Sequence record: NC_049849.1
Length of the DNA: 64,000 bases
Reading direction: 5' to 3' (one strand)
In this document: positions 1 to 64,000 of the stretch, one piece after another
Layout of the letters: every line of letters starts with the position of its first letter
Position numbering within the stretch: the first letter of the stretch is position 1
Made by a program: the position numbers and the translations under genes
The notes under the pieces: generated by a model
Told to the model about the DNA's origin: nothing
The model's input: only the letters and a program-made list of their open reading frames with translations
Databases searched by the model: none

Positions 1-522
1 AGTGAAGCCGCCTGCGTCCGCACCCATCGAGTAGGTGTTGATTCGCTTATCGGCAACGTCCTGCACCACATCGGTGTACTTGGTCTTGTCGAGTGCAACC
101 AATGCCATGACTTTCCACAGCTTGCCGCCACCGTAGCCGTTGATCTTGTGCAGCGACGTATCGAGCACCGCGCCGAGAGCTTTGGTGCAGTCTTTGTTGT
201 CATGCTCCAAGTGCATCGGTACGCCAGCCCAGCTCTTGTACACCATGCGTGAGACAGGCGGAGGTTGGAACTTGGTCAGCTCGGCCAGAGGAAAGCCGAT
301 GCCGTTGCGGTTCGGAATGTCAGACGGGCACAGCGGAGTCGTGACGAAGATGTAGTCTTCAAGCCTCGGACTAATGTGGTACGTCTTGGCTGCAAAGGGA
401 AGCCACACGCGGGCATCCAGTTCGAATGCACCGTACGCTTCCTTCAGACCATCACGCCCTTCTGCCGTATCTCCGTCGAACGTCATCAATGGCTGTTCGG
501 TGTACGAAGTGATTCGTGTCAT
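1..522 (-). CDS. Prohead maturation protease, partial (runs off the window start; absent from the ORF track)
   Basis: Manual translation from ATG at 522: MTRITSYTEQPL...SDIPNRNGIGFPLAEL...GVPMHLEHDNKD...RINTYSMGADAGGFT, open to base 1. The NRNG-F, HxEH and YSMG motifs fit HK97/assemblin-fold prohead proteases. Confidence 0.65.
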   Translation of the reverse strand, partial: MTRITSYTEQPLMTFDGDTAEGRDGLKEAYGAFELDARVWLPFAAKTYHISPRLEDYIFVTTPLCPSDIPNRNGIGFPLAELTKFQPPPVSRMVYKSWAGVPMHLEHDNKDCTKALGAVLDTSLHKINGYGGGKLWKVMALVALDKTKYTDVVQDVADKRINTYSMGADAGGFT

Positions 523-527
523 GCTTG

Positions 528-917
528 TTACCTCGAGTAGAAATACACTTCACCGTCGGCGGTAAGCTCTACACGTACTGCAGTAAAGAGCGGGGCTTCG
601 CAGGTTTCAATGGTGCCAACGGCTGGCGTTTGATCGTTGCCCCACAGCACCTTGGCTTGCACGTCCGCGTCGGGATTGCAAGCAAATGCGGGATGCTGGA
701 GGGTATACTTTAAATTGCATGCTGCGGCGGCCATGACGCAGAACGCATCATGCGCCCCGACGGTCACTGCAACTTGACCAACGTCTACGTAAATGACTTC
801 GCCGGCTTTGCCGCCAACTGCAGTCCACGAGCCGACGATGGGATAGCCCTCAGCGCCAAGACCCGCAGCGCCACGGCCTTTGAAGTTAGGACTGTTAGGT
901 CCAATGATGTATGCCAT
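528..917 (-). CDS. Hypothetical protein, 129 aa
   Basis: ORF tiles tightly between neighbours, with GGAG upstream of the ATG. Confidence 0.6.
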   Translation of the reverse strand: MAYIIGPNSPNFKGRGAAGLGAEGYPIVGSWTAVGGKAGEVIYVDVGQVAVTVGAHDAFCVMAAAACNLKYTLQHPAFACNPDADVQAKVLWGNDQTPAVGTIETCEAPLFTAVRVELTADGEVYFYSR

Positions 918-926
918 GTCGGCTCC

Positions 927-1454
927 TTAGTTAATCGTGTCTGCGTAGACCTTGGGCTGAAACTCAATCACGACGTGGTTGTCTGCGAGATACGCATTCA
1001 TTTGATCCACGAGTCCCGGCACTTCGTCATGGAACTTGCCGAGAGTGATGTGAGCGTTGTAGTCAGGATGCCCATGCTTGAATCCCTGACTCACAAGGTG
1101 TTCATGTATTGCTTGAATCTCGGGACTGTAGACTCGGAGTACCAAAATCTGGCGCTGTTTGTGATCGGTCCAACATTCAACGCCAGTAGCCAATCCCGTG
1201 ATCGTACGATCTTCGGGCATTGTTGCTTCTTGTGGAAGCGGCCCAGTGTGATACATCAGAGTACAATGCAGGGAAGTGGTGTTGTCGTACTTGAGGTCAG
1301 GATTACGAAACCTACGCTTAAGATCAGACAACGCCAAGTAGCCAGCCTCACTCGGATCGGCCCATGCGTAAAAGCCATCGTCAACCGTGCGCAGTACAGA
1401 GTACAAGACCTTTGCTGCTACGCGCATACTGTTCTCCAATAGTGGGTGAGCCAC
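927..1454 (-). CDS. 2H phosphoesterase, Acb1/T4 gp57B-like (candidate anti-CBASS nuclease)
   Basis: Two HxT motifs: SLHCTLMY and HPDYNAHITLG; 175 aa. Confidence 0.72.
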   Translation of the reverse strand: MAHPLLENSMRVAAKVLYSVLRTVDDGFYAWADPSEAGYLALSDLKRRFRNPDLKYDNTTSLHCTLMYHTGPLPQEATMPEDRTITGLATGVECWTDHKQRQILVLRVYSPEIQAIHEHLVSQGFKHGHPDYNAHITLGKFHDEVPGLVDQMNAYLADNHVVIEFQPKVYADTIN

Positions 1455-1476
1455 CGAAGCAGCTCACCCGCGTGCC

Positions 1477-4400
1477 TTAGATTTCCAGAGCGCCCGCATC
1501 ACGAACTTGATTGACCTTCAAGCGCTTAACTTCGCGCTGCAGTTCTTCCAGGTTCGTAATCACCACACCGGCTTGCTGAATCTTCTTCATCATAGCCAGC
1601 AGCTTTTCCTTCGTCAGTGCGTAGTAGCACATCGTAGGATCAGACTTGTACCAGGTGACGCCAGGCGCTCTGACCTTGATGGCCTTGAGCGTACCGACTT
1701 GACCACGAATCGGCAGAGCCAGATACACCTCGCCGTTTTCCAGAATCGGATAGGGCTTGATGACCTTGGTGTCAGTCGACGGCTTGTGCTCCATGCGGTA
1801 GAAGTTGCGCAGCTGATTGCGATTAGCCAACTTGAAGGTCAACGAGCTTCTGCCCATCTTACCTTCCTTCATCAGATTGTAGATGCCCAACAGTGCTTGC
1901 ATTTCGTTGGTCATCAGCGGATCAGGAACAAAGCCAGCCTCGTTCCATTTCGTAATCTGCTTCTTCAGTCGCAGCGGCGTTTCCATGTGGGCGTAGAAGT
2001 AAGGTTCGATAGTGCGGAACCCAACCGCCTCAAGGGCACGAGTCGTTGCTTCACTGCCTTCCATGCTCGAGTCGAAACTCAAACCAAGGAAGCCGTTGGT
2101 AATCAGCAATACCAGGTGGGCATTGAGCGACTCTTGCAATGCAGTCTTCTCAGCCTCACGCTGTGCTTCTTCTTCAGCCTTCTTCTTCTCAGCCAGCTTC
2201 TTGCCCTTCGCAGTCATTTGGAAACTGTTGGAAGGAACGAGCACGGGATCGGAGACGGGCATTTGGCCTTGCGCTTTCAGAATCTGACGGCGAATGTCTT
2301 CACCGGAGGTCAACTCACGGTTGATAACAAACACAGTCGAGAACTTGAGACGCGCTTGCGAGCCATCGTCATACATCACCAGCACGGTACCGATTGCAAA
2401 GTTCACGCTAGTGACTTCACCTTCACCAAACTCGGTGTGCACTCGCTGACCCTTCAGGAACGCAGCAACATCCTTCTGCGCATCCTTGCTGGTCATGTCT
2501 ACCTTGCCTTCGGATTCAACGTCCGTTTCATTGGCGAGGTCATCACCCAACGTATCGGAACGCAAGTACAGGTCGAGACGAACCAAGCCGAGCTGACCTT
2601 GGCCGTAGAGTTCAAGGCCCGGCACATACGGCGTGTACTTCATCAGGGCTGCATCACCCGGAGGCGCTGCTTCCTTGATTGGAATCTTGAAGTTGTGACC
2701 GTACTTGGCTTCGAAGTCCTCACGGTACGCAGCGTAGTCGGCTTCGATGACTTCTTGATAAGTACGATAGGCTTCAGCGTACTCCATCAAGTTATCGTTC
2801 CACGAGTTCAGACCAAGGATGTTATCAAGACTCATCTTGATCACCGGCAGGTCCGGAATTTCTTCGTACGCCGGAGAGTCCGCGTTCTCAAACTTCGTGA
2901 CCGAGATCAACTTAGAGATCAGGCGCGAGGCCTTCGCAATGTCAATCGTCTTGTCAGCAAGAATCGTGTCGTAGTAAATGGTGTCGCGCTCTTCGTCGAT
3001 CTTGAGGTTCGGACGATTCAAGCGAGCATTACCTTGTTCCAATGCACCAGGAGTCCACGGGAAACTAACACGAATCAAACGCGAGCAGAACTGCAGGTTC
3101 AAGCCGGTGTTGATCGAATCCTCAACGCCAACCATCCACAGCAGATTGTCGTCAGTCTCGAACGACGCTTGCGCTTCGACCTTATCAGCAGCCTTGTACA
3201 GCAGACCGCGCGCTTGCAGGTCCGGAGCAATCGACTCGTAAATCTCATCGGCCGTTTCGTTGTAGGACGCAAAGATCAGAATCTTGCCCTTAGCACCAAT
3301 AGCGATGTGCTCACGAATGCGCTCTTCGATTTTCAGAATCTTCGGGCTCTTGCGATCAGCACCCTTCAGTTCCAGATTGCCCAGCGGGTCACGAGCAGGC
3401 GCCATGACGAACTTGTCGGCACGTTGCAGGTACGGACGAATCAGGGCTTCAACAGTGTTACCGGCATCGGGATCGTCTTCAAGTTCGTTCTCGTCGGTAT
3501 TCTGCAGTTCAGCAATCTTCGCCATCAATTCCTTGTTGGCGCGGATTTCTTCTTCAGCCTCACTCATAATCATCTGGTACACGCGCTGCTGCTCAGGAGT
3601 CAACGCAACCGGGATGAGTTCTTCGTCCTTCGGAGGCAACAGTGCTGCCCACTCTTTACGCTTTGCACCCGCGACCACAACCGTCGACTTGATGAGCGCC
3701 ATGATTTCTTGCTGAGCACCAGGACGCCATTCAACCACGCGTCCATTCTTCACGCCGTCTTCAGCAGCAAAGCGCTCGTTGAACTCGTCACGCGTACCAA
3801 AGATCGTCGGGTCCATGATTGCGATTTGCATCGCCAAGTCCGACGTGGAGTCGTAAGCCATGGTGCCGGAAGCCAAACGCTTCTTCGGGATATCGGCAAC
3901 CAGGTTCATGACAGAACGCGTACGCTGCGAGTCCTTACGCAAGTAGTGAGCCTCATCGAGCAGCACATACTGGAAGGCCATCTGCTTCAGCATTTCAGCA
4001 ACGGGGTAAACAGCAACCGCCGTCGTACCGTAGCAGACCGAGACGCCTTGCAGCTTCAGCACGTTGTAGTCAAATATGACCACGGTGTTGCGCGGAGCTG
4101 AAGCCAACATGGAAGTCAATCGCTCAAAGCCATGCTTGCGAATCACATAGGTCGTAATCGGAATGACGTTCAAACGCGACTTGGTGAAGAACACAAGTTC
4201 CTTCACGTACTGCGCAACCAAGTGACCCGGGCAACCAATCAGATACGGAGCGCTGCGGCCTTTCGAGAACTCTTGCAGAATGTCGGTGATGGCCAACATC
4301 GACTTACCGCCGCCCGCGTCAACAGGCAGGATCGCAAAGTTCGGGCTGTCACGCAAAAGGTTCGCGACCTTCTGTTGGTGAGGCAGTCGGATAACCACTT

Positions 4401-6063
4401 CACCGTCGATCAACGGAAGAGCCGGAGCTTCCCAGTCTTCTTTAAAGCCTTGGTTCTTTGCAGCGCCACGCAGCTCAGCGTCTTGGCCTTCGATTTCGTA
4501 GTACTGATGCGCATAGAAGTACATCATGAACAACCATGCCACGTGCTGCGTGACATAGTGAACCGAGTAGCGCTCGTACACGTTATCCATGCGCTCGAGC
4601 ACAGCCGCGCCTGCTTTCTGGAACCAACGACCGAGAGGACGGAAGGGGGCGAAGTCCGAGTTGTAGGCCAAGTCGAACCAGGTCACATCCTTGTTCTCGG
4701 TGAAGCGCAAGAACAGTTCACGAGCACCAGCGAAGTACGCTTCAGGCTGCGTGTTAGACAGATACTGCGATACCAGACCTTCTGCTTGATCGTTCAACCA
4801 GATTTGTTCGCCTTCGCGTGTAATCCAGTTGTCCGAAGACTTGAGGTGCAGCTGAGGTTCGATACCAGCCGCCTGCGCGATACGAGTCAGAATCGTGAGC
4901 AGCTTAACGTCAACCTTACGCGACAGCCAGTTCTTGATATGAGTAGCCGTCGAAATCATATTCCGGCTAACGTCAGTCACCGTCAGAATGCCGGAAGCGT
5001 TGGTGTACGCGAACTTGCAGTTCACCCAGTCCATCAGAACCGGGATGTTGCTCGGCAGGTTGGCGCTGAACGAAGGTGCCTTCTCATCAACGAGACGGAA
5101 CACTCCGGTGTCGTCCTGATTACCAGCTTGACCGAACAAGTCTTCGTAGCGTTGCGTTTGATCCAGAACCAAAGGCAGATAGATCGGACGGCCACGAGCA
5201 TCAGTACTGATACCCTTGTCGTTCGCCTTCACCGTGACGCTGGTCAAATCCTTCGGCAGAGTCTTGGCGATGCTGGAGATAGCAAACGCAGACTTCGGCG
5301 GCTTGGACTTCTTGTACGCACCGTAGTAGTTCACAGCCCACGACTGCAGAACCACGTACAGGTCTTGCGGACGGATCAGGTTCCATGCGGTGTTGGTGAT
5401 GTACTCGCACTCGGCACGACTCAGAATGAACTTCAGGAACACGACGCCACCAGTGCCACGCTCGACATAGCGAACGCCTTGGAAGCATTCTTGCAGACAT
5501 GCCTTCGCCGGTGCAGGCATATGAGTGCCGACCAGATTGATCGCGTTCTCTGCCTTCAGGATGCCGTACTTGATATCAACGACAGGCCAAGCGTTGCTGT
5601 CTTCGCCGTCGTCCTCTGTCTGCTCGTCCTCGTCAATCAGACCAGGCACCGAGTCGAGGTCGTCTTCTTCCGATTCAGGCTCTTCCGAGTCCATCGAGTC
5701 CTTGGCTTTCTTCACCGGAGTGAATTGACCGAGTTGACGTGCGAGGTCTTCGGGAGTGCCGTAATTCAAGATCGGCAGCTGCACTTCAAAGTCGTTGGCA
5801 TTTTTCTTGACCTGCAGCATGCCAGTGACGTTGTTCGTCATCATTGACAGCACGCCTTTCGCTTTGGCACGGTGCGCCTTAGCGAACTTGGGGTCATTCA
5901 TCTGCTCAGGATACAGATGAGTCAGAGCCAGACGAAGAAACAGCTGAGGATTGATCCGCGGTGAGTTCAGGTACAGGCCCATGAACCCGGACTTCAGCTG
6001 AGTACGATCCAGCTTGAAGTCGGGGTCGAGCTTTAGCTTTGACTTTTCTTTTAACTTGTTCAT
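1477..6063 (-). CDS. Large SNF2-family (SF2) helicase/ATPase, 1528 aa
   Basis: Walker A-like VDAGGGKS, Walker B LLDEAHY, motif III ASGT, GINT-like SINTGLNLQ and motif VI QGNARLNR; SH3/KOW-like GQRVHTEFGEGEV near the C-terminus. Confidence 0.85.
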   Translation of the reverse strand: MNKLKEKSKLKLDPDFKLDRTQLKSGFMGLYLNSPRINPQLFLRLALTHLYPEQMNDPKFAKAHRAKAKGVLSMMTNNVTGMLQVKKNANDFEVQLPILNYGTPEDLARQLGQFTPVKKAKDSMDSEEPESEEDDLDSVPGLIDEDEQTEDDGEDSNAWPVVDIKYGILKAENAINLVGTHMPAPAKACLQECFQGVRYVERGTGGVVFLKFILSRAECEYITNTAWNLIRPQDLYVVLQSWAVNYYGAYKKSKPPKSAFAISSIAKTLPKDLTSVTVKANDKGISTDARGRPIYLPLVLDQTQRYEDLFGQAGNQDDTGVFRLVDEKAPSFSANLPSNIPVLMDWVNCKFAYTNASGILTVTDVSRNMISTATHIKNWLSRKVDVKLLTILTRIAQAAGIEPQLHLKSSDNWITREGEQIWLNDQAEGLVSQYLSNTQPEAYFAGARELFLRFTENKDVTWFDLAYNSDFAPFRPLGRWFQKAGAAVLERMDNVYERYSVHYVTQHVAWLFMMYFYAHQYYEIEGQDAELRGAAKNQGFKEDWEAPALPLIDGEVVIRLPHQQKVANLLRDSPNFAILPVDAGGGKSMLAITDILQEFSKGRSAPYLIGCPGHLVAQYVKELVFFTKSRLNVIPITTYVIRKHGFERLTSMLASAPRNTVVIFDYNVLKLQGVSVCYGTTAVAVYPVAEMLKQMAFQYVLLDEAHYLRKDSQRTRSVMNLVADIPKKRLASGTMAYDSTSDLAMQIAIMDPTIFGTRDEFNERFAAEDGVKNGRVVEWRPGAQQEIMALIKSTVVVAGAKRKEWAALLPPKDEELIPVALTPEQQRVYQMIMSEAEEEIRANKELMAKIAELQNTDENELEDDPDAGNTVEALIRPYLQRADKFVMAPARDPLGNLELKGADRKSPKILKIEERIREHIAIGAKGKILIFASYNETADEIYESIAPDLQARGLLYKAADKVEAQASFETDDNLLWMVGVEDSINTGLNLQFCSRLIRVSFPWTPGALEQGNARLNRPNLKIDEERDTIYYDTILADKTIDIAKASRLISKLISVTKFENADSPAYEEIPDLPVIKMSLDNILGLNSWNDNLMEYAEAYRTYQEVIEADYAAYREDFEAKYGHNFKIPIKEAAPPGDAALMKYTPYVPGLELYGQGQLGLVRLDLYLRSDTLGDDLANETDVESEGKVDMTSKDAQKDVAAFLKGQRVHTEFGEGEVTSVNFAIGTVLVMYDDGSQARLKFSTVFVINRELTSGEDIRRQILKAQGQMPVSDPVLVPSNSFQMTAKGKKLAEKKKAEEEAQREAEKTALQESLNAHLVLLITNGFLGLSFDSSMEGSEATTRALEAVGFRTIEPYFYAHMETPLRLKKQITKWNEAGFVPDPLMTNEMQALLGIYNLMKEGKMGRSSLTFKLANRNQLRNFYRMEHKPSTDTKVIKPYPILENGEVYLALPIRGQVGTLKAIKVRAPGVTWYKSDPTMCYYALTKEKLLAMMKKIQQAGVVITNLEELQREVKRLKVNQVRDAGALEI

Positions 6064-6065
6064 TG

Positions 6066-6752
6066 TTATATCAGATGTGTGACTGAGTTAAGCGGACGAT
6101 ACGCTCGGAGCACCGAGAGGTAGAGATTGTTCATGACGAACTTCTCTAGCTCCGCGTTACTCGGTGTGAACTTACCGGGGATCACCGGAAACACGTCAAC
6201 GTTGATGACGTATCCGTAATGCCAACGCTGCGCGAGATTGGCGCCTTCGTTCGCAACGAAGAACTCTAGGTTGCGCTGCAGGTCACGCTTCCAGTATGCC
6301 GGATAGCGAGGATGCGAGCCTTGGCGAATGCCCATCGCGTAGATGAATGTTGGGTCTTGCTTTACTGCATGACACTTCACATCAACAGTCAAGGTAAAGC
6401 CGGTCGGCGTCATCGCAACTCTACGCTCCACCTTGTAGCTCTTCAGTTCGCGATGAACCGAATGCTTCTCCAAGAACTTGACGATCGCTCTACGCGCAGT
6501 AATGAACGCAGTAAGGATCAAATCGTTCTTGGAGTCTTCAACGGTGAAGGGACGCTGCCCTGCCTTCTCACATAGCTTGATGAACTCGGCAATAGCCTGA
6601 GACCAAGCGGCCCCAGGCTGTTTAGCTTTCACCATACCAACAGCGACTGGCCAGTGCCGTTCACAGTTGGGATTGAACATCATAGGATAGGAGTCTTCGT
6701 CGGGTACCGACTGCTGCTCCATTTGCGAAACACCAAGACTGGATAGGTTCAT
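6066..6752 (-). CDS. Hypothetical protein, 228 aa
   Basis: Tiles in the operon 2 nt from the SNF2 start codon. Confidence 0.65.
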   Translation of the reverse strand: MNLSSLGVSQMEQQSVPDEDSYPMMFNPNCERHWPVAVGMVKAKQPGAAWSQAIAEFIKLCEKAGQRPFTVEDSKNDLILTAFITARRAIVKFLEKHSVHRELKSYKVERRVAMTPTGFTLTVDVKCHAVKQDPTFIYAMGIRQGSHPRYPAYWKRDLQRNLEFFVANEGANLAQRWHYGYVINVDVFPVIPGKFTPSNAELEKFVMNNLYLSVLRAYRPLNSVTHLI

Positions 6753-6760
6753 GTCATACC

Positions 6761-7222
6761 TCAGTCCAAAAAGACGTTAGGCTCGCCATCGTTGTACAGC
6801 ACGTCGCCAAGATCGTCTTCAGTCTCGCCGCCGTCATCATACAAAACGTTTTGCATTTCGTAGTTCTTGCTGGGAGACGTTTCGCCGTCGTTGATGGTGT
6901 TCTTAACTGCCGGCGTCGTTTCAGGATCGTAGTCACCGTCATTGATGCGTTGATCCAGCGTCAATGCGTGAAGCCGCGCAGAGCTATTAACTCTGAACGG
7001 CTCGGTCTTGTAATTCTGCGGCTGGTACGTCGTGCCTTGATAGAGCGACGGCGGACTGGCTTGCACGTCGTAACCCAAGCGCTCACTCAACATGCGGTAG
7101 AAGTCAGACTCAAGTTCTTCCTTGTCTACGCCGAGAGCATGGGCGAAAGCATGTACCTGCTCATCGCTGGGTTCCGGGTTGTGCTCGAGAAAGTTCTCGA
7201 TGATTTGGTCATAGCAGGCCAT
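6761..7222 (-). CDS. Acidic hypothetical protein, 153 aa, with an internal leader-like motif (RVNSSARLHA)
   Basis: AGGAG RBS upstream; D/E-rich sequence. Confidence 0.65.
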   Translation of the reverse strand: MACYDQIIENFLEHNPEPSDEQVHAFAHALGVDKEELESDFYRMLSERLGYDVQASPPSLYQGTTYQPQNYKTEPFRVNSSARLHALTLDQRINDGDYDPETTPAVKNTINDGETSPSKNYEMQNVLYDDGGETEDDLGDVLYNDGEPNVFLD

Positions 7223-7245
7223 GTAAAATCTCCTACGTTTATAAG

Positions 7246-7254
7246 TATAAAATT
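7246..7254 (-). promoter_or_regulatory. Candidate late-promoter motif AATTTTATA
   Basis: Instance of the recurring AATTTnATA motif, 24 nt upstream of the ATG at 7222. Confidence 0.35.
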
Positions 7255-7595
7255 TACGCTTTCGATCTGGCCCTGAACAAATGTGTATGGCGTTTGTCGT
7301 GACAAGACTTGCAGAGACCGACCAGATTGGTCAGAGTGTTGGTGCCGCCTTTCGATAGCGGAATGATGTGATGCGGCTCACTCATCTTGTTTGAGCAGCC
7401 CTGCACTTCGCAGTAACCGCCGCATCGTTTCTTCACCTGAGCATGCAAGTCCCACCAGGAGTTGTTCTTGGTGTAGCCGTTGACCGTTGCATAGGAAGAG
7501 TGTTGAATTCTAGCAGTACCGTTGGCACGACGCGTAGACTTCGCAGCCTTGAGCGTCGTGCGTCGGCCTGCAAGCTTTGACCAGGGGTTCGTCAT
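7254..7595 (-). CDS. HNH endonuclease, 113 aa
   Basis: CEVQGC...HHIIPLSKGGTNTLTNLVGLCKSCHDKRH is a zinc-binding HNH signature. Confidence 0.85.
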   Translation of the reverse strand: MTNPWSKLAGRRTTLKAAKSTRRANGTARIQHSSYATVNGYTKNNSWWDLHAQVKKRCGGYCEVQGCSNKMSEPHHIIPLSKGGTNTLTNLVGLCKSCHDKRHTHLFRARSKA

Positions 7596-8971
7596 TTGGT
7601 AGCAGGTTTGAGTTGTTCAATACCGCGCTGCTTGAACAGGATTTGCACGGAGTGATTGGGCTTGAACTTGTACTTCGGCAGCCAGCAGAGCAGCCCGAGC
7701 GTTGCCGTGAACATATTGCCTTGCGACGTGATGACCTCAGCGGCTGCACGTTGCTTCCACACCTTCAGGGAGAGAATCACGACCTCGCGGATCGTCCCAT
7801 CCTTCGAGTTGTACATGCCGCAGATGGTGCCGCGCCCCTCGTCCTTCGGGCTGAGCTTGTGGCTCTTCACGTAATCAGCGACCTTGCGCTGCTCAGGCGT
7901 CAAGTAGTCATCGTTCGAGTTCTTGTCGTACCGACTTGGGTCGAGACCGCACTTCACCATCCATGATTTCCAGACCGGACCGTGTCCAGCTTCCGGTTCA
8001 CTGTAGACCATAGAGATTTCAGACGTGGCTTGGTGGCACATTTCATGCACCAAGATTTCGAGAAAGATTTCCGGCTTGGCGTTGAACAGTCGAGGACTCA
8101 GTGCGAGATTACGACCAATGCGCTGCCAGTAGCCACGCAGTTTGAAGTGCGAGCCTTGATCCTTTAGCAGCGTGAAGTTCGGTTCATCCAGCTCGCCCTT
8201 GAACTTCGACTTGTTGAGCAGGTTCCACAAATACTTGATGGTCAGCAGCTTCGCTTGATTCGGACTGTTGGATCGAATGGAGTCCAGCTTATCCAACGCC
8301 GACTGCTGCAGCCCGTACTTGTTGAGCGACGGTGCGGTGTCATCAATCAGGTCTTTGTCTACGACCGGAATGTCTTGGTCTTCGGGATCGGCAACAGGAT
8401 TGCCCGAAGGCCCTAGCTTAACAGTCTTGGCCTCAGCGTAACCAGAAGCCGACTGATACATCGTGACCTTGCCATTCTCGACCTTGAGCTTTAGGCCCAC
8501 GTCTTCCGAGTAGTACTGACCGCCTTTCGGAACGAAGCCCCACTCTTTGATGAACTGAGTGGGATTGGTCAAGCGAAACTCGATAGCGCCGAGAGGGTAG
8601 GTGGTGTTTGAGAAAGTGGCCGTAGCGTAACCAGCGACCTCTTTCAGAATGTTGGTCCAGTCAGGTACGGTCTCGCCCATCAAGATCACGCGATCATCCA
8701 ATACCTGAATAGGATAGTGGTTGCCGTTGTGAACCCATATGGCTGGATTGCGAGACCACGGGCTGAAGTCTAGCTTCTTGAGTATGCGCGTGACTTCGTG
8801 AGGAAGCCACTGCGTGTATCCAAGCACTGCCAGGGTCTTCACCTGAACTGGGTCCATGACGGGCAGGCCGCCTAGCTTCAGACGCCGTTGCAGCGATGCC
8901 GCCGACTGCTGTAAGTTCTGATTGCTAGAAAAGGCCCGTGCAAAAATGGGACCGCAGAATGTACATTGCAT
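7592..8971 (-). CDS. SprT-like zinc metalloprotease domain protein (start could be the ATG at 8857)
   Basis: ILVHEMCHQA (HExxH) followed by GHGPVWKSWM; upstream WNLLNKSKFKGEL matches the SprT N-terminal pattern. Confidence 0.78.
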   Translation of the reverse strand: MQCTFCGPIFARAFSSNQNLQQSAASLQRRLKLGGLPVMDPVQVKTLAVLGYTQWLPHEVTRILKKLDFSPWSRNPAIWVHNGNHYPIQVLDDRVILMGETVPDWTNILKEVAGYATATFSNTTYPLGAIEFRLTNPTQFIKEWGFVPKGGQYYSEDVGLKLKVENGKVTMYQSASGYAEAKTVKLGPSGNPVADPEDQDIPVVDKDLIDDTAPSLNKYGLQQSALDKLDSIRSNSPNQAKLLTIKYLWNLLNKSKFKGELDEPNFTLLKDQGSHFKLRGYWQRIGRNLALSPRLFNAKPEIFLEILVHEMCHQATSEISMVYSEPEAGHGPVWKSWMVKCGLDPSRYDKNSNDDYLTPEQRKVADYVKSHKLSPKDEGRGTICGMYNSKDGTIREVVILSLKVWKQRAAAEVITSQGNMFTATLGLLCWLPKYKFKPNHSVQILFKQRGIEQLKPATK

Positions 8972-8974
8972 TAC

Positions 8975-10645
8975 TTACCCTTTGTTCTGTTGCGCGGTGT
9001 GCTCCGCCTTCGTGAGCTCCGCGAGGTCCCATTTCTTTTCGAGCTTGGTAACGTACCAGCTTGGGATAGTCTCTTTAATACCAGACTCCGGTACGTTGAC
9101 ATAGGACTTGTTGTGCGGTATGTAAACCAGCCAGGCACCGCCAGTGCCGTGACCAACAATCAAACCAATGCCCTCAGTGGTCATGTAGAATTTGCCGATG
9201 AGTGTCGGCGATTTCTTCTCTGCTTGCGCACCCGGTTCTTTCTCTAGCTCTTGGCGTCTGGACAGTGCTTTAAGGAAGTAGGAATGGAACTCGTGCTTCT
9301 TGCTGTAGGGCAGCGCATGTTCGACTTCTTTGCGATTGACTTTGTCCCCAAGCACTAGATATGAGACAACCTCTGGATGCTTCCAATCAGGATGCCAAGC
9401 CTTCATGTTGTCGCCGCCTGCCAGGTCTGTGACAATCAGCGGACCGTAGGTGGAGTTGAATGTCCTGGCGACTAGATCGAAACCATACGCTGGCTTCGGC
9501 CCGATGCTCGGCAGCTTACCGCCCTTTTTGAAGACGTTATCCCACGGCTTATTAGGTATGATTTCGCTTTCCGGTTTCTTCTGTGCATTGCTATGCGCCA
9601 TCTGCATGAAGGTTTCGTACTTGGTCATGTCGGACGCCGGCACCGCAGCCTTGAAGGCACCTAGATAGACTTGCATTTGCAGTGACTTGTAGCCAGTCTT
9701 CTTTGGAACATTCCACCCAGGCTGCCATACACGTACGAGGGAAGGCTCATCAATGCCGATGACCAGCAGTGGACCGAACTGCGAATTGAAAGCCTTGCCC
9801 AGCAACTCGGGTCCGAACTTGGGCTTATATACCGTATCCTTGAGCTTGCTGCCAGGACCCCAGTTGAAGTTCTGTGTGGTCGGCACTCCGGGCAGGCCTT
9901 TGCTTGGCTTGCCAGGCTCGAAAATCGTTTTCGCGTTCTTGTCCAGTATGGGATTGCGGATCACCGTGGTCTTAATCGACTCGTTGCCGGGAATGAATAC
10001 GATGAACTCGCGCTCATCCGTATAGTCATCCAGCTGCTTGTGAGCACGACCCCACATGAAAGCAGCAGAGCGATAGAATGTTGCGAACTTGGGGTCACCG
10101 CCTTCCTTGTGCGCGGCATCCAGCGCCACGAACATTTTGAATAGCCGATCAGTGATGATCTTAATCGACGCGTGGTCTGCAAGAACCAATCGACGGTCAG
10201 GCTTCCATGAAACGGTCAGCTTGTCATACGCTTGAAACTTTTTGAGAGCCACATCAGAGAACGATAGGATCGGACTGAACGTGTTTTTCTTATTCAGCTC
10301 CAGCGTACCGCCAACCGGAATCTGCTCGTCTTCTTTGTTGACCTTGGTGCTACGATACAGCAGCTTGGGGACCTTCGGCTTAGCCAGCACCTGCAAGTGA
10401 GCCATGGCGACCGCAATGGCATCAACCTTGTCATAAGTGCGGGCTTCAAGGGCAGCGCTGTGCAGACGTTCGCTTTTGTTCTGCATCATGAAGTCGCCGC
10501 TGAACCAACCAGTGACCAGCGTCGGCAGCTTGTGCGCCAGGAACTCCCGCTCATCAGCGCCAAGCTTCGAGTAGAAGGCCCACGTCTTCTTTACATCAGG
10601 CGTAGGCTTCAGCGCTAACAGTCTATAAGCTGCTTGGATTTCCAT
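8975..10645 (-). CDS. Putative ADP-ribosyltransferase (R-S-E class) with leader and C-terminal repeated beta modules, 556 aa
   Basis: LLYRST / PILSFSD / DEREFIVF follows the R, SxS, ExE order; N-terminus MEIQAAYRLLA. Confidence 0.6.
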   Translation of the reverse strand: MEIQAAYRLLALKPTPDVKKTWAFYSKLGADEREFLAHKLPTLVTGWFSGDFMMQNKSERLHSAALEARTYDKVDAIAVAMAHLQVLAKPKVPKLLYRSTKVNKEDEQIPVGGTLELNKKNTFSPILSFSDVALKKFQAYDKLTVSWKPDRRLVLADHASIKIITDRLFKMFVALDAAHKEGGDPKFATFYRSAAFMWGRAHKQLDDYTDEREFIVFIPGNESIKTTVIRNPILDKNAKTIFEPGKPSKGLPGVPTTQNFNWGPGSKLKDTVYKPKFGPELLGKAFNSQFGPLLVIGIDEPSLVRVWQPGWNVPKKTGYKSLQMQVYLGAFKAAVPASDMTKYETFMQMAHSNAQKKPESEIIPNKPWDNVFKKGGKLPSIGPKPAYGFDLVARTFNSTYGPLIVTDLAGGDNMKAWHPDWKHPEVVSYLVLGDKVNRKEVEHALPYSKKHEFHSYFLKALSRRQELEKEPGAQAEKKSPTLIGKFYMTTEGIGLIVGHGTGGAWLVYIPHNKSYVNVPESGIKETIPSWYVTKLEKKWDLAELTKAEHTAQQNKG

Positions 10646-10654
10646 GTCTAGTCC

Positions 10655-10996
10655 TTACTTCTTCGATTTGTAGCGCTGATCCTCTGGAACCTTCGACCAC
10701 ATCTTCTGCTGCTTCACAGCCTCAGCCTTCATTTCTCTGTAAATAGACTTCAAGTTGTTCGGCACAGCCTTATCAACTTTTTCTTCGTACAGCAAAATCC
10801 CCAGGTCAGCGAACTTGACGTAGCCCCAACCTGTTTGCCAAGTCGGGTTGAAGACGCCGGCGATCTTACGGTCAGCGTCGACCATGACGACCAACACCGG
10901 ACCTTCCTTACTGTCACGGTAGGTATTGGGTTCGGGCGTTGCGGCGGGTGCGCGCCTCGGAGCCGCCGCAAGGCGAGCGCGTGCTTGAATTTCCAT
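10655..10996 (-). CDS. Leader-bearing small protein; stand-alone copy of the beta module repeated in the 556-aa protein
   Basis: MEIQARARLAA; YRDSKEGPVLVV...VFNPTW resembles FNSQFGPLLVI...VWQPGW. Confidence 0.65.
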   Translation of the reverse strand: MEIQARARLAAAPRRAPAATPEPNTYRDSKEGPVLVVMVDADRKIAGVFNPTWQTGWGYVKFADLGILLYEEKVDKAVPNNLKSIYREMKAEAVKQQKMWSKVPEDQRYKSKK

Positions 10997-11005
10997 GTTT
11001 ATTCC

Positions 11006-12142
11006 TTAGTGAAATTTGTACTTCTTACCGCCTGGGCCCCCGGTCTTGGTGTTGCTCTTAGAGCCCCACTTGTAACTCGGCTTAGACTTAGCCGGACCGC
11101 CGCCTTTGTAACTCGTCTTCTTTTTGAAGCTAGGCGGCTGCATCCATTCGTCAGACTCGTCGTTGCCGCCGTCGAAGTCGAAGGGCTTATAGCCTTTCGG
11201 CAAGCCTTTCTTGAACACCTTGTACACCGGCATCTTCTCGAACTTGAGTCTATTCTCTTTGCTCAAGTCCTCCATGAAGTAGTCAGCCGATTCGTCGGTA
11301 CCCATAACGTTTTTAACGTCAGTAACAACGGTCTTCATTTGATTGGTCAAGACTTCGACCTTGGGGCCGACTTTGGTGATCACGACATTGCCGTACTTCG
11401 GCCAGTAGCGAACAGCGCCAATGTTCAAAGCGAACGGATTGCGAATTACCTTGACCGTCAAACTTTCGTTGCCCGGGATGAACACGATGAACTCGCGTTC
11501 CTTCTCGAAGTGTTCGATTTCGCTCAGCGCATCTTCCCATTCATCAGAAGCCTGACTGTAGAAGTTGATGTAAGGGTCGGAGTCATCTGACTCGCGGTCG
11601 TCGTGAGCGTGCATCAAGTCGTCAAACATATTCTTGAACATCGAACATATTTGAACCATCCAATGGAAGTCACCCAACACCAAACGCGGGTCTACCTTCC
11701 ACTCAATAGTCAAGTTATCCGACTCTTCAAACATCGTAGGCTTCTCGTCAGCAAACGACAGGATCGGACTGCGAGTCGTCTTGGCATTGAGTTCCAACGT
11801 GCCGCCGACAGGAGTGAGCATCTGCTCTTTGTTCACATGCGTGGCACGGTACAGAACCTTCGGGACTTTGAACGGAAAGGCTTGCTTGATGTGTCCAAGC
11901 GCGACCGCGATGGCATCAACCTTGTGATACTTCTTGGCAGTCAAATGCGAAGTCAAGCGTTGCGTCTTATTCTGCTTTGTGAACGAACCGCGGAACCATT
12001 GCGCAAGCAACGGCGGCAGTTCGAGAGCAAGGAAGCTGCGCTCCTTCGGGCCAAGCTTCGAGTAGAACGCCCAAGCCTTTTTGCTGCTTGAGGGCGGCTT
12101 CAATGCCTCAAGCCGAGTGGCTGCTTGAATTTCGTAGGTCAT
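11006..12142 (-). CDS. Putative ADP-ribosyltransferase paralogue 2, 378 aa
   Basis: MTYEIQAATRLEA; VLYRAT / PILSFAD / EKEREFIVFIPGNES; clearly aligns with 8975..10645. Confidence 0.6.
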   Translation of the reverse strand: MTYEIQAATRLEALKPPSSSKKAWAFYSKLGPKERSFLALELPPLLAQWFRGSFTKQNKTQRLTSHLTAKKYHKVDAIAVALGHIKQAFPFKVPKVLYRATHVNKEQMLTPVGGTLELNAKTTRSPILSFADEKPTMFEESDNLTIEWKVDPRLVLGDFHWMVQICSMFKNMFDDLMHAHDDRESDDSDPYINFYSQASDEWEDALSEIEHFEKEREFIVFIPGNESLTVKVIRNPFALNIGAVRYWPKYGNVVITKVGPKVEVLTNQMKTVVTDVKNVMGTDESADYFMEDLSKENRLKFEKMPVYKVFKKGLPKGYKPFDFDGGNDESDEWMQPPSFKKKTSYKGGGPAKSKPSYKWGSKSNTKTGGPGGKKYKFH

Positions 12143-12143
12143 A

Positions 12144-12908
12144 TTATTTGCTCTTGTACGCTTTGGGTTTTGGCTTCTTCTTTTCCAGGTTACGGTTCAG
12201 CAGCACGGTGCACGCCAGTCCCTCGTTACCCGGAACCCACACGATGTATTCGCTTTCAGCCCTGTATTCTTTCATGGTCTGGTACAGCCGAGTCCACTCT
12301 TTCAAGCCCGCTGCATACTCCTTCTTCAGCTGCGGCGTTAACTTATCAGCCGGAGTATTCACTAGCAATGATCTGAGCATCTTGGCAGTAGACTCGGCGA
12401 ACATAAGAAGGTAACGCGGAGTCGACAGGACCAAACGCTGGTCCGTTTTCCATTCGAGGTCCAAAGTACTGTGGCCTCGAAAGTTAGGCTGAACCTTGCT
12501 AGAGAACGAGAGGATCGGAGTCAACGTCGATTTCAAATCCAGCGTTACCGTATCACCTACCGGAGTCTTCTGCTGCTCTTTGTTGATGCCAGTAACGCGA
12601 TACAGCTTGGCCGGAGCTTTAACGGGAAAGACCTGCTTGATGTGAGCAAGCGCCACAGCAATCGCGTCGACCTTGTGATACGAACGAGCTTCAATCGAAG
12701 ACTCCAGGCGTTCGCTCTTTCGATTCTTGCCTTGGTGCATGAACGACCCACCGAACCAGCCTTCAAGCAACTTCGGCAATTCAACGCGAAAGAATTTGCG
12801 CTCTGCCGTCCCAAGCTTTTTGTAGAACAGGGCGAATACTGTCTTGGGCGAAATGTCGTTAGCGGTTAATGCTTCAAGCCGCGTGGCTGATAGGACTTCG
12901 TATGTCAT
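12144..12908 (-). CDS. Putative ADP-ribosyltransferase paralogue 3, 254 aa
   Basis: MTYEVLSATRLEA; KLYRVT / PILSFSS / RAESEYIVWVPGNE; KVDAIAVA is shared by all three paralogues. Confidence 0.6.
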   Translation of the reverse strand: MTYEVLSATRLEALTANDISPKTVFALFYKKLGTAERKFFRVELPKLLEGWFGGSFMHQGKNRKSERLESSIEARSYHKVDAIAVALAHIKQVFPVKAPAKLYRVTGINKEQQKTPVGDTVTLDLKSTLTPILSFSSKVQPNFRGHSTLDLEWKTDQRLVLSTPRYLLMFAESTAKMLRSLLVNTPADKLTPQLKKEYAAGLKEWTRLYQTMKEYRAESEYIVWVPGNEGLACTVLLNRNLEKKKPKPKAYKSK

Positions 12909-13453
12909 GAGTACTGCCCTTCGTTCATTTGGATATCGCCTTGCGGAGTCGGCTGAACTCCATCAATGGTCATGACTCCCGTGTCCACTGTGACGTTTCC
13001 CAGGGTGTCAGGAGATTGACCGTTGACCGACAGGACCGGATTGGTCGACGGTGGCACAACAGGGCGGTCAAGAGAGTCGCCGAGTGCTTGGTGAACAAAG
13101 AGCTTCACCGGCACAGTCGAGACATTTTTGACAATGAAATTGGTAGTCAGCTCATCCAACACCAGCAGGTTCTTGACGTAAATCGTGACCTGCGTGTCAT
13201 CCAGTTTCCGCGTGTACTCAACAGAGATAGGACCATCGCAGCGAACGATCAGCATGTTGGAACTGGCGCCAGTCCATACTTGATTGGGTGCGAGTTCGAA
13301 GATCGAATTTTGAATCGAGGTCTCGCTCAGATAGGCTTGCGAGTAGTCACCCACACGCTGGCGAATCTGATTGTAGCCTTGCTGCACACCTACGCTTACC
13401 ACCAGAGAGTTCCTGGGCTTTTTAGCCGGGGTGATTGAAACTTCGTAATCCAT
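12905..13453 (-). CDS. Probable virion/fibre-associated protein, 182 aa (start MDYEVS)
   Basis: VLSVNGQSPDTLGNVTV repeats typical of fibre proteins; C-terminal NEGQYS resembles the DxGTY/F ends of other fibre genes here. Confidence 0.6.
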   Translation of the reverse strand: MDYEVSITPAKKPRNSLVVSVGVQQGYNQIRQRVGDYSQAYLSETSIQNSIFELAPNQVWTGASSNMLIVRCDGPISVEYTRKLDDTQVTIYVKNLLVLDELTTNFIVKNVSTVPVKLFVHQALGDSLDRPVVPPSTNPVLSVNGQSPDTLGNVTVDTGVMTIDGVQPTPQGDIQMNEGQYS

Positions 13454-13454
13454 T

Positions 13455-14582
13455 TTATTTCTCCAGTGCCACGATATAGTCGGTGAGCTTTTCTTTGTAG
13501 CGCACGAGCTTTGCCAGTTCGGTCGACAGCGACTCGGCGCCAGGACCTTCACCAAATTCTTTCAGCTTCGACTGCACTGCCGTAATCTGATTGTCGATAG
13601 AGGACAGCGCAATGTAGGCTCGGTCGAGTTCGGGGTCACCCGTTTCTTCCGGCTCTTCCTGATCGTTGTCGTCAAACTCTAGCTGCAGGTTCGACGGGTC
13701 TTGACCAAGGTTGATGATATCCTCGGCTGCATCTTTCATGTAGCCCATGAACTTCTGCATCTTGATTTCGTCACGCTGCCGTTGCGCTTCACGGTCTTGC
13801 TTCTCTTGTTCAGCCCGAGCTTTCCGATTCTCCGCCGCCTTATCTTTGGCGTCTTGTATCATCTGCGCGTCGTCTTCTTCAGTAGAGAGCGACTCAGGCT
13901 CATCGCCGTCCTCGTCAGGGATAATCTCGTCGTTGCCTTCGTCGGGTCCGTTCTCGTTATCGTCAGCAGTGCCTGGTCTGAACTTCGACTCGGGATGCTC
14001 GGCCAGCCACTGCTTTTGTTGCGACGAGTCCCACGATTTAAAATCCTGTTCAGAGATAGCGCGAATGGCTGTAGCTTGCAGTCGAGTCGATGCGAAGATT
14101 TCCATCATCAGCTCTTGCTGCGACGGCAGAGTGATATCTTCCAAGCGCTCTAGCGTTTTCGGATCAATGGTTTCAGGAATGCCCTCGAACGATTGCGGGT
14201 GGCCGTTCTTGTCCACCATATCGCCGCCGGCATCATCACCAGCTTCGATTCCAAAGTCATCAGCTTGTTCAGCGTTCGGCACATCAGTACCAGTGAAGGC
14301 CGACGACGCTTTGATGAACGCAGCAGCTTCGGTAATGGAAGCTTTCAGCTTTGCGTCGTCGATGCACTTACTGCAAATTTTGGAGCCACCACAGCGGGAG
14401 CGCTCGCCGTTAGCATTTGCAAATACATGACCGTGCCCAGCGCCCATAGCGGCACGTCCATCTGAAGTCTGTGGTACTCCGTCGAACATGGCGGGGTATT
14501 TTGTTTTGAGCATTGCATCAAATTCCTCTTGGGTTTCACCACGGCGCTCTAGTAGGCGCTGCATTCGTTGGTCTATATCCAT
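13455..14582 (-). CDS. Acidic hypothetical protein, 375 aa (start MDIDQR), with GHGH..RCGG..C..C motif and internal leader MEIFASTRLQA
   Basis: The ATG at 14582 abuts the stop of the upstream gene at 14584. Confidence 0.65.
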   Translation of the reverse strand: MDIDQRMQRLLERRGETQEEFDAMLKTKYPAMFDGVPQTSDGRAAMGAGHGHVFANANGERSRCGGSKICSKCIDDAKLKASITEAAAFIKASSAFTGTDVPNAEQADDFGIEAGDDAGGDMVDKNGHPQSFEGIPETIDPKTLERLEDITLPSQQELMMEIFASTRLQATAIRAISEQDFKSWDSSQQKQWLAEHPESKFRPGTADDNENGPDEGNDEIIPDEDGDEPESLSTEEDDAQMIQDAKDKAAENRKARAEQEKQDREAQRQRDEIKMQKFMGYMKDAAEDIINLGQDPSNLQLEFDDNDQEEPEETGDPELDRAYIALSSIDNQITAVQSKLKEFGEGPGAESLSTELAKLVRYKEKLTDYIVALEK

Positions 14583-14583
14583 A

Positions 14584-14844
14584 CTAGCCCGGATTTCCCA
14601 CAGTGTAGAAGTAAACCTTGTCAGGCGTGCTAGGCATCGTAACGCACCAGCACGTCTCGGAGTCTTGCTCAACGATTGCGCCTTCAGCTTCGAGTGCCGT
14701 GATAGCGCGCTCTACATCATCCGGGTCGTTGTCGATAGCCAAGCCCTGCGAGCTGACTTCGGCGGCGAGGCCTGCGGCGTTCAGTATGTCGTGTACCTCG
14801 TTGACTGCTGAGGCTTTCAGTCTTGCACGGGCTTGGATTCTCAT
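14584..14844 (-). CDS. Leader-bearing small protein, 86 aa
   Basis: MRIQARARLKA; tiles exactly with neighbours. Confidence 0.7.
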   Translation of the reverse strand: MRIQARARLKASAVNEVHDILNAAGLAAEVSSQGLAIDNDPDDVERAITALEAEGAIVEQDSETCWCVTMPSTPDKVYFYTVGNPG

Positions 14845-15123
14845 TTACGTCACCTTGTATGCGATAGAGAAGTCGTGACCGTCTTTGCCTTTGCTGATGT
14901 ACTGGACTTCGATGCCATTGCGCTTCAGCATTTCGAAGTAGCGGAAATGAATCGTGCCATCAACAAAGAAGAAGCCCTCGTTGATTTTTGCATCGGGGCT
15001 GTCTTTCATTTTCTTGTGAAAGGCCGGAGGGATCGAAACGTTCGGCATCAAGTGCAGGTCTTCGATCACTTCGGAGATAGGACGCGCTGCAGCAGTCAGC
15101 CGTGCCTTTGCTTGGATGTGCAT
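14845..15123 (-). CDS. Leader-bearing small protein, 92 aa
   Basis: MHIQAKARLTA; TAATG coupling with the upstream gene. Confidence 0.7.
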   Translation of the reverse strand: MHIQAKARLTAAARPISEVIEDLHLMPNVSIPPAFHKKMKDSPDAKINEGFFFVDGTIHFRYFEMLKRNGIEVQYISKGKDGHDFSIAYKVT

Positions 15124-15749
15124 TACTTCTTCCTGTTAAACGGATTGATCGACATGACGACCGGCACGCGCCACTCAGGGCCCCACGGCTTGGTGTCCGA
15201 GTACCACTTCAGCTGGTCACGGTCCCAGTAGTTCCACGCCTTCCAGCCCAGCTTATACGTGCCGTACTTGCCTTGGTAGTTGATGTTCCACAAACCATTG
15301 GTAGCGGTAGCGATGAACAGCTGATGCTTACCATCAAACGGCTGCCAGGTTTGGATCGTCCACTTCTTCTGATCCATCACTTCGCCAAGCGGGTAGTAGG
15401 AGAAGCCGTAACCAGAGTTGCGATTCAGCCAACGCCACTGGTAGTATTTGCGACGCCAGAAGCTCGGCAGATTGTCTTTGCTGTATGTGCCCTTCGGTAC
15501 GAAGTAGCCGCCAATCCAACCAGTGTCTAGCGACGCATCAAACGTCTCTACCCACTTGAGCCAGTTCGGCAGGCGCTGTTCCAATCCTTGCCATTCAGGC
15601 TTGGCTTGCGAGTACATCCACTCCTCGGGCTTGACCGGACGTGCGACAAACACGACCCACCAGTTGAGAAACAGAACGCAGAAAAGGTTGAAGACCAAAT
15701 CAACCAGACCCAACGCCAACCACTTCAAAGTTTGCACTACATACTTCAT
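15123..15749 (-). CDS. Trp-rich protein with N-terminal hydrophobic segment, 208 aa
   Basis: LALGLVDLVFNLFCVLFLNWWVVFV is a likely transmembrane helix; WRWLNRNSGYGF; AGGAG RBS. Confidence 0.7.
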   Translation of the reverse strand: MKYVVQTLKWLALGLVDLVFNLFCVLFLNWWVVFVARPVKPEEWMYSQAKPEWQGLEQRLPNWLKWVETFDASLDTGWIGGYFVPKGTYSKDNLPSFWRRKYYQWRWLNRNSGYGFSYYPLGEVMDQKKWTIQTWQPFDGKHQLFIATATNGLWNINYQGKYGTYKLGWKAWNYWDRDQLKWYSDTKPWGPEWRVPVVMSINPFNRKK

Positions 15750-15759
15750 TGACTAACTC

Positions 15760-16005
15760 CTATTTGAAAAGACGCTCTGCCTTACGCAGCAGATGCGACG
15801 CCATCTTGATGTTGCCTTGCTTCAACCAACGCTCGACCTCTTCAGCGATATCCAACATATCCCGCTCTTCGGATTTCACCAAGTCGCGAATCAGTCTCGG
15901 CATACGACCTAAGGCATCAGCATCACCCTTCAGTGCTTGCTGGAACAGAATGGAAGGCCCGTTGAAGGCCTCTAGCCTTGACGCTGCTCTTATTTGAAAC
16001 CCCAT
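15760..16005 (-). CDS. Leader-bearing small protein, 81 aa
   Basis: MGFQIRAASRLEA. Confidence 0.7.
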   Translation of the reverse strand: MGFQIRAASRLEAFNGPSILFQQALKGDADALGRMPRLIRDLVKSEERDMLDIAEEVERWLKQGNIKMASHLLRKAERLFK

Positions 16006-16008
16006 AGC

Positions 16009-16206
16009 TCAAACTCCAAAACGAGTAATGCGCTCCGCCAGTGTATCAGCATAGCGATCCATGAAGAAGGCCTGAGTCTCTAGCAACTCTTGATCGGCCA
16101 AAGGTAAATCCTTGAACAGCTGAGTTTCAAAGAATGCCTTGAGCTTGGTCAAGCGTTCCATGAGTTCCGAGTGTTCACTTACTACGCGTTGCTGATGTGG
16201 TGCCAT
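16009..16206 (-). CDS. Small coiled-coil phage protein (crAss001_48-like), 65 aa
   Basis: HQQRVVSEHSELMERLTKLKAFF...QELLETQAFFMDRYADTLAERI pattern, recognised from memory. Confidence 0.6.
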   Translation of the reverse strand: MAPHQQRVVSEHSELMERLTKLKAFFETQLFKDLPLADQELLETQAFFMDRYADTLAERITRFGV

Positions 16207-16218
16207 TATTTTTCCTAG

Positions 16219-17775
16219 TTATAGTGGGCCTGCGCAAGCACCCCAGTTGTAGCTGGCGGGTGCATAGCGTCCCCACACAGAAGCTGGGCTGATAGTGATA
16301 CCAACAGCACCAGTTGCCCCTCTTGCCACGCCGGCTCCACCCGACCCGCCGCCAGAACCATCACCGCCAGTGTTGCCACGGATAATTAGGTTTTGCTTGA
16401 ACGGCTTCAGCTCGTTGTCCAACCGCGATTGAATCTTGGACGCAGCGCTGTCGAGGTACTGAGTACGATCCACGTTCAGGCTAATGGCTTGGCCTTGGAA
16501 GTCGAATGCCTTCTCACCTTCGGCGAGATACTGCGCTTCGATTGCAAACAGCTCGGCCAACATCAACCAGTACTCGCGAATGCCACCCAGTGCATTGGTC
16601 ATGGTGAAGTTCGTAGAAACGCCCATCCAACCATTGAACGCATCAGCCGCACGTCGCAACCAAGTCATGATTGTGGTCGGTGGGAACAACAGGTCAGGCG
16701 CTCCGTAGAGAGTCGTACGCGCCTTGTTGATCTTTGCCTTCACATCGTCAATCGCATTGGCTAGCGATGCGTTGATAACGAATAGATCGGTGCGTTCAGT
16801 GTAGACGCGTGCCGAATACTTCGATTGCCAGAACTTCCACACCACCGAGTACGGATAGACCGCAGCCGGCAGGTTGTCGGTGACCAGCACGCCTGCATAA
16901 TACCAACCAGACGCGACCTTGATAGGAGCATCGGTAGCAGGCTGCGACGTATCCGAAATCATCGTCAGCGGAACCAGCTGCTGATTCTGCCTAAACAGTT
17001 GGATGCCTACTCGGTCATACATCTGGTCAGTGACGAGCTCCAGCGTTGCAGGATCGCCCTGCATTTCGACTTGCGGTTGCACACCAATGGGCACGGTAAC
17101 GAGACCGACCACGGTGATGGCTTCGCCTTGAAATTCACGCACGGTCGAGCCATCAGGCTGCCGACGTTGAATGGTCCAACGCAGTTGATACTTCTGGTTC
17201 TCAATCGTAGGCGGAATGTCCGACGGTACAACGATGACGGCACGCGCCAGTACGTTGTTAGAGAAGCCGTTGACCTCTACGCGATATTCAAAAGCATTGC
17301 CTGCAGCGTAGACCGTACCATCCTCGGCCAACAGCTCATACAGAACGAAGCCGCCAGAGGGGTCGATATCAACTGGGTACGAGAACACGCACGTACCGAT
17401 GACCGAGTCGCCGGCCTGTACCGTATCGACCAAGTCCTTAAATGCGTCAGGGCTCTGCGTCGAATACGGAACCAGTTCGCCGGATTGCGTATTGCAGGTC
17501 ACGGCTAGCAACGCTCCGAACTTGCGGAGGTTGGTGGTGACCACAACATCAATGCCGTACGAGATACCGGGGCTGCCGCCAGTCATGCGGACTTCGATGG
17601 TGACGCCATCAATGCCGAGATACGTAGCATTAAGTGGGGTGGTGGTGACTGGAGTCGGGGCACCCAGTTCAACCAAAGTGATCGTTTCGCCTGGTTGAAG
17701 CAGTGACCCCAACTGCGCTTGCACTACAGTGTCGCTGTTAGTGTCTTTGTAGTAGACGAAAGTTGTTGATGCCAT
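16219..17775 (-). CDS. Virion structural protein, possibly head-tail adaptor/neck, 518 aa
   Basis: Long ORF with beta-rich N-terminal part and helical C-terminal part (EKAFDFQGQAISLNVDRTQYL); function inferred from context. Confidence 0.5.
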   Translation of the reverse strand: MASTTFVYYKDTNSDTVVQAQLGSLLQPGETITLVELGAPTPVTTTPLNATYLGIDGVTIEVRMTGGSPGISYGIDVVVTTNLRKFGALLAVTCNTQSGELVPYSTQSPDAFKDLVDTVQAGDSVIGTCVFSYPVDIDPSGGFVLYELLAEDGTVYAAGNAFEYRVEVNGFSNNVLARAVIVVPSDIPPTIENQKYQLRWTIQRRQPDGSTVREFQGEAITVVGLVTVPIGVQPQVEMQGDPATLELVTDQMYDRVGIQLFRQNQQLVPLTMISDTSQPATDAPIKVASGWYYAGVLVTDNLPAAVYPYSVVWKFWQSKYSARVYTERTDLFVINASLANAIDDVKAKINKARTTLYGAPDLLFPPTTIMTWLRRAADAFNGWMGVSTNFTMTNALGGIREYWLMLAELFAIEAQYLAEGEKAFDFQGQAISLNVDRTQYLDSAASKIQSRLDNELKPFKQNLIIRGNTGGDGSGGGSGGAGVARGATGAVGITISPASVWGRYAPASYNWGACAGPL

Positions 17776-18501
17776 TTATCCTACCGCCACAATGTCTAGG
17801 AATCCCCTGCGGTCTACGTTCATAGAGAAGCGTTCGCCGCTCGGTAGTTGAGATATCATGACCAAGTCGGTGCCGTGCTTCACGACTTGCGAGGGCTTCT
17901 TGGTCAAGAACTGTACGCCGAGTTTGCCAAGCTCAACCAGGAAGGTCAAGGCCGACACATCGGTAGAGAAGTGAATCATGTCCAACCCATCAGCTTGCTC
18001 GACCGAGATTTTACCCTTGGCCAAACGGTTAGCGGCTTTCATGATCGCAGTTTTCGGATCGGCTGCGGCGGTGACCCGCGCTTCCATGTCAGCACCGTTA
18101 GCGAGTTCATCAGCTACAGCGCCATCGGCCGAACCTTCAATGGTTTCATCTTCGACTTCGGAGACGACACCGGGAAACATGGATTCAATGACGAAGGCCA
18201 TCGACTTCCCACCATCGGTCTCCAGCTCATCGGAAGTCACGACCGAAGGGTCTTCTGAACTCGTGACTGCTTGGTACATTGCATCGACTGCGGATGCTTG
18301 GGTGATCGCGTAGGCTTTCACTTTATCTCGTCCTTTCAATGATTCAGCTTCGTCTTCACCGTCACGTTCAAATTCTGCATCGGTGAGTTCTTGCTGAAGT
18401 TCATTTGCGTACTCGGTGTCTCCAGTACGCTTGGCATCACGAATCTGATTCTTGAGGTCACGGATTCGCTTGTCCAATTCTTTCGAGCTATGAATACGCA
18501 C
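17776..18501 (-). CDS. Acidic hypothetical protein, 241 aa
   Basis: Tiles in the operon, with GGAG upstream. Confidence 0.65.
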   Translation of the reverse strand: MRIHSSKELDKRIRDLKNQIRDAKRTGDTEYANELQQELTDAEFERDGEDEAESLKGRDKVKAYAITQASAVDAMYQAVTSSEDPSVVTSDELETDGGKSMAFVIESMFPGVVSEVEDETIEGSADGAVADELANGADMEARVTAAADPKTAIMKAANRLAKGKISVEQADGLDMIHFSTDVSALTFLVELGKLGVQFLTKKPSQVVKHGTDLVMISQLPSGERFSMNVDRRGFLDIVAVG

Positions 18502-18817
18502 TTTTCGATTTCTCCTTTATGCCGGTATCGACGATTTCGATCTGCGCCATACCTGGAGCAATATCGAACACCTTTACCGTACCATGAGGGAACTGTGCTT
18601 CGTACCGGCGCTTGTCTTTCAGGTGTACGAACTTCGCCTTAGACATTTCCTTAACCAGTACGTCTGCACTCTTGTTAGCGGAGTACAAAAGCGTATGCCC
18701 CAGGCCGTAAGTGACCTGGGGTGTTATGTTGGACTTCAGCCCTAGCTCTTGCAAGAACTTTCGTCCGGCCGCTTTGTCGCTCACTGCATGAAGCCGGAGT
18801 GCGGCGAGGATTTGCAT
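18488..18817 (-). CDS. Leader-bearing small protein, 109 aa (start MQILAALRLHA)
   Basis: GGAG-TTAACA-ATG at 18817; leader motif. Confidence 0.7.
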   Translation of the reverse strand: MQILAALRLHAVSDKAAGRKFLQELGLKSNITPQVTYGLGHTLLYSANKSADVLVKEMSKAKFVHLKDKRRYEAQFPHGTVKVFDIAPGMAQIEIVDTGIKEKSKSAYS

Positions 18818-18819
18818 TG

Positions 18820-19056
18820 TTAACTCCAACGTTTAGCGTGGTTCTTCCAGCGCTCCAGCTCTTCGGGGTCGGGATTGTTGCGCCCGGCCGCACTGTTGCG
18901 CCAACCGTGGTACCACTCCTCGGCGTCGAACGAATTAGCCGGATAGGGGCAGTCATTACGCGCTGCACCGTTGTCACCATCGGCTTGACCTTTACGAAAC
19001 GCCGGTGTGATATCGCCCATCGAAGCTTGCAGTCTCACGGCAGCTTTGATTTGCAT
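18820..19056 (-). CDS. Leader-bearing ribosome modulation factor (Rmf/CrpP)-like protein, 78 aa
   Basis: MQIKAAVRLQA then AFRKGQADGDNGAARNDCPYPANSFDAEEWYHGWR, matching the RMF pattern G..AG..G.....CPY.......W..GW. Confidence 0.6.
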   Translation of the reverse strand: MQIKAAVRLQASMGDITPAFRKGQADGDNGAARNDCPYPANSFDAEEWYHGWRNSAAGRNNPDPEELERWKNHAKRWS

Positions 19057-19580
19057 TACTGCTCCTTTGCAACGACGCGGGCTTTAGGAGCCAGCACTTC
19101 GTAGATGTAACTCGTATTGTTGTAGCGATGCACCGACAGATTCAACTCTTTAGCCTGAGCGGCATCAATCGGCTTACCCGTGTAGTACCAGAGTATGACC
19201 TTTTCGATCTGCGGCAGCGTCACGTTCTTTGGTTTGCGTTTGATCTTGCCAGCCTTGTAGCAGCCGTCACGCTCTAGCACATCCATCAAAACGTTCAGCC
19301 AACTGGAGTGGCCTGCTGCTGATTTGCCAACAGGTTCCATGCGGTACACGTTGTCGCCGTACGGTGCAGAGTCTTTCGGATTCCGTGACAAGAAAATGCA
19401 CTTCATGCGAGAGACTCCGATGCCAAGCTGCGCACGAGCCCACTCGAAGACTTGCTCTACCACACCCATGCGTTGATTCGACGGCTTGGCAGTAATGACC
19501 TTACCGATCGGCAAGTCCGCAGTCGTTCCATGGTAGAGCGGCTGCGATGCTTGCAATCTCACGGCAGCTTGAATTTCCAT
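19056..19580 (-). CDS. Leader-bearing H-type ADP-ribosyltransferase-fold protein (Arr-like), 174 aa
   Basis: MEIQAAVRLQA; LYHGT, IFLSRNP...YGDNVYRMEP, C-terminal IYEVL. Confidence 0.6.
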   Translation of the reverse strand: MEIQAAVRLQASQPLYHGTTADLPIGKVITAKPSNQRMGVVEQVFEWARAQLGIGVSRMKCIFLSRNPKDSAPYGDNVYRMEPVGKSAAGHSSWLNVLMDVLERDGCYKAGKIKRKPKNVTLPQIEKVILWYYTGKPIDAAQAKELNLSVHRYNNTSYIYEVLAPKARVVAKEQ

Positions 19581-19584
19581 TTTG

Positions 19585-19827
19585 TTAGCCTTCAATAGCT
19601 TTGATGAGAGGCAGCAGTTCTTTCAACTTGGCTTGAACGATCTTGGTCAGCTTTTTCTTCGACGCGCTTTCCAGTGCCGAAGCTGCTGCATCCAGTTGGC
19701 GCTCAACATCAGCACCACGTTGGCGCAACAGTGCAGGAATGTTGCCAATGTCGCCAGTCTTGATAGCATCGGCAATCGCATTAGCTGCCACACCTGCTTG
19801 AAGTCTTGCCTGTGCTTGGATTTGCAT
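19585..19827 (-). CDS. Leader-bearing small helical protein, 80 aa
   Basis: MQIQAQARLQA, preceded by GAGGA RBS. Confidence 0.7.
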   Translation of the reverse strand: MQIQAQARLQAGVAANAIADAIKTGDIGNIPALLRQRGADVERQLDAAASALESASKKKLTKIVQAKLKELLPLIKAIEG

Positions 19828-19835
19828 TTCAGTCC

Positions 19836-20219
19836 TCACTTAACGTTCATGACTCGGAAGATGATGCGCACGTTGTCGCCGTCCGGTACCACGACCATGC
19901 GCGTAGTCCACGAAGGAGCATCCTTGTTAGAGAGCGCCTTGTTCCACGAAACATAGGCCTTAGCTTTCGGGCCTTGTGCAATCGGCGGGTCATACTTGGA
20001 CTTGTGCGCAAAGTCGAACTGGAATTTGCGGACCAGCTTCTTCACAGCCTCCTTCGCTTCTGCGGGACTAACCGTAGCAGAGTACGTAGCAGCGCTGCCG
20101 CCTACGCCGTGATCACCAACGAGGTCGAGGCCGGATACTTCTTTGAGCAGTGGAGCGACTTGGTAGAGCGCACGGCTGTTAGCTGTGACTCGAAGTCTTG
20201 CGCGTGCTTGGATTAGCAT
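19836..20219 (-). CDS. Leader-bearing protein, 127 aa
   Basis: MLIQARARLRV, preceded by GAGGA RBS. Confidence 0.7.
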   Translation of the reverse strand: MLIQARARLRVTANSRALYQVAPLLKEVSGLDLVGDHGVGGSAATYSATVSPAEAKEAVKKLVRKFQFDFAHKSKYDPPIAQGPKAKAYVSWNKALSNKDAPSWTTRMVVVPDGDNVRIIFRVMNVK

Positions 20220-20227
20220 TTCAGTCC

Positions 20228-20656
20228 TCACTTGATGCAAGAGGCAACGAACTTGTCGATACCGTCGCGCATGGTCCTGGATTTGAACTTGACGCGGGCA
20301 GCTTCCTTCTGCACTTGCTTGCCAACCGTGCCCAACATAGCAGCGTGTGCCTTTTTGAGGTCGACCGGAATGACCACGTCTTGATTGCCCATGTCGAAAC
20401 GAATACGCAGAAGGCCGCTCGAATCGAACTCGTCAATGACTTCAATCTTGCCACGACTGTTATCCGATTCTTCTTGCGAGAGCCACCACAAATACATGGG
20501 TTCGCCGTTAGCCGTGCGCTTCACCTGAGCCGTGATTCCGAAGGCAAAGGATATACGCGAAGTGACTGCGGCGATTAGTTTGGCAACCGGAGAGGGGCGT
20601 TTGGCAGGCACTCCGGCAGCCGTGAGATTAAGCCGTGCTGCTGCTTGAATAATCAT
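20228..20656 (-). CDS. Leader-bearing protein, 142 aa
   Basis: MIIQAAARLNL. Confidence 0.7.
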   Translation of the reverse strand: MIIQAAARLNLTAAGVPAKRPSPVAKLIAAVTSRISFAFGITAQVKRTANGEPMYLWWLSQEESDNSRGKIEVIDEFDSSGLLRIRFDMGNQDVVIPVDLKKAHAAMLGTVGKQVQKEAARVKFKSRTMRDGIDKFVASCIK

Positions 20657-20665
20657 TTCATTCCT

Positions 20666-21187
20666 TTAGAGGTCTAGTTGCATAACGGGTTTCATGGTCG
20701 TAGCCGAACTACAAATAGCGATGACTTCTTTCTGATCGCCGTAGTCTAAAACCTCTTGAAAGTTTCGAGCGCGAGAGTCTTCGATCTTGGCGGACTTCAA
20801 GTACTGCATGATTTTCTTTGCCCACTCAAAAGTGAAGACTTGTTTGAAGTTGTCCACTTGATACACTGTGCCATTCAGCTGACCAATGCTGTCACCTAAG
20901 AACTCCCACTCTTCTGGTTTGTTCAGCGTAGTGAACGAAGCTACTCTGCGCACATCGAGCTTCGTACGCTCCGATATCCAATAGTAGGGACCACGCACGG
21001 GTACGAAAGGAACTGCGTCTACAAGGGGCCGTAGATGCTTCACCACAAACTGAGGAGTCAGATACTTAGAGTGCACACTGGACGACTGAGCCACGTAAGA
21101 ATTAAGCCAGTCAACAGCATCCAATACTGCCTCATTAGAAGCATCAGTGCTGGCAGCGCGTAGACGCAACGCTGCTTGAATAATCAT
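20666..21187 (-). CDS. Leader-bearing protein, 173 aa, possibly a degenerate ART fold
   Basis: MIIQAALRLRA; VASFTT and GDQKEVIAI resemble the SxT and QxE motifs, but the R is missing (PYYW). Confidence 0.6.
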   Translation of the reverse strand: MIIQAALRLRAASTDASNEAVLDAVDWLNSYVAQSSSVHSKYLTPQFVVKHLRPLVDAVPFVPVRGPYYWISERTKLDVRRVASFTTLNKPEEWEFLGDSIGQLNGTVYQVDNFKQVFTFEWAKKIMQYLKSAKIEDSRARNFQEVLDYGDQKEVIAICSSATTMKPVMQLDL

Positions 21188-22488
21188 TTGACTTTCCCTT
21201 GCATGATTAGCGCGATCTTGCGCAATTGGTTGTCGGTGAGCTTGAACTTGTCGCGCATGAACTCAATGTCGTACAGGTTCAACGTGATGCCGCCTGCAGT
21301 CGAATCCAGAGAGAACGAAATGACATACTGCTCGCCGGCCTTCTCAATCTTGGCGCGCATCTTCGCGTTCTTCTTCGACTGCAGCATTTCCTTGATTTCT
21401 TGATTCAGCTGCGCAGCCATCTTGATTGCCGACTCTTTGTTGACGCCAGCATTCTTGCGAGTCTTGAAGACCAGACCGGTATCAGAGACGGTGACCGAAT
21501 CAAGATAGTCACGGTAGCTGAAGTCGGAGCGCTTGATGGCCGACGGATCAACCTTGAGCTGCAACGCCAGAGGAATCACACCCAAAGAACTCGAGAAGTT
21601 TTCGAGGTCGAGTAGATTGGCAATGGCCTTCACGGCTTGCTGCACATTCGTGACTTCGATTCCCGAACCAGAGTTCTGGAGTTGCTCAGGCAGTTCGAAG
21701 TCGTGCGTCAGATAGACCTTGACCGAAGCATCCTCATCGGCACTGCCCATCACCCACTGCACAGTGATGTACAGAGTCTTGGCGACTTCGCCATCAGCAT
21801 TCATCGCTTCCTGAATCATCAGGTAGTTGGTGAACGTGATAGAGCCTTTCGGCGAGACGTTGATGTAGAGGAAGCTGTGTGCATCCGAATGAACAACGTG
21901 CTCACTGACTTCGGCAGCCAGAGCATCAACGTATTGCTTGAACTGCTTGGGCACATGCGCGCTGGCCACTTCGTTCAGGAACGAGAAGGCAGTCTGCATC
22001 TGCTGTTGAATCGCTTGCTTGATGAACGCGATTTCGTTCCTGGCCTTTTCAGTCTGCGACGAGTCAGCGAACTGCATACCCATTTGGGTTTCAATCGACT
22101 CGAGCGCTTGCCACTTCTGATGCAAGTCCGCGAGAATCGAGTACTGATCCTTCAGCTTCTTGAGGTTCGGCACGATTACCTTCTCGGCATTCGGGTCGAT
22201 CTTGCGCTTCAGGTTCTGCAGTTTCTTTTTGTCCGAGCCACCGGGGCTGGAAATCTTGAAGGTCTCCAATGCTGCCGACAACGGGCGATCCGTCTTGGCC
22301 TTCTGATCCAGAGTAGCCAGCACGGTCTTGGTCGACAACGCTTTGATAGTGAACTCGGTGGGTCGCGCCAGCTTGGCCAAGAGCTTGACTTGCTGATTCA
22401 GCACTTGGTTGGACTCGCGCAGGTCCGACTTCATCTTTTGAAGATACTTGATAACGTCTTCAACGTATCGAAACTTGGGTAGTTCCAT
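21184..22488 (-). CDS. Probable virion structural protein, 434 aa
   Basis: Long ORF with AAGGA RBS; N-terminal coiled coil. Confidence 0.65.
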   Translation of the reverse strand: MELPKFRYVEDVIKYLQKMKSDLRESNQVLNQQVKLLAKLARPTEFTIKALSTKTVLATLDQKAKTDRPLSAALETFKISSPGGSDKKKLQNLKRKIDPNAEKVIVPNLKKLKDQYSILADLHQKWQALESIETQMGMQFADSSQTEKARNEIAFIKQAIQQQMQTAFSFLNEVASAHVPKQFKQYVDALAAEVSEHVVHSDAHSFLYINVSPKGSITFTNYLMIQEAMNADGEVAKTLYITVQWVMGSADEDASVKVYLTHDFELPEQLQNSGSGIEVTNVQQAVKAIANLLDLENFSSSLGVIPLALQLKVDPSAIKRSDFSYRDYLDSVTVSDTGLVFKTRKNAGVNKESAIKMAAQLNQEIKEMLQSKKNAKMRAKIEKAGEQYVISFSLDSTAGGITLNLYDIEFMRDKFKLTDNQLRKIALIMQGKVK

Positions 22489-22511
22489 TTCAATCCTTGC
22501 TGGTTGATTAT

Positions 22512-23783
22512 TTATGTACGGTACGGGCCGCGTGAATTATCGCGAACCTCGACAGTGGTTCTGTTCTTGGTGGGGATGCGACCGCGCACCGGCAGTAGGC
22601 GCTGAGGCTCGCCAGGCTGTAAGACTCGGACGTTAGTTTCCCAACCCAACGTTTTTCGATTACGAGTGTTCCATATCGGAGTGCCCTGTACAATGTAGTG
22701 TTTGCCGTAAGTCGAATCGGTGATGATATCCTCACTGGACACTGCCACGATGTTCGGACTCAGCACGATTTGGAACGGCTCCGTTTGGTCGAGCTTAGAG
22801 ATATCGTTGCCATCGGTCAGGCGTGGAAACTCGAACCACATGGATGTTTGGCTAGTATTAAATTGAAGTTCCAAGTGCGTCCATGCCTCTGCCTCGGGGT
22901 CTTCACGTTGAGTACTCTTCGGCACCACGCGTAGCACATGGGGCTTGCCATCGCACATCGTAACCAGGTGAGGCGCGCTGTTGACTTTCACCGAGTCTAC
23001 ATAAAGGTCAAAGCCTTTCTTCTGGTCGTAGTTGAACAGCGTAATCGAGTCCATGTGGATGACCAGTCGAGGCAATACGACTCGCACTTCGAAGCTGCCG
23101 TAGCCGATGAACGGGCGCTTCGATTCATCGAGATAGCCTTGCGATCCGAACTCAACATCCTGCGGAGTAACAATGGTGCGCACGGCATTGGTCGGAATGT
23201 AGCCGCCGATGAAACCCGTACCAAAGCAGATGGGACATGCGTAGTCCGTACTGCCCAAGGTGTTCTGATCGAAATCAGCAATCACCTCGTCGAAGTCGAA
23301 CTCAGTCAAGTTGCCGTTGTCGTTCATGCCTTCAGTCATCACCAGCTCATTCGGATACTCACCGCCGTGGCTGCCAATGTCATAGGTGTTACCGCGGAAC
23401 TTCTCGCCCCCATTAGGGCTGGTCTGCGTGACCTTGAAAGGGCTGAGCACTTGGTCGACTGGCTGGTCAAAGACTTCGGCACCGTAAGGTCGAACTCCAA
23501 AGTCCTTGCCGGTCAGCAGTTCGTTGATCGTGCCCTTAGAGGCTTTACCCTCACGGTCCAAGATTGTATTTACGATTGCGCCTGCGCCTTGGCAGCTGCA
23601 GTTCTTGCCACTGTGCATACGCTGGTACAGGATACCGTCGTAGCCTTGGACTTGAAAGGCTGCTAGGTAGCGGCGCTGCTGCACATCAACGATGCCTTCC
23701 AAGGCTTGCTTGGCATTGTCGACTGCTCGAGCGTTGGCAGGCAGCACCCGATTGTTGGTTCGGTTAGCTGAATAGAATGGCAT
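22512..23783 (-). CDS. Putative neck/head-completion protein, 423 aa (start MPFYSA)
   Basis: CSC and CPICFGTGFIGGY motifs and a C-terminal beta barrel (EDIITDSTYGKHYIV); AAGGA RBS. Confidence 0.5.
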   Translation of the reverse strand: MPFYSANRTNNRVLPANARAVDNAKQALEGIVDVQQRRYLAAFQVQGYDGILYQRMHSGKNCSCQGAGAIVNTILDREGKASKGTINELLTGKDFGVRPYGAEVFDQPVDQVLSPFKVTQTSPNGGEKFRGNTYDIGSHGGEYPNELVMTEGMNDNGNLTEFDFDEVIADFDQNTLGSTDYACPICFGTGFIGGYIPTNAVRTIVTPQDVEFGSQGYLDESKRPFIGYGSFEVRVVLPRLVIHMDSITLFNYDQKKGFDLYVDSVKVNSAPHLVTMCDGKPHVLRVVPKSTQREDPEAEAWTHLELQFNTSQTSMWFEFPRLTDGNDISKLDQTEPFQIVLSPNIVAVSSEDIITDSTYGKHYIVQGTPIWNTRNRKTLGWETNVRVLQPGEPQRLLPVRGRIPTKNRTTVEVRDNSRGPYRT

Positions 23784-23791
23784 GATTATCC

Positions 23792-24841
23792 TTACGGTGG
23801 ATTGATGCTTGCAAGAGGAGTTCGGTACCAGCCTGCGGACGATCCTGCTATCCAGTACTTGGTTGTCGCAGCCAGATACGACAGGATCGTCGGCGGATTC
23901 GGCGGCAGCTTGTAATACTGCCACGTCGGCCAGACGGTACGAGTCGCCATCGGAGTATTGGCCGGAAATCCAAGCATCATGACAACGCCATCCGGACCTG
24001 CTGCTCCGCGAGAACCCGCAGAATTTAGGTTGATCGGGAACCACGTTGTCATATTGTGACTATAGATCGCATAAGTCAAGTCGCCTGGAGCAGAGCCAGC
24101 ATATCCGACCCACGTATCGACACCTGTGTAATCACCAGCGTAGAAGAAGTTATGTGCGATAGGAGTTCCCGTTTTTCCTTGCACCTGAAGCGTCTGTATT
24201 GCCGACCACGATGCTCCGAAGTTCGTCGAGTATATGTATTCGCCACGCTGAGGGCTTCCGTTAAAGACGATGTTGGCGTAGACGTTTCCTTTGCCGTCGG
24301 CGACGACTTGACGGAAGGATCGAGTTCCGGTGATCGTCACGACGTTCGCAGTGGGCATCGTCGCCATGCCATTCGTGCTGATCCGCAAAACTTGAGGGCC
24401 AGTAACGTACACTCGATTGGGGTCGCTCGGCTCAACGCAGTAGCTGCACCCATTGGAGAATCCAGTGTCAATCGCAGTTCCCCACGTTTGGCCCGAGTCC
24501 TCAGTCAGATAGTATTTGGATACGTCGCCAGCAACCCCGGTATAGAAGACTCCTAGATACTTGGTCCCTGTCAGGTTGATGGAAGTGTTGAGTAGGTAGC
24601 CATTAGGAAGAGGCGGAGTGAGCTCTGACCAGGTGTCTCCACCATCAGCACTGTATGCTGTGTAGCCCTGGTAGACGCCGGGAGTCGCCGTCGTAGTGTA
24701 ACCTCCAACAAATACGTCATCGCCGCCGTTACCAGAGAGCGCGTTGTTCCAGACAACAGGTGGAGTGCCGGGAAAGGTTGAATTTGGAATGCTCTTCCAT
24801 ACGGACTGAGCTCCGCCTGAAGCTGTGATGCCAGGTATCAT
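23792..24841 (-). CDS. Asp-box (BNR) beta-propeller protein, probable receptor-binding component, 349 aa (start MIPGITA)
   Basis: YSADGGDTWS, LTEDSGQTWG and YSTNFGASWS Asp boxes. Confidence 0.7.
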   Translation of the reverse strand: MIPGITASGGAQSVWKSIPNSTFPGTPPVVWNNALSGNGGDDVFVGGYTTTATPGVYQGYTAYSADGGDTWSELTPPLPNGYLLNTSINLTGTKYLGVFYTGVAGDVSKYYLTEDSGQTWGTAIDTGFSNGCSYCVEPSDPNRVYVTGPQVLRISTNGMATMPTANVVTITGTRSFRQVVADGKGNVYANIVFNGSPQRGEYIYSTNFGASWSAIQTLQVQGKTGTPIAHNFFYAGDYTGVDTWVGYAGSAPGDLTYAIYSHNMTTWFPINLNSAGSRGAAGPDGVVMMLGFPANTPMATRTVWPTWQYYKLPPNPPTILSYLAATTKYWIAGSSAGWYRTPLASINPP

Positions 24842-24887
24842 GTTTAGCCTTTTGCTATAGGGGTGATGACAAGCTTGGTGCCGGCAA

Positions 24888-25304
24888 TCATGCGTCGGGC
24901 ACTCCTGCTCCAAAGATGAACAAGTCGTCAATGTACTCGTCACTCCACTTCATTAGGTCTTGCATGTACTTGACGGTCGGCGATTGGCGACGCCAACTGG
25001 TCGCACGTTGATAGGCCAGCCTGTACAGCAGAGGAGTCTCGGGGTCGCTGAAATACGACTCGATGATTTCCAAATGCCCATAGTGCGCCAGAGCAGCCAA
25101 GCCTTGGAACGGCGTGATTTCTTCGGGAACCGGAGTGGTGACCACAGGCTCAGGCAGCTCATCAACTCGTACCAACGTCAATGGATTGTCGAGCTTCAAT
25201 CCAGTCGACGTATAGAACTCAAGGCCCAACTCAGTCTCAACCACTTGCACGTCATCATCAAACGACCAGTGCTCTTCGGTCGCAGTGTCCTTAAAGTATT
25301 GCAT
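24888..25304 (-). CDS. Putative tail-fibre assembly chaperone, 138 aa
   Basis: Directly downstream of a fibre gene; ATSWRRQSP..MQDLMKWSDEYIDDLF resembles phage fibre chaperone C-termini. Confidence 0.55.
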   Translation of the reverse strand: MQYFKDTATEEHWSFDDDVQVVETELGLEFYTSTGLKLDNPLTLVRVDELPEPVVTTPVPEEITPFQGLAALAHYGHLEIIESYFSDPETPLLYRLAYQRATSWRRQSPTVKYMQDLMKWSDEYIDDLFIFGAGVPDA

Positions 25305-25315
25305 ACCAGTTCCTG

Positions 25316-26842
25316 TTATCTAAGTTCTTGCCATTTGACCACGGCTGCACCAGACACGTCTACTCGATAGATCGAACCAACAGGAACGACCAGCGTTGCG
25401 GGTATCGAGTTGCCAGCTGTTGGATAGTAGGCAACGGCTGCTGGATCGCTGTCCATAGTAATCAGCACGTAGCCGTTGGTGGCTTGCGTAGCTGCATAGA
25501 TGTAGACCACAATGGGCAACGAAGTTGTGTTTTGATAGTTGGTAGCCACAGAACGGCTGGCAGTCACGTTCTGCTTGGTCTGCGCAACACCAAAGCCGCC
25601 ACCTCCGCTACTGCCACCAATCTCAACCCAATCGTACCACGTCAGCGAAGTCGTGAATCGATTACGAACGAAGATACGAGGAGTGAGCCCCGAGCCACTG
25701 CGCGTCGTGTAGCGCTGCATCACTTGCAAGTTGCCGAGAGGTGCTTGCACGACTTCGAGGACGCCAGCGACCTGCACCGGATAGTTCAGAGCGCCTGTCG
25801 CTGTAGCATCCGAGTTCACGTAATACGTACCCGGTGCCGTAACGTCATTTAGATTTTGTGTGGTCAGCTGATTGGCTACTGAGGTCGTTGCCCACGGAGT
25901 CCAAACGTTGGTGACCAATGAGCGATAGAAAACCATGTTCAGGTTCGCTGCATAGTAGACCTGAGTAACGCCAGACGTGACCGCAATGCCTGACCCGTAA
26001 GCCGCAGTCGAATACACTTCCATGTAGCCAGAGAAAGGCGCCGGGAAGTTTGTACCAGACTGCGCAATAGCCGTAGTCGGAATCTGATAGACGCCACGCT
26101 CCAGCACGTTGTTCAAGTCCGCACCGGTATTCAAAAATGGGTTGTACGTGGTGCCGTTGTAGTTGGTTAAGAGTTCAACCCAAGTGGTAAAGCTGCCGGT
26201 GCCTTTGGTGCGGATAAAGCAACGACGCGTAACTGCATTGGTCGTGAAGGTCGTATAGCGTTGCAGCACTGTGGTATTGCTGTTGGCGATCACTTCGAGG
26301 AAGCCAGGCAGAGCCACTGGATAATTCGTACCTGCGTCTGCACCACCTTGAGTAGCTTGAACGAAAGCATCAGAGCTCACGTAGTCATCAAGGTTGTGCG
26401 CGCTGCTAGGCAACAATCTCGCTAGCTCTTGGTTCGTTAGCTCGCCCCACTGAGTCCAAGTCGTAGTGTCAGCGCCGGTCTTGACTCGGACATAACGACG
26501 CACTGGGTTCGTGCGCGTCGTGTACTCTTGGACTGTGGCACTACCGAAGGCGTAGATTTCCAGGAAGCCCTGCTGTGCAATCGGATAGTTGTAGTCGGTC
26601 AGCGGGATCGCGGTCGTGCCTTGATAGAAGTTGCCGGGCTCCAGGTACGTATTCAAGTCGTGTGCCGTGGTGGGCAGTAGACTCGAGTACGAAGTCCTGG
26701 GCTCTACAACCTGACCCGATGCGTTTGCGAAATACAGCCGCTCGTCTGCAGTGTTGAGTGCCAAGCGGCCGGCAGGCATGTTGCCTTGAGTTGGCTTAGC
26801 TCCCGGCGTGCTCGATCTGTAGACTTTGAAAAGATTAGCCAT
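25316..26842 (-). CDS. Tail fibre with four knob-type repeats, 508 aa
   Basis: Repeats DLNTYLEPGNFYQ, NLDDYVSSDAFVQ, DLNNVLERGVYQ and NLNDVTAPGTYYV, each followed by YP...G.LEV...Q.YT. Confidence 0.8.
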   Translation of the reverse strand: MANLFKVYRSSTPGAKPTQGNMPAGRLALNTADERLYFANASGQVVEPRTSYSSLLPTTAHDLNTYLEPGNFYQGTTAIPLTDYNYPIAQQGFLEIYAFGSATVQEYTTRTNPVRRYVRVKTGADTTTWTQWGELTNQELARLLPSSAHNLDDYVSSDAFVQATQGGADAGTNYPVALPGFLEVIANSNTTVLQRYTTFTTNAVTRRCFIRTKGTGSFTTWVELLTNYNGTTYNPFLNTGADLNNVLERGVYQIPTTAIAQSGTNFPAPFSGYMEVYSTAAYGSGIAVTSGVTQVYYAANLNMVFYRSLVTNVWTPWATTSVANQLTTQNLNDVTAPGTYYVNSDATATGALNYPVQVAGVLEVVQAPLGNLQVMQRYTTRSGSGLTPRIFVRNRFTTSLTWYDWVEIGGSSGGGGFGVAQTKQNVTASRSVATNYQNTTSLPIVVYIYAATQATNGYVLITMDSDPAAVAYYPTAGNSIPATLVVPVGSIYRVDVSGAAVVKWQELR

Positions 26843-29195
26843 TTGCGGACTCCAATGTTGATACTCTAGTTTCCAGAGCAGCGATGGCTTCGCTAAGTGT
26901 TGTAATCAGTTGGGCTTGCGAGTCGATCAGGTCTTGTTGCGCTCCGCATTTCATATTCAGTGCTTGGATGGCACCGACCATTCGGGCGATAGCTCCGGTC
27001 TTATCCAACTGCTGAAAGCCTTCACCATCTGGCTCGCCTTGCACATAGTCCGGCAATTCCTTTTGATACTCATCGGCGATGAAACCCTCGCCAATGGTGC
27101 CAGTCGTGCGCCATATCCAGTTGCATGGAATCAAGTGCATGATGGACTCGAGCGCCTGCATAGGATCAATCGGCGTAATGTCTCGCTTCAGCCTACGATC
27201 GCTCGAAGTGTTGAAGGTCGTGGCCGTAGCAGAAGTGCCAATGGAGCCGACGGTTGCACCTGCTGCGTTCTGCATCAAGATCGCAGTGGTGTTATCTTGA
27301 GCCGGTCGATACTGCGTGCCGAACATATTGTTGCTGCCAGTGTAGTTCACTACCGTACGCGAATTCACTGATGGCGCAACATAGTTACCGAACATCCAAG
27401 TATTAGTGCTCTGAAAGATTGCACCTGCTTGACCTGTAGCGGAAGTAAAGACCAAGTTTCCTTTGGCCGCGGTGCCCTGTGCTGAGAAGTTCAGCTGTGC
27501 ATCGCCGCCCGGTGTTTGCACCAGAGATACATAAGCGTTGTTCACGCTATCGGCATGGCGAGCAATGAAGCCTGCCACTTCGCCGCTTGTCCCGGGTACG
27601 GCGTTCACATAAGTGGGCCCTGCGTTAGTCTGGAAAACCAAACCCGAGGCAGTCCAAGCACCTCCAGAAGAAGGAGTCTTGATCCTACCACCCGCAGACA
27701 GATTGAGAATACCTGCCGAATACAAAGACTGGACGGCAGCGTTCAGCGTCGCATAATCCGACGCTAGCTGTGCTGCATCCGCACTGCCAGGATTAACTAC
27801 TGCACCGAAGGCCTTGATGACCCACACACCGTTGGAGTTAGTGGGATATGTCGTCGTAGCAGTACGCGCCGACAAAGCCGAATCAAATGTAATCGTGGCG
27901 TTATCCAGACCGCCTGTACCAGTTTGTGCTGGCGTAGATCCGTACGCCGTGGCTCGCAATGCTCCAGTGCCAGCAACGTTGCCAGCTCGGAAAAACGAAG
28001 CGATGGAACCTGTGATTTGTTGCATCGCATCTTGTTGGATTGTGCCGTTCAGAGTCGATGCGTTCGCGCCGTCACCGGACAGGAAGGTACGGCCTAGAGC
28101 CCCAGCAGACTTACCGTTATAGTCTGGAAGACGAATGGTGGTAGTGCCATTACCTGGGGTGTAGCTTGCACGCTGCGTAACGTCAGCCGACCAAGCAGCT
28201 TCAGTAGCAACCGGAACCTTGGCGCCTGTGACCATCAGCGTTAGGTCAGGATATGTGGCTCGAGTCACCGTCTGACCATCAGCAGGCAGATAGCCAGCCG
28301 GTACAGACGAGCGTTGCGGCCACCACAGCACTGCACCTAGTGGTACAGCGTCCTGTTGGACCAAGGCATACGCCGAGCCATTCCAGCGATAGACGCCTTG
28401 ACCGTCAACGTAGATATCACCCATGTCAGAGCTGGGCAGACCAGTCGGTGCGCTCCAATCGCTAGTGGACTTCCACGGCTGCCAAGCATTGGTCGAAGTG
28501 TTACCAAAGCGCGTGAACGTCCGAGACTTCTGACCAGTGACGATGAACGTCAGCTCTTGCGTGACCTGAGTGGCGGCTGCATAGTAGACACGCATGTAAC
28601 CCGCTGCAGGCCATGCAGTAGTGAAGGTCGGGAAGTTCGCACCGACGGCTGCACTGGCAGTCCACGTATAGAACGTGTTATCGGCGATCATGGTATTGGC
28701 ATCAGTCGCGGCGGTCAGGAACGTATGAGTCATTGCCTGGTCAACTCGTGCGAGCTCAAACCAGGAGCCCCAAGCCAGACCGCTGCCAAAACGAATACGG
28801 ACAAAGGTACGAGGATTCGTTGTCGGATTCGTAGTGTAAGTTTGAGTGCATTGCACGTTACCGGAGACTGCGGTCTCGACAGTAAGCAAGCCAGCGAACA
28901 GAACTGGGTAGTTCAGCTCTGCAGTAGCTCCGGCATTCGAGTTCATGTAATACGAACCCGGCGTCGTAATGTCGTTCAGATTCTGCGTAGTGAGCGCGGT
29001 GGCTTCACGATTGGTGACTTGTGACCAGGGGTGCGTGTGAGCACGAGGTGCGGGCTCAACGATAGTGCCCGAGTTGTTTTTGAAATACAGTCTTTCATCT
29101 GCCGTATTCACGGCCAGCTTGCCCTCTGGCATATTTACCGCGGTGGGCTTCGCGCTTGCGGTTGCTGATCTATACAGCAGATACTTGGTAGCCAT
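26835..29195 (-). CDS. Tail fibre with knob repeats, collar domain and C-terminal S74 intramolecular chaperone, 786 aa (start MATKYL)
   Basis: VPLGAVLWWP..VPAGYLPADGQ collar; SDRRLKRDI...GFIADE S74 motif plus terminal coiled coil. Confidence 0.85.
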   Translation of the reverse strand: MATKYLLYRSATASAKPTAVNMPEGKLAVNTADERLYFKNNSGTIVEPAPRAHTHPWSQVTNREATALTTQNLNDITTPGSYYMNSNAGATAELNYPVLFAGLLTVETAVSGNVQCTQTYTTNPTTNPRTFVRIRFGSGLAWGSWFELARVDQAMTHTFLTAATDANTMIADNTFYTWTASAAVGANFPTFTTAWPAAGYMRVYYAAATQVTQELTFIVTGQKSRTFTRFGNTSTNAWQPWKSTSDWSAPTGLPSSDMGDIYVDGQGVYRWNGSAYALVQQDAVPLGAVLWWPQRSSVPAGYLPADGQTVTRATYPDLTLMVTGAKVPVATEAAWSADVTQRASYTPGNGTTTIRLPDYNGKSAGALGRTFLSGDGANASTLNGTIQQDAMQQITGSIASFFRAGNVAGTGALRATAYGSTPAQTGTGGLDNATITFDSALSARTATTTYPTNSNGVWVIKAFGAVVNPGSADAAQLASDYATLNAAVQSLYSAGILNLSAGGRIKTPSSGGAWTASGLVFQTNAGPTYVNAVPGTSGEVAGFIARHADSVNNAYVSLVQTPGGDAQLNFSAQGTAAKGNLVFTSATGQAGAIFQSTNTWMFGNYVAPSVNSRTVVNYTGSNNMFGTQYRPAQDNTTAILMQNAAGATVGSIGTSATATTFNTSSDRRLKRDITPIDPMQALESIMHLIPCNWIWRTTGTIGEGFIADEYQKELPDYVQGEPDGEGFQQLDKTGAIARMVGAIQALNMKCGAQQDLIDSQAQLITTLSEAIAALETRVSTLESANG

Positions 29196-29208
29196 AGATG
29201 CCTCAATG

Positions 29209-29236
29209 AAAAACGGGCCTGCAACTAGCAAGCCCG
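29209..29236 (-). terminator. Intrinsic terminator
   Basis: Minus strand CGGGC-T-TGC-TAGTT-GCA-G-GCCCG-TTTTT, just after the stop at 29248. Confidence 0.7.
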
Positions 29237-29247
29237 CCGGAGTCGAT

Positions 29248-30468
29248 TTAATACGTGCCTTCGTCCAACAGCGGAAGGTCTTCGACAGCGATAGCACGGA
29301 AAGTCGGAGCTGCACTTGCACCCGAGACAGGACCGGCAAAAATCAAGTTCGGAGCCTTCACCGGCAACGACACTGCCAACGTACCCGAGGTAGTGATGGG
29401 CGAACCCGTGACCGTCAACAGTTCCGAAGGCACAGACATAGCAACCGAAGTCACAGTGCCAGAACCAATCGAAGACTTCGCAACCCACGTACCAACGCCA
29501 GAGCTGTTCGTGGTCAACACCAAGTCGTTGCCTGCGTTGGCGCCGAGGATCGAAGGAGCGATAGTGCCCGATGCAATCTTGCCACCAGACAGAGCCGGGA
29601 TATCGTCTTCAACCAGAGACCGGAAGCTCGGCTCAGCTGCAGCGCCCGTGGTCGGACCAGCAAAGACAATGTTGGCCGCACGGTTGGGCAACGTGAATGC
29701 CAAGGTGCCGGCTTCGGTGATCGGAGAACCGCCGACTGCGAACAGATTGGCCGGGGCCGTAGCAGCAACGGAAGTGACAGTGCCACCACCGAGGGAGCCT
29801 TGCGTAACCCAAGTGGGAACGCCCGTACCGTTGGTGGTCAACACCATGTCGTTGCCAGGCGTAGCACCCAAGCGTGCAGCAACAAACGTGCCGGATGCGA
29901 TATCACCAGCGGCCAGGACCACGACTCCAGTCTTGCCTGCAACGCTCACGACCTCATCGGTGTTGTCGATCTTCTGCCAAGCCGTGCCGTTCGAGATTGC
30001 CCAGTCGCCATTGTTGAACGAGATACCCGAGTACGTACCAGGGCCTTGAACGATGTAGTACCAGCCACGGTTCGCTTCGGCAGGCGCATCCAGAGTCGGG
30101 GTATCCGTACCGGCGTTCCATTCGCCTTTGTACTGAATGGTGCCGATGATGGACTCGGGCATGAACTGGTCAAGAATCTTGCCGTTCACATCCAAGTAAG
30201 GCACACCGTTGGCGCCAATGTTGGCCGGTGCAAGAGTCAGAGCTCCAGCCGCATCGGGGGTAATGCTGTTGACGCTGACAACAGAAGAAGCGGCACGAGT
30301 AACTGCTTCTTCACTGGCAACGGTAACGACTTCACCGAGGTTATCCAGAATGAACAGTTTCTTGTCCGCGTAGTTCATTGCGATCTGGCCGAGCACGATC
30401 TGCGAACCGGTAGGTTCGACACCCGCTGAGCCTGATCTGATGTGACGTAGTTGAATAGCAGATGCCAT
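29248..30468 (-). CDS. Fibre/adaptor virion protein with duplicated internal module, 406 aa
   Basis: N-terminal RS..AG..P....GQIAMNYADKKLF anchor; GTVTSVA...GSPIT..GTLA occurs twice; ends LDEGTY. Confidence 0.7.
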   Translation of the reverse strand: MASAIQLRHIRSGSAGVEPTGSQIVLGQIAMNYADKKLFILDNLGEVVTVASEEAVTRAASSVVSVNSITPDAAGALTLAPANIGANGVPYLDVNGKILDQFMPESIIGTIQYKGEWNAGTDTPTLDAPAEANRGWYYIVQGPGTYSGISFNNGDWAISNGTAWQKIDNTDEVVSVAGKTGVVVLAAGDIASGTFVAARLGATPGNDMVLTTNGTGVPTWVTQGSLGGGTVTSVAATAPANLFAVGGSPITEAGTLAFTLPNRAANIVFAGPTTGAAAEPSFRSLVEDDIPALSGGKIASGTIAPSILGANAGNDLVLTTNSSGVGTWVAKSSIGSGTVTSVAMSVPSELLTVTGSPITTSGTLAVSLPVKAPNLIFAGPVSGASAAPTFRAIAVEDLPLLDEGTY

Positions 30469-30533
30469 TTAAGCACTCCTAAGAAAGCCTCTAGTGAGGC
30501 GTTGATGCCCGGTAATAGGCATTTGGTTACTCC

Positions 30534-30542
30534 TATGAAATT
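30534..30542 (-). promoter_or_regulatory. Candidate late-promoter motif AATTTCATA
   Basis: Lies in the divergent intergenic region upstream of the minus-strand fibre operon; a second copy is at 30599-30607. Confidence 0.35.
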
Positions 30543-30578
30543 AGACTTGGATGGCGGTCACGCGACAATTTCATTGCA

Positions 30579-31190
30579 TTGATGTATAAGCAGACGGCTA
30601 TGAAATTCCCAAAATTAAAAAGACGAGGGACTGCCATTCTTTCCTTAGACCCAGGCAGTTCTAACATGGGCATCGCAGTATCCGAGTTCGCGAATGGTAA
30701 GCTCTACCACCTTTGCAACTCTGTGATGGAGTCGCCGATTAAGGAACTGAAAGGCGACATTCAATCTAGCCGTGCAAAGTTCATGGCCGAGATTGACCAA
30801 TGGGTTACGCACTTCGACTGCAAGGCAATCATCGCTGAGCGCTTCCAGACTCGTGGCTTGATGGGCAAAACGATTGAGTCGGTTTCGTTGATGCTCGGGT
30901 GTTTGCTGCAAGGCTACCCGCATTTGAAGGTCAAGCTCATTCCTGCATCGCAATGGAAAAACGATTTCACACGTACAGTTGGTGCCGGCGACAAAGAGTT
31001 GCTGAAGCAGCTGTACAAGATCGTGGGCACGGAGCCTCACCAGCTGGATGCAATGCTCATCGGTTGGTATGGATTGCAGTTGGCGTTCAAGACGCCGGTT
31101 CAGTATTCGTTAGAGTATCTGATTGACTGCGCCAACGATGGCTCGCTGATCGATCTGCACAAAAGAAAGATGACGTTAGGAGATTTGTAA
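30579..31190 (+). CDS. RuvC-like Holliday-junction resolvase, 203 aa
   Basis: ILSLDPGSSNMG, IIAERF, ASQWK and HQLDAMLIG acidic motifs. Confidence 0.8.
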   Translation: MMYKQTAMKFPKLKRRGTAILSLDPGSSNMGIAVSEFANGKLYHLCNSVMESPIKELKGDIQSSRAKFMAEIDQWVTHFDCKAIIAERFQTRGLMGKTIESVSLMLGCLLQGYPHLKVKLIPASQWKNDFTRTVGAGDKELLKQLYKIVGTEPHQLDAMLIGWYGLQLAFKTPVQYSLEYLIDCANDGSLIDLHKRKMTLGDL

Positions 31191-31498
31191 TGAGTAACGC
31201 AAGAATGCCGAGTGCCTGGGGCACGAGTGAAGAGTGTTCGACTGAGACGCTGAAACCCATCAAGCTATCTGCTGGTAAGCGCCAATCGGCTGTGCCTTCG
31301 GCGTGGTTGACTGCAGGATCGAAGGAAAAGCAAAGGGTGACCGCAGCTGGTACGCGATTGATTACCGATATGTCTGCCGATGTTGCAGGCTCTGGCCTGT
31401 GCCCGGTGACCAAACAGCCGATGGTTCGCATGTTTGCTAACGGCCACCCGTGCTTGGTGTCAATGGACGCTATGGTGTGCCTGCCTACTAAGGACTGA
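31190..31498 (+). CDS. Hypothetical protein, 102 aa
   Basis: AGGAG RBS; TAATG coupling. Confidence 0.65.
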   Translation: MSNARMPSAWGTSEECSTETLKPIKLSAGKRQSAVPSAWLTAGSKEKQRVTAAGTRLITDMSADVAGSGLCPVTKQPMVRMFANGHPCLVSMDAMVCLPTKD

Positions 31499-31500
31499 CT

Positions 31501-32220
31501 GTGTTAGACTTCGACGACATTCCCGACTTGAAGCCATTCAAGGTTACCCCGGCGAAGAAAAAGAAAGAGCGCGAGAAAGAGAAAGCCAAAGCAGCTAAGG
31601 CCAAAGAGAAAGAACGAAAGCAAACGAAAGAAGCGAAGAAGAAAGCGAAAGGGGTGATCGGTAGCAAGGAGGCAAAGAAAGAATACGTGCTTGCCTTGGC
31701 TAACGAGAAACCGAAGAAGCGAGTGACGCGTTTGAAAGGCTCGGCCTTGCAAACCATCATCGGCGAACAGGTCGAAGACATTCACCAGCTCTTGCAATCG
31801 GGTGATTCCGATTCCGCAAAGACTCGAATGTACAAAGCGTTGCTGCAGTCGGTGATTGACGTTCTACCGCACGCTGAGCAGAACATCCGAAAGACCAAAG
31901 GCCAGAAAGGCGTCTATCAGTTCACGTCGATGATTACGACTATCCGTGAACTGCTGATCGACGTTCAAGCATCGCAAGATCGTGGCCGGGTTGGTGAGCT
32001 GATTATCGAAAAGATCATTCAGCCGTCCATGTTCGATTTTGCTAACGCGATGATTAACCATTTTGAAATGGTGAGTTCTGACGCGAAGCTCCGAATGAAG
32101 CGCGATGAGTACGAGCTGTTTAAACAAGAACTGGACAAGACCAAACGCGGTCTTGCTCAGACGTTCCAAGAAATGTTCTACTCGATGCGCGAACAGATCA
32201 AAGAGTTTATGGAGCGCTGA
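31501..32220 (+). CDS. Lys-rich helical protein, possibly a terminase small subunit-like DNA-binding protein, 239 aa
   Basis: GTG start after AAGGA; very basic N-terminus; directly upstream of the portal. Function is a guess from context. Confidence 0.45.
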   Translation: MLDFDDIPDLKPFKVTPAKKKKEREKEKAKAAKAKEKERKQTKEAKKKAKGVIGSKEAKKEYVLALANEKPKKRVTRLKGSALQTIIGEQVEDIHQLLQSGDSDSAKTRMYKALLQSVIDVLPHAEQNIRKTKGQKGVYQFTSMITTIRELLIDVQASQDRGRVGELIIEKIIQPSMFDFANAMINHFEMVSSDAKLRMKRDEYELFKQELDKTKRGLAQTFQEMFYSMREQIKEFMER

Positions 32221-32238
32221 TGCGCGCCGGGGATTTAA

Positions 32239-34098
32239 ATGCTAAAGAATAGAGTGCTCGGTATCAAGGGCCAAGGATTGCAGCTGGCTACACAAGGTCA
32301 GCAGTCGCCGATGGCTACCTTCAAAGCGAACAGCGCCCAGCAAGTAACCGCGGGCCTCGGCCTGTATGAAGGCTCGCAGAAGTTCGGCGGTCAGAACGTT
32401 TCGCTGCAAACGTTGTGGAGTTCTGAATATCAGTACATGCTGACTGGCTTGTTGAATCCAGCCACGCCTGATATCAACGACCACTCTGGCCTGGCGTTGT
32501 TCTTTCGGGATATCTACAAATACGACAACACCTCGGGGTCGGTTGTAGATATCCTTTCTACTTTTCCGTTCTCGGACTTCGAGCTTCGTGGCTTGACTGC
32601 CAAGGAACTGAAGCCGTACGAGGAAGCAGTCACGCGTTTGAACCTGAAGCGCATGATGCCGTTGACGGCTTGGGCGTATCTGACTGATGGTTTCTTCTGC
32701 GGCTCGCTCATTTATGATTCGGTGCAGAAACAATTCCTCGATACCTTTGTGCATGATGCGCTGAACTGCAAGGTCCAGCACGTGCAGTGGTTCAACGGCC
32801 CGCCGGAAATCACGGTCAAGATTTCCAACTATGCACGACGACTGCTCAGCACTGAGGATGCGTACACGCGCCGCTACTTGAACATGATGCCGCAGAAGTT
32901 CATCAACCTGCTTGAGCGCGGCGTGTTCAATCTGGAACCGATGGCTACTCTGTACGTGCCGCGCCGCGTCATGACCGACTCTGCGTATGTCTCGTACCTG
33001 CACCGCATTCTCCCGATGTACTTGATTGAGAAAGCGATGTTCCGTGGTACGTTGACCGAAGCGCACAAGCGTCAACGTTCTATGACTCACCTGACTGCTG
33101 GTGATGACGTATGGACCCCGACGACTGAAGAGCTTGGTCAGTTGGTTTCGCAATTCCAGACTGCTGAGTACGATCCCCTGGGTGGTTGGGTTGCAACTCG
33201 TAATGCTGTGCAGTCGACGGACTTGCGACCGGCTGGTGATTTCTGGAAGTGGACGGACATGGTTGATATCATGGTCCAGTACAAGCTGCGTGCCCTCGGC
33301 GTTTCGGAAGCATTCCTCACGGCTGATGCACAGTACTCGAACCAAGAGCAGGCTATCTCTGCGTTCATGGAATCGCAGCAGGCATTTAGGGATCACTTGA
33401 CCGAACAGATTTTCTACGAGAAGATTTTCCCGCTGGTTGGTGCAGTCAATAAGATGTACAAGGAAGACGCGGGTGGTCGTTTGCTGGAGCGTGATGCTTC
33501 GCAGTTCTTGTTCAACCCGGTTGCTCGTCAGTCGATCAAGATTCCTGAAGTCTATTGGCACAAGCAGTTGACCGCGGACGAGGAAGAAGGTCAAATGGAA
33601 CTGCTGTCGACTCTTGATGAGCGCGGCGTTCCTATCCCGTTGAAGATGTGGATTACGGCTGCAAGGCTTGATCCCGATACTCTGGTGCGTGAGCTCGAAG
33701 ACGATACGGCGTTTAGAAAAGCGTTGGAAAAGTACACGGGCAAAGACACCAGCCACGACATGGGCGATGACTTTGATGACGGCGGCGACTTCGGTGGTGA
33801 GGATTCGATTGAGGCCCACATCTACTCGGTCAATAAAGGCCGTGGTCAGCGCAAGCCTCTGCTGGCACGTGAGTGGGGCGGTGACAAGTTGATTCACGGC
33901 TACACTCGTACTGGCAAGAAGAAGCACATCATCAACCAACGTGCTGCCAAGCAAGAACTGAATCACAAGATGGTCAAGGCTCAAACGAAACTGAAGGACC
34001 CGAATCATCGGGAAGCCATGAAGAAAAAGAATCAAGCACAGTTCGGCTTCTCCAAGATGCCGGTCGGTGTTCCTGCATCTGTAAAGGGGAAACTCTGA
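32239..34098 (+). CDS. Portal protein (T4 gp20-like), 619 aa
   Basis: Size and motifs SYLHRILPMYLIE...RSMTHLTAG and KLRALGVSEAFL...Y fit the portal clip/stem pattern; basic C-terminal tail. Confidence 0.7.
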   Translation: MLKNRVLGIKGQGLQLATQGQQSPMATFKANSAQQVTAGLGLYEGSQKFGGQNVSLQTLWSSEYQYMLTGLLNPATPDINDHSGLALFFRDIYKYDNTSGSVVDILSTFPFSDFELRGLTAKELKPYEEAVTRLNLKRMMPLTAWAYLTDGFFCGSLIYDSVQKQFLDTFVHDALNCKVQHVQWFNGPPEITVKISNYARRLLSTEDAYTRRYLNMMPQKFINLLERGVFNLEPMATLYVPRRVMTDSAYVSYLHRILPMYLIEKAMFRGTLTEAHKRQRSMTHLTAGDDVWTPTTEELGQLVSQFQTAEYDPLGGWVATRNAVQSTDLRPAGDFWKWTDMVDIMVQYKLRALGVSEAFLTADAQYSNQEQAISAFMESQQAFRDHLTEQIFYEKIFPLVGAVNKMYKEDAGGRLLERDASQFLFNPVARQSIKIPEVYWHKQLTADEEEGQMELLSTLDERGVPIPLKMWITAARLDPDTLVRELEDDTAFRKALEKYTGKDTSHDMGDDFDDGGDFGGEDSIEAHIYSVNKGRGQRKPLLAREWGGDKLIHGYTRTGKKKHIINQRAAKQELNHKMVKAQTKLKDPNHREAMKKKNQAQFGFSKMPVGVPASVKGKL

Positions 34099-34099
34099 T

Positions 34100-34387
34100 A
34101 TGTACAGCTTCTGCGTTCAATCCGTTCAGCGCTTACACGCGCAAGTTCAAGTACAAGCTCGCATCAAGGACGAAGACGAGTACGACTGGTTCCGCTATAC
34201 GGGCCCGGCTACTGAGTTGGACTTCCGTGGCAAGCCTGAAGCATTGAGCAAGGGTGCCGTGTTTGGTGTGCGCCCATCGTCCAATGGCAAACACATTCGA
34301 CTGGTCTTCAAGGACAAGCCGACTCGAGTGTTCACGCTGCCGATGGATCAAGCTCAACGAATCGCCAAGCACGTGAAAGCTGCTTGA
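34100..34387 (+). CDS. Small protein with a leader-like motif (VQSVQRLHA), 95 aa
   Basis: Begins 1 nt after the portal stop. Confidence 0.65.
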   Translation: MYSFCVQSVQRLHAQVQVQARIKDEDEYDWFRYTGPATELDFRGKPEALSKGAVFGVRPSSNGKHIRLVFKDKPTRVFTLPMDQAQRIAKHVKAA

Positions 34388-34399
34388 TCGGAGACCATC

Positions 34400-34864
34400 A
34401 TGGCCAAGCCTAAGATTTACAACATAGGTGTAGCCTGGGATGAGTACACGTCGGGAGTAGAAGGCAATCTCGCTCGCGACTTGATAGCGTTAAAGACTGC
34501 GGCTGAGAAATGGCCCGGCACTACGCTACAGGTCGTGAGTGAAAGCGATGAGGCTGACCGAATGCTTCGTGCACTTGGTCTTCAGCGCTCATCTATTGTC
34601 ACGCTACCCGGTACGTGGATTCTGTACCAGGCTGGTGAACAGCGAGTCAATCTGCCTGAAGGCGTTGAGTACTCAGTCAAGAAAGTCGAGCGTTGCTTGT
34701 TCCAGAAGTCGAAGAAAGCTAGACTGGAAGATTGCGATGACCAAGGCTTTGCGTTGAAGGAACAGGGTAGAGACAATACGTTCGACCCCTTTAATAGGAT
34801 GCCTTCGACAAGTACCGACTGGCATATGACTGATCCTCTGATCACTCTCATTTGGTCCAGGTAA
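34400..34864 (+). CDS. Hypothetical protein, 154 aa
   Basis: GGAG RBS; tiles in the operon. Confidence 0.65.
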   Translation: MAKPKIYNIGVAWDEYTSGVEGNLARDLIALKTAAEKWPGTTLQVVSESDEADRMLRALGLQRSSIVTLPGTWILYQAGEQRVNLPEGVEYSVKKVERCLFQKSKKARLEDCDDQGFALKEQGRDNTFDPFNRMPSTSTDWHMTDPLITLIWSR

Positions 34865-34868
34865 GATC

Positions 34869-34877
34869 AATTTAATA
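34869..34877 (+). promoter_or_regulatory. Candidate late-promoter motif AATTTAATA
   Basis: At the start of the ~200 nt intergenic gap preceding the baseplate operon. Confidence 0.4.
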
Positions 34878-35073
34878 CTGTCACCATGTACATAGGTTTG
34901 TTGGGAAGGGAAGGGTACTATGTAGATGTTAGGGGTAGCAAGTGCGAATCGTGACTAGCGGTGGGCTACCTGTTTTTTCTTTACCGTTGGGACTTGGCAG
35001 TCTCTCCAGGAGTATTCAGCCGTTCTATTAGCCAGTGCTCCGCAGAGCAACAAGTCCGTACCAGGACTCTCTC

Positions 35074-36132
35074 ATGGCATCAAATATTCGAGACGTATTC
35101 AAATCAGTACAGAGGCAAGCCAACGCAGACATAGCCGGTGCCAAGCAACAAGTGGTCAACGGTGTGCGTGGTCAAATCAATAACATCAAGAACTCAGCCA
35201 ACGCTGCAGTACGAGGTGCCGTGAATGGAGCAGTGCAAGCTGGCGTCAAGGGAATCCTTGGTGCTACTTCGCAAGCCTTGCAGGGCAATCTCTCTGGCGC
35301 AGTCGAAGGCTTGGTCAATCTCCCGAACTCTATTGGCAATGGCATCGCTGGAGCTGTCGGTCGGAACCTCAGTGGTCCTGGCGGCTTCGCTGGATTGTTC
35401 AATGGTGGATGGAACTCTGGTGGCTCGCAGGTCATGTACCCAGTCGGCAGAGAAGGATCGAACGCGCTGTATGGCATCATGCAACGCGCAGACCCTATGC
35501 AGTCGACTGGCTGGTATGCAATGCTACCGGTTGTCACGTCAGCATACGGCACATCGTCGTTGCCGTGGTACTACGTTGAAGAAACGAACGTGCCGCAGCG
35601 TCAGATTGAAACCCATTCGATCTTTCGTGAGGGTCGTGAGCAACACTTCCCCGATAAGTACTCGGTCGACTCGTTGCGCATGGGCATGTATATGGATGCC
35701 GGCAACGTGACGCTGAACTATCTACGCAGTTGGCAAGCCGCTGTGATTCAACCTACCTCGAGTAGCAATGCTGTGACTCAGGGTGGTGGCTACTTGCTAG
35801 CTCGTAATTTCAAGAAACCGATTTTCATCTTCTTGGTTGATGTGACCAAGAAGGCAGTTGTGGTGTACGAGTACATTGAGTGCTGGCCGACGAACCTGGA
35901 TCAACTCCAGCTTGAGTCTGCCAGTAATACCCGACTGATCCAACAGGTGACGTTCTCTGTTGGTGACGTGTTCATGAACACTCTTGGTGTCAGTGAACAA
36001 ATTCTGAGTGGCATTACATCGGGCGTACGTTCTACGGTTGGCACCAACCTGATGAACCTAGCGTCTTCTGTGTCGAGTAGGGCAATCTCGGGTGCGACCT
36101 CTGCCCTTGGTCGCATGACCTCTTTTACATAA
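35074..36132 (+). CDS. Tail-tube-fold baseplate protein (T4 gp54/gp19-like), 352 aa (start MASNIR)
   Basis: YVEETNVPQ...YSVDSLRMGMY...YEYIECWPTNL...QVTFSVGD matches the tube-family pattern. Confidence 0.65.
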   Translation: MASNIRDVFKSVQRQANADIAGAKQQVVNGVRGQINNIKNSANAAVRGAVNGAVQAGVKGILGATSQALQGNLSGAVEGLVNLPNSIGNGIAGAVGRNLSGPGGFAGLFNGGWNSGGSQVMYPVGREGSNALYGIMQRADPMQSTGWYAMLPVVTSAYGTSSLPWYYVEETNVPQRQIETHSIFREGREQHFPDKYSVDSLRMGMYMDAGNVTLNYLRSWQAAVIQPTSSSNAVTQGGGYLLARNFKKPIFIFLVDVTKKAVVVYEYIECWPTNLDQLQLESASNTRLIQQVTFSVGDVFMNTLGVSEQILSGITSGVRSTVGTNLMNLASSVSSRAISGATSALGRMTSFT

Positions 36133-36141
36133 TTAGAGAAA

Positions 36142-37458
36142 ATGGAAAATCAAACCAACGAAGGAAGCTTCGGCTTCGAACGCAAAGACCTTCCCGCATC
36201 GGTCAAGCTCGGTGCTCAACCCCTTCGCGCTGAACAGACAGTGCAGCCAGGCCAGGACATTACCAGCGGAGACTCGCCGCATAACATCCATGCGCAGCTG
36301 CTGGCTGAAGCTCCCGCGAGTGCTCCGCGTAATCTGGTCGATGAATTCCCGCAGTTCAAACCTGTGCACTTGCGCAAGCCTTTGGCTACGCCGGTCACTC
36401 CTGTAGAGAACCTTGGGCTCAGCAATGCAGCCACTGCCGCTATGGAACGCATGGCGCCTGGTATGACTGCGATGCTTGAGCAAGGCATCACTGGTGGAGT
36501 GCCTCCCGCTCCGCACGTTGAGTCTGTGGCTACTGTGCGCGAACCTGTTGCTACTGCGCAGATAACTGGTCATCAAAGCCCCATTCCGCAGCAACAAGCC
36601 GCGTCGATCCCGCCGCAAGGTCAAGTGTTTATTCCGCAGCTCACGACCGACCCTGTTGTTCAAGCGCCTGGCATCGTGCAACGTCCGAACCTCGGCTACA
36701 TTGATGTGCCTGCTCATGCAGCCTCTGAAGCTGTGCCGGTGAACCTGCCGTCGCGTTTTGGCCTCTATGGATTCCAGGACCTGTACGTCTATCCGCTGAA
36801 GGGTAAGCACCTGGCCAAGTTCGCACGTGCTCATGCAGAATCGAGCTTGCGGTTGACTGTCGAAGCTGTGAGTGCAGCTTGCGTCACCACCAACCAAGCT
36901 TTCCGTGGTGTGAGTCTCGCGCATATGTTGTCGGTGCAAGACTTCTACTATCTCATGTACTTCATGCGCAAGGCGAACTTCCCGAAGACGGAACTGAAGC
37001 ACACGGCGTACTGCTCCAACCGCGATCACCTGTTGCAAGTCGCTAAGGGTGAGCTGCCTGAAGAGTCGTTGAAGATCATGGAGACGGTGCAGCACACACA
37101 ACTGATCGTCACTGAGCTTGAACGCGTGCCGGAGTACTCGAAGCAAATCATGGGCGCTGTTGCATTGCGACCTGCTACCATGATGGACACCATTGAGTGG
37201 GCTGAAGACCCGAGGTTCCAAGATGAGGATGTGAAGTGGCTCGGCCATTGTGCATCGTACATTGCGGCGCCCACGTTTGCTGAACGCATCGCTATTGCTG
37301 AGGAACTCTCGGCTGCGCAGATTCAGCACATCATGGATTACGAACGAGCCTTCGATCACTACGGTGTTGAAGAACGAATCACTGTCAAATGTCGCGGGTG
37401 TGGCGCATCGATGAGGACTACGGTCAACATCGATGCGCACTCTTTTCTTCCCAGTTAA
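36142..37458 (+). CDS. Baseplate hub/tail assembly chaperone (T4 gp26/gp51-like), 438 aa
   Basis: Pro-rich N-terminus, then LPSRFGLY...VYPLKGK and terminal CRGCGA; sits before tape-measure-like genes. Confidence 0.6.
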   Translation: MENQTNEGSFGFERKDLPASVKLGAQPLRAEQTVQPGQDITSGDSPHNIHAQLLAEAPASAPRNLVDEFPQFKPVHLRKPLATPVTPVENLGLSNAATAAMERMAPGMTAMLEQGITGGVPPAPHVESVATVREPVATAQITGHQSPIPQQQAASIPPQGQVFIPQLTTDPVVQAPGIVQRPNLGYIDVPAHAASEAVPVNLPSRFGLYGFQDLYVYPLKGKHLAKFARAHAESSLRLTVEAVSAACVTTNQAFRGVSLAHMLSVQDFYYLMYFMRKANFPKTELKHTAYCSNRDHLLQVAKGELPEESLKIMETVQHTQLIVTELERVPEYSKQIMGAVALRPATMMDTIEWAEDPRFQDEDVKWLGHCASYIAAPTFAERIAIAEELSAAQIQHIMDYERAFDHYGVEERITVKCRGCGASMRTTVNIDAHSFLPS

Positions 37459-37627
37459 TACGTTTGAGGCAATCAAGGATCGGCACCGCATCATCATGAG
37501 TGAGTATCATACGTACTTGGGTGATGAGGCGCCGGTGTGGCAGCTAATGTCGCTATCCGAAGATGCCATCGCACGAAGGGAAGCGCGGATCAAGGCAGCT
37601 CAAGAGAATAAGGTCTATATCGACTAG
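37433..37627 (+). CDS. Small ORF overlapping the chaperone end; candidate frameshift extension (G/GT-like), 64 aa
   Basis: +1 frame relative to the upstream gene, 26 nt overlap, no obvious SD sequence. Confidence 0.5.
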   Translation: MRTLFFPVNTFEAIKDRHRIIMSEYHTYLGDEAPVWQLMSLSEDAIARREARIKAAQENKVYID

Positions 37628-37637
37628 AGGTTAGACA

Positions 37638-39269
37638 ATGCCTAGTTTCCGAACCCCATACGAGCAACAGCAATGGAACAATCTGGACAAGCAGTCGTCG
37701 CAGATGTTCGAGCGCTTGAAGAAAGGCCAAGCCACTTCTCAGGACTTGAAGGACGCACAGTCCCTGGTTGCTCAATACTCTGTACTCGCCAGCACGACGT
37801 TTGAAGAAGGCGTTAAGGCGATGTACATGAGCGCTGAGGCTGCGGCCAAGGCAGCGTCTGATGAAAGAGTAGCTAACGGCGGCGCGCCGTTCGACGAGGT
37901 TGAGTTCGCAGTCTTCATTGATGAGACTGTAACCAAGATCGTAAAGGACGAAGGGGTTGAGCTTGCGCTGACAGTTGAGGACATTATCAAGTCCGAGCTG
38001 ACAGAGCAAGACGACCGTACGTCATCGCTACTCGAAGAAAAGATCAAGCAGTTTCAATCGGACAAGCGAGACGAGCTGCTTGATCCTGAAACCGAACAGC
38101 GCATGGCGGAGTTGCGCGAGAAGTATTCGGGGTCGACTGAGAAGGTTCCTGATGCTACTGCGTTAGAAACTACGACCACGCGTGCTTCTGCGTCTGCTCC
38201 GGTGTCTCAAGCCTTTGAAGCCGAAGTGACCGATGCTGCGCAGTCGAGCATGGAGACCGACAAGAAGCTGCGCGACTTGTTGGATGAGTACGGCAACGAG
38301 AATTGGCGCGACAAGCACGAAGAAGAAAAGGCTTCGATCTGGTGGCGCAAGTTCCAAGACTTCGGTGGCGGTAAGGTCAAGGCTGCTGGTAAGATGGGCC
38401 TTGGGTTGATCGCAGCATCGCTTGGTCTGATTGCACGTACTGCCATGATGGAACTGTCTGGTGCTGAAATCTGGAAGAAGGTAGAGAGCTGGTTCTCGCT
38501 GGATAGCATCAAGGAAATGGGCAGCGCTGCGTGGGAGTATATCTCACGCAAAGGCCGTGAGCTTGCAGACTGGATCAGTGGTCAATTCAAGTCCGCTAGA
38601 GAAAAGCGTGACGAGAATGCAGGCGTGAAGGATACCGATACTGAGGCCGTCAAGGAACTCAAGATCAAACTCCTGCAAGCCGAGACTCGAGCCAAAGAGG
38701 GCTACGCTCTACACGGTAACGAAGAGCTGACCGAGATTGATAAGAAGGAAGTGACGCGACTCAAGTCTGCTCTTGAGCAAGCCATCAAGGATTCGCAAAA
38801 GGCGAAGGGTCCGTTGACCGATGAAAACGGAAACCCTATCACGCTACATGCTGACGGCTCTACCACGGCATCCTCTGGTGGTGGAGGCTCGGGCGGCGGA
38901 GGTGGTGGCGGTTCGACTGTAGGCGGAATGCCTGCTACTCCGGGCACCGCTAGTCAAACCAATCCTGTCGAGCAAGCTGCGTCGTCTACGGTTAACAACC
39001 AAGTCGATATGTCTCAGACTGCTGGGTCGACTACGGTCAATCAAGACCAGACCGTGACTCCGGGATCGACGACGCAAGTTAGCCAAGACCAGAACATGAC
39101 GCCTGCGGTATCTGTTCCTGCACCGGGGTCGGCTCCTGCCGAAAGCGCATCGCCTAGTCGAGCTGCTCCGCAAGCCGGTGGTGCTCAGACTGCTAGCCTT
39201 GCGACCATTCCTAATCAGAGTGGCATGACTGACTTCCTCGGCATGTATAACTTTGGGATGTTCACGTAA
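37638..39269 (+). CDS. Tape-measure-like/hub protein, 543 aa
   Basis: Helical, charged sequence with GKMGLGLIAASLGLIA and a low-complexity tail; position after the chaperone. Confidence 0.55.
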   Translation: MPSFRTPYEQQQWNNLDKQSSQMFERLKKGQATSQDLKDAQSLVAQYSVLASTTFEEGVKAMYMSAEAAAKAASDERVANGGAPFDEVEFAVFIDETVTKIVKDEGVELALTVEDIIKSELTEQDDRTSSLLEEKIKQFQSDKRDELLDPETEQRMAELREKYSGSTEKVPDATALETTTTRASASAPVSQAFEAEVTDAAQSSMETDKKLRDLLDEYGNENWRDKHEEEKASIWWRKFQDFGGGKVKAAGKMGLGLIAASLGLIARTAMMELSGAEIWKKVESWFSLDSIKEMGSAAWEYISRKGRELADWISGQFKSAREKRDENAGVKDTDTEAVKELKIKLLQAETRAKEGYALHGNEELTEIDKKEVTRLKSALEQAIKDSQKAKGPLTDENGNPITLHADGSTTASSGGGGSGGGGGGGSTVGGMPATPGTASQTNPVEQAASSTVNNQVDMSQTAGSTTVNQDQTVTPGSTTQVSQDQNMTPAVSVPAPGSAPAESASPSRAAPQAGGAQTASLATIPNQSGMTDFLGMYNFGMFT

Positions 39270-40765
39270 TGAGAAACGTTGCTGAGGTACATAGAGTATA
39301 TGCCTCAGACTTGAAGGCGGGGCCGTTCAACGACGAGCGCAACGGTGAACTCTATCAGTTCATCGTGGCAGCGGATGCGGCAGATGCGCCGCCCGAGTCT
39401 GCGCTCAAGCGTGCGGTTCAACGCAACGTAGAACAACGCGCCCGGCGTGAGGAAGAAGACGAAGAGCACAAGTCTGAGTCCAAGCGCAAGGGCGTGGGTA
39501 AGAAGATCGCAGCGAAGATTATACGCACTGCCGGTCGAGTGATTCTCCGAGCTGCTAAGGCCGGCCTGCGTATGATGTGGACCGTTACCAAGTTCCTGGG
39601 CCGCATCGTTGCGCGTTTCATCCTGCCTGGTATCTTGCAGGGCTTAGCCGCAATGCTAACCACGCCGCTAGGCTGGGGCTTAGGTGCATTGGTTGGTGCA
39701 GGCGCACTCGGCTACTTCCTATACAAGACGATGTTTAAGGACGAAAGCCCTGATGTGGTACGTGCGCAATCGCAAAACCTTACCGGCGATCAGCTGAATG
39801 AAAAGCTGGACGATGAGAACGTGTTTGACCAAGCTGAGTCCAACATGCTATCACGACTCGGTTTGAGTAGCGACGATATGCTGGAGCTGCGCACAACTCA
39901 ACTGCAACGTACGGGCCTCGAAGCTACGCTCTACGCTGTAGATGAAATGGCAAAGCTGCAAGGTCGTCCTGCAGCTACGGGTGTTGCTGTGACTGGAACC
40001 CTAGGCACTGGAACATATGGTGCGGCTGTGCCTCAGCTTAGCCCGAACTCCGATAAGTCGTATCCTCTGAAAGGCGATGCGAAGAGTAGGCTCGACTCAG
40101 TCGTACGTGGCATGAACGCTGCAGGCATGACGGACCCGAATGAGCGCGCAATGTTTCTTGCGCAGCTGGCACACGAGTCTGGCAACTTCCGCTACATGCG
40201 TGAAATCTGGAACCCTGCTCAGGTGCCTGCTCAAGGTCGTTATGAAGGTCGTAAGGACTTGGGCAACTTGCAGCCAGGCGACGGCTTCAGATTTCGTGGT
40301 CGTGGTTTCATTCAGGTAACGGGTAGGACCAACTACAGACAAGCTGGGCAATACATCGGGATAGACCTCGAAGCTGATCCAGACTTGGCGAGTGATCCTG
40401 ATGTTGCGGTGAAGATTGCGCTGTGGTATTGGCGCAAGGCCCGTCCAAAGATTCCGCAGCTTGCGAAGGCTGGAGATATCCGCGGCGTCACCAAGTTGAT
40501 TAACGGCGGCTACAACGGCTTGCAGGATCGGGTGAACAAGTTCTATCAATACCAGAAGAAGCTAGCCTCTGGTGAGATAGGACAGACCGAAGCTACCGCA
40601 GACCTTCCGCCGGCTACTCCGCCAATGACTCAACAGCAGCAACAGCTTGTGGCAGAGAAGAAGCAGGTCGAGCAGAACGCTAGGAACCTGCACGTATCGC
40701 AGCCGCAAGCAACAAACACACAATACCTCAAGATGGGTAACAAGGTCATGGCCGTGAACCCATAG
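39269..40765 (+). CDS. Tail-associated protein with GH19 (chitinase-like) muramidase domain, 498 aa
   Basis: AMFLAQLAHESGNF, FRGRGFIQVTGRTNY and VTKLINGGYNGLQDR. Confidence 0.85.
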   Translation: MRNVAEVHRVYASDLKAGPFNDERNGELYQFIVAADAADAPPESALKRAVQRNVEQRARREEEDEEHKSESKRKGVGKKIAAKIIRTAGRVILRAAKAGLRMMWTVTKFLGRIVARFILPGILQGLAAMLTTPLGWGLGALVGAGALGYFLYKTMFKDESPDVVRAQSQNLTGDQLNEKLDDENVFDQAESNMLSRLGLSSDDMLELRTTQLQRTGLEATLYAVDEMAKLQGRPAATGVAVTGTLGTGTYGAAVPQLSPNSDKSYPLKGDAKSRLDSVVRGMNAAGMTDPNERAMFLAQLAHESGNFRYMREIWNPAQVPAQGRYEGRKDLGNLQPGDGFRFRGRGFIQVTGRTNYRQAGQYIGIDLEADPDLASDPDVAVKIALWYWRKARPKIPQLAKAGDIRGVTKLINGGYNGLQDRVNKFYQYQKKLASGEIGQTEATADLPPATPPMTQQQQQLVAEKKQVEQNARNLHVSQPQATNTQYLKMGNKVMAVNP

Positions 40766-40773
40766 GAACTGAT

Positions 40774-41832
40774 ATGGCATACAATGGCAATCCATTCTAC
40801 TCGGTGTTGATTCTCAGCACCAACTCGGATGATCCGAAGAAGAGTGTGAACGTTCGAGCTCCGCTGCCGCAGTCGTTCATCTACGATACGGCCGCGCAAT
40901 ACGAAGCGCCGTTTGCACAAGGCTTGACTGGTCGAGGCTTTCTCGACTCGATGCTCAAGGCCGGTAACATCCGTTGGGTCAACCAGACTCTGACTGCGCA
41001 GATTTGGCAGGGCACTACCGATACCGTGCTTGGTCTGGAACTCGAGTTCCAAGCCACGTACGATGCGGACGCTGAAGTGCGGCAGCCCATCATGTCGCTG
41101 ATTAATCTTACGACTCCCGATACGTTGGGTGACAACGGAGTTCTAACTTCGCCGGGTCCTAAGCTGGACCTCAAGGTCCTGCAAGAGCTGAACGCGCAGT
41201 CAAGGGAAATCAATGCAGCTAACGAACAGCCTACGGCGTTTGGTGCTGATGCGAATCTGAAGACCACGACGGCTAGCGATCCCTCGAAGCAGGTCATCAA
41301 CGGTGCGTCGACTTCGGTCAATACGCAAGCGCCTGCTGATAACTCCTCGTTCGGTTCGAAAGAGGCAGTCAAGAAATACATCAAGAACCAAATCTCGATC
41401 CAAGTTGGCAACTACGCATTCTTCGATTCGGTCGTGATTGAGTCGGTGCAGAAGACGTATGAGTCGCAGCTTGATGCCGTGACTGGTCTGCCACATTACG
41501 CAAAGGTCGCCATCCAGTTCAAGCCGCTGTTCATGATCGTACAGAAAGACCTGCCGAACATCTTTAGACCGCCGCAGGTACGGAACACCGGAGTGTCGAG
41601 TACGCCTAACACTGTCGGCGCTGCCGTTGGTGCTAATGCTCCGGGTGCTGGTGCTCTGATTGTTGGCGGTGGGTTCGGTGGTGGCATTCCTGGCGGTGCG
41701 GGCAACAACGGTGTGGCTCAAGCGTCGCCCGTGAACTTGCAGAACGCAGTGCCTGTGCCTTTGGATAATCCTGTCGCTCAGTCTGCGCCGATCAACGTTG
41801 CCGCAGGTCCTGCAGCAGTACCGTTGGCATAA
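40774..41832 (+). CDS. Baseplate/tube-cap protein (T4 gp48-like), 352 aa
   Basis: Position and pattern (APLPQSFIYD...LELEFQA...IQVGNYAFFDSVVIESV...AKVAIQFKP). Confidence 0.55.
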   Translation: MAYNGNPFYSVLILSTNSDDPKKSVNVRAPLPQSFIYDTAAQYEAPFAQGLTGRGFLDSMLKAGNIRWVNQTLTAQIWQGTTDTVLGLELEFQATYDADAEVRQPIMSLINLTTPDTLGDNGVLTSPGPKLDLKVLQELNAQSREINAANEQPTAFGADANLKTTTASDPSKQVINGASTSVNTQAPADNSSFGSKEAVKKYIKNQISIQVGNYAFFDSVVIESVQKTYESQLDAVTGLPHYAKVAIQFKPLFMIVQKDLPNIFRPPQVRNTGVSSTPNTVGAAVGANAPGAGALIVGGGFGGGIPGGAGNNGVAQASPVNLQNAVPVPLDNPVAQSAPINVAAGPAAVPLA

Positions 41833-41842
41833 GGAGTAGAGA

Positions 41843-42178
41843 ATGGCACAAGACTATTCATGGAGCAAATACACTCCAGTCGACAACACCGGCAACAATC
41901 GTTCGATCTTCAAGTCGGCATATAAGAACGTTCGGTTTGCTTTGGTTCCGAATCGCCGTATCACGTTGGACGAATCGCAGGCAGCGAACCTACCAGGCTT
42001 GAGCCATGCGGAGTACGGAGTGTGGGACTTTTGGGAAATCTTGCTGGCCTACAATGGCTTGCAAGACCCCATTCAGGATGTGGTAGCAGGCATGCCATTT
42101 CTGCTCCCAACCAAAGCGTCGATCATTTCCTACCTGACAAGACAACAAGCAACGAACACCACAACGTTGACCATCTGA
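41843..42178 (+). CDS. LysM-like baseplate wedge protein (T4 gp53/P2 gpX-like), 111 aa
   Basis: LSHAEYGVWDFWEILLAYNGLQDP...LLPT. Confidence 0.7.
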   Translation: MAQDYSWSKYTPVDNTGNNRSIFKSAYKNVRFALVPNRRITLDESQAANLPGLSHAEYGVWDFWEILLAYNGLQDPIQDVVAGMPFLLPTKASIISYLTRQQATNTTTLTI

Positions 42179-42179
42179 T

Positions 42180-43304
42180 ATGAGCTACAACATACAAGAC
42201 CGACTCTCGATCAGCATTGCGTTTGAGGGTACTGAATATCCCCTAAGCAAATTTAATGTCTTGAATTTCTTGCACATCAGTTCGAGCATCAAGATGTTGT
42301 TGCCGCAGTTTCATATGTCGATCACGGACCAGTCTGGTATGTTGAACCGTGTAGGCATTCGAGATTCGTCCCGAGTGACTATCACCATTTCTGCAATCGG
42401 TCCTGACTCGGTGAGCAAGACCTACAGGTTCCGCGTCTACTCGTTCAAGAACTCGGAGACTGGGACGGGCACTCAGTGGGAAATGGATGGCTACCTTGAC
42501 TCGGTGCCGTACTGGATCACGACGGTCAACGATGGAATGCGCGGAACCTCTAACGAAGTGCTGGAACAGATCGCACAACGCTGCGGCCTTCGTTATGATG
42601 GTACTGTGACCAACGATGCGCAGCTGTGGCTCCCGCAGAATCGCATATGGGGTGAATTCGCACGGCGCATTGTCTCGCGTGGCTATGCCAACGACAAGTC
42701 GTGCATGAAGGCTGTAGTGACCAAGGAAGGCGTGCTGCGCTACAAGGATATCAACAACCTGCCCGAGCCTCAGTACTCGCTACTGCAGGGCGAAATGAAA
42801 GATGGTTGGTTGCCAATCGTTGATCACCGGCCGGTTAGCGAATCGGGAATGCAAAACGCATTGACGGGATATCAAGCGACGAGACGGCAGCAGTCTGTAG
42901 TGGCGCCTGTCGATCAGCTCGAGTTCTCTGAGTTGGCGTTCAAGCCTGACTCTAGATCGCCGCTGTACAACCTGGAAACCAAACGCGAAGTTGGTAGAGG
43001 CCGGCAGCAGTACTCGCCGATTGATGTGGGTAACGTGCATCCTGCATACGAGCAAGCTGCGTATCAGAACGTGCGATACGGCAACCTGTACAACTTGGCG
43101 ATTGAATGCCAGTCGATCTTTCCGACGCCGCTGCAAGTCCTAGACAAGTTCAACTTCAGCTCGCAGCTGCTGCAAGGTGAAGCCAACAACGTGGCTAACG
43201 GTACGTACATTCAGACCGGGCACGTGGTCTTCCTGCAAGGCATCAACTACTACGAGAAGATCATCGGCGTACGCCACGGCACAAACATTTCGGAACAGCA
43301 ATAA
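42180..43304 (+). CDS. Baseplate hub protein (T4 gp27/Mu gp44-like), 374 aa
   Basis: Lies between the LysM protein and the spike; size and beta-rich pattern fit. Confidence 0.6.
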   Translation: MSYNIQDRLSISIAFEGTEYPLSKFNVLNFLHISSSIKMLLPQFHMSITDQSGMLNRVGIRDSSRVTITISAIGPDSVSKTYRFRVYSFKNSETGTGTQWEMDGYLDSVPYWITTVNDGMRGTSNEVLEQIAQRCGLRYDGTVTNDAQLWLPQNRIWGEFARRIVSRGYANDKSCMKAVVTKEGVLRYKDINNLPEPQYSLLQGEMKDGWLPIVDHRPVSESGMQNALTGYQATRRQQSVVAPVDQLEFSELAFKPDSRSPLYNLETKREVGRGRQQYSPIDVGNVHPAYEQAAYQNVRYGNLYNLAIECQSIFPTPLQVLDKFNFSSQLLQGEANNVANGTYIQTGHVVFLQGINYYEKIIGVRHGTNISEQQ

Positions 43305-44122
43305 TGTCGCAGGTAAACAGCCTAAACGAAAACATGGAGGCCTCTGGTGACGGCACTGACCGTCGTTACCTGGGCCGTGTTACCGCTTATGAAGACCCCG
43401 CTGGTCAGAATCGGTTTCAAGCGGACATTCAGGGCGAGTTCGGTGAAGGTGAGAAACCGCTGATTGGTCGAGTGCATCAGTCGCCGTTCGGCATCGGCCC
43501 TGGCTTCGGAGTCTATGGCAGCCCAGCGCCTGGCAGCTTAGCAGTCATGAGTTTTCAAGACGGCGACAAGAACTACGGTATGCTGGAAGGCTTCATGATT
43601 TCCGCATCCGATGTGAACCCCGAGTTCCGCGATGGCAAGGTGTGGGGCTACGTCGATCCGAATGGCACGAAGCTCAAGGTCGATACGCGGAACCAAACGT
43701 ATGAGTTCGTGCATGTGTCTGGCACTGAATACCAAATCGACGCATCTGGCAATCTCACGATGCACACGGTCGGCGGCAAGACTGTTCAGATCGACCAGAA
43801 CCTGAACATCCATGTGAACGGCAATGCCTCAATCGTTAGCGATGGGCAGATGTATATCAAGGGCAGTGACGCCGTGATCGATTGCAATACGACGATCAAC
43901 GGCAACTTGCAGGTCAATGGTAACGCTTCGATCCAGCGCCGCTTGTCCTACTTCGGCGGCTTGACTGGTCGCAATACGTATGGCGGCGGCGGTGATGCTG
44001 CAGACATTCAGGGCAACGTTCTGCACTCGAACGGCAGTATCATATCCAACAACGTGACCTTGCACACTCACCAACATGATGCACCTAACGGCAGAACCTC
44101 TTCACCAATCGTAGGAAGCTAA
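43304..44122 (+). CDS. Central baseplate spike (gp5/gpV-like), 272 aa
   Basis: OB-fold start (GRVTAYEDPAGQNR; PAPGSLAVMSFQDGD), beta-helix repeats and a terminal HTHQH metal-binding tip. Confidence 0.8.
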   Translation: MSQVNSLNENMEASGDGTDRRYLGRVTAYEDPAGQNRFQADIQGEFGEGEKPLIGRVHQSPFGIGPGFGVYGSPAPGSLAVMSFQDGDKNYGMLEGFMISASDVNPEFRDGKVWGYVDPNGTKLKVDTRNQTYEFVHVSGTEYQIDASGNLTMHTVGGKTVQIDQNLNIHVNGNASIVSDGQMYIKGSDAVIDCNTTINGNLQVNGNASIQRRLSYFGGLTGRNTYGGGGDAADIQGNVLHSNGSIISNNVTLHTHQHDAPNGRTSSPIVGS

Positions 44123-44123
44123 G

Positions 44124-44186
44124 ATGGCAGCCCCTAGTAATTTTATGCTTCAGTTGCAGGGCGCTGACTGGATCGCGCTACCCTGA
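44124..44186 (+). pseudogene. Truncated remnant of the gp25 gene 5' end (MAAPSNFMLQLQGADWIALP*)
   Basis: 12 of the first 17 codons encode the same residues as the gp25 N-terminus at 45108 (MSAPTNFALNLSGADWI). Confidence 0.75.
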
Positions 44187-44199
44187 AAGTGTACCTTAC

Positions 44200-44208
44200 A
44201 ATTTAATA
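44200..44208 (+). promoter_or_regulatory. Candidate late-promoter motif AATTTAATA for the homing endonuclease
   Basis: About 20 nt upstream of the ATG at 44230, followed by AGGAGG RBS. Confidence 0.45.
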
Positions 44209-44229
44209 GCATTCTCAGGAGGCTATTAA

Positions 44230-45111
44230 ATGAAAGAGCACTATGTGTATGTACTGCGCATCAAACGGGCACGCGCTCCGTTCTACGTTGGTAAAGGCAA
44301 GGGTCGCCGTGCTTGGATGCACTTCACCAAGCGTGAACTGGCGATCAAGAGTCACAAAAGTCACACTATTCTGAAAGCAATGGCTGAAGGCAAAGAGGTT
44401 TTAGTTGAGTTCATCAAAGAGAATCTGACTGATGCGCAGGCATGCAAACTCGAAATAGCGACCATTGCAAAATATGGCCGTCGACTGGATGGCAGTGGCA
44501 TCCTCACCAATCAAGCAGTTGGTGGAGAGTCTCGCAGCGGATGGACACATTCGGAAGAAGCCAAGCGCAAGATTGCGAAGACAGGCAAGGGGCGTAAGCA
44601 CACTGAAGAAACCAAGCAGCGCATTGCCGACTGCTCACGTAAACAAAAACACAAGCCACACACAGAAGAAGCTAAGCGCAAAATCAGTGAGGCTGGTAAA
44701 GGCCGCTCAAACGGACCCATGTCAGAGGAACAGAAAGCCAAGATAAGTGCGGCACTCAAAGGTCGCAAAGTTCCGCGAGAACGTGTAGAGAGAAGTGCTG
44801 CAAGCAATCGCGGCAAGAAGCGATCCGAAGAAACCAAACGAAAGATTAGCGAGTCGCGCATGGGTCTTTCTTATGGACCTATGTCAGAGGCGCACAAAAA
44901 GAAAATCAGCAAAGCCAACAAAGGTAGGACGAAATCTCCGGAGTCGATTGCGAAAACAGCAGCAGGCAATAAAGGACAGAAACGTACACCAGAACAGAGG
45001 GAACGTATGCGGCAAGCAGCACTGAATAGAAAACCATTTTCCAAAGAACATAAAGCGGCTCTGTCCGCAGCGCAGCGTAAGCGCCATGCAAAGCTTAGAG
45101 GTGAAGCATGA
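44230..45111 (+). mobile_element. Free-standing homing endonuclease gene, GIY-YIG-type with about nine NUMOD3 repeats, 293 aa
   Basis: HYVYVL...FYVGKG.G.R catalytic domain, LTN motif, then repeats such as HSEEAKRKIA, HTEETKQRIA and MSEEQKAKIS. Confidence 0.85.
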
Positions 45112-45527
45112 GTGCCCCTACTAATTTCGCCCTCAATTTATCCGGCGCTGATTGGATCGACGTAAACACGTTGATGACCCAGTCGGTGTATCCTGATCGA
45201 CTACCCGATGAGCTCTCAATCACCAATGCGTCGCTCATCAATCTTTTGAACTGCCCCATCGGTGCGCGTGGTCGAATCTTTGAGCCGACCTATGGCTCGA
45301 TGATCTACCAATACCTTCAGGAGCCCATTGATGAGACGACTGCTCAAGCGATTCAAGTCTCGTTCATTCAAGCAATCGCTAAATGGGAACCGCGGATTGA
45401 ACTGGATTACTCTGGCACATACATTCGCCCTGACTATACCATTCCTGGTTATCACATACGTCTGGCATTCACCATAGTACTGAGTGGTGCCAAGGCTACG
45501 GTCGACTTCAATCTTGCTCAAGGCTAA
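45108..45527 (+). CDS. Baseplate wedge protein gp25-like, 139 aa
   Basis: LLNCPIGARGRIFEPTYGS...LQEP...AIAKWEPRIEL. Confidence 0.9.
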   Translation: MSAPTNFALNLSGADWIDVNTLMTQSVYPDRLPDELSITNASLINLLNCPIGARGRIFEPTYGSMIYQYLQEPIDETTAQAIQVSFIQAIAKWEPRIELDYSGTYIRPDYTIPGYHIRLAFTIVLSGAKATVDFNLAQG

Positions 45528-45529
45528 TT

Positions 45530-47302
45530 ATGGCTGACGAAATTCTCCAACTATCAGACCTGACTGCTGACTTTGACGAGTTCAAAGATCAGTTCAACGA
45601 ATTCCTGCGTACTCGTCCTGTATGGAAGGGCACGCTGACGACCATGACCTCGCAGACGTTGATCGACCTGGTGTCGGCTGTGGGTGCTCATGCGCAAGCT
45701 CGACTGATGCGAGCCAGTGAAGACTCGTTCGCAGAGACGGCACAGTCCGATGATGCGATTCGAGCAATCACGCAAATGCAAGGGTTACGACTGACGCGTA
45801 AGAATCCTGCTGTGATTCCTGCAACGCTAAACTCTGCGCAAGACGTGACTATCCCGCCATACACGCAGTTCACCGTTGGTGGTCAATACTACTTCAACCG
45901 CGATCAGCTCCCCATCGTTGCCAACGTGCCCGAAGCGGTTGAGCTCTATCAAGGTCAGCTCGTTGTCTACCAAGTCGGCATGGTCGGCACGCCGTACCAA
46001 ACTTTCCTGTCGGACGAGGACGGCTTCAACGTCAGCGATACTGATACGGTAGTGCGTGTCAACGGCAACATCATTGAACAGTCGCGTGGCGGCCTGTGGA
46101 ACTACAGGAACCTTCCTGCCTATTCTGACTTGACGTTGGCTGATGGCAAGCTGCTGGTGCAGTTCGGCAACGAAACCTTCGGGTCGATGCCCGGCGTCAA
46201 CGATACGGTGCTCATCAGCTACGCGTTGACCGAAGGCGACTCGGGCAACAACAAGAACCTGAAAGACAAGAAAGTCAACATCGACGGCTTCCCGTTGATA
46301 TCTGGTATCGTTACTGCTGATCCGACTGGCGGCTCGGATGAAAAGCCTATCGTGGTTTATAAGAACGTGGCCTCGGGCTCGTTCGGTACATACCAATCGG
46401 CGGTTACTCGTGCGCAGTATATCGCAATGGTGTCGACTTATCCTGGCATCATTGACGCAATCACGCAAGCGCAGCGTGAGATTGATCCGATGGACCTCAA
46501 GTGGATGAACGTCATTCGCGTATCGGCTTTGACCAACAGCCCGTGGACGCAGTCAATGATTGCGGACTTCATTGAGTACATGGAGAAGACTACCATGTAT
46601 TCGACGCGCTTCTACTGGCAAGACCCGATCCCTGTTGACCGCGACCTTTCGATTAATGTGTACTGCTATAACACGGCAGTGCTGTCGCAGATCAAGCAGA
46701 TTTCTGAAACGGCGATCACGCAACTGTTTGCTCCGAAGCCTGGCATTTTGCTGACTGACTTCTTTGAGTCGGATTTGACTTCGACCATCAAGACTGCAAC
46801 GACCGGCCAGGTCTCGCACGTTGACGTTATTAGCCCTACGGTAGCGATGACTGTCAGCCCGCCTCAAGCCGTGAGACCCGAGGTTACTCCGGTGCCGGGT
46901 GGTGGCGTGTTAGGCCCTCAAGTCTACGGCTACTCGATTGCAGTTGAGACCGCGGATGAGATTGGCCCGCCCAACAAGTGGGTGTTCCCACAACTGAAGG
47001 GCACGTTGGCAAACAATGCTTTGTCGTTGACGTGGAAGACTGTACCGAACGCGATCCGCTATCATATCTATGGCCGCAACAGTCAGCAAGGCTACGGCTT
47101 GATCGTTACGCTGGCTGCAGTGCCGAACGTTGACACTATGACGTATGTGGATACTGGAGCAATCACTCCGGTTGGTCCTCTGCCTCCGACCATCAGTCAA
47201 GCGCCGATTCGTTATAACCGACTGCGTAGTCTCATCATCAACGTCTACTATGCGGATCGTCAACAGAAGATGGACGGAACACCTGAACGGAAATCAGTAT
47301 GA
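45530..47302 (+). CDS. Baseplate wedge protein (T4 gp6/P2 gpJ-like), 590 aa
   Basis: SEDSFAETAQ, TGGSDEKP and AVTRAQY motifs; follows gp25. Confidence 0.8.
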   Translation: MADEILQLSDLTADFDEFKDQFNEFLRTRPVWKGTLTTMTSQTLIDLVSAVGAHAQARLMRASEDSFAETAQSDDAIRAITQMQGLRLTRKNPAVIPATLNSAQDVTIPPYTQFTVGGQYYFNRDQLPIVANVPEAVELYQGQLVVYQVGMVGTPYQTFLSDEDGFNVSDTDTVVRVNGNIIEQSRGGLWNYRNLPAYSDLTLADGKLLVQFGNETFGSMPGVNDTVLISYALTEGDSGNNKNLKDKKVNIDGFPLISGIVTADPTGGSDEKPIVVYKNVASGSFGTYQSAVTRAQYIAMVSTYPGIIDAITQAQREIDPMDLKWMNVIRVSALTNSPWTQSMIADFIEYMEKTTMYSTRFYWQDPIPVDRDLSINVYCYNTAVLSQIKQISETAITQLFAPKPGILLTDFFESDLTSTIKTATTGQVSHVDVISPTVAMTVSPPQAVRPEVTPVPGGGVLGPQVYGYSIAVETADEIGPPNKWVFPQLKGTLANNALSLTWKTVPNAIRYHIYGRNSQQGYGLIVTLAAVPNVDTMTYVDTGAITPVGPLPPTISQAPIRYNRLRSLIINVYYADRQQKMDGTPERKSV

Positions 47303-48519
47303 GCAATCCGTACGAGATAGATAAGCGGCTCGGTGTGAAGACTCCTCGCACCGTCTTGCTTCCACCCTATATGTTCGACGACTACTACGTCGAATACACG
47401 AACTCGATTGATGCGGTGTTCGGTCCCGAGGTGGACAACAAGATTCGAGTCATTCAGAAAATTCGGGATATGTGGGTGACCAATCCTGACCTCGAGCGTG
47501 AGGTCATGGCGCATCATGTGATTCCGTTTGATCTATGGAGTCAGCCGGAGCGCGAGATTCTGGTCAAGCAAGTTAACATGCTGGGCATGCGGCTGAAATC
47601 CGCTGGCGTGCTGACCAACAACGACTACCATGTGATTTCGCGTTTCCTCGGCCAGTACTGGTTTGAGAAAGGTACGTATGGCTTCATCGAGTTCATCAAC
47701 TTCTGCTTGGGGACAAATTTAATTGTCCGCAATCTGTGGAGCCGTGACGAAGGCGATGATGAGTACCACGACTTCACCGCAGAGGTTGGCGGAGTTCCAC
47801 CCGGCACTCCCATTTGGGAAGGCGGTGAGTGGTTCCCTACGACTCATGTAGAGATTGAAGCGAAGGGCGGGCTTGAGCGGCTGGACCTAGAGACGCTGGT
47901 CGAGTTCTTCTATGAGATTGCAAACTACAACCTGGTACTGCACTCGGTTGATATCTCATTCGACATGCCAGTCCTTGATACGCTGGGCAAGGCTAACCTC
48001 GAAGCAGAGATTGTCGCACTCGGCATGTATAACGATAACGTCGTTGTCATGAGCACTGAAGGCCGCTATGGTGTTGATGCTCCGCCGACTACAGAGCTAC
48101 CACAGCTGCCAACGCAGGTCCTAGTAGTTGCCGCTGGAGACGCCCCTGGCTTTGTCTTGACCAATCCGAATGCGTGGTTCGCAGATAACTCCGGCCGTAA
48201 GCTGATGGTTTACAATCCAGCGTCAGATGCGAACATCACAACGTCGGTGCGCGAGATTTTGGAGTTGCCTTCTGCTGTCATGGGCGCTTCGGTTGCGGAC
48301 TTCAATGCCGCAGTCGTGCTGTGCAATCCTACAGGTTGGGTGCGACTGCCTGGCGCGCAACGTGCTCGTGGTCGTATTCCTGTCTGGTCTGCGCAGCCCA
48401 CACTGACGGTCGATAACACTTCGATCAGCACTGAGACGCTAGGCTTTGGTCAATACTTCATCGTCAATCCGGTCGGCTGGACTCAGATCGAGCCTGGCAA
48501 GTTCACCCCTTACTGGTAA
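47299..48519 (+). CDS. Baseplate wedge protein (T4 gp7/P2 gpI-like), 406 aa
   Basis: YWFEKGTYGFIEFI motif; follows the gp6-like gene. Confidence 0.65.
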   Translation: MSNPYEIDKRLGVKTPRTVLLPPYMFDDYYVEYTNSIDAVFGPEVDNKIRVIQKIRDMWVTNPDLEREVMAHHVIPFDLWSQPEREILVKQVNMLGMRLKSAGVLTNNDYHVISRFLGQYWFEKGTYGFIEFINFCLGTNLIVRNLWSRDEGDDEYHDFTAEVGGVPPGTPIWEGGEWFPTTHVEIEAKGGLERLDLETLVEFFYEIANYNLVLHSVDISFDMPVLDTLGKANLEAEIVALGMYNDNVVVMSTEGRYGVDAPPTTELPQLPTQVLVVAAGDAPGFVLTNPNAWFADNSGRKLMVYNPASDANITTSVREILELPSAVMGASVADFNAAVVLCNPTGWVRLPGAQRARGRIPVWSAQPTLTVDNTSISTETLGFGQYFIVNPVGWTQIEPGKFTPYW

Positions 48520-48524
48520 ATCAA

Positions 48525-49604
48525 ATGGCAAATTTTGCACCCATCAAATACGCAGGTAAGCGATTCCTGCAAATGGTTAGCGGCGACAAGGTATCGCCTA
48601 CGTTCATTCCAGTTAGTGCTGGTGCTGGCAACATGATCCAGACGCGTGCCGATGGTTTGTACAATGGTGTCGTGCTGGCGAATCCGAATGTGTACGTTGC
48701 AGCTGCTGGTGTTGATGCAGCAGGACGTGGCACCAAGGCGGCTCCGTACAAGACGCTTGACTACGCCATCGACCAGATGCTTGCATCGGCAGGCACAATG
48801 CAGAACTACGAAGTCACGTTCTATCTGAAGGCCGGCGAGGCTTTCACTTGGAACAATCGCAGGTCTGTCACCAAGGCGGCCGTTCGCTTTGCATGGTTCG
48901 GAGACACCAAGTACGGCGACTACGGCGATCCATATTTGAACCAAGTCACGAACTCCATGTATATGTCGGACTTGCAACGCCCGGTCATAAACCCTATGAC
49001 TTCACAACCGGGCAACAGCTACTGGCAATGCGCGGGTCTGGACTTGGATGATTCAGCTGCTGCATTGCTGGGCGTGAAGATCAATCTGCCGGACAATCCT
49101 GCCAACCTGAGCGCAGCTGACTTCCCTGGCATGGATGTGTTCGCATCGTTCAGTACGGGACGTGTGGCGATTCATGGTGCTATCGTGAACAAGCGTTCCA
49201 ATGGCATGTATGCTGGACTGGTTGGAGTGAAGGCTTCGGGTAACATGACGTTGCAGCAAGAAGCTTCGCAACTGACTGTAGCAGATGTGCGCGTTGAAGC
49301 TGGAGCTGCCGTTCAGACATTGGAAATTCGCAAACACTTCTTCCACCTGTACGACTCGAACACTGCGAGCAACGAGTACTTCATCCCGATGTTTCCGAAC
49401 TCGGGCAATTCGAGTCCCGGCTCTGGCCTTCTGAATTTGTTTTGGACGGACAACGCATCAGCTGCCGTGCCGAGCTATGGAACGACTCTTGCAACGTATC
49501 CGGTCCAAACCAATCCGACCTATGGCGTGCGTCAGTACTTCAATGGTCTTCGCTTAGATGCGCAGTCGCGTCCCTTGAACGTTATCTCTGGCCGCGTGCT
49601 GTAA
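48525..49604 (+). CDS. Probable baseplate/fibre-associated protein, 359 aa
   Basis: VYVAAAGVDAAGRGTKAAPYKTLDYAI is a typical tailspike/beta-helix N-terminal motif. Confidence 0.6.
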   Translation: MANFAPIKYAGKRFLQMVSGDKVSPTFIPVSAGAGNMIQTRADGLYNGVVLANPNVYVAAAGVDAAGRGTKAAPYKTLDYAIDQMLASAGTMQNYEVTFYLKAGEAFTWNNRRSVTKAAVRFAWFGDTKYGDYGDPYLNQVTNSMYMSDLQRPVINPMTSQPGNSYWQCAGLDLDDSAAALLGVKINLPDNPANLSAADFPGMDVFASFSTGRVAIHGAIVNKRSNGMYAGLVGVKASGNMTLQQEASQLTVADVRVEAGAAVQTLEIRKHFFHLYDSNTASNEYFIPMFPNSGNSSPGSGLLNLFWTDNASAAVPSYGTTLATYPVQTNPTYGVRQYFNGLRLDAQSRPLNVISGRVL

Positions 49605-49615
49605 TGGAGATTTAA

Positions 49616-51166
49616 ATGGCAGCTAGTCCGCAGTTTCTAATTACCAATCAGGGCTTGGCCATTGCCAGTGTGGCCCTGCCGCAAGGTCCGTACATTCACA
49701 TCACTGAGTTCCGCGTGGGTGACGCGTATGGCTACCAGCCGACTCGCAACGACCCTGGCCTCAACGGCAACCTTCTGTTCTCTGCAGCACCGAAGTCCTA
49801 TCAGAACGTTGGCGACAATACGATGGACATTGTTTGCCAGATTCCGCCTGATGCGGGTCCGTTTGATTTCGGCGAGGTTGGCATTTACGTTGACGATCCG
49901 CAAGGCAACAAGGTGCTGTTTGCCAAAGCCGTGTGGGACACGCCGCAAACGAAATTCTCTAGCCTCGGCACCAACGTTGCATCGTCGTATACGTTCCACT
50001 GCCTGCTGAAACTCCAACAGTCGATTGCGGTTTTCAAGATCGACACGCTAGCCGATGTGTCAGTGTTGGAACTCGACAAGTGGTCGGATGTGATTGTGCC
50101 CTCTCGCGCAGCCAACCCGGACGTGCCGGTTCTGATTGTTCGCGAGCTCGATCCCGCTTTGAATTCTTCGCTGCTGCATCAAGCCACGACGGTTGCGACG
50201 GACAAGTGGACCGTAGGTACGAACTATGAGTCGTTCACGCCGTTCAACTCTGCTGGTATCTCTACGGTGCAGACGCAAGCAGGCGGTACGTACACCACGC
50301 TGATCGTACCGCAGTCGGCGATCCCTGCATCCATGGTGGCTGCGTATCGTAATCGTCAGATCGTTGCGGAAGTGACGACTGCGATTTCTCCGTACCGCAG
50401 CGTGGCTTCGATTTCAGCAGTCGGCAGCAACTACGTGCTGAACTTGAACCCCGATCCTCTGCAAGAGATTCCGCAACCTGGCACCCCTGTCATTCTGTAC
50501 GAAAGCGTGTCGCTGAAGACGCTTGGCTTGGCCACGCGCACTCAGGCAGGTCTGGTGATTCCTGGTGATCGTATTGACTACGACGGCGCTTCTGGCGTGT
50601 TCTCTGTTCAAGGATTGCTGCATTCGGCTGACAACAAGTCAGGTCGTCTGCTGACCAGCGCAGACAACTTGAACAACTTGGCACTTAATACGGGCCTGTA
50701 TCACGTTTACGGTGCTAGCCGTCCTGCTAATGGACCCCCTGTTACTGTGGGCGGCCATATCTATCACGTCAACACTGGCGGATTGATTACGCAAGAGTAT
50801 TGGCCTCAAAAGCTAGTTGCGAGCGATCCGATTACTCCGTACTGGCGTTTTTATGATTCTGGCGTGGCAGGTGGTACGTGGGGTCCTTGGACTGTCATTG
50901 GCGAGACTCCTTCGTCAGGTGGCTCCATTCAATATCTCGGGCAGTTCACTGGAATGCAAACGGGGGTCTTCCCAAGCGCAGGCGCCGTTACGGTGCGTGG
51001 TCTTGGTGGCGACAATGACGTGTTTGGATATCTGAACGGCAACGCCATTCTGCAGTCTCAGTCGGACGGCAACTCAGACTCGGGCATTACGATCCCAGGC
51101 TTCGAAGGGGCGACATGGGCTGCCAATGCTTATGGTCAATTCCAACTGTTCTTGATTCTCTACTAG
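49616..51166 (+). CDS. Baseplate-attached tail fibre (N-terminal DUF3751-like collar), 516 aa
   Basis: ITNQGL...ITEFRVGD...GPFDFGEVGIY...LFA; a knob repeat DNLNNLALNTGLYH. Confidence 0.75.
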   Translation: MAASPQFLITNQGLAIASVALPQGPYIHITEFRVGDAYGYQPTRNDPGLNGNLLFSAAPKSYQNVGDNTMDIVCQIPPDAGPFDFGEVGIYVDDPQGNKVLFAKAVWDTPQTKFSSLGTNVASSYTFHCLLKLQQSIAVFKIDTLADVSVLELDKWSDVIVPSRAANPDVPVLIVRELDPALNSSLLHQATTVATDKWTVGTNYESFTPFNSAGISTVQTQAGGTYTTLIVPQSAIPASMVAAYRNRQIVAEVTTAISPYRSVASISAVGSNYVLNLNPDPLQEIPQPGTPVILYESVSLKTLGLATRTQAGLVIPGDRIDYDGASGVFSVQGLLHSADNKSGRLLTSADNLNNLALNTGLYHVYGASRPANGPPVTVGGHIYHVNTGGLITQEYWPQKLVASDPITPYWRFYDSGVAGGTWGPWTVIGETPSSGGSIQYLGQFTGMQTGVFPSAGAVTVRGLGGDNDVFGYLNGNAILQSQSDGNSDSGITIPGFEGATWAANAYGQFQLFLILY

Positions 51167-51175
51167 GATTACGCA

Positions 51176-51706
51176 ATGACTACGTATGCAACCTACGACA
51201 AGGACGGCTACTTCAGTGGAGCCGTCGAGGCTGACGAGCAACCTGCTAACAGTTCTCCGTTCATGCCGCTTGAGTCGCCGCCTGGCTACCGTGCATGGTT
51301 TGACGGAGTTGGCTGGGTGCAGCAGCCGATTCTGAATGGCAAAGGTGCAGACCTGCAAGTTGCCAAGAGGACTGCTCTTGGTCTTCTAGCCCGGGCTGTA
51401 TTCCGCGATGCCGAAAGCGATGAGTATCCTGTGGCGGAGCGTGAGTCGTTTGATGCTCAGTATGCAGAGGCGCTGGCAGTGATTCGTGGCGATGACATTG
51501 GTACGTACATCACTGCTATCGCCGATGCTACCGGCCGCGATCCGCAAGCTTTGGCGAAGAGCATTGTACAGAAGCATGAGGCAAGTCGTGAACGTCACGC
51601 GGTCTTTGTAGCACAGCTGCAAGCGCTGCGTAGACAAATCGTGAACGCAAAGTCACCTGCGCAGATGCCAGCATACGCTGAACTGCAAAAGGTGGGAGTG
51701 CGCTAA
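51176..51706 (+). CDS. Tail-fibre assembly chaperone, 176 aa
   Basis: Follows the fibre gene; YPVAERESFDAQYAEALA...YITAIADATG pattern. Confidence 0.65.
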   Translation: MTTYATYDKDGYFSGAVEADEQPANSSPFMPLESPPGYRAWFDGVGWVQQPILNGKGADLQVAKRTALGLLARAVFRDAESDEYPVAERESFDAQYAEALAVIRGDDIGTYITAIADATGRDPQALAKSIVQKHEASRERHAVFVAQLQALRRQIVNAKSPAQMPAYAELQKVGVR

Positions 51707-51710
51707 AAGA

Positions 51711-51746
51711 AAAAGCCCCTAGAGAACTCAATCTCTAGGGGCTTTT
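51711..51746. terminator. Bidirectional intrinsic terminator between convergent operons
   Basis: Perfect 15 bp inverted repeat AAAAGCCCCTAGAGA-actcaa-TCTCTAGGGGCTTTT. Confidence 0.9.
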
Positions 51747-51760
51747 ATTTTACCTACTGA

Positions 51761-53005
51761 TTACGCAATCGTGCCAGTCTGGCCCGACAGATCAAACACG
51801 CCAGCAGCCACGCACTTCAGGACAACAGTTGCGCCCTCACCTGCCGTGGTAAGCAGTCCTTCGAAAGGTGCATTGATCGTCACACCCGCGCCGGCCGTGA
51901 ACGTCACGATACCAGCACCGGCTTGGCGTACTTCGAAGACTTGACCCACCGTAGCCACGCCCGTATTGACCGTAACCGTCACTGCGGTAGCCGACGTGCA
52001 GCGATTGTACATGCCTGCAACCACGTTGGTGCCTGCGGTAGTGCCGAGTTCAAGAGCATCACCCGCCAGAGTGTTGACTGCGTCAAACTGAGCCGGGATC
52101 GTCGGCTTGTTCTTGATGAAGTCCAGGGCTGCGGTATTGGCCTGTGCCCAGTCTGCTTGAATCTGTGCAGCCGGAATCGTAGGCTTGTTCTTGATGAAGT
52201 CTGCTGCCGTAGTCGTCGCCTGTGCCCAGTCTGCTTGAATCTGTGCAGCAGGAATGGTGGGGGTGCCAGACAGTTCAGAGTACGCAATCTGCTTCCACGT
52301 ACCGTTACCTGCGAGATACACAGTAGCCGATGCAGTACCCGTGCCGAGACGTGCGGGAGCAAACGTACCGCTCGTGATCTTCGCAACGTCCAAGTTCGGG
52401 ATGTCGGTAGCAACCAGAGTACGGAAACTCGGAGTCGCAGCGCCGCCGGTGGTCGGGCTAGCGAAAATCAAATTCGGCGATTGAGCAACCAGAGAGAACG
52501 CCAAGGTTCCAGAGGTCGTGACCGGAGAGCCCGCGACTGCAAGCAGGGCAGAAGGAACGGCTGCAGCAACAGAAGTCACCGTGCCAGTAGCGCCGCCACC
52601 TCCACCAGACTTCGGCGTCAGAACTGCCCACACCGAACCGGGATCATCAGCAGGAATCTCGGTGCTGGCTGCTTGCGCTGCTGCGTTGCGATAGACCAAA
52701 GCCGAAGCATCGGGAGTGACTGCGGTGTCCCATTGATAGTACACGTCAATGGTGTAGTCGGTGGTATACGTTTGGCTCATGGCTTGCGCGTCGAGAACGA
52801 GCAGCCAGCGCGTACCATCCTGGGTCCAATAGAGGCCAGCCTTGGTATCGCCTTGATTCGTAGTCAGCAGTGCCCACTGCGAAGCGTTAGCGTCCAAAGC
52901 AGGCAGCGCATCAACGCTACGAACTTCCTGCGGCCAGTCGGCATCCACGACGTGAACGGTGAGGTTGGCGGCCAGCAGAGGGGTGGTTTCAGACGAAATG
53001 GTCAT
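51761..53005 (-). CDS. Fibre-like virion protein, 414 aa
   Basis: Shares modules with 29248..30468 and 61278..63986; contains internal 26-aa repeats. Confidence 0.7.
   Translation of the reverse strand: MTISSETTPLLAANLTVHVVDADWPQEVRSVDALPALDANASQWALLTTNQGDTKAGLYWTQDGTRWLLVLDAQAMSQTYTTDYTIDVYYQWDTAVTPDASALVYRNAAAQAASTEIPADDPGSVWAVLTPKSGGGGGATGTVTSVAAAVPSALLAVAGSPVTTSGTLAFSLVAQSPNLIFASPTTGGAATPSFRTLVATDIPNLDVAKITSGTFAPARLGTGTASATVYLAGNGTWKQIAYSELSGTPTIPAAQIQADWAQATTTAADFIKNKPTIPAAQIQADWAQANTAALDFIKNKPTIPAQFDAVNTLAGDALELGTTAGTNVVAGMYNRCTSATAVTVTVNTGVATVGQVFEVRQAGAGIVTFTAGAGVTINAPFEGLLTTAGEGATVVLKCVAAGVFDLSGQTGTIA
52091..52255. repeat. 78-nt in-frame tandem repeat, about 2.1 copies (PTIPAAQIQADWAQA...DFIKNK)
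   Basis: GCCTGTGCCCAGTCTGCTTGAATCTGTGCAGC occurs at 52140 and 52218. Confidence 0.9.
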
Positions 53006-53133
53006 TGGTATTCCTCAATAGATTTTTGAGGAAGGGTACGCCTGAGTGAAGAAACACCCAGGCGGTTCGAGCTTTGTATTTTGGACTGGTCTTGTTGCCA
53101 GCCTCAGACTTTCATTGCGAACGTCTACTCGAC

Positions 53134-53346
53134 TTAACGGCCTTGACGTGTGCGGATGTTCTGCTCCGCATCAAAGTCATTACGACAGTCTACATTGCAA
53201 AAGGTTTTCTTGCCCTGTACTTCCTCGCCGCAGTAATGGCAGAAGCCAGACGAGACATGACGCTTGGGTTGGTTTCGTACGTTGTTGATAGCGTCTTCAA
53301 CGAACTGCAGACCGTTATCCGATCCATAGTCAACTGCTCTACTCAT
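53134..53346 (-). CDS. Small C4 zinc-finger protein (TraR/DksA-like or DUF2116-like), 70 aa
   Basis: FCHYCGE...FCNVDCR with an N-terminal helix. Confidence 0.55.
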   Translation of the reverse strand: MSRAVDYGSDNGLQFVEDAINNVRNQPKRHVSSGFCHYCGEEVQGKKTFCNVDCRNDFDAEQNIRTRQGR

Positions 53347-53691
53347 TTAGGTTCGATCCTGTTTAGGAAGCTCGCGACCGTATGCGCGATAGAGCGCTTC
53401 CTTTACGTGTTGATACTTCGCCTTCTCGTTGCGGTCCTGGTTCTTGCCAGACCGGTTAGTGAAGTACGATAGTTTGGAAATGGCTTGTTTGAATTCGGGG
53501 CACTTGGTCTTGAGTGTATTTACGATTTCCCCTACGCCTTTGGTGAACAGACCTTCCGGCAAGTCTTGTGCTGGATTGCGAGCTTTGCCTTCTTCCTTCT
53601 TTTCGGCATTGTCGATCCAGCGCTTAGGTGGCGGCTTGTTCTGGCGAGTAGGAAGCGCAGCACTCAAGCGCTGTGCAGCTAGGATTTTCAT
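53347..53691 (-). CDS. Leader-bearing DUF3175-like protein, 114 aa
   Basis: MKILAAQRLSA; DLPEGLFT...AISKLSYFTNRSGKN...KEALYRAYGR resembles DUF3175 (from memory). Confidence 0.65.
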   Translation of the reverse strand: MKILAAQRLSAALPTRQNKPPPKRWIDNAEKKEEGKARNPAQDLPEGLFTKGVGEIVNTLKTKCPEFKQAISKLSYFTNRSGKNQDRNEKAKYQHVKEALYRAYGRELPKQDRT

Positions 53692-53783
53692 GGGCTATCC
53701 TCGGGTATATGTAACTCCTATTACCATGATGCTCGGGTCTGATAGAAGTTCAAGCGGGACACCGTAGCGCCCGCGTGTGATGC

Positions 53784-53792
53784 TATGAAATT
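53784..53792 (-). promoter_or_regulatory. Candidate late-promoter motif AATTTCATA
   Basis: At the start of the ~100 nt gap upstream of the leader-bearing gene at 53691. Confidence 0.35.
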
Positions 53793-54046
53793 TAGGTCGT
53801 GGTTTCTTCAATCTCTACGACAGGCAAGAACACTTGCAGCTTTCGCAAGTCAGTATGTATGACTTCCGAGCCATCCGGCAATACCGTGCGGGTCGTTATC
53901 GGGTAGCTGCGGATTTCATACGTGCGATTGAAGTCCTCTGGCATCCACTCGTCATAGAGAAAGAAGGCAGTGAGCACTACCTCCTTCTCAGGATTGTCGA
54001 ACAGGAGCACCAAGATTTCATCCAAGTCAGTGCTGTTGGTTTCCAT
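53792..54046 (-). CDS. Hypothetical protein, 84 aa
   Basis: GAGG RBS; tiles in the operon. Confidence 0.6.
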   Translation of the reverse strand: METNSTDLDEILVLLFDNPEKEVVLTAFFLYDEWMPEDFNRTYEIRSYPITTRTVLPDGSEVIHTDLRKLQVFLPVVEIEETTT

Positions 54047-54049
54047 GCT

Positions 54050-54640
54050 TTACCTCATGTTGGTGAACCAAATCACCTTCTGCGATTGGAACTTGATGCC
54101 CAAGTCGTCCATGATGAATTCAGACGTTACTCGCGCATCCGTATCAAAGGGCTCATCGCTCAAGAACTCAGCAGTCACGCTACTGGCATCGCGCTCGTCC
54201 GGGCCGTCCTCTAGGAACTCAGAGGAAACGTTGAACGACGAAATATCAGCCGGTGGCATCAAGATGTACTGCGGACTGAGAACCTTGGCCGCCACCGCCA
54301 TAGTTGCGGGATACTCGTCGTCCATGACGAAGTCTGCTGCAACGTTGCGTACTTCAGGCTGTGCAGCAATGCGAACAAGAATCTGACGACCGACACTCGT
54401 GGCTGCCGTATCGGATAACGGCACGAAGCTATCGTCGTTTTCCAAATACTCCATTGCCGCGCTGCTGATGTTAGGCAATGTCGTAACCAGAACTTGCCTA
54501 CCAACCGCCGAAGCCTTCGTGTTCGCAAGAGTCGGTATCGTTAGGTCGTCACTGACAGCCTCGGACGTTACGGTGTTGACTGTTTCGTTCTCTAAGACGA
54601 TGAACTGAGGACTTAGGACCTTACCATCTATGTCGGCCAT
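54050..54640 (-). CDS. Acidic internally repetitive protein, 196 aa
   Basis: KVLSPQ twice, GRQ[VI]LV twice and [VA]xxE/DF[LIV]xD five times. Confidence 0.65.
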   Translation of the reverse strand: MADIDGKVLSPQFIVLENETVNTVTSEAVSDDLTIPTLANTKASAVGRQVLVTTLPNISSAAMEYLENDDSFVPLSDTAATSVGRQILVRIAAQPEVRNVAADFVMDDEYPATMAVAAKVLSPQYILMPPADISSFNVSSEFLEDGPDERDASSVTAEFLSDEPFDTDARVTSEFIMDDLGIKFQSQKVIWFTNMR

Positions 54641-54650
54641 CTAAGTCTCC

Positions 54651-56807
54651 TTACGCTGAGCGTTCGAGCGTCATGGCGACATTCGAGACAGCCCAATCAG
54701 TTCCACCAACAGGTTCAGTCAACAGCTGCTGAATCACCGTCGATTGATTCACGGGTACGTTGACTACCGTGCCTGCAGTCTGCACTTCAACGTCGTTGAC
54801 CTTTGTGCCGAGTTTGACAGTCGGGGTCGTAAGACCAGAAGTACGCGTCAGGGCTACAGTGTTCACCATGCCAAGTACCCGATGCTGCGCCGGGACAACG
54901 AAGGTAGGCAACGAGTACTCATCCTTCTGACCCACTGCCGAGGACTGCACCGACGACGTGCTGACAGACAAAGCTTGCTTGCCAATAGCCGTAGCGTTCG
55001 AAGCTTCGCTGGCAGGGGCCTTCTCCCATTGCTGCACCGGACTGGCATTTGCATTGTTGCGTACGACCTTCAAGCCGCCAAGATCACCCTTAGCTTTTCC
55101 GGCACCATCTGCAAACCAAATGTCATCGAACATATTGAGGCTGTAGTACGGCATCTGAAAGAAAGCATCGCTGTTGGCCGTTTCAGTCGTATTGCCGAGA
55201 ACGACGCTCTTCTCAGTGTGGAGCACTACGTCATCGACCATCCACACAACGTCATAAACGAACTGCGCAGTGCGCGTGGCAATGATGCGATAGTTCGCCC
55301 ACTTGTTGTCGCCAACCAACGTGGCAGGTCCTTGAACAAAGTTGCCGGTGCCGCTGTTGCGTTTAATCAGCGCATACGCAAAACCTGACGCGTAGCCGAA
55401 GGCAAAGTACTGACCAGAGTTCGTCGTGTCGATTCTCAGATTGGGTCCCGCACTGCGACCAAAGAAAACTCCCATGTGAGGCAGCGACAAGACCACGGCT
55501 TGCTGGATCGCGCAGTTGGTTACGTAATCCCAGCCGCCGTCCACGTCAAAGGCACGACTGAAAGTACGCGTGGTGGTCGTAGACTGCCACAACCATTGCA
55601 GATGTACGAGCTTATCCTGGAACTGCCCGATGTATGTTTGTCCACCCGCAAACAAGGATGGGTCTGTCTCACCAGTCACCCAGTTCTGGAAATCTTCCGT
55701 AACCAGCACTTGGGTTGATCCAACGTACACAGCATATTTGCCGGGCCGCAGCTCCCAAGTGCCATAAAAAATTTGGCTGGGTGTTGGCATTGCAATCGGT
55801 GTCCACGTAATCCCGCCGTCGAGGCTACTCAGGTAGAGGCCGGCTTGGCAAGCCATGACTGTGCGGCTACCGAAGACCGCAAGGTGCATCGGAGGCGAGG
55901 CGTTTGTGGTAGATACGTATTGCTGGGTCCAGGTAGCGCCGGTCGGAGAAGTCCATATCTGGCATCTGCTGTTGCTGCCGTTAGGCTCCACCCCGCCAAC
56001 AATCCAAAGCTGCGAGGCTTGATTGTAGATTACAGTACGCGCCGGGTTCGAGGTGCCCGCTGAGAAGTAGCGCCACCAACTGGACAACAGTGCGGGATTC
56101 GAACCATTAGTTGCCCAAATACACGTACCGGTGCCACCGCCTCCAGAACCGCCGACCCCAACGTACACATTGGTTACAGGATCGTAAGCAACATCCTGGA
56201 AGTTCATGGTGCTACCCGGCGAAGTTTCCGCAAAGCCTTCATACGGTCCGAGCAACGAATTCGAGAAACAGTTATACTGACCGATGCGCATGTAGTATTT
56301 GCCATCTGCCAGTTTCTTCCAATCACCGATCGTCTGACCAGCAGGAATATTGGAGGCAATTGTGATCGTTATCGGAGTATCAAAGAAGCCGCCGTCTACG
56401 GATTCAAAAATAGAATCAAGCCTTCCGCCTAGTGCAGCGATGAGGCGGCTAGAATCATCGCGCAGAAACGTAGTGTTCACCGGCAGCCCCGTGAACTGCG
56501 CAGCACGGCAGCCGAAGCTGAAGCCTCCGGTCGCATCCCAGTCGGCAGCTTTCGTCACCGACAGCTTTTTGCAGAACGTGTTACCGCCTGAGTTATCTGC
56601 CGTGAACGGAAACATACCACCTTGCGATATCGGCACGTTAGGACGAAGCAGAGTACGGCCATCAGGATACGACGCGGACTTGCCAGTGCATATTGCGTTC
56701 AGCTTCGGGTCTGTGTCGTTGCGAGCTGCCAGCCACACGTCTGGCAATGCTTTGAAGTCATCAGTGCGGCGCAGAGCCTCGCCGCCCTCTACAGAATGAA
56801 TAGTCAT
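54651..56807 (-). CDS. Putative receptor-binding protein with propeller insert, 718 aa
   Basis: WTSPTGATWT and SSLDGGITWT Asp boxes; C-terminal domain shared with the next two genes. Confidence 0.7.
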   Translation of the reverse strand: MTIHSVEGGEALRRTDDFKALPDVWLAARNDTDPKLNAICTGKSASYPDGRTLLRPNVPISQGGMFPFTADNSGGNTFCKKLSVTKAADWDATGGFSFGCRAAQFTGLPVNTTFLRDDSSRLIAALGGRLDSIFESVDGGFFDTPITITIASNIPAGQTIGDWKKLADGKYYMRIGQYNCFSNSLLGPYEGFAETSPGSTMNFQDVAYDPVTNVYVGVGGSGGGGTGTCIWATNGSNPALLSSWWRYFSAGTSNPARTVIYNQASQLWIVGGVEPNGSNSRCQIWTSPTGATWTQQYVSTTNASPPMHLAVFGSRTVMACQAGLYLSSLDGGITWTPIAMPTPSQIFYGTWELRPGKYAVYVGSTQVLVTEDFQNWVTGETDPSLFAGGQTYIGQFQDKLVHLQWLWQSTTTTRTFSRAFDVDGGWDYVTNCAIQQAVVLSLPHMGVFFGRSAGPNLRIDTTNSGQYFAFGYASGFAYALIKRNSGTGNFVQGPATLVGDNKWANYRIIATRTAQFVYDVVWMVDDVVLHTEKSVVLGNTTETANSDAFFQMPYYSLNMFDDIWFADGAGKAKGDLGGLKVVRNNANASPVQQWEKAPASEASNATAIGKQALSVSTSSVQSSAVGQKDEYSLPTFVVPAQHRVLGMVNTVALTRTSGLTTPTVKLGTKVNDVEVQTAGTVVNVPVNQSTVIQQLLTEPVGGTDWAVSNVAMTLERSA

Positions 56808-56819
56808 TGCTGACTCCTA

Positions 56820-57998
56820 TTAAACGCTGGTCTGTCCGAACTCTGCGGCCCTGATAGATGCGTCAGTCCATGCGGTGTCATCCTTGCCCTGCTCTACGAT
56901 CATCGACAACGCGCCAATGCCACGATCAACCACACCGTTGCCGGTTTGCAGAGGATCAGCCGCGGTGTCTTTCATCGAAGGCAGGACCGACATATACTTG
57001 TTGGTCTGCAGTCTGTACTTCACGGCGTTGACGTTCGCCAAGGTCACACCAACCGGCGGCACAAACTTGTACAGGTCCGTCTCATCTGACTGCAGAGCTT
57101 GAACGAAGTCCGTGCCGTTGGTCGCAGCAACGTAGTTATCGACACCAGGAGCCGACGACTGCCATTGAATGATCGAGCCGTCGGCATCAGCCGTGAGCTT
57201 GCCAAACTGTTGCGGTTTCATTTCCGGCAACGTGTTCGCGCCGCTAACCGCCGAGTTCGCCGTGCCGGTCGTGAATCCAGGCGGCCAGTCGGCATCAGCA
57301 CCGGACACCGCACTCATAGTTTGCACGCTCAGCGAATAATCAAAGCTAGTCGAGCTGAACGGCAGCCACGAATCGGTAACGTTGTTCGGGCTGGTGCCTG
57401 CAATCAGAGTCACCGAAACGTTATCGGCCACGGTAGCGCCAGAGATTCGGTACGTTGCCTTCACGCGATCAGCAGCAACTGCAGTGTTGTCGCAGTACAG
57501 GCGTACGTCGATCCAGTAGTACACGCCAAGCTGAATCGCGACCATGATAGGCGACGTGCCGATGGCAGACAGGTTGGTCGGAAACAGAAGGTTCAGGCCG
57601 TTGGTCGTGTTATTCAGAATGCCAATGATCGACGAGAAGACCGTAGCTGCAGTTGCCGAAGAGCCAATGCCGATGACAGGCTGAGCAGCCAACGTGTTAG
57701 CCACGGTGTTGAAGCGCACCCAGCCGGCCCACTGGAACAGGGCTTTGTTCGCATTCGCGCTACCAGAGCCGTTGTTCAGAATACCGGTCGACGGGAAACG
57801 GACACGCATAGCGGCCGCAGTAGTTGCCGAGGGTGCGCGATTGACGGACAGGCCGTAACCGGGGTACTTACCAGTCCCGGTTGTAACTTGAGGAGTACGA
57901 GTAGCATCCAGAACATAGAAAGGATGTCGCTGTTGAATGATGCCGAGGGGCAAATCGTTCCACGTTTGGAAACTTGCAATCTTCTTAGGGCGGGCCAT
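56820..57998 (-). CDS. Putative receptor-binding paralogue without propeller, 392 aa
   Basis: ADADGSIIQW...DNYVAA...VQA...ETDLYKF aligns with the neighbours' C-termini. Confidence 0.65.
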   Translation of the reverse strand: MARPKKIASFQTWNDLPLGIIQQRHPFYVLDATRTPQVTTGTGKYPGYGLSVNRAPSATTAAAMRVRFPSTGILNNGSGSANANKALFQWAGWVRFNTVANTLAAQPVIGIGSSATAATVFSSIIGILNNTTNGLNLLFPTNLSAIGTSPIMVAIQLGVYYWIDVRLYCDNTAVAADRVKATYRISGATVADNVSVTLIAGTSPNNVTDSWLPFSSTSFDYSLSVQTMSAVSGADADWPPGFTTGTANSAVSGANTLPEMKPQQFGKLTADADGSIIQWQSSAPGVDNYVAATNGTDFVQALQSDETDLYKFVPPVGVTLANVNAVKYRLQTNKYMSVLPSMKDTAADPLQTGNGVVDRGIGALSMIVEQGKDDTAWTDASIRAAEFGQTSV

Positions 57999-58000
57999 AT

Positions 58001-60052
58001 TTATTCCTTGAGGATAGTTACTTGTGCGGTCTCGACTGCTTCACGCGTCCATGCTGCGCCGGTCGTCGGATTCTTGGGGAGCTTCTGCTTCACGGTGGTC
58101 CAGCTGCGCAGCGCTCCGGTCAACGTAATGCTAGAGGTCTCGGTAGTGACTCCACCGCTGACCGTGCCCAGCTTTACTTTCTGTGCAACATCCAACAGCT
58201 TAGAGAATGAAGCTTCGTGCGTCACTGACAAGACTGAGTACTGTGCGGGAATGGTTCCACCAAAGCCGTACGTATCACGCTGGCCGTTGTCTCCGGACTG
58301 TACCGAAGTGTTTGACGAGGTAGCACCATACGTAGCCACTGCTTGATAGTTCTCAATCAAATCCGGCACTGGAATCCACTGCTGTTCACCAACGTCGGCA
58401 TTCGGCACGTCACCAAGCACGCGCACGTCACCGAAGATTGTGGGCTCTGGGAAAAACACCCAGTCGTCAACGTGTACGAACTGTGCGCTCGGACCAATCG
58501 AGAAAATCAGATTGTTGGTCGTGGTTATCGTTGACCAGCTGACCGTAGTCTCTGCCGTCTGATTGCCGTCGATGAAATACTGCAGATTGACCGAGGTCGG
58601 CGACGCTATCTCAGCTTTGATTTCGATTTGATGCCATTCGTTGAATCCGATGGGAACGTTGGTGCTAGTAATCGCTGCAGCATTCGCTGCGATATAGAAG
58701 TACGAGTTCTGCTGAGGAGTAGACACCGAACCGTTAGTTAGTGCAACGCCGCAGGGGGCTTGGCCAGTCGAAGCCGTACTGCCCGTAATGGTCGAGAAGA
58801 AAAAGCCCGTATGATTCGCAGTCGCGGTCACAGTAGCTGCGGTAAGCGGGCACAATAGTTCCGGCACCCAGTTCTCACCGTTAGCATCGGAGCTGTAAAT
58901 CCAGAGACCTCCGTTAGATACTGCATACGTAGCGACAAATCGACCATTGACGAACTGCAGGTCTTTGCTGAACGCATTGCTTAGCACGGTGGCGGAACTG
59001 CCAGTGTTAATCACTCTCCACGTCAAGCCCAGGTCGGTGCTAACGTACACCGTGGTCGTCGCATGACGGACAGCAACGATAGTCTCGCCGTTGTTCGCCA
59101 TCGCGTAGAAGAAGTCGTTAACTGGAAGCGTCACGGCTTGCCACGTTGCACCGTTGTCTACCGAGCGCGCTGCGATCCCTTCGCCAACCGTGAGATAGCC
59201 AGTCGGAGTCGACACCACAGCACTGTACACTCCGCTACCTACAGTGGTTCTAGTCCACGTCGTGCCGAGGTCATTAGATACTCCGATGTATCCACCGTTG
59301 CCGACCATGACCCACGGCTTACCAACCGGACACGTTATGCCGTTGAGCTGCGTCGGCGGAGTCGCTACCACAGCATCGGTCCACGTCGTTCGGTCCGTCG
59401 AGTACTTCAAGAAACCGCCGCTCGGGCCTTGACCAACTACGAAGAACTTGGAGTCTGCGAATTCGATAGCCTTGGCCGTCCAGACCTGAGTGCCAACTGG
59501 CATCTGAGTTCTCGTGAATCCGATATCCGGGTTGCCAGAAAACACATACCAGCCTTGATTACTGCCATTGCCCGAAGCGAACCACAGCATGTTAGTGCCG
59601 TCAGTGCCAGTCGCTTGTACCGAACCGTTAGCCGGCGTTTGCGTATTCGTTGCCGAACCGAACGCCCAGTTGCCGAGGTTAGGAGACACGCCGAAGTAGT
59701 CACCGGTGACCACACCAGAGGTCGGGACCATCCACTGATCGCCGACATAACGCGGAACCGCCAACACCGAATTAGCGATCCAGGCGCGTACACGATAGGA
59801 CATGCCGAAACCACGATTGGTTACCAGCGTGGCGTAAGACGTTCCGGTGTCAATCAACAGCGGAGTGTTGGTCGTTCCACCCGTGGGAGCGGCTGACGTA
59901 TTTGTGCCGGTGACTCCGATCATGGCGCAACGGCCAGACTGTCCAGCGTTACCTGCTGCAGTTCGTGCCGCTGTGCCTACGACGTAACCAGCGATTCGGA
60001 AGTCGTCACTGGTGGTGACGTTCTCGAATCCTTCAAAAGAATATTCACTCAT
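58001..60052 (-). CDS. Putative receptor-binding protein with BNR propeller, 683 aa
   Basis: YSTDRTTWT, VSNDLGTTWT, RSVDNGATWQ, VSTDLGLTWR and SSDANGENW Asp boxes. Confidence 0.75.
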   Translation of the reverse strand: MSEYSFEGFENVTTSDDFRIAGYVVGTAARTAAGNAGQSGRCAMIGVTGTNTSAAPTGGTTNTPLLIDTGTSYATLVTNRGFGMSYRVRAWIANSVLAVPRYVGDQWMVPTSGVVTGDYFGVSPNLGNWAFGSATNTQTPANGSVQATGTDGTNMLWFASGNGSNQGWYVFSGNPDIGFTRTQMPVGTQVWTAKAIEFADSKFFVVGQGPSGGFLKYSTDRTTWTDAVVATPPTQLNGITCPVGKPWVMVGNGGYIGVSNDLGTTWTRTTVGSGVYSAVVSTPTGYLTVGEGIAARSVDNGATWQAVTLPVNDFFYAMANNGETIVAVRHATTTVYVSTDLGLTWRVINTGSSATVLSNAFSKDLQFVNGRFVATYAVSNGGLWIYSSDANGENWVPELLCPLTAATVTATANHTGFFFSTITGSTASTGQAPCGVALTNGSVSTPQQNSYFYIAANAAAITSTNVPIGFNEWHQIEIKAEIASPTSVNLQYFIDGNQTAETTVSWSTITTTNNLIFSIGPSAQFVHVDDWVFFPEPTIFGDVRVLGDVPNADVGEQQWIPVPDLIENYQAVATYGATSSNTSVQSGDNGQRDTYGFGGTIPAQYSVLSVTHEASFSKLLDVAQKVKLGTVSGGVTTETSSITLTGALRSWTTVKQKLPKNPTTGAAWTREAVETAQVTILKE

Positions 60053-61278
60053 TGCCGTTTACCTATCAGGTTCAGTGAAATGCTTTCCAGGTTGGTAGTG
60101 GCGAATGCCCACTCCAGTACGTCACCGGAAGCAAAGCTCACGGGCAGACCGCTCGTTGACGTGAACGCAGAAGAGTTGCCAGTCATAATCAGCGTACCGA
60201 CTTGGACCGGAGTGGTAGTGCCCGTCGCAATCTTGTTCAGCGTCAAGGTAGCAGTGGTGCCTGCTGCGTAGCTCACAAAGGCTTTGGCTCCTGCAAAGTT
60301 CGCTTCGAAGTCCACCGGCTCTACAAACACGTATCGAATCGACTGCAGCAACGTCGGCTCGCCCTCTGCAAAGAAACCAACGTAAGCCGTTGCGGGATCG
60401 GGCGGCAGATTGTCGAGGTCGAGGTAGTCGTTGCTAGTCGCAACCAAGCCCAGGCCCGTGATCGACGATGCCGGTTGCGTGTGCGGAGACGGCGTAAAAG
60501 ACGCTGGAATACCGGTTAATTGCGCATATGCACCGGTTTTTCCTACGTCTGACAGTCCTGGCAGATTCGATGCGTCAATGGTCACGACGTTGGTCTGGCC
60601 GTTGACCGACACCACATCGCCAGTGATCAGCGGGATTTTATCCCAGCGCGTGCCCGAGCAAATGATCTGGTCGCCAACGTTCCAAGCACCGATGCCATCA
60701 ATCACAGTGTTACCCGCGACCGAGACCGAGTAGTAATAGCCTTGCAACGAAGGATCAGCTGCCGGGATCGTCGGAGTGTTGGTCGACGCATCCCACACGC
60801 CTTGGTATCGTGGAGCACCCGTGATCGAACTCGGCAAGTATTCCGGCTTGATCGTATCGTTGCCGTCCAAGATATCAAGACCGAAGTCAGCGCGGGTAAG
60901 AACGACAACGCCAGTCTTGGCAATGCCGTTCTGCCCCTGCACCGAAATCATGGAAGCGCTGATCGTGCCATCGCCTGCAATCGTCACGCCGGACCCAGTC
61001 TTCACGCCACCAATGTCAGTAGCGTTAGCTGCAGGCAGCTCGTAGTTGATGATCGTCGGCTTGTCGTCCAGACTGTTATACGAGTTCGTAGTAGCTACCG
61101 GCGCAAGATCGGAAGCCGACAGACCACCAACGACTACGATGGTGCCCGCCGATGACTTAGCAAAGATTTTGCCATCAGCAGTGTTGACTGCAAGCTCGCG
61201 CTCTGCAAGCTGCGAAGGCAGAGGAACTGCACCCGGAGTGTGCGAACCTTTTATCTGAATTGGAATGTCAAGGTTCAT
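60049..61278 (-). CDS. Fibre/adaptor virion protein, 409 aa
   Basis: N-terminal GAVP...ERELAVNTADGKIF anchor; YQGVWDASTNTPT module shared with 29248..30468. Confidence 0.7.
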   Translation of the reverse strand: MNLDIPIQIKGSHTPGAVPLPSQLAERELAVNTADGKIFAKSSAGTIVVVGGLSASDLAPVATTNSYNSLDDKPTIINYELPAANATDIGGVKTGSGVTIAGDGTISASMISVQGQNGIAKTGVVVLTRADFGLDILDGNDTIKPEYLPSSITGAPRYQGVWDASTNTPTIPAADPSLQGYYYSVSVAGNTVIDGIGAWNVGDQIICSGTRWDKIPLITGDVVSVNGQTNVVTIDASNLPGLSDVGKTGAYAQLTGIPASFTPSPHTQPASSITGLGLVATSNDYLDLDNLPPDPATAYVGFFAEGEPTLLQSIRYVFVEPVDFEANFAGAKAFVSYAAGTTATLTLNKIATGTTTPVQVGTLIMTGNSSAFTSTSGLPVSFASGDVLEWAFATTNLESISLNLIGKRQ

Positions 61279-63986
61279 TAGAATGTACCTCTATCGAAAG
61301 TCAAAGTTTGCAAGAACACTTTGGTCACTGCGTCGTCATCGTTCACCGGCTGCGCGAGATTGGTGATTGCACTGCCGCCCATGTTGATTGCGCCTTGCAT
61401 CGTACCGCCCTCAATGGGCAGTGCGTCAACGTCATCAGCTGCGAGTTCGAGATTGCCCGCACCGTCAGGAGCAACACCGTTGATGGTTTGAATGCCACCG
61501 CCACCACCTGAGCCACCACCGGTAGAGCTAACAGTGATAACGCCATCCTGTAGATCAACGAGGGTGTTGGTGCCGCCAACGATACGACGAATCAACGCAG
61601 TGTTGCCCGTACCTTGACCCGAGTCAGACACCAGAGATACAGCACCCGTGGTAGTCGCAGCATCATTCTGAACCGCAATCACGCCCTGCTGAATTGCTGA
61701 GCTGAGAGTGATGGTGTTCGAACCCAAGTCGGTAACGAGGTCGATGCCGCCTTGTGCCTGCAGCGTCACGTCACCCTGAATTGCGTTGACTGCGTTGACA
61801 CCAGAAGTAACTGTGCCAGCGAATCTGAAGATCAACGAGTCAGAGCCCGAAGCCGTAATGTCGATGCCGTCGCCTACAAAGTTCAGAGCGCCTTGCAAAG
61901 TGTTGACCGACGCCACACCACCAACCATGTTCGACGACAGGGTGATGGTCTTCGTCACCGGGTTGTTGTTCACGGCCACGCCAGTGCCTGCTGCGACCTT
62001 CACCGAACCCGTCATCGAGTTCAAGTCCGTCACCGAAGCTGCTGCACCGAGCGACGTAATCGTTATGTTCTGACCAGTCGTGTCAACGCCAATGCCCGTA
62101 CCAGCTTGAATGGTAACAGCACCCTTCGCAGCATTGAGGCTTGTAACCGGATCGACAAGATTGCGGAACTCAAAGCCGCCGGCCACTGGTTGAATGTCGA
62201 TGCCGACACCCGAGAACGTCAGCGGACCAGACTGGCCGTTGATGCTTTCGACACCAGAAGTCGCCGTGGAGTTGAACGTCAGGATGCCTGCCGTCAAATC
62301 CATAGTGATGCCGGTGCCTGCCTTCAAAGCCGCAAGCACTCCATTCGGATTGTTCACCAACGAGAACGCATCCGTGCCCGTCACCGAGGACAACGCAAGG
62401 ACTCCGCTGTTAGTGATCGTCACTTCAGTAGCATTGGCCGACATGGACATGCCAGTGCCAGCTACAATCGACTTCACGCCGCCGGCCACCGTAGTCGATA
62501 CCAGAGTGTTGCCGGTCGTACCTACGTTGGTCAACGCGCCAAGCTTCGTACCCAGAGCATCATCAAGGCCTTCCAAGTGCGTGACCAGCGGAGCCTTAGC
62601 AGCGCCCGTGTAATTCACGCCTGCGCGAGTGACCAGAGTGTCTACGTCGAACGCAGACTTAACGCCAATGTCGTCACCGTTCAGCACGTCCGAGTCAAGA
62701 TTGCGCGTCGTGTTAAACAGCTGGTAGTCGCAGTCGCCCGTCTTGTTGATGTAGGACAGGCCGCCCGACGTATCAAGCGCCACGTTAGCCAGAGACAAGA
62801 AACCGCCAGCAGCCTTCGTTGCCGAACTGTTGATAGCAGCCACGCCCGGGCTGGTTCCTATCCTGGCAATCTGATCCAGGAACAGTCGACCGTTCGTATG
62901 ATTCACTGCCGAGAAGGAATCACACTCCATGCCGTAGACAGTACCGCCGTTGACTTCGAGGCTGAACTGACCGCTGGTCTCTTGGAACTTGAGAGTGCCG
63001 CCATTGTGCTGCAGGCGAGGATTCAGCACACCCATCAAGTTAAAGAATTCAATCACGCCGGTGGTTGCTACGTCACTGGTATAAGCAATCTGCGTATTGT
63101 TCGCAAACGTCGTGAAGTTTCGAAGCTGTATGTTGCCAGTGTAACCTTGAGCGCGAATCTGTGCACCCGTGGCTTGAGCAGCCAAGTCCAAGCCATCAAG
63201 CACAACATCTTGACCGCCAGTAATCGTAACCGAGCCGTTAAGAACCGCGCCGGGAGAGAAGCGCATGTGGAACTTGATATCGCCAACGCGAATCGACTCG
63301 GCGTACGTTGCATTGGTAACCAACACCAACGTGTCGGTAGTAATCGCGGCCAGAGCTGCCGTAATCGTTTTGAACGGCTGACTCCAGCTGCCGTTACCCA
63401 ATATTGCGTCGCCCTTCGGATCAACGAAGAACGTATTGCTGGGAGTGAACGCACCGCCGACGATTGAAGGATCAACCGACAGCTGACCATTCGAGTCAAC
63501 CAACAGGCCGCCGCCGGACTCAACCGACACCAAGCCTACTTCAGTGGTAGTGGCGTTGGGAATCTCAACGTTGCCTTCAGCATCAGGCAGCTGGTTGTTG
63601 ACGGACTTGACCGTACCAGCGCCCGAGCCTTTCTCAGTGATGACAATCCACACATCATTAGAGCTGGCAGGCACCTCGGTAGCCGTTGCGGACACGTCGA
63701 TGCCTGCGCGATATGCCATCGAGTCTTCAGGAATCGCGACCGGAGCTGCGAGCTGGAAGTACAACGAGATATCGTAGTTGCCCTTTATGACCAGCGAGAT
63801 TAGCTTCTGGTCAACTGCAAACACATAGCGGGTATCATTGAAGAAGTACAGACCTTGCTGTGCCTGACCCTCATCCGCCGAAAGCACCACTGCGCTATCT
63901 AGGTTACCGTACTGCAACGGCAACGAAGTGACGAAGGGCGCATAGAGTTGTTGTTGGCTTGTACCCCGGTAGATATCCAGGGGCAA
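61278..63986 (-). CDS. Long fibre-like virion protein, 902 aa
   Basis: Many V[ST]S[LVI]NG...G.VT repeats, FFVDPKGD...GSWSQPFKTITAA spike motif; ends FDRGTF. Confidence 0.75.
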   Translation of the reverse strand: MPLDIYRGTSQQQLYAPFVTSLPLQYGNLDSAVVLSADEGQAQQGLYFFNDTRYVFAVDQKLISLVIKGNYDISLYFQLAAPVAIPEDSMAYRAGIDVSATATEVPASSNDVWIVITEKGSGAGTVKSVNNQLPDAEGNVEIPNATTTEVGLVSVESGGGLLVDSNGQLSVDPSIVGGAFTPSNTFFVDPKGDAILGNGSWSQPFKTITAALAAITTDTLVLVTNATYAESIRVGDIKFHMRFSPGAVLNGSVTITGGQDVVLDGLDLAAQATGAQIRAQGYTGNIQLRNFTTFANNTQIAYTSDVATTGVIEFFNLMGVLNPRLQHNGGTLKFQETSGQFSLEVNGGTVYGMECDSFSAVNHTNGRLFLDQIARIGTSPGVAAINSSATKAAGGFLSLANVALDTSGGLSYINKTGDCDYQLFNTTRNLDSDVLNGDDIGVKSAFDVDTLVTRAGVNYTGAAKAPLVTHLEGLDDALGTKLGALTNVGTTGNTLVSTTVAGGVKSIVAGTGMSMSANATEVTITNSGVLALSSVTGTDAFSLVNNPNGVLAALKAGTGITMDLTAGILTFNSTATSGVESINGQSGPLTFSGVGIDIQPVAGGFEFRNLVDPVTSLNAAKGAVTIQAGTGIGVDTTGQNITITSLGAAASVTDLNSMTGSVKVAAGTGVAVNNNPVTKTITLSSNMVGGVASVNTLQGALNFVGDGIDITASGSDSLIFRFAGTVTSGVNAVNAIQGDVTLQAQGGIDLVTDLGSNTITLSSAIQQGVIAVQNDAATTTGAVSLVSDSGQGTGNTALIRRIVGGTNTLVDLQDGVITVSSTGGGSGGGGGIQTINGVAPDGAGNLELAADDVDALPIEGGTMQGAINMGGSAITNLAQPVNDDDAVTKVFLQTLTFDRGTF

Positions 63987-64000
63987 ATAAAAACGCGATT

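Follow-up and report, generated by a model that had tools for sequence, protein, structure and literature searches.

Sixteen otherwise unrelated proteins of Achromobacter phage Motura share an 11-residue N-terminal peptide, M-x-I-x-A-A-x-R-L-x-A, which probably represents a capsid-targeting tag common to the jumbo myophage lineage of phiRSL1, BcepSauron, and Motura, working like the capsid-targeting sequence (CTS) of T4. The motif is real, selected as a peptide, confined to the late block, conserved across the lineage, and portable, and the loci that carry it are turning over fast. The window analyzed here, a stretch of 64,000 nucleotides, corresponds to bases 124001–188000 of the 221-kb genome (Table 1).

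A preliminary description had pointed to 15 of these N-termini, all of which were found on the minus strand at the positions it gave. A PSSM derived from these N-termini was used to search the complete 221-kb genome in all six frames and, at a cut-off of 16.7 bits, retrieved 17 strong sites: the 15 already reported, an internal copy in gp172, and the N-terminal copy in gp197. The runner-up site scored 14.3 bits, and every leave-one-out score was at least 11.0. Random peptides with the amino-acid composition of the phage are expected to contain 0.07 such sites per proteome, against the 17 observed. The late structural block contains all 17, and the ~260 other genes contain none (Fisher p = 1.3e-11). 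The capsid-targeting reading thus survived a test aimed at its refutation, since the motif, far from being equally frequent in early and non-structural genes, is absent from them.

Table 1. Tagged genes of Motura and other features discussed in the text (window coordinates unless indicated).
Gene	Position	Strand	Length (aa)	Features
gp185	1..522	-		C-terminal 174 residues; annotated head maturation protease (PHROG 18299); candidate processing enzyme
gp180	6761..7222	-	153	weaker internal site FRVNSSARLHA at 6965-6991
gp178	7592..8971	-		SprT-like metallopeptidase; no leader in Motura
gp177	8975..10645	-	556	MEIQAAYRLLA, then trio domain and long C-terminal extension
gp176	10655..10996	-	113	MEIQARARLAA, then Ala/Pro-rich linker; orphan, basic
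gp175	11006..12142	-	378	MTYEIQAATRLEA; trio domain
gp174	12144..12908	-	254	MTYEVLSATRLEA; trio domain; invariant R104, S134, E220
gp172	13455..14582	-	375	acidic; internal copy MMEIFASTRLQA at 14073-14099
gp171	14584..14844	-	86	MRIQARARLKA
gp170	14845..15123	-	92	MHIQAKARLTA
gp168	15760..16005	-	81	MGFQIRAASRLEA
gp166	16219..17775	-		head-tail connector (PHROG 17327); no leader; amid the tagged-gene block
gp164	18488..18817	-	109	from ATG at 18817; MQILAALRLHA
gp163	18820..19056	-	78	MQIKAAVRLQA; RMF-like domain
gp162	19056..19580	-	174	MEIQAAVRLQA; orphan
gp161	19585..19827	-	80	from ATG at 19827; MQIQAQARLQA
gp160	19836..20219	-	127	from ATG at 20219; MLIQARARLRV
gp159	20228..20656	-	142	MIIQAAARLNL
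gp158	20666..21187	-	173	MIIQAALRLRA
gp146	34100..34387	+		degenerate N-terminal leader MYSFCVQSVQRLHA; directly after portal gene
ORF unannotated in RefSeq	53353..53691	-	112	MKILAAQRLSA; DUF3175; 15th member
gp197	genome 113334, outside window			16th N-terminal copy; just downstream of tail tube gene

The lineage-wide consensus is M-[K/E/Q]-[I/L]-[E/Q]-A-A-x-R-L-x-A-(small residue). What is under selection is the peptide rather than its DNA, because synonymous codons vary: Arg6 is written with all six arginine codons, Leu7 with CTN and TTG, and the alanines with all four. Position 10 is the last before the information content collapses, and isoleucine is found at residue 3 in 67 of 83 leaders, a profile expected of a short terminal linear motif; in 67 cases the motif is strictly placed at residues 3–11. 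On direct inspection the leaders hold neither a hydrophobic core nor a twin-arginine motif, so they are not Sec or Tat signals. AlphaFold2 places the leader apart from the domain, at a pLDDT below 50; the gp174 model reaches 85 overall and less than 50 at leader residues 1–16. The RefSeq starts of gp160, gp161, and gp164, upstream of the leader ATG, are probably wrong, and the annotated GTG of gp161 overlaps a Shine-Dalgarno sequence.

Copies are also found internally or at C-termini, in gp172, gp180, BcepSauron gp093, L010, and L015 (the latter two being metagenomic contigs). This counts against the capsid-targeting reading, as it would not be expected of a tag confined to N-termini. The internal copy of gp172 recurs in its L010 orthologue, and that of gp180 in the orthologues from L010 and phiRSL1 (ORF125). 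BcepSauron gp093, which carries both internal and C-terminal copies, has an N-terminal GHGHV..CGG..C..C motif in common with gp172.

Beyond Motura, relatives were located using the gp166 connector as a marker. The tag is kept across the whole lineage, heading proteins of many kinds in phiRSL1 and BcepSauron as well as on at least 14 metagenomic contigs (including L010–L012, L014, and L015), one of which, of 190 kb, holds ~16 tagged genes. The 83 non-redundant tagged proteins fall into 55 unrelated clusters, of which 41 have a single member. When IMG/VR was scanned blind with a DNA pattern, 17 stretches in 12 contigs matched, and all 12 contigs belong to the lineage. Eleven hold homologues of structural or head-module genes from Motura, with identities, where present, of 59–60% for the capsid protein, 46–58% for the protease, and ~50% for the connector; contig L028 is linked to the lineage through its cargo. 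In bacterial genomes totalling 596 Gb, the same pattern produced 65 single matches, unclustered and none with lineage markers. The papers on PaBG and Matilda do not address the tag.

Tagged loci are hyperplastic and turn over fast between close relatives. The gp157–gp165 orthologue interval holds seven tagged genes in Motura versus two in L010, whose connector is 84–85% identical, and gp174, gp175, and gp177, together with gp176, face a single trio orthologue there. The L010 orthologue of gp170 retains I, A, R, L, and A with the x positions changed. The gp164 family carries the leader in L010 and is recognized by N-terminal similarity in L015, L019, and L028, and the DUF3175 protein has leader-bearing homologues in a related 190-kb contig. 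In five relatives the tagged genes immediately follow the protease gene, and in L025 the portal gene, where a canonical leader gene occupies the position of gp146.

With the leader masked, BLASTP among the Motura proteins upheld the earlier observation that the sequences past it are unrelated apart from the gp174/175/177 trio. This trio, initially regarded as ADP-ribosyltransferase-like (ART), does consist of genuine paralogues, in which R, S, and E residues are invariant, but the ART fold was not borne out, as a confident structure model matched neither an ART nor any other PDB fold. About 15 of its 26 homologues are tagged, and the other 11 begin right at the domain. The tag is also borne by NUDIX, SprT-like, GNAT, RNase_T/exonuclease, DUF3175, and RMF-like proteins, and by a saccharopine-dehydrogenase/homospermidine-synthase-like enzyme. 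It is portable, because homologues of the tagged enzymes elsewhere lack it; the gp178 homologue in contig L017, for its part, begins MKLEAAHRLVA. The match of gp163 to RMF (ribosome modulation factor) lies slightly under the Pfam cut-off, and gp162 has a single homologue among 5.8 billion proteins. The pI is at least 9.2 in 11 of the 16 N-terminally tagged Motura proteins; about one third of the cargo is acidic, which counts against the capsid-targeting reading.

The best-supported reading is nevertheless the one proposed at the outset, a T4-CTS-like tag that routes cargo to the head. The diverse internal proteins of T4 have only a 10-residue CTS in common, which suffices to package foreign proteins, and which both docks the cargo on the scaffolding core and bears the protease site (PMC3012670, PMC9026906). 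Like the Motura tag, the CTS of IPI, IPII, IPIII, and Alt occupies the very N-terminus, measures about 10 residues, and is all that its cargo proteins share. In both phages the cargo is diverse, fast-evolving, and mostly made of small basic proteins plus enzymes (one in T4), encoded by late genes at loci that differ between close relatives, and the high-pI Motura proteins resemble the T4 internal proteins residing in the packed DNA. However, the two leaders have no sequence similarity, ending in (L/I)-x-E in T4 and in R-L-x-A in Motura, and only the Motura-type tag has internal and C-terminal copies. Cargo genes number 16–18 in Motura versus four in T4 (IPI–III and Alt).

Processing is also where the parallel is loosest. 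In T4, shell, core, and internal proteins all carry the cleavage motif, whereas the Motura motif is absent from the capsid protein, the scaffold-like gp186, and the protease, the portal having only the degenerate copy in the gene that follows it (gp146). Since the core head proteins offer no motif to calibrate protease specificity, cleavage near RLxA is, like packaging itself, something that we infer. The protease, which is not recognizable as a homologue of T4 gp21 (S77), keeps its annotation through PHROG 18299, while Pfam, searches of the PDB by sequence and by profile, and Foldseek gave no support for the fold.

A rather unlikely alternative is that the motif is only a recognition or cleavage site of the maturation protease, a zymogen-style propeptide junction without targeting, the cargo entering the head otherwise. 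It would account for the internal motifs in the acidic, scaffold-like proteins gp172, gp180, phiRSL1 ORF125, and BcepSauron gp093, for the resemblance of internal and C-terminal copies to protease sites in T4 core proteins and Alt, and for conservation that breaks off abruptly past A9 and a small residue. Moreover, herpesvirus assemblin, which is distantly related to phage prohead proteases, has (V/L/I)-x-A|S as its site. Against it, the putative protease, the capsid protein, and gp186 lack the motif, a conserved element of nine residues far exceeds the ~3 residues of known prohead-protease motifs, and a cleavage site does not need so strict a placement. Delivery to the tail or ejection apparatus (tube lumen, baseplate, or neck) is also improbable. 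Tail genes do adjoin some tagged genes, with gp197 after the tube gene, BcepSauron gp077 between those of sheath and tube, and the DUF3175 ORF beside tail-fibre genes, and the main tagged block flanks the head-tail connector. Most tagged genes, however, group with connector, protease, scaffold-like, and capsid genes, and the conserved ones come after protease and portal genes. In addition, the tape measure protein fills the myophage tube lumen, which would leave no room for ~16 cargo species.

The tag could also act inside the cell, through recognition by a phage chaperone or unfoldase, as a degradation or timing signal, or in localization to the assembly site. Motura encodes GroES- and DnaJ-like chaperones, and some cargo, such as the saccharopine-dehydrogenase/homospermidine-synthase-like and NUDIX enzymes, could work late in the cell. 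Such a role is doubtful, however, given the restriction of the tag to structural operons, its lack of a hydrophobic core or twin-arginine motif, and the match of small basic cargo and hypervariable loci to known internal proteins. Finally, a functionless N-terminus shared by common descent or by cassette recombination at a conserved 5' gene end is very hard to sustain. The trio members are true paralogues, and the internal-protein loci of T-even phages recombine where the DNA encoding the leader is conserved, but the use of all synonymous codons, with no conservation at the DNA level, effectively refutes this explanation. Cargo folds and Pfam families are also unrelated, the motif occurs at C-termini too, and it was retained while the capsid proteins of the lineage diverged to 60% identity.

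Other cargo systems offer partial parallels to a capsid-targeting tag. phiKZ, 201phi2-1, and SPN3US, jumbo phages like Motura, package many proteins, and their prohead protease removes N-terminal regions from head and ejection proteins. However, those propeptides span 20–254 residues, are mutually dissimilar, and are defined only by A/S/G-x-E, unlike the single short peptide described here, near letter-perfect across cargo and genera. Encapsulin cargo-loading peptides are short, lie at either terminus, and dock unrelated enzymes inside an HK97-fold shell that contains neither protease nor DNA. C-terminal copies of the Motura-type tag exist as well, but the consensus differs, and the shell protein is here no more than a candidate receptor. 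In PVC/AFP extracellular contractile injection systems, unrelated payloads of a phage-tail-like injector have an N-terminal signal in common, of ~50 poorly conserved residues, that guides them into the tube lumen; the Motura tag differs in its 11 highly conserved residues and in its linkage to head genes. The polyvalent proteins of phages (Iyer et al.) are described as entering the host along with the injected DNA (PMC7824862). Their domain repertoire overlaps that of Motura (SprT-like peptidase, helicase, and possibly ART), although they fuse many domains in one chain where Motura holds separate small genes, each tagged. One polyvalent helicase of 1528 residues, gp182, adjoins the tagged block.

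For the phages of this lineage we infer docking, packaging, cleavage, and injection of the tagged proteins. These would be synthesized late in infection alongside the head proteins, and their flexible leader would dock on a conserved part of the prohead, such as the scaffold-like gp186 core, the capsid protein on its inner side, or the portal. The head maturation protease may then remove the leader, possibly cutting after L-x-A. Enclosed in the head in this way, a cargo of mostly small basic proteins, together with NUDIX, SprT-like peptidase, GNAT, exonuclease, RMF-like, and R/S/E-triad proteins, would exit with the DNA at the next infection and enter the host.

A 12-kb stretch holding the leaders is 100% identical to Achromobacter phage Motura (NC_049849.1, 221,431 bp), which places the window at genome positions 124001–188000. 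All the N-termini quoted in the preliminary description are present on the minus strand of this phage. They share an 11-residue leader, M-x-I-x-A-A-x-R-L-x-A, whose positions are numbered here from the Ile (I1). A position-specific scoring matrix built from the 15 leaders was scanned, as had been proposed, against all six frames of the whole Motura genome, yielding 17 sites of at least 16.7 bits, while the next best site reaches 14.3. The leave-one-out scores of the leaders are all at least 11, and 0.07 such sites per proteome are expected by chance from random peptides with the composition of the phage. An equal frequency of the motif in early or non-virion proteins had been named as one observation that would refute a packaging role; all 17 sites are located in the late block, and the motif is present in none of the ~260 other genes (Fisher p = 1.3e-11). 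Beyond the 15 leaders, strong sites occur internally in gp172 (MMEIFASTRLQA) and at the N-terminus of gp197 (MAMRIQAQARLNA), whose gene lies outside the window and closely follows that of the tail tube. Weaker copies are held by gp180 (internal, and kept in the orthologues from phiRSL1 and the related contig L010) and by gp146 (N-terminal and degenerate), whose gene directly follows the portal gene. No further convincing Motura members with the phiRSL1 spacing, or with C-terminal copies, were found.

In transcription order, this minus-strand part of the late block comprises gp156/157, the tagged gp158–164, gp165, the connector gp166, gp167–173, gp174–177, the SprT-like gp178, the HNH protein gp179, gp180/181, the polyvalent helicase gp182, gp183, gp184, the "head maturation protease" gp185, the acidic scaffold-like gp186, gp187, and the major head protein gp188. 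Within the tagged stretch, the leaderless gp169 is predicted to be a membrane protein, has a hydrophobic segment at its N-terminus, and is conserved in L010 (72% identity). The product of gp183, annotated as an "RNA ligase", matches the anti-CBASS phosphodiesterase Acb1 (PF23474, E = 2.4e-12); it has no leader, and downstream of its gene only gp184 intervenes before the head protease gene. The helicase-containing gp182 (1528 aa) adjoins the head genes in every member of the lineage, with 36–43% identity, and resembles the injected polyvalent proteins of Iyer et al. Its phiRSL1 orthologue, ORF129, starts with MANPTMVRADATRLRP, which is faintly leader-like, while the start of Motura gp182 is not.

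The consensus derived from 83 non-redundant N-terminal cases is M(-2) K(-1) I1 [E/Q]2 A3 A4 x5 R6 L7 x8 A9, with a small residue next. Conservation extends to K(-1), [E/Q]2, and A4, which played no part in collecting the set; Ile is residue 3 in 67 of the 83 proteins, and the information content collapses beyond position 10. Polar linkers come after the leader. In the AlphaFold2 model of gp174 (pLDDT 85), residues 1–16 are below pLDDT 50 and appear as a short helix detached from the rest of the protein. Features of Sec or Tat signals (an h-region of at least 10 residues, a twin arginine) were not found in the leader, which is rich in Ala, contains one Arg, and lacks a hydrophobic core.

At the codon level, every one of the six Arg codons occurs at Arg6, both CTN and TTG occur at Leu7, and the Ala positions draw on all four Ala codons; this variety of synonymous codons argues for selection on the peptide. 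Upstream of the leader genes there is an ordinary Shine–Dalgarno sequence (AGGA) and nothing else, which, together with the full synonymous codon use, rules out a DNA-level repeat, a promoter, or a translation signal. The leader also bears on gene annotation. For gp164, gp161, gp160, and phiRSL1 ORF133, the start given in the annotation is a TTG or GTG upstream of a leader-initial ATG with a GAGGA/AGGA Shine–Dalgarno sequence, and in gp161 the annotated GTG overlaps the Shine–Dalgarno sequence of the leader ATG; for these four genes, the ATG is the more likely start. RefSeq places two plus-strand genes, gp127 and gp126, between minus-strand neighbours, overlapping a minus-strand ORF that holds the leader and a DUF3175 domain (PF11373, 28.4 bits versus a Pfam cut-off of 27). 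Tagged homologues of this ORF occur on a related contig of 190 kb, and two tagged homologues also match DUF3175 (best E-value 1.8e-14), so that the plus-strand calls are probably wrong. The resulting corrections would add one overlooked gene and move three start codons in Motura, and would also affect phiRSL1 ORF133.

Coordinates of the leader-related and neighbouring features
Feature	Sequence	Position	Strand	Remark
gp183	window	927-1454	-	annotated "RNA ligase"
gp182	window	1477-6063	-	helicase-containing protein
gp172	window	13455-14582	-	internal leader copy
gp169	window	15123-15749	-	predicted membrane protein
gp164	window	18829 / 18817	-	annotated start / leader ATG
gp163	window	18820-19056	-	tagged, RMF candidate
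gp161	window	19839 / 19827	-	annotated start / leader ATG
gp160	window	20240 / 20219	-	annotated start / leader ATG
gp127, gp126	window	53074-53682	+	RefSeq calls, probably wrong
Leader + DUF3175 ORF	window	53353-53691	-	overlaps gp127/gp126
gp186	Motura outside the window (L003)	47077-48705	-	annotated "ATPase"
ORF109	phiRSL1 (L007)	22252-22752		NUDIX hydrolase with leader
ORF133	phiRSL1 (L007)	41328-41828		annotated start upstream of leader ATG
gp093	BcepSauron (L008)	18403-18777		internal leader copy
Protease orthologue	related contig L011	17424-18263	+	leader-like start
Saccharopine-dehydrogenase-like protein	related contig L022	361-1797	+	leader-bearing

The leader is not restricted to Motura. 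Among its nearest relatives by capsid protein (BcepSauron/BcepSaruman, BCSR5, and phiRSL1, with ~60% identity), related leaders are found at the starts of phiRSL1 ORF120, 123, 124, 127, and 133, of the NUDIX protein ORF109, and of BcepSauron gp077 and gp091, and internal or C-terminal copies are held by BcepSauron gp093 and phiRSL1 ORF125 and ORF117. The tag is also present in three IMG/VR contigs retrieved through the connector protein, including L010, a close relative of Motura, and L012, with at least seven copies. When IMG/VR was searched blindly with a strict DNA pattern encoding M-K-I-x-A-A-x-R-L-x-A, 17 stretches were retrieved from 12 contigs; strict matches numbered at most six per contig, and one 190-kb contig holds ~16 tagged genes under the relaxed motif. 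All 12 contigs belong to this lineage: 11 have homologues of Motura structural or head-module genes, including the capsid protein (59–60% identity), the protease (46–58%), the connector (~50%), the portal, and the polyvalent helicase, and L028 was assigned through its cargo families. As a control, the same pattern gave 65 single matches in 596 Gb of bacterial genomes, none of them clustered or accompanied by lineage markers, so this yield looks like background. In PaBG, a more remote phage (37% identity in the capsid protein), no leaders were found in the head region, and tblastn detected no gp185-type protease. The loci holding tagged genes turn over fast, as exemplified by the gp157–gp165 orthologue interval, with seven tagged genes in Motura versus two in L010, and by a second locus with three paralogues (gp174, gp175, and gp177) plus gp176 in Motura versus one orthologue in L010. 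The observation of the leader is thus well founded, holds throughout the lineage, and can be put to the test at once.

The proteins behind the leader are highly diverse. The preliminary description had noted that, apart from the gp174/175/177 trio, the sequences following the leader look unrelated, and leader-masked BLASTP agrees, with no similarity among the Motura proteins except for these three; clustering of the 83 proteins gave 55 groups, 41 of them with a single member. The median length of the cargo proteins is 115 aa (range 46–556), and 11 of the 16 N-terminally tagged Motura proteins have a pI of at least 9.2. Pfam domains on tagged proteins include NUDIX (four proteins), DUF3175 (three), SprT-like with KMPT-N, saccharopine-dehydrogenase-like, LRV/HEAT repeats, RNase_T, GNAT, RMF, and ATLF-type metallopeptidase-like domains. 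In relatives, leader-bearing enzymes include a 479-aa saccharopine-dehydrogenase/homospermidine-synthase-like protein and NUDIX hydrolases such as phiRSL1 ORF109; the homospermidine synthase and NUDIX genes of Motura are early and have no leader. Similarly, the SprT-like gp178 of Motura is untagged, and its homologue in the related contig L017 is tagged. The tagged gp163 (78 aa) resembles RMF (PF04957) over residues 17–54, its 25.2 bits (E = 1.7e-5) falling short of the Pfam gathering threshold of 27.9; a ribosome-hibernation factor delivered by a phage, for which it is a candidate, would be unusual. Both gp172 and BcepSauron gp093 hold a zinc-ribbon-like N-terminal segment (GHGHV...CGG...C..C) followed by the internal leader copy and an acidic tail. 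A Met immediately precedes the internal leader in gp172 and its L010 orthologue, and an internal translation start yielding a tagged C-terminal protein is possible. As for gp162 ("LYHGT"), which has one homologue among 5.8 billion proteins, a relationship to phiRSL1 ORF117 or to Arr-like proteins was dismissed (BLASTP E = 1).

The gp174/175/177 family has 29 members among 1.84 billion representative proteins. Of the 26 from outside Motura, ~15 begin with the tag (for instance, MKIHAANRLLAS and MKLEAAQRLVTA) and 11 directly at the domain, and genes neighbouring these homologues are tagged too; their products are small proteins, a NUDIX hydrolase, and one protein that has the motif at its C-terminus. 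The earlier labelling of this trio as "ART" agrees with conserved Arg, Ser, and Glu residues of the R-S-E type (in the 29-sequence alignment, W51, R104, and E220 are invariant and S134 nearly so), and an ExE is present in the three Motura paralogues; however, neither an ART fold nor a match to a known ART family was found. Pfam, PHROGs, and PDB sequence and profile searches gave no matches of any kind, and Foldseek with the gp174 model found nothing in the PDB at E <= 1e-3 and four matches in BFVD, namely the three Motura paralogues and an unnamed sequence (TM 0.38). The R/S/E residues are the sole backing for the label, and the trio may be either ARTs that have diverged very far or proteins with a novel fold.

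The closest known counterpart of the leader is the capsid-targeting sequence (CTS) of phage T4, where ~10 N-terminal residues are the only element common to the diverse, fast-evolving internal proteins and Alt; this sequence docks the cargo on the scaffolding core, is then removed by gp21, and packages foreign proteins by itself (PMC3012670, PMC9026906). Likewise, a short N-terminal peptide is the sole similarity among otherwise unrelated Motura proteins (the trio excepted), the tagged genes sit in the late block, and close relatives differ in which of them they have. Because these features match in every point, a CTS-like docking leader is taken as the best explanation, and we consider it reasonably probable that the Motura leader acts in this way. 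However, its consensus ends in R-L-x-A with no Glu, compared to (L/I)-x-E in T4; the motif is not shared with shell or core proteins, unlike in T4; there is no sequence similarity; and no S77 (gp21-type) protease was recognised in Motura. The system would work like the T4 CTS rather than belong to its family; the principle has precedent, and the mechanism is inferred. Other known systems are more remote: the propeptides of phiKZ/SPN3US, unlike the Motura leader, are long and dissimilar apart from A-x-E, and encapsulin cargo-loading peptides resemble it only in their positional flexibility (N-terminal or, occasionally, C-terminal). No description of the tag was found in the searchable literature, jumbo-phage reviews included. 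It is unlikely, although possible, that the tag would be a self-sufficient, position-independent cargo-loading peptide binding a conserved HK97-fold shell or portal surface, an encapsulin-style system in a DNA phage serving a lineage-wide arsenal of injected effectors. If so, dozens of injected effector families, most of them without known fold or function, could be listed from sequence alone. Among those injected would be NUDIX enzymes, a ribosome-hibernation factor, and possibly a new fold resembling ADP-ribosyltransferases, and the tag could be reused for loading chosen proteins into a jumbo capsid.

Returning to the CTS-like docking leader, its removal by the protease near R-L-x-A, as formerly suggested, is more speculative than docking itself. 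The prohead protease reported at the window start, gp185, matches PHROG 18299 ("head maturation protease", E = 6e-81), but Pfam, PDB sequence and profile, and Foldseek searches (model pLDDT 84) found no match to a protease fold, so that PHROG 18299 is the one source of this label. The neighbouring gp186, annotated as an "ATPase" (PHROG 20988) yet devoid of a P-loop, has 21% Asp+Glu and a conserved central domain, and its gene lies between those of the protease and the capsid protein; it looks like a scaffolding protein. The orthologue of the protease in L011 begins with a leader-like MKIYSSSRLKTV, but a tagged protease was ruled out, with no convincing case among 120 homologues. Cleavage would fit the sharp drop in conservation right after L-x-A and a small residue, as well as the internal copies in the acidic scaffold-like proteins gp172, gp180, and BcepSauron gp093. 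Moreover, both resemble the (V/L/I)-x-A↓S sites of assemblin-type proteases. Counting against it, the motif was found neither in the capsid protein, nor in gp186, nor in the 120 protease homologues, known prohead-protease motifs span only ~3 residues, and the C-terminal copies make more sense as docking peptides. Regarding published virion data, the PaBG paper states only in general terms that virion proteins are processed, and the proteomics searches of the Matilda preprint were fully tryptic.

Docking and cleavage functions are intertwined in T4. If the proposed role is true, Motura and its relatives would provide a second, independent case of the T4 CTS principle, with a motif that is much more conserved than that of T4 and absent from shell proteins, helping to separate docking from cleavage, and would offer a short tag for protein loading into large capsids. 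In that case, the simple sequence rule of M-x-[IL]-x-A-A-x-R-L-x-A at residues 1–11 would list the packaged and injected proteins of a whole jumbo-phage lineage infecting Ralstonia, Burkholderia, Achromobacter, and many uncultured hosts, whereas such lists now require virion proteomics for each phage. The cargo consists mostly of orphans in fast-turnover loci, where anti-defence and host-takeover factors are expected, and testable candidates among it include the NUDIX, SprT-like peptidase, GNAT, exonuclease, and RMF-like proteins and the R/S/E-triad family.

Follow-up and report, generated by a model that had tools for sequence, protein, structure and literature searches.

A leader-bearing protein family with R-S-ExE ADP-ribosyltransferase-like motifs in the jumbo phage Motura

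We have followed up the preliminary description of three neighbouring genes in Achromobacter phage Motura, a jumbo phage, whose products share a conserved domain and a short N-terminal leader. The window analysed, a stretch of 64,000 nucleotides, corresponds to bases 124001-188000 of MN094788.1. Sequence conservation and a predicted structure indicate that the shared domain probably defines a new, divergent R-S-ExE ART-like family of candidate enzymes, which in motif order, spacing and local context most resembles T4 ModA and ModB. Our preferred reading joins two proposals, that the domain is a very divergent R-S-ExE mono-ADP-ribosyltransferase and that the leader sends these proteins into the head, from which they would be injected; we give this joint reading a probability of roughly 45%. 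The genes concerned, in window positions, are as follows.

8975..10645, minus strand: 556-aa paralog QDH83611, with leader, conserved domain of ~215 aa and 320-aa C-terminal extension (ORF list, GenBank CDS and BLASTP against the paralogs)
10655..10996, minus strand: 113-aa ORF QDH83612, between the 556- and 378-aa genes, with leader and one copy of a module of ~60-80 aa
11006..12142, minus strand: 378-aa paralog QDH83613, with leader, conserved domain and a C-terminal extension of 140 aa that closes with a basic, Lys/Gly-rich tail
12144..12908, minus strand: 254-aa paralog QDH83614, with degenerate leader, conserved domain and short basic tail

The 556-, 378- and 254-aa ORFs are intact and lie on the minus strand where the preliminary description had placed them; in GenBank all three products are annotated as hypothetical proteins. 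The paralogy of the three proteins is far beyond chance, BLASTP identities being 52% (E 2e-65), 44% (E 1e-60) and 40% (E 1e-50) over ~236-241 aa. The genes had been described as tandem paralogs, of which the paralogy stands, while the arrangement is not strictly tandem because the leader-bearing 113-aa ORF sits between the 556- and 378-aa genes. The start of the 254-aa gene overlaps the stop of the gene upstream (ATGA). Beyond the shared domain the similarity stops and the C-termini are unlike each other, bearing out the divergence originally claimed for them. The two long extensions match no known domain.

8975..9937, minus strand: C-terminal extension of the 556-aa protein, containing the module of the 113-aa ORF in two to three copies
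11006..11428, minus strand: C-terminal extension of the 378-aa protein, with Lys/Gly-rich tail

By BLASTP the module of the 113-aa ORF matches two segments of the 556-aa C-terminus (E 8e-4 and 0.03), a third repeat in the C-terminal half being read by eye. A PDB match of the same extension to CroV588 was rejected as a repeat artefact.

The motifs quoted in the preliminary description were all found in all three proteins. KVDAIAVA occupies aa 73-80, 74-81 and 79-86 of the 556-, 378- and 254-aa proteins, respectively, and is followed by three motifs containing the candidate active-site residues.

10352..10360, minus strand: LYR of the 556-aa protein (aa 96-98, R98), candidate NAD-binding Arg on strand 1; likewise 11846-11854 in the 378-aa protein (aa 97-99, R99) and 12597-12605 in the 254-aa protein (aa 102-104, R104)
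10256..10273, minus strand: PILSF[S/A/S] of the 556-aa protein (aa 125-130, S128), candidate counterpart of S-T-S; likewise 11750-11767 in the 378-aa protein (aa 126-131) and 12501-12518 in the 254-aa protein (aa 131-136, S134)
9980..10015, minus strand: E[R/S]E[F/Y]IV[F/W][I/V]PGNE of the 556-aa protein (aa 211-222, E211/E213), candidate catalytic Glu pair; likewise 11465-11500 in the 378-aa protein (aa 215-226) and 12222-12257 in the 254-aa protein (aa 218-229, E218/E220)

Conservation of these motifs is not confined to the close paralogs. When 1.8 billion representative proteins were searched with a profile, ~45 relatives were detected at E<=1e-3, all unnamed. Among 50,697 deposited phage records the family is found in Motura only, the other members deriving from contigs of metagenomes and assemblies; the four such contigs inspected resemble related jumbo phages. 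In an alignment of 40 sequences with ~20% identity, the columns that are invariant or conserved to at least 90% are W51, R104, P45, S134, E218 and E220 (254-aa numbering), placing the R, S-x-[ST] and [EQ]-x-E pattern among the best conserved positions of the family. The Arg is present in 40 of 40 sequences and directly preceded by Tyr in 33; the Ser is retained in 39 of 40, followed by W or F in all 40 and by S or T in 39. At the first Glu position E is observed in 37 sequences and Q in three, the second Glu is present in 39 of 39, and a hydrophobic run comes next. The homolog P0031, outside the alignment, also has QxE when read by eye. R-S-E ARTs are known for this pattern, in which E and Q interchange at the first Glu and the second Glu does not vary, and all three sequence features of that clade, the aromatic-Arg pair, S-x-[S/T] and [E/Q]-x-E with its invariant second Glu, are found here.

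The placement of the motifs was examined in an AlphaFold model of the 254-aa paralog, predicted with the family alignment as input (pLDDT 89.2, pTM 0.84). In the model four helices precede the beta core, LYR lies in the strand at 101-106, ILSFS in that at 132-136, a helical hairpin spans 164-213 and ExE opens the strand at 220-224. R, S and ExE are thus on successive predicted strands, ordered as in ARTs. For the three paralogs, independently made models in BFVD concur, with query-normalised TM-scores of 0.84-0.94. Foldseek comparison of this high-confidence model, a check proposed at the outset, did not recognise an ART. Against 350,542 PDB chains nothing was obtained at E<=1e-3 (best E 0.039, TM <=0.25) and no ART is among the 50 matches listed; against BFVD only Motura's own proteins were recovered, the single match named as an ART having E 0.72 and TM 0.28. 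The best non-self TM was therefore <=0.28 across PDB and BFVD. The query was the whole model, and the long hairpin may hide the small beta core from Foldseek. The preliminary description had regarded a predicted fold unlike that of ARTs as evidence against the assignment. This objection is borne out by half: the ART fold was not recognised, yet no other fold was assigned.

Significant profile similarity to an established ART family was not obtained, hhalign of the family against the Mod and Alt alignments giving P 0.13 and 0.11, respectively; as a yardstick, the true ART families Alt and Mod align with each other at P 7.8e-4. In the alignment with Mod all three motifs are in register within one collinear alignment (R73, S-F-T and ExE of ModB/ModA), and in that with Alt the Ser motif is not exactly in register. 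The best local matches to single T4 proteins are the Arg motifs of Alt and ModB and the ExE motif of ModA, and against the Alt profile the local match is best in the ExE-strand-P-x-G segment. The Mod HMM ranks the three Motura proteins first to third among 120 sequences; over the whole family, ranks did not differ significantly from those of decoys (Mann-Whitney P 0.11 for Mod, 0.34 for Alt).

Pfam, NCBIfam and PHROG models matched none of the 40 members. Membership of the Alt family, as first proposed, was rejected: PF03496 (Alt/VIP2) matches 0 of 40 members at E<=0.1 and none of the Motura proteins, compared with E 5.8e-36 and 124 bits for T4 Alt itself. For PF26816 (Mod family), where the result rests on precomputed Pfam hits, no domain is recorded for six family members and the four gene-table entries listed, whereas ModB relatives do show PF26816. 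In calibration, T4 ModA and ModB were likewise without a match in the Pfam library searched, which contains no PF26816 model, and the Mod profile found no solved ART at significance. Combined, motif conservation, motif order, strand placement and the register with ModB/ModA favour the original proposal of R-S-ExE ART-like proteins, a proposal which profile significance and fold recognition do not support.

These results bear on whether the domain is instead an enzyme of a different or new fold, in which the Arg, Ser and two Glu residues form an active site for chemistry without NAD+, for example that of a hydrolase or another transferase, the R-S-ExE likeness being convergent or coincidental. 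Four conserved polar residues argue for catalysis of some kind, and this alternative would account for both a high-confidence model that matched neither an ART nor any other known fold and the insignificant comparisons with Mod and Alt. We nevertheless consider it unlikely, as the aromatic-Arg, S-x-[ST] and [EQ]-x-E motifs, together with the hydrophobic strand and Pro/Gly, jointly fit ARTs in context, order, spacing and strands, and no other family was a better match in any search run.

Among known systems the Mod family of R-S-ExE mono-ADP-ribosyltransferases (PF26816) provides the closest layout. T4 ModA and ModB also have a domain of ~200 aa in which an N-terminal helical part leads into a first strand bearing LYR(G), the Ser motif reads S-F-[S/T] in place of S-T-S, a long, probably helical insert stands ahead of ExE, and a hydrophobic strand with Pro/Gly comes after it; their relatives show LYRG, V-x-S-F-[ST] and E-x-E-x-M-x-P-x-G. 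R73 of the ModB LYRG is catalytic (PMC10468400), and the R73-S99-E173 spacing of ModB is similar to R104-S134-E220 in the 254-aa protein. ModA and ModB are also missed by sequence searches of PDB, in addition to the Pfam library searched. In contrast, the Motura family lacks the Gly after the Arg, has mostly Trp in the middle of the Ser motif and a longer pre-ExE hairpin, and ends one strand earlier, the last ModB strand being without a counterpart; the profile similarity is not significant and no PF26816 match is recorded. The Motura genes are moreover leader-bearing and situated among virion genes, whereas modA and modB are in a T4 early region. T4 Alt (Alt/VIP2) is likewise a phage R-S-ExE enzyme, itself carried in the head and injected according to its annotation, and has neighbouring paralogous copies or fragments in T4 (alt.-1, alt.-2). 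It differs in that its ART domain is at the C-terminal end of a 682-aa protein, that of the Motura family being N-terminal, as well as in the register of the Ser motif and in its detection by PF03496.

The leader, with consensus M-x-I-Q-A-x-x-R-L-x-A, is present at the N-terminus of all three paralogs, as originally observed, the copy in the 254-aa protein being degenerate (VLSATRL).

10613..10645, minus strand: leader of the 556-aa protein, aa 1-11
12104..12142, minus strand: leader of the 378-aa protein, aa 1-13
12870..12908, minus strand: degenerate leader of the 254-aa protein, aa 1-13

In total 16 Motura genes, the three paralogs and 13 others, bear the leader, always at the gene start. 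All are located in the virion-gene block at record positions 112-178 kb, with none across the other ~145 kb. In the window the pattern gives 18 matches, 15 of them at true gene starts, compared with ~2 in shuffled sequence. Both AGA and CGN codons are used for the leader Arg, indicating conservation at the peptide level, and only 12 of the 40 family members carry the leader, which is therefore a separable module. The leader proteins include one resembling ribosome modulation factor and one DUF3175 protein, and 12 of the 15 encoded in the window have a pI >=9.0. A short N-terminal peptide common to unrelated proteins among virion genes is thus observed, a distribution which fits packaging into the head without proving it.

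A precedent is the capsid-targeting sequence of T4, an N-terminal peptide of ~10 aa common to otherwise unrelated proteins inside the head, which is present in IPII and IPIII and not in all core proteins (PMC9958956). As the T4 peptide is not common to all core proteins, the analogy is a loose one. The Motura peptide of 11 aa is similarly carried by 16 otherwise unrelated genes restricted to the virion-gene block; it has no sequence similarity to the T4 peptide, belongs to a far larger set, and has no cleavage site or protease identified in Motura. No prohead protease was recognised near the Motura capsid gene; in the PaBG paper, processing of virion proteins by proteolysis is mentioned only in general terms.

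The same observations could reflect non-catalytic virion components, basic internal head or DNA-associated proteins in which the conserved residues serve folding or assembly. The three genes lie inside the virion-gene block and are translationally coupled to their neighbours, the leader is common to many small proteins of no assigned function, the paralogs have pI values of 9.2-9.8 and Lys-rich tails, and no enzyme family matches them. Such a role is improbable: in structural proteins that share ~20% identity, it is rare for the top polar positions to be exactly one Arg, one Ser and Glu-x-Glu, and rare for one of these to show a conservative E/Q switch, and 28 of the 40 homologs are without the leader. 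It is very doubtful that the three proteins are true ARTs which, in the manner of T4 ModA and ModB, are synthesised in the infected cell, with a leader serving chaperone or protease recognition, localisation or regulated turnover: ModA and ModB, neither of them a virion protein, are nearer in layout than Alt, and most family members lack the leader, but 16 of 16 leader genes are in the virion-gene block and none in replication or early regions.

In the preferred reading, a divergent ART delivered from the head, four N-terminal helices would precede a small beta core. Two residues would bind NAD+ there: the invariant Arg of the aromatic-Arg pair, located on strand 1, and, from the next long strand, the Ser of S-[W/F]-[S/T]. 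Catalysis would fall to the [E/Q]-x-E with which the following strand begins, ADP-ribose being transferred, probably to arginine in a host protein. Ahead of ExE, a helical hairpin of ~50 aa takes the place of the short loop of classical ARTs. Target choice or DNA association may be set by the variable C-termini, which consist of the repeat module in the 556-aa paralog and of basic Lys/Gly tails in the 378- and 254-aa paralogs. The 11-residue leader would act as a separate, detachable tag directing proteins into the procapsid, from which they may enter the host alongside the DNA, by analogy with T4 internal proteins and Alt. Use of NAD+, arginine specificity, packaging and injection are what we infer for this family. 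Gene context is counted in favour of this reading: a NUDIX gene adjoins the family gene or lies two genes away in three of the four relatives' loci inspected, and is ~8 kb away in the fourth.

In its broadest form, which we regard as a long shot, the proposal is that jumbo phages of the Motura clade fill their heads with a large arsenal of injected proteins, each marked by an 11-residue N-terminal peptide not described before. In Motura at least 16 genes would encode this arsenal, among them those of three enzymes of a new R-S-ExE family, the ribosome-modulation-factor-like protein and the DUF3175 protein. The enzymes would be either an ART clade beyond the reach of current fold and profile tools or a new fold converged on the same catalytic signature. 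Because of the NUDIX genes near the family gene in relatives, their substrate might be NAD-capped RNA, or they might join RNA chains to host proteins in the manner of T4 ModB.

If the proteins are ARTs, the family is one missed by Pfam, PHROGs, NCBIfam and Foldseek alike, and surveys based on these would therefore under-count phage ADP-ribosylation. A single phage with three diverged copies that differ in their C-terminal parts would in that case be a natural system for studying target choice. If the proteins are not ARTs, the conserved R/S/E/E site would still indicate an uncharacterised enzyme activity in jumbo phages. Should the leader be a packaging signal, it would identify the full set of proteins that this phage group delivers to its host, and foreign proteins might be loaded into capsids with its help, as they are with the T4 signal.

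Motura, a jumbo myovirus of Achromobacter with a 221 kb genome and the Pseudomonas phages PaBG and Lu11 as distant relatives (PMC7412058), encodes three neighbouring paralogs, each annotated in GenBank as a hypothetical protein. The window spans bases 124001-188000 of this genome (MN094788.1), to which its region 8000-14000 matches at 100% identity. The ORF list of the paralog locus is as follows.

8975-10645, minus strand: 556-aa paralog
10655-10996, minus strand: 113-aa ORF, consisting of the leader and a single copy of the 556-aa C-terminal module
11006-12142, minus strand: 378-aa paralog
12144-12908, minus strand: 254-aa paralog
8975-9937 and 10655-10996, minus strand: repeated module of ~60-80 aa, G-P-[LV]-[LI]-V ... 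W-x-P-x-W ... V-P

The positions and paralogy of the three ORFs given in the preliminary description are confirmed, and every motif quoted there is found in all three proteins. Over their first 236-241 residues the paralog pairs share 52% (E 2e-65), 44% (E 1e-60) and 40% (E 1e-50) identity, and beyond this region the sequences are unrelated. The genes are neighbours on the same strand but not strictly tandem, as had been described, since the 113-aa ORF separates the 556-aa gene from the 378-aa gene. The genes sit close together: the start codon of the 254-aa gene overlaps the stop codon of its upstream neighbour, and the 378-aa gene begins one base past the 254-aa stop. Promoter and terminator scans of 6000-22000 detected sites less often than in shuffled sequence. 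Two copies of the 113-aa ORF module in the C-terminal half of the 556-aa protein are supported by BLASTP (E 8e-4 and 0.03), and a third is read by eye; no known domain matched the module. A PDB match of this C-terminus to CroV588 (E 3.7e-7) was rejected as an artefact, because one 28-aa segment pairs with each of 12 target repeats, none individually significant. Directly downstream of the 556-aa gene lies a SprT-like metalloprotease gene (459 aa, 7592-8971, minus strand; PF10263, HExxH motif), and in the closest relative a SprT-like gene (L002 10969-12348) is likewise directly downstream of a single-copy homolog.

The family to which the paralogs belong is absent from every library searched, and an earlier description in the literature could be checked only in part. 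No Pfam or PHROG model matched the three paralogs, and no signal rose above noise when these and the 40 aligned homologs were scanned against Pfam, PHROGs and NCBIfam. Sequence-profile searches of the PDB with 4- and 40-sequence profiles returned no match at E<=10. Among 50,697 deposited phage genomes relatives were found in Motura only, even when three divergent members served as queries. Searching 5.8 billion proteins by word index yielded one homolog, P0002 (42% identity), to which an alignment-based query added none. Its 40 kb metagenomic contig is syntenic with Motura, with matching upstream genes followed by the homolog and then by SprT-like, HNH and SNF2-helicase genes. When 1.8 billion cluster representatives were searched in full with a HMMER profile, 45 proteins were recovered at E<=1e-3, none named in the source; a 917-aa match (P0043) was left out as a low-complexity repeat protein. 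Three further larger contigs with homologs contain SNF2 helicase, SprT, topoisomerase I and NUDIX genes and look like related jumbo phages; the loci inspected include a shorter duplicate locus (L007). In a maximum-likelihood tree the Motura paralogs and P0002 form one clade (support 100/99) within which the 254-aa protein branches first, a branching that places at least one paralog duplication before the split from the P0002 relative, which is now single-copy.

Conservation was assessed in a 40-member alignment in which many members are only 18-30% identical to the Motura protein. Only W51 and R104 (numbered as in the 254-aa protein) are invariant, and P45, S134, E218 and E220 are the others conserved above 90%. 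The arginine, serine and ExE glutamates assigned in the preliminary description to an ADP-ribosyltransferase (ART) signature thus account for four of the family's six best-conserved positions. The arginine is present in 40/40 members and preceded by tyrosine in 33; the serine (39/40) is followed by tryptophan or phenylalanine in 40/40 and then by serine or threonine in 39/40. The first glutamate of ExE is glutamate in 37 members and glutamine in three, and the second is retained in 39/39, with a hydrophobic run next. In R-S-E ARTs the first acidic position switches between glutamate and glutamine and the second glutamate is invariant. This family-wide conservation, together with the E/Q switch, is the strongest evidence for the ART proposal.

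An AlphaFold model built from four sequences was discarded (pLDDT 54). With the 40-sequence alignment the 254-aa protein gave a confident model (pLDDT 89.2, pTM 0.84), which agrees with independently built BFVD models of the three paralogs (query-normalised TM 0.84-0.94). The AlphaFold model comprises the following elements.

Residues 7-16, 21-31, 34-52 and 79-91: helices
Residues 101-106: strand bearing LYR
Residues 120-123: short strand
Residues 132-136: strand bearing ILSFS
Residues 149-154 and 160-162: two more strands
Residues 164-184 and 192-213: helical hairpin
Residues 220-224: strand opening with the second glutamate
Residues 231-238: final strand

Motif order and strand placement are those of R-S-E ARTs, with a hairpin replacing the loop before ExE. 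The Foldseek search of a predicted structure, proposed earlier as a check, did not recognise an ART fold in either the PDB or BFVD. Against the PDB there was no match at E<=1e-3 (best E 0.039), and the 50 matches listed included no ART and all had TM-scores <=0.27; the top matches, MexA/AcrA membrane-fusion proteins, pilins and methyltransferases at TM <=0.25, were read as helical-hairpin matches and rejected as homologs. Against BFVD only Motura's own proteins were recovered, one ART-named protein (E 0.72, TM 0.28) being noise. An unrelated enzyme whose signature is convergent with R-S-ExE is one of two main rivals to the ART reading. It is possible that the hairpin masks a fold similarity to ARTs in the model, since this 50-residue insertion interrupts a small beta core and hairpins are present in the top matches themselves.

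Comparison with T4 Alt, ModA and ModB, taken from the phage collection, used alignments of 7 Mod relatives and 11 Alt ART domains. The label 'Alt-like' proved wrong for the family, as PF03496 (Alt/VIP2) matches 0/40 members while detecting T4 Alt at 5.8e-36; on this profile evidence, membership of the Alt/VIP2 family is excluded for the Motura proteins. For PF26816 (Mod) no match was recorded among family members. Alignment of the family by hhalign was not significant against Mod (P 0.13) or Alt (P 0.11), the Alt-Mod control giving P 7.8e-4, and against individual sequences of T4 Alt, ModA and ModB the motifs fell in register, again without significance. When the Mod and Alt HMMs were used to rank 40 family members together with 80 decoy ORFs drawn from the same phages, the family as a whole was not significantly enriched (P 0.11 and 0.34, respectively); the three Motura proteins ranked first to third of 120 with the Mod HMM. 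These sequence-based negatives carry little weight, because ModA and ModB, which are proven ARTs, find no match in the local Pfam library and the Mod profile detects nothing significant among solved ARTs (best E 0.073). The Foldseek negative weighs more. In a single collinear alignment with ModB, itself not significant, the family LYR lies over LYRG, S-[W/F]-[S/T] over S-F-T and ExE over ExE, with a spacing of R104-S134-E220 in the 254-aa protein against R73-S99-E173 in ModB, where R73, in LYRG, is catalytic (PMC10468400). The label that the data allow is ART-like by catalytic signature, with a layout nearest to ModA/ModB.

NUDIX hydrolase genes occur near the family gene at four relatives' loci, adjoining it in two, two genes off in the third and ~8 kb away in the fourth; those of Motura lie elsewhere in the genome.

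L005 8483-9988: NUDIX hydrolase gene
L008 10762-11232: NUDIX hydrolase gene
L002 7672-8199: NUDIX hydrolase gene
L006 1821-2336: NUDIX hydrolase gene

Since ADP-ribose derivatives are common substrates of NUDIX enzymes (PMC9503650), this proximity lends weak support to an NAD-linked role.

The leader is an N-terminal peptide of 11 residues (M-x-I-Q-A-x-x-R-L-x-A). Its core pattern matches 18 times in the window, 15 of these at true gene starts, compared with ~2 (range 0-8) in shuffled sequence. A piecewise scan of the whole genome identified 16 leader-bearing genes, all within a virion-gene block (record 112-178 kb) that also carries major capsid, tail tube, portal, baseplate and tail fibre genes, and none in the remaining ~145 kb. 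Besides the paralogs, these include the following loci.

10655-10996, 14584-15123, 18488-21187 and 53347-53691, minus strand: leader-bearing loci
Record 112891-113343 (L022): leader-bearing gene outside the window

The leader arginine is encoded by AGA in six genes and CGN in nine, and leucine and alanine codons vary too, so conservation acts on peptide rather than DNA. The same leader is found on several genes of the relatives' metagenomic phage contigs. Only 12/40 family members carry it, the others beginning directly at the conserved domain, which marks it as a tag that can be separated from the domain. Of the 15 proteins in the window that bear the leader, 12 have pI >=9.0, and the three paralogs (pI 9.2-9.8) have Lys-rich tails. 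T4 IPII and IPIII carry a ~10-aa capsid-targeting sequence (PMC9958956), and the leader data fit a comparable head-incorporation signal, with the caveat that the T4 signal is absent from some core proteins. By this analogy the leader may direct head packaging. No prohead protease was recognised when the neighbours of the major capsid gene were scanned with Pfam, and PHROG scans of genes after the portal gave tail, baseplate and head-morphogenesis families only.

Leader-like motifs also occur internally: at ~14075-14099, after Met-Met in an acidic 375-aa protein (13455-14582, minus strand), where the L002 homolog retains it after a Met; within a 153-aa protein (6761-7222, minus strand); and as the C-terminal end of the L002 NUDIX protein. 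Such motifs might serve as internal starts or as sites of cleavage or recognition. Three genes (18488-18829, 19585-19839 and 19836-20240, minus strand) have GenBank TTG/GTG starts 4-7 codons upstream of a perfect-leader ATG, and translation probably begins downstream of the annotated starts. A 78-aa leader-bearing protein (18820-19056, minus strand) matches PF04957, ribosome modulation factor, at E 1.7e-5 and 25.2 bits (threshold 27.9 bits), which hints that the tagged proteins may include a ribosome-hibernation factor. A 114-aa leader-bearing protein (53347-53691, minus strand) matches DUF3175 above threshold (28.4 bits); a leader-bearing DUF3175 gene is also present on a relative's contig (L008 19820-20194). 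A basic 174-aa leader-bearing protein (19056-19580, minus strand), without a family match, has L-Y-H-G-T right after the leader.

The second main rival is that the paralogs are non-catalytic internal virion proteins. Combined, the results sustain the R-S-ExE ART proposal in its signature but not in its fold. The signature argument is much stronger than could be known from the initial reading, because it holds both over a deep family and in a model of high confidence. We put the probability that the Motura paralogs are NAD+-using R-S-ExE transferases at or slightly under one in two (about 0.45-0.5), and that they are such transferases and are also delivered by the virion is less probable than this.

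Follow-up and report, generated by a model that had tools for sequence, protein, structure and literature searches.

A divergent Rmf/CrpP-fold protein with a shared N-terminal leader in the late structural operon of Achromobacter phage Motura

We analysed a window of 64,000 nucleotides, corresponding to bases 124001-188000 of the genome of Achromobacter phage Motura (MN094788 / NC_049849, 221,431 bp), a phage whose listed host is Achromobacter animicus, which we take to be a betaproteobacterium. Bases 17000-22000 of the window match this genome with 100% identity. The minus strand of the window carries a small ORF resembling ribosome modulation factor (RMF), headed by a short leader that recurs on other genes of the phage. 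The features concerned, in window coordinates, are the following.

18820..19056, minus strand: RMF-like ORF, 78 codons plus stop (GenBank QDH83625, annotated 'hypothetical protein', Achromobacter phage Motura)
19021..19056, minus strand: leader, residues 1-12 (MQIKAAVRLQAS), common to 16 further Motura ORFs; pLDDT about 49
18895..19008, minus strand: Rmf/CrpP-fold core, residues 17-54, with the Pfam RMF match, a predicted pLDDT above 90 and RMF as its top fold match
18823..18894, minus strand: C-terminal extension, residues 55-78, with helices 56-60 and 64-77 predicted at lower confidence; canonical RMF is without it
19062..19067, minus strand: Shine-Dalgarno sequence AAGGAG of the RMF-like gene, 5 nt upstream of its ATG
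18488..21187, minus strand: array of seven consecutive leader-tagged genes, the RMF-like gene being second from the 3' end
8975..15999, minus strand: second leader-tagged zone, across the connector gene from the array
10645, 10996, 12136, 12902, 14844, 15123 and 15999, minus strand: leader Met/Tyr/Phe of the genes in the second zone
14105, minus strand: internal leader-like motif in the second zone
53347..53691, minus strand: isolated leader-tagged DUF3175 protein, with orthologues in BcepSaruman, phiRSL1 and BCSR5

The RMF-like ORF is a real gene, packed tightly in an operon, because coding potential, Shine-Dalgarno sequence and translational coupling all support it. Its in-frame codon usage scored +0.38 bits/codon in a coding-potential test, on a par with its neighbours, against -0.56 and -0.32 for the two overlapping ORFs. 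The ATG shares bases with the stop codon of the upstream leader-tagged gene (TAATG), the stop codon is followed after 2 nt by the start of the next gene, and the Shine-Dalgarno sequence of that next gene sits in the last codons of the RMF-like ORF. The 78-aa translation comprises the leader MQIKAAVRLQAS (12 residues), a short Gly/Pro linker, the RMF-type stretch and a 24-residue C-terminal extension. On the larger scale, the gene shares its strand with, and is translationally coupled in, a block of head, connector and tail genes that runs on the minus strand from about 154.5 kb down to about 112 kb of the record, through tail fibres, small genes, the head-tail connector gene (PHROG 17327, E 9e-73), more small genes, a 1528-aa helicase, the head maturation protease, the major head protein, sheath and tube. 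Of 17 leader-tagged genes, 15 lie in the two hypervariable zones flanking the connector gene inside this long late structural operon; one other (record 112891-113343) stands beside tail genes, not head genes. The seven-gene array is bordered by conserved backbone, with the Saruman gp095 homologue at one end and the head-tail connector at the other. When both leader-tagged zones were compared by tblastn with BcepSaruman and phiRSL1 no counterparts were found, although the flanking backbone genes do match, and the arrays are insertions into a backbone that is conserved. A promoter and terminator scan of the array gave counts no higher than those of shuffled controls.

In a HMMER alignment to chain v of 6h4n (6h4n_v), the ORF displays the RMF signature (G23, G27, G30, C36-P37-Y38, W48 and G51-W52). 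The preliminary description of this locus had reported such a pattern after the leader and taken it for an RMF-like domain; the spacing G-x3-G-x2-G-x5-CPY and W-x2-GW is indeed that of RMF, save that CPY and the first Trp are separated by one residue more. The profile search that it had recommended, with Pfam RMF (PF04957), matched residues 17-54 at E=1.7e-5 and in this respect agreed with it, but the 25.2 bits fell under the gathering score of 27.9. Three NCBIfam models of the RMF/CrpP group gave E values of 4e-5 to 3e-4, and the curated cut-offs were missed alike for the RMF equivalog (NF011162; 23.3 bits against 40), the Rmf/CrpP family (NF041886; 21.6 bits against 28) and the phage Rmf/CrpP fold (NF041887; 20.1 bits against 40). 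When all 221 kb of the genome were scanned in six frames, this ORF was the sole RMF match (E=2.6e-6, 25.9 bits, genome 142895-143008). Weak matches were obtained to PHROGs 13106 and 10492, which are of the phage Rmf/CrpP-fold type (E 2e-4 and 4e-3), the best three entries of a PDB sequence search were RMF from E. coli and Vibrio (E 0.08-0.2), and the ESM Atlas neighbours of the protein were RMF clusters (cosine 0.87).

The predicted structure leads to the same family. An AlphaFold2 model built on a 10-sequence alignment consists of a helix at residues 18-28, a CPYP loop and a helix at residues 43-53, with pLDDT above 90 over residues 20-50; the leader is predicted to be disordered or to stand apart from the fold (pLDDT about 49, with the minimum at residues 11-13). 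Foldseek against the PDB returned RMF as the top three matches (9iot_y: target-normalised TM 0.68, rmsd 2.5 A over 45 columns, E about 1), and VIA-align ranked 70S-bound RMF (4v8g_AV) first among 48,161 chains with a weak Z of 3.9; such fold-search scores are weak in absolute terms, which is to be expected of a domain with about 40 residues. The RMF-like domain proposed earlier is thus borne out by sequence pattern and predicted fold, and the structural match to RMF, on which the proposal had been made to depend, heads both independent PDB fold searches, with weak scores. Each of the RMF statistics is modest, yet sequence and fold methods converge on one family. The Motura protein is a divergent member of the Rmf/CrpP-fold superfamily and not an RMF equivalog or orthologue, because RMF is its best match yet it stays under all curated cut-offs.

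A HMMER search over 1.84 billion representatives revealed nine real relatives (E 6e-8 to 9e-4), all of them positive for Pfam RMF and seven at or above the cut-off, so that the superfamily-level homology of the Motura protein is supported transitively. The second-best match of this search, P0002 (E 7e-15), was discarded as spurious: it is a 1140-aa low-complexity tandem repeat containing CPYPSNS. Several of the relatives contain two domains in tandem and show the variant CPYPxGS...E.W..GW, most of the nine are acidic, and the nearest ones have the variant CPYPxxS...E.W..GW in common with the Motura protein. One relative is located in an ordinary bacterial chromosomal neighbourhood and another on a short contig of tiny genes; the Motura leader is present in none of the nine. 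In a MAFFT alignment the C-terminal NPDPEELERW of the Motura protein falls under the second repeat of the tandem relatives, and the extension may, speculatively, be a vestigial half-repeat. Other searches gave no further relatives: a word-based protein search of 5.8 billion clusters matched nothing beyond the Motura protein itself, a viral contig search with the single Motura protein yielded zero relatives, RMF-like matches by tblastn against phages were insignificant (E 0.3 or worse), and tblastn against plasmids matched nothing.

RMF-fold proteins are, to our knowledge, scattered over phages, plasmids and integrative elements, with a function known only for gammaproteobacterial RMF. The Rmf/CrpP family and the phage Rmf/CrpP fold (NF041886, NF041887; PHROGs 13106, 10492) comprise small proteins with the RMF fold, from mobile elements and phages, for which no function has been demonstrated, so the caveat of the preliminary description, that relatives without a known function exist, holds; a literature search found no paper tying CrpP, RMF and phage function together. 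These proteins are either stand-alone, with 45-65 aa, or of tandem-domain type, and occur in clusters of accessory or early type or on bacterial chromosomes; among those inspected, none has the Motura leader and none lies in a structural operon. Two of the weak phage matches were inspected: in Brevundimonas phage Marchewka the RMF-like gene is a stand-alone gene of 45 aa among small accessory genes, and in Rhizobium phage RHph_TM16 the RMF domain forms the N-terminus of a 153-aa protein, again surrounded by small accessory genes; both are without the leader. The location of other phages' RMF-like genes in accessory clusters, without a leader, indicates that the leader fusion is specific to Motura. 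What is new is therefore the joining of an RMF fold to the lineage's leader within a structural operon, not the presence of RMF-domain genes in phages, which have been annotated before, e.g., in Agrobacterium phage Milano (PMC6588377).

The leader, with the consensus MxIQAAxRLxA, heads 17 Motura ORFs that are otherwise unrelated. A regex scan of the six frames of the Motura genome found the motif N-terminally in 13 ORFs and in about 2 places elsewhere, inspection of annotated N-termini added further variants that begin with Tyr or Phe after a short prefix, and an HMM built from 16 leaders detected 17 sites in Motura (E 8e-7 to 4e-4), which confirms the leader noted at the outset. For several genes the GenBank start is placed a few codons ahead of the conserved leader Met and is probably mis-set. 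Within the leader, Arg8 and Leu9 are invariant, and Ile3 and Ala5 are conserved at 90% or more. The invariant residues are encoded by varied codons (AGA, AGG, CGC, CGG, CGA and CGT for Arg8; CTC, CTG, CTT, CTA and TTG for Leu9), which shows that it is the peptide that is under selection, rather than an element in RNA or DNA. Between the RMF-like gene and its upstream neighbour the leader is 86% identical in DNA (31/36 nt), which suggests that the leader module was recently duplicated or converted. Downstream of the leaders follow Pro/Gly/Ser-rich linkers and then mutually unrelated sequences of 66 to 544 residues; without the leader, 12 of the 17 tagged proteins are basic (pI 9.2-9.9). One leader-tagged neighbour of 174 aa with an Arr-like LYHGT hint had no match in a PDB sequence search. 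The last residues of the leader are a near-invariant Leu-x-Ala, and the next residue is Ser, Ala or Thr (in the RMF-like protein, RLQA/S); the leader has no Glu-type cleavage site of the T4/phiKZ kind and no recognised protease site.

Judged by the connector protein, the closest phages are BcepSaruman and BcepSauron (about 50% identity), phiRSL1 (48%) and BCSR5 (47%). Seven ORFs of Burkholderia phage BCSR5 start with MKI[EQM]AA[AST]RL[KQR]A (e.g., MKIEAAARLKA), BcepSaruman has about five looser copies of the leader, such as MKLEAAARLLATS, and phiRSL1 has one leader-like N-terminus, on a NUDIX hydrolase outside the structural block. The DUF3175 protein is the only leader-tagged Motura protein with orthologues in BcepSaruman, phiRSL1 and BCSR5, and the tag is kept in Saruman and BCSR5. 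Five relatives at a greater distance are without the leader; a search at E up to 10 found none in Lu11, NCTB, Erwinia Y3 and Xanthomonas PhiXhv-12. The occurrence of the leader in several related phages thus marks it as an old feature of the lineage which has been expanded in Motura. Neither virion proteomics nor data on N-terminal processing were found for Motura, BcepSauron/Saruman, BCSR5 or phiRSL1 in the literature searched.

The closest known parallel to this arrangement is found in T4, in which the CTS peptide loads IPI/IPII/IPIII and Alt into the scaffolding core, these proteins being injected as anti-defence or takeover factors, and in which the internal-protein loci are diverse behind a conserved targeting sequence (PMC3012670). 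Motura resembles T4 IPs/Alt in having a short conserved N-terminal peptide on unrelated, fast-evolving small proteins, some of them enzyme-like, in variable clusters. It differs in that its peptide is unrelated in sequence and has no Glu cleavage motif, that packaging, cleavage and injection are putative, and that it belongs to a lineage of phiRSL1/BCSR5/Saruman-like jumbo myoviruses with a larger repertoire of 17 tagged ORFs. The combination of a conserved peptide, a flexible linker, unrelated cargo with fast turnover and a morphogenetic operon parallels T4 and therefore favours procapsid loading and injection.

We thus give about an even chance to the explanation that the leader loads the RMF-fold protein into the head and that the protein is injected and acts on a low-copy target rather than on the ribosome pool. 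The leader would dock the protein onto a conserved component of the assembling procapsid, and the head maturation protease may clip it after the near-invariant Leu-x-Ala, here RLQA/S. The mature domain of about 66 residues would be stored with the DNA and then injected, in at most hundreds of copies, and would work as a small module that binds or inhibits a target of low copy number; candidates are a defence protein of the host, or a factor encountered by the incoming DNA or the first transcripts. With respect to cleavage, the head protease of Motura had no match by Pfam or PDB sequence search, its sole match being PHROG 18299 ('head maturation protease'). The assemblin fold is commonly ascribed to the prohead proteases of tailed phages, and the assemblin-type maturation sites of herpesvirus proteases have the consensus (V/L/I)-x-Ala/Ser, which RLQA/S of the Motura leader resembles. 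The major head protein and gp186 have near their N-termini a V-x-A-A that is kept in three phages, maybe by chance, such motifs being common in Ala-rich sequence. A further candidate cleavage signal, A-x-x-R-[LM]-x-[AG], present in the leader, the major head protein and gp187, was rejected since it is confined to Motura and not kept in Saruman/RSL1.

The lack of a recognised protease site in the leader, the position of one tagged gene (record 112891-113343) next to tail and not head genes, and the leader-like N-terminus of the phiRSL1 NUDIX enzyme outside the structural block would also suit a tag of another kind, serving regulation, degradation, localisation or modification at a late stage, in which case the RMF-fold protein would work late in the producing cell. 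We regard such a non-packaging role as unlikely, because 15 of the 17 tagged genes lie within the head-connector-tail operon, because hypervariable arrays in which a tag and a flexible linker precede unrelated cargo fit the T4 capsid-targeting precedent, and because the tag is conserved in phages that infect different genera, which argues for a conserved receptor encoded by the phages themselves.

The resemblance to RMF suggests another role, and here the residues by which RMF works can be compared. RMF (PF04957, NF011162; PDB 6H4N chain v, 4V8G, 2JRM) and the Motura protein have a two-helix hairpin in common, with a Gly-bearing helix 1, a CPY loop and W-x2-GW in helix 2. The Motura protein has in addition an extra residue between the loop and helix 2, the 12-aa leader and the 24-aa C-terminal extension, and it is acidic, without the basic tail, four of the five 16S-contact residues and Arg37, whereas RMF is strongly basic. 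Moreover, RMF is encoded by a stress-induced, stationary-phase gene on gammaproteobacterial chromosomes, whereas the Motura gene belongs to the late structural operon of a phage of a presumed betaproteobacterium. In RMF, the conserved Arg3, Lys5, Arg8, Arg11 and Arg15 hydrogen-bond the 16S rRNA backbone, and Arg37, Glu10 and Gln39 contact domain 4 of S1 (Beckert et al., bioRxiv 10.1101/382572). In the HMMER alignment one of the five basic 16S-contact residues is kept: Arg15 corresponds to Lys22, Arg11 to Pro18, and residues 3-8 of RMF have no aligned counterpart. The S1-contact residues are likewise replaced (Arg37 by Ala45, Glu10 by Thr17 and Gln39 by Glu47). Kept in the Motura protein are Gly-x3-Gly-x2-Gly, CPY, W-x2-GW, Arg45 and Arg51; the conserved Gly, CPY and Trp positions presumably stabilise the hairpin and would thus be evidence for fold rather than function. 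The basic N-terminal tail of RMF is replaced by the shared leader and a Gly/Asp/Pro linker, and without the leader the Motura protein has a pI of 5.5 and a net charge of -2.3. Over the aligned core the charge is -1.5, versus +2.9 in E. coli RMF and +0.8 in Vibrio RMF; the core thus appears just mildly less basic than that of Vibrio RMF and may bind the ribosome in a different mode.

Stoichiometry also bears on this question. One molecule of RMF acts per ribosome, binding the 30S subunit and, with HPF, driving the formation of 90S/100S dimers, and a cell contains roughly 10^4 ribosomes. Heads of T4 hold about 1000 internal protein molecules in all (PMC3012670). With roughly 10^2-10^3 internal protein molecules delivered by a phage head against ~10^4 ribosomes, an injected stoichiometric silencer would be ineffective. 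In addition, the genes of Motura have good Shine-Dalgarno sites, and since they depend on them, masking of the anti-Shine-Dalgarno sequence would affect the genes of the phage as well. Formation of 100S ribosomes by RMF/HPF has been described for Gammaproteobacteria, and a heterologous ribosome can be bound by E. coli RMF (Beckert et al., bioRxiv 10.1101/382572).

The preliminary description had suggested that a virion-delivered RMF mimic could shut off or redirect host translation at the onset of infection. A functional mimic of this kind, delivered by the virion or made late, would bind the 30S platform and the anti-Shine-Dalgarno region; it accords with RMF being the best family, sequence and fold match, with the retention of the framework residues (Gly-x3-Gly-x2-Gly, CPY, W-x2-GW, Arg45 and Arg51), and with the binding of a heterologous ribosome by E. 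coli RMF. However, the protein is under all curated cut-offs, has one of the five rRNA-contact basic residues and has lost Arg37; it has no basic N-terminal tail, its post-leader part is acidic, and its nearest relatives are acidic or tandem and non-canonical. The gammaproteobacterial character of 100S formation does not fit a betaproteobacterial host, the injected copies would be far fewer than the ribosomes, and the phage genes rely on Shine-Dalgarno sequences themselves. We therefore find the shut-off claim unsupported and consider a functional RMF mimic quite improbable, although delivery by the virion is plausible in itself; bulk ribosome hibernation, in particular, is unlikely in view of the contact residues, the stoichiometry and the non-gammaproteobacterial host. 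The Motura protein is more likely to be one of a head-carried set than a ribosome silencer.

Packaging need not entail a role after injection, and the tagged proteins could be filler or scaffold-like internal proteins which organise or pressurise the DNA in the large head. Twelve of the 17 are basic without the leader (pI 9.2-9.9), as DNA-associated internal proteins would be, and the internal proteins of T4 are embedded in the DNA (PMC3012670). The RMF-like protein, however, is not basic (charge -2.3) and consists of a well-folded, conserved small domain that is found in many non-phage contexts, and the array members are not conserved between relatives, which is more in keeping with an arms race than with a structural role, so we think a mere filler very unlikely. 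An equally slim chance is given to a more specific form of head loading, in which the leader is the lineage's own capsid-targeting signal and the RMF-fold cargo would, once injected, dock either on the small number of ribosomes or 30S subunits encountered first by phage mRNA or on a defence or stress factor associated with the ribosome, and bias the first rounds of translation. Finally, we find it scarcely credible that a short ORF resembles RMF by chance, or that the ORF is not a gene. In favour of chance, every family score is under its curated threshold and no fold-search statistic is significant by itself. Against it, methods independent of each other all lead to RMF, the relatives match Pfam RMF, coding potential, Shine-Dalgarno sequence and translational coupling point to a real gene, and the leader is common to 16 other genes.

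An apparent head-loading tag on an RMF fold predicts action at the time of DNA entry and in few copies, and the tagged protein provides a concrete experimental handle on the whole Rmf/CrpP family. If the early-translation reading is true, the RMF-fold protein would be a virion-delivered, locally acting translation modulator and not a bulk hibernation factor. The leader system overall is, in our opinion, a more valuable lead than the RMF-fold protein: if it is a true capsid-targeting signal, the leader labels a catalogue of about 17 injected proteins in a little-studied lineage of jumbo phages, and it could become a protein-packaging tool, as the targeting sequence of T4 did.

Four of the leader-tagged genes, which carry the 12-residue N-terminal tag, have a TTG or GTG start (annotated or from the longest ORF) 4-7 codons 5' of the conserved leader ATG (paired positions in the window: 18817/18829, 19580/19595, 19827/19839 and 20219/20240). 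The leader ATG in each is preceded by its own Shine-Dalgarno sequence, and the leader Met is therefore probably the true start.

The RMF-like protein, its upstream neighbour and a longer CDS within the arrays showed further features:
18823-18894 (-), C-terminal NPDPEELERW...W of the RMF-like protein
19056-19580 (-), leader-tagged 174-aa protein upstream of the RMF-like gene
13455-14582 (-), annotated 375-aa CDS with the leader-like MEIFASTRLQATA at 14105

The motif CPYP...E.W..GW from the second repeat of tandem relatives aligns over the C-terminal segment of the RMF-like protein, and this part may be what is left of an ancestral protein with two domains. The mature part of the 174-aa protein opens with QPLYHGT.ADLPIG and has a weak likeness to the N-terminal motif of Arr, the ADP-ribosyltransferase acting on rifampin (Pfam Arr-ms, E 0.19); a sequence comparison with the PDB gave no match. 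In the 375-aa CDS, MEIFASTRLQATA lies about 160 residues in and could mark a start codon inside the CDS, a gene fusion or a point where the protein is processed internally; the part downstream of it is very acidic (charge -29).

Conserved N-terminal motifs were also present in two proteins whose genes (locus L047) lie shortly before the first base of the window:
genome 120209-121294, major head protein
genome 122077-123705, gp186 (542 aa)
The major head protein has P-V/M-x-A-A-S/T-E-F/Y at approximately residues 13-20, and gp186 has V-x-A-A at approximately residues 17-21. Both motifs are kept in Motura, BcepSaruman and phiRSL1, and they might be maturation cleavage sites.

Among related phages, MKI[EQM]AA[AST]RL[KQR]A opens seven ORFs of Burkholderia phage BCSR5 (MW460245; loci L043-L046; 121678, 122058, 126152, 132830, 140220 and 196362 (+), 216926 (-)), five of which continue with ..LLA; five of the seven lie within ~12 kb of the BCSR5 connector gene. 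The sole leader-like N-terminus found in the phiRSL1 genome is MKINSAFRLLVTS of ORF109, a MutT/NUDIX hydrolase (locus L004, 13670-14173).

Two tagged Motura genes are located elsewhere:
window 53347-53691 (-), leader-tagged DUF3175 protein (Pfam E 2e-6)
genome 112891-113343 (-), leader-tagged 148-aa gene outside the window
The DUF3175 gene is distant from the arrays, and its product is unique among the tagged Motura proteins in having orthologues in BcepSaruman, phiRSL1 and BCSR5. The 148-aa gene directly follows the tail tube gene, and the leader-like gene gp077 of BcepSaruman sits between the sheath and tube genes of that phage; therefore, tagged genes are not all head-proximal.
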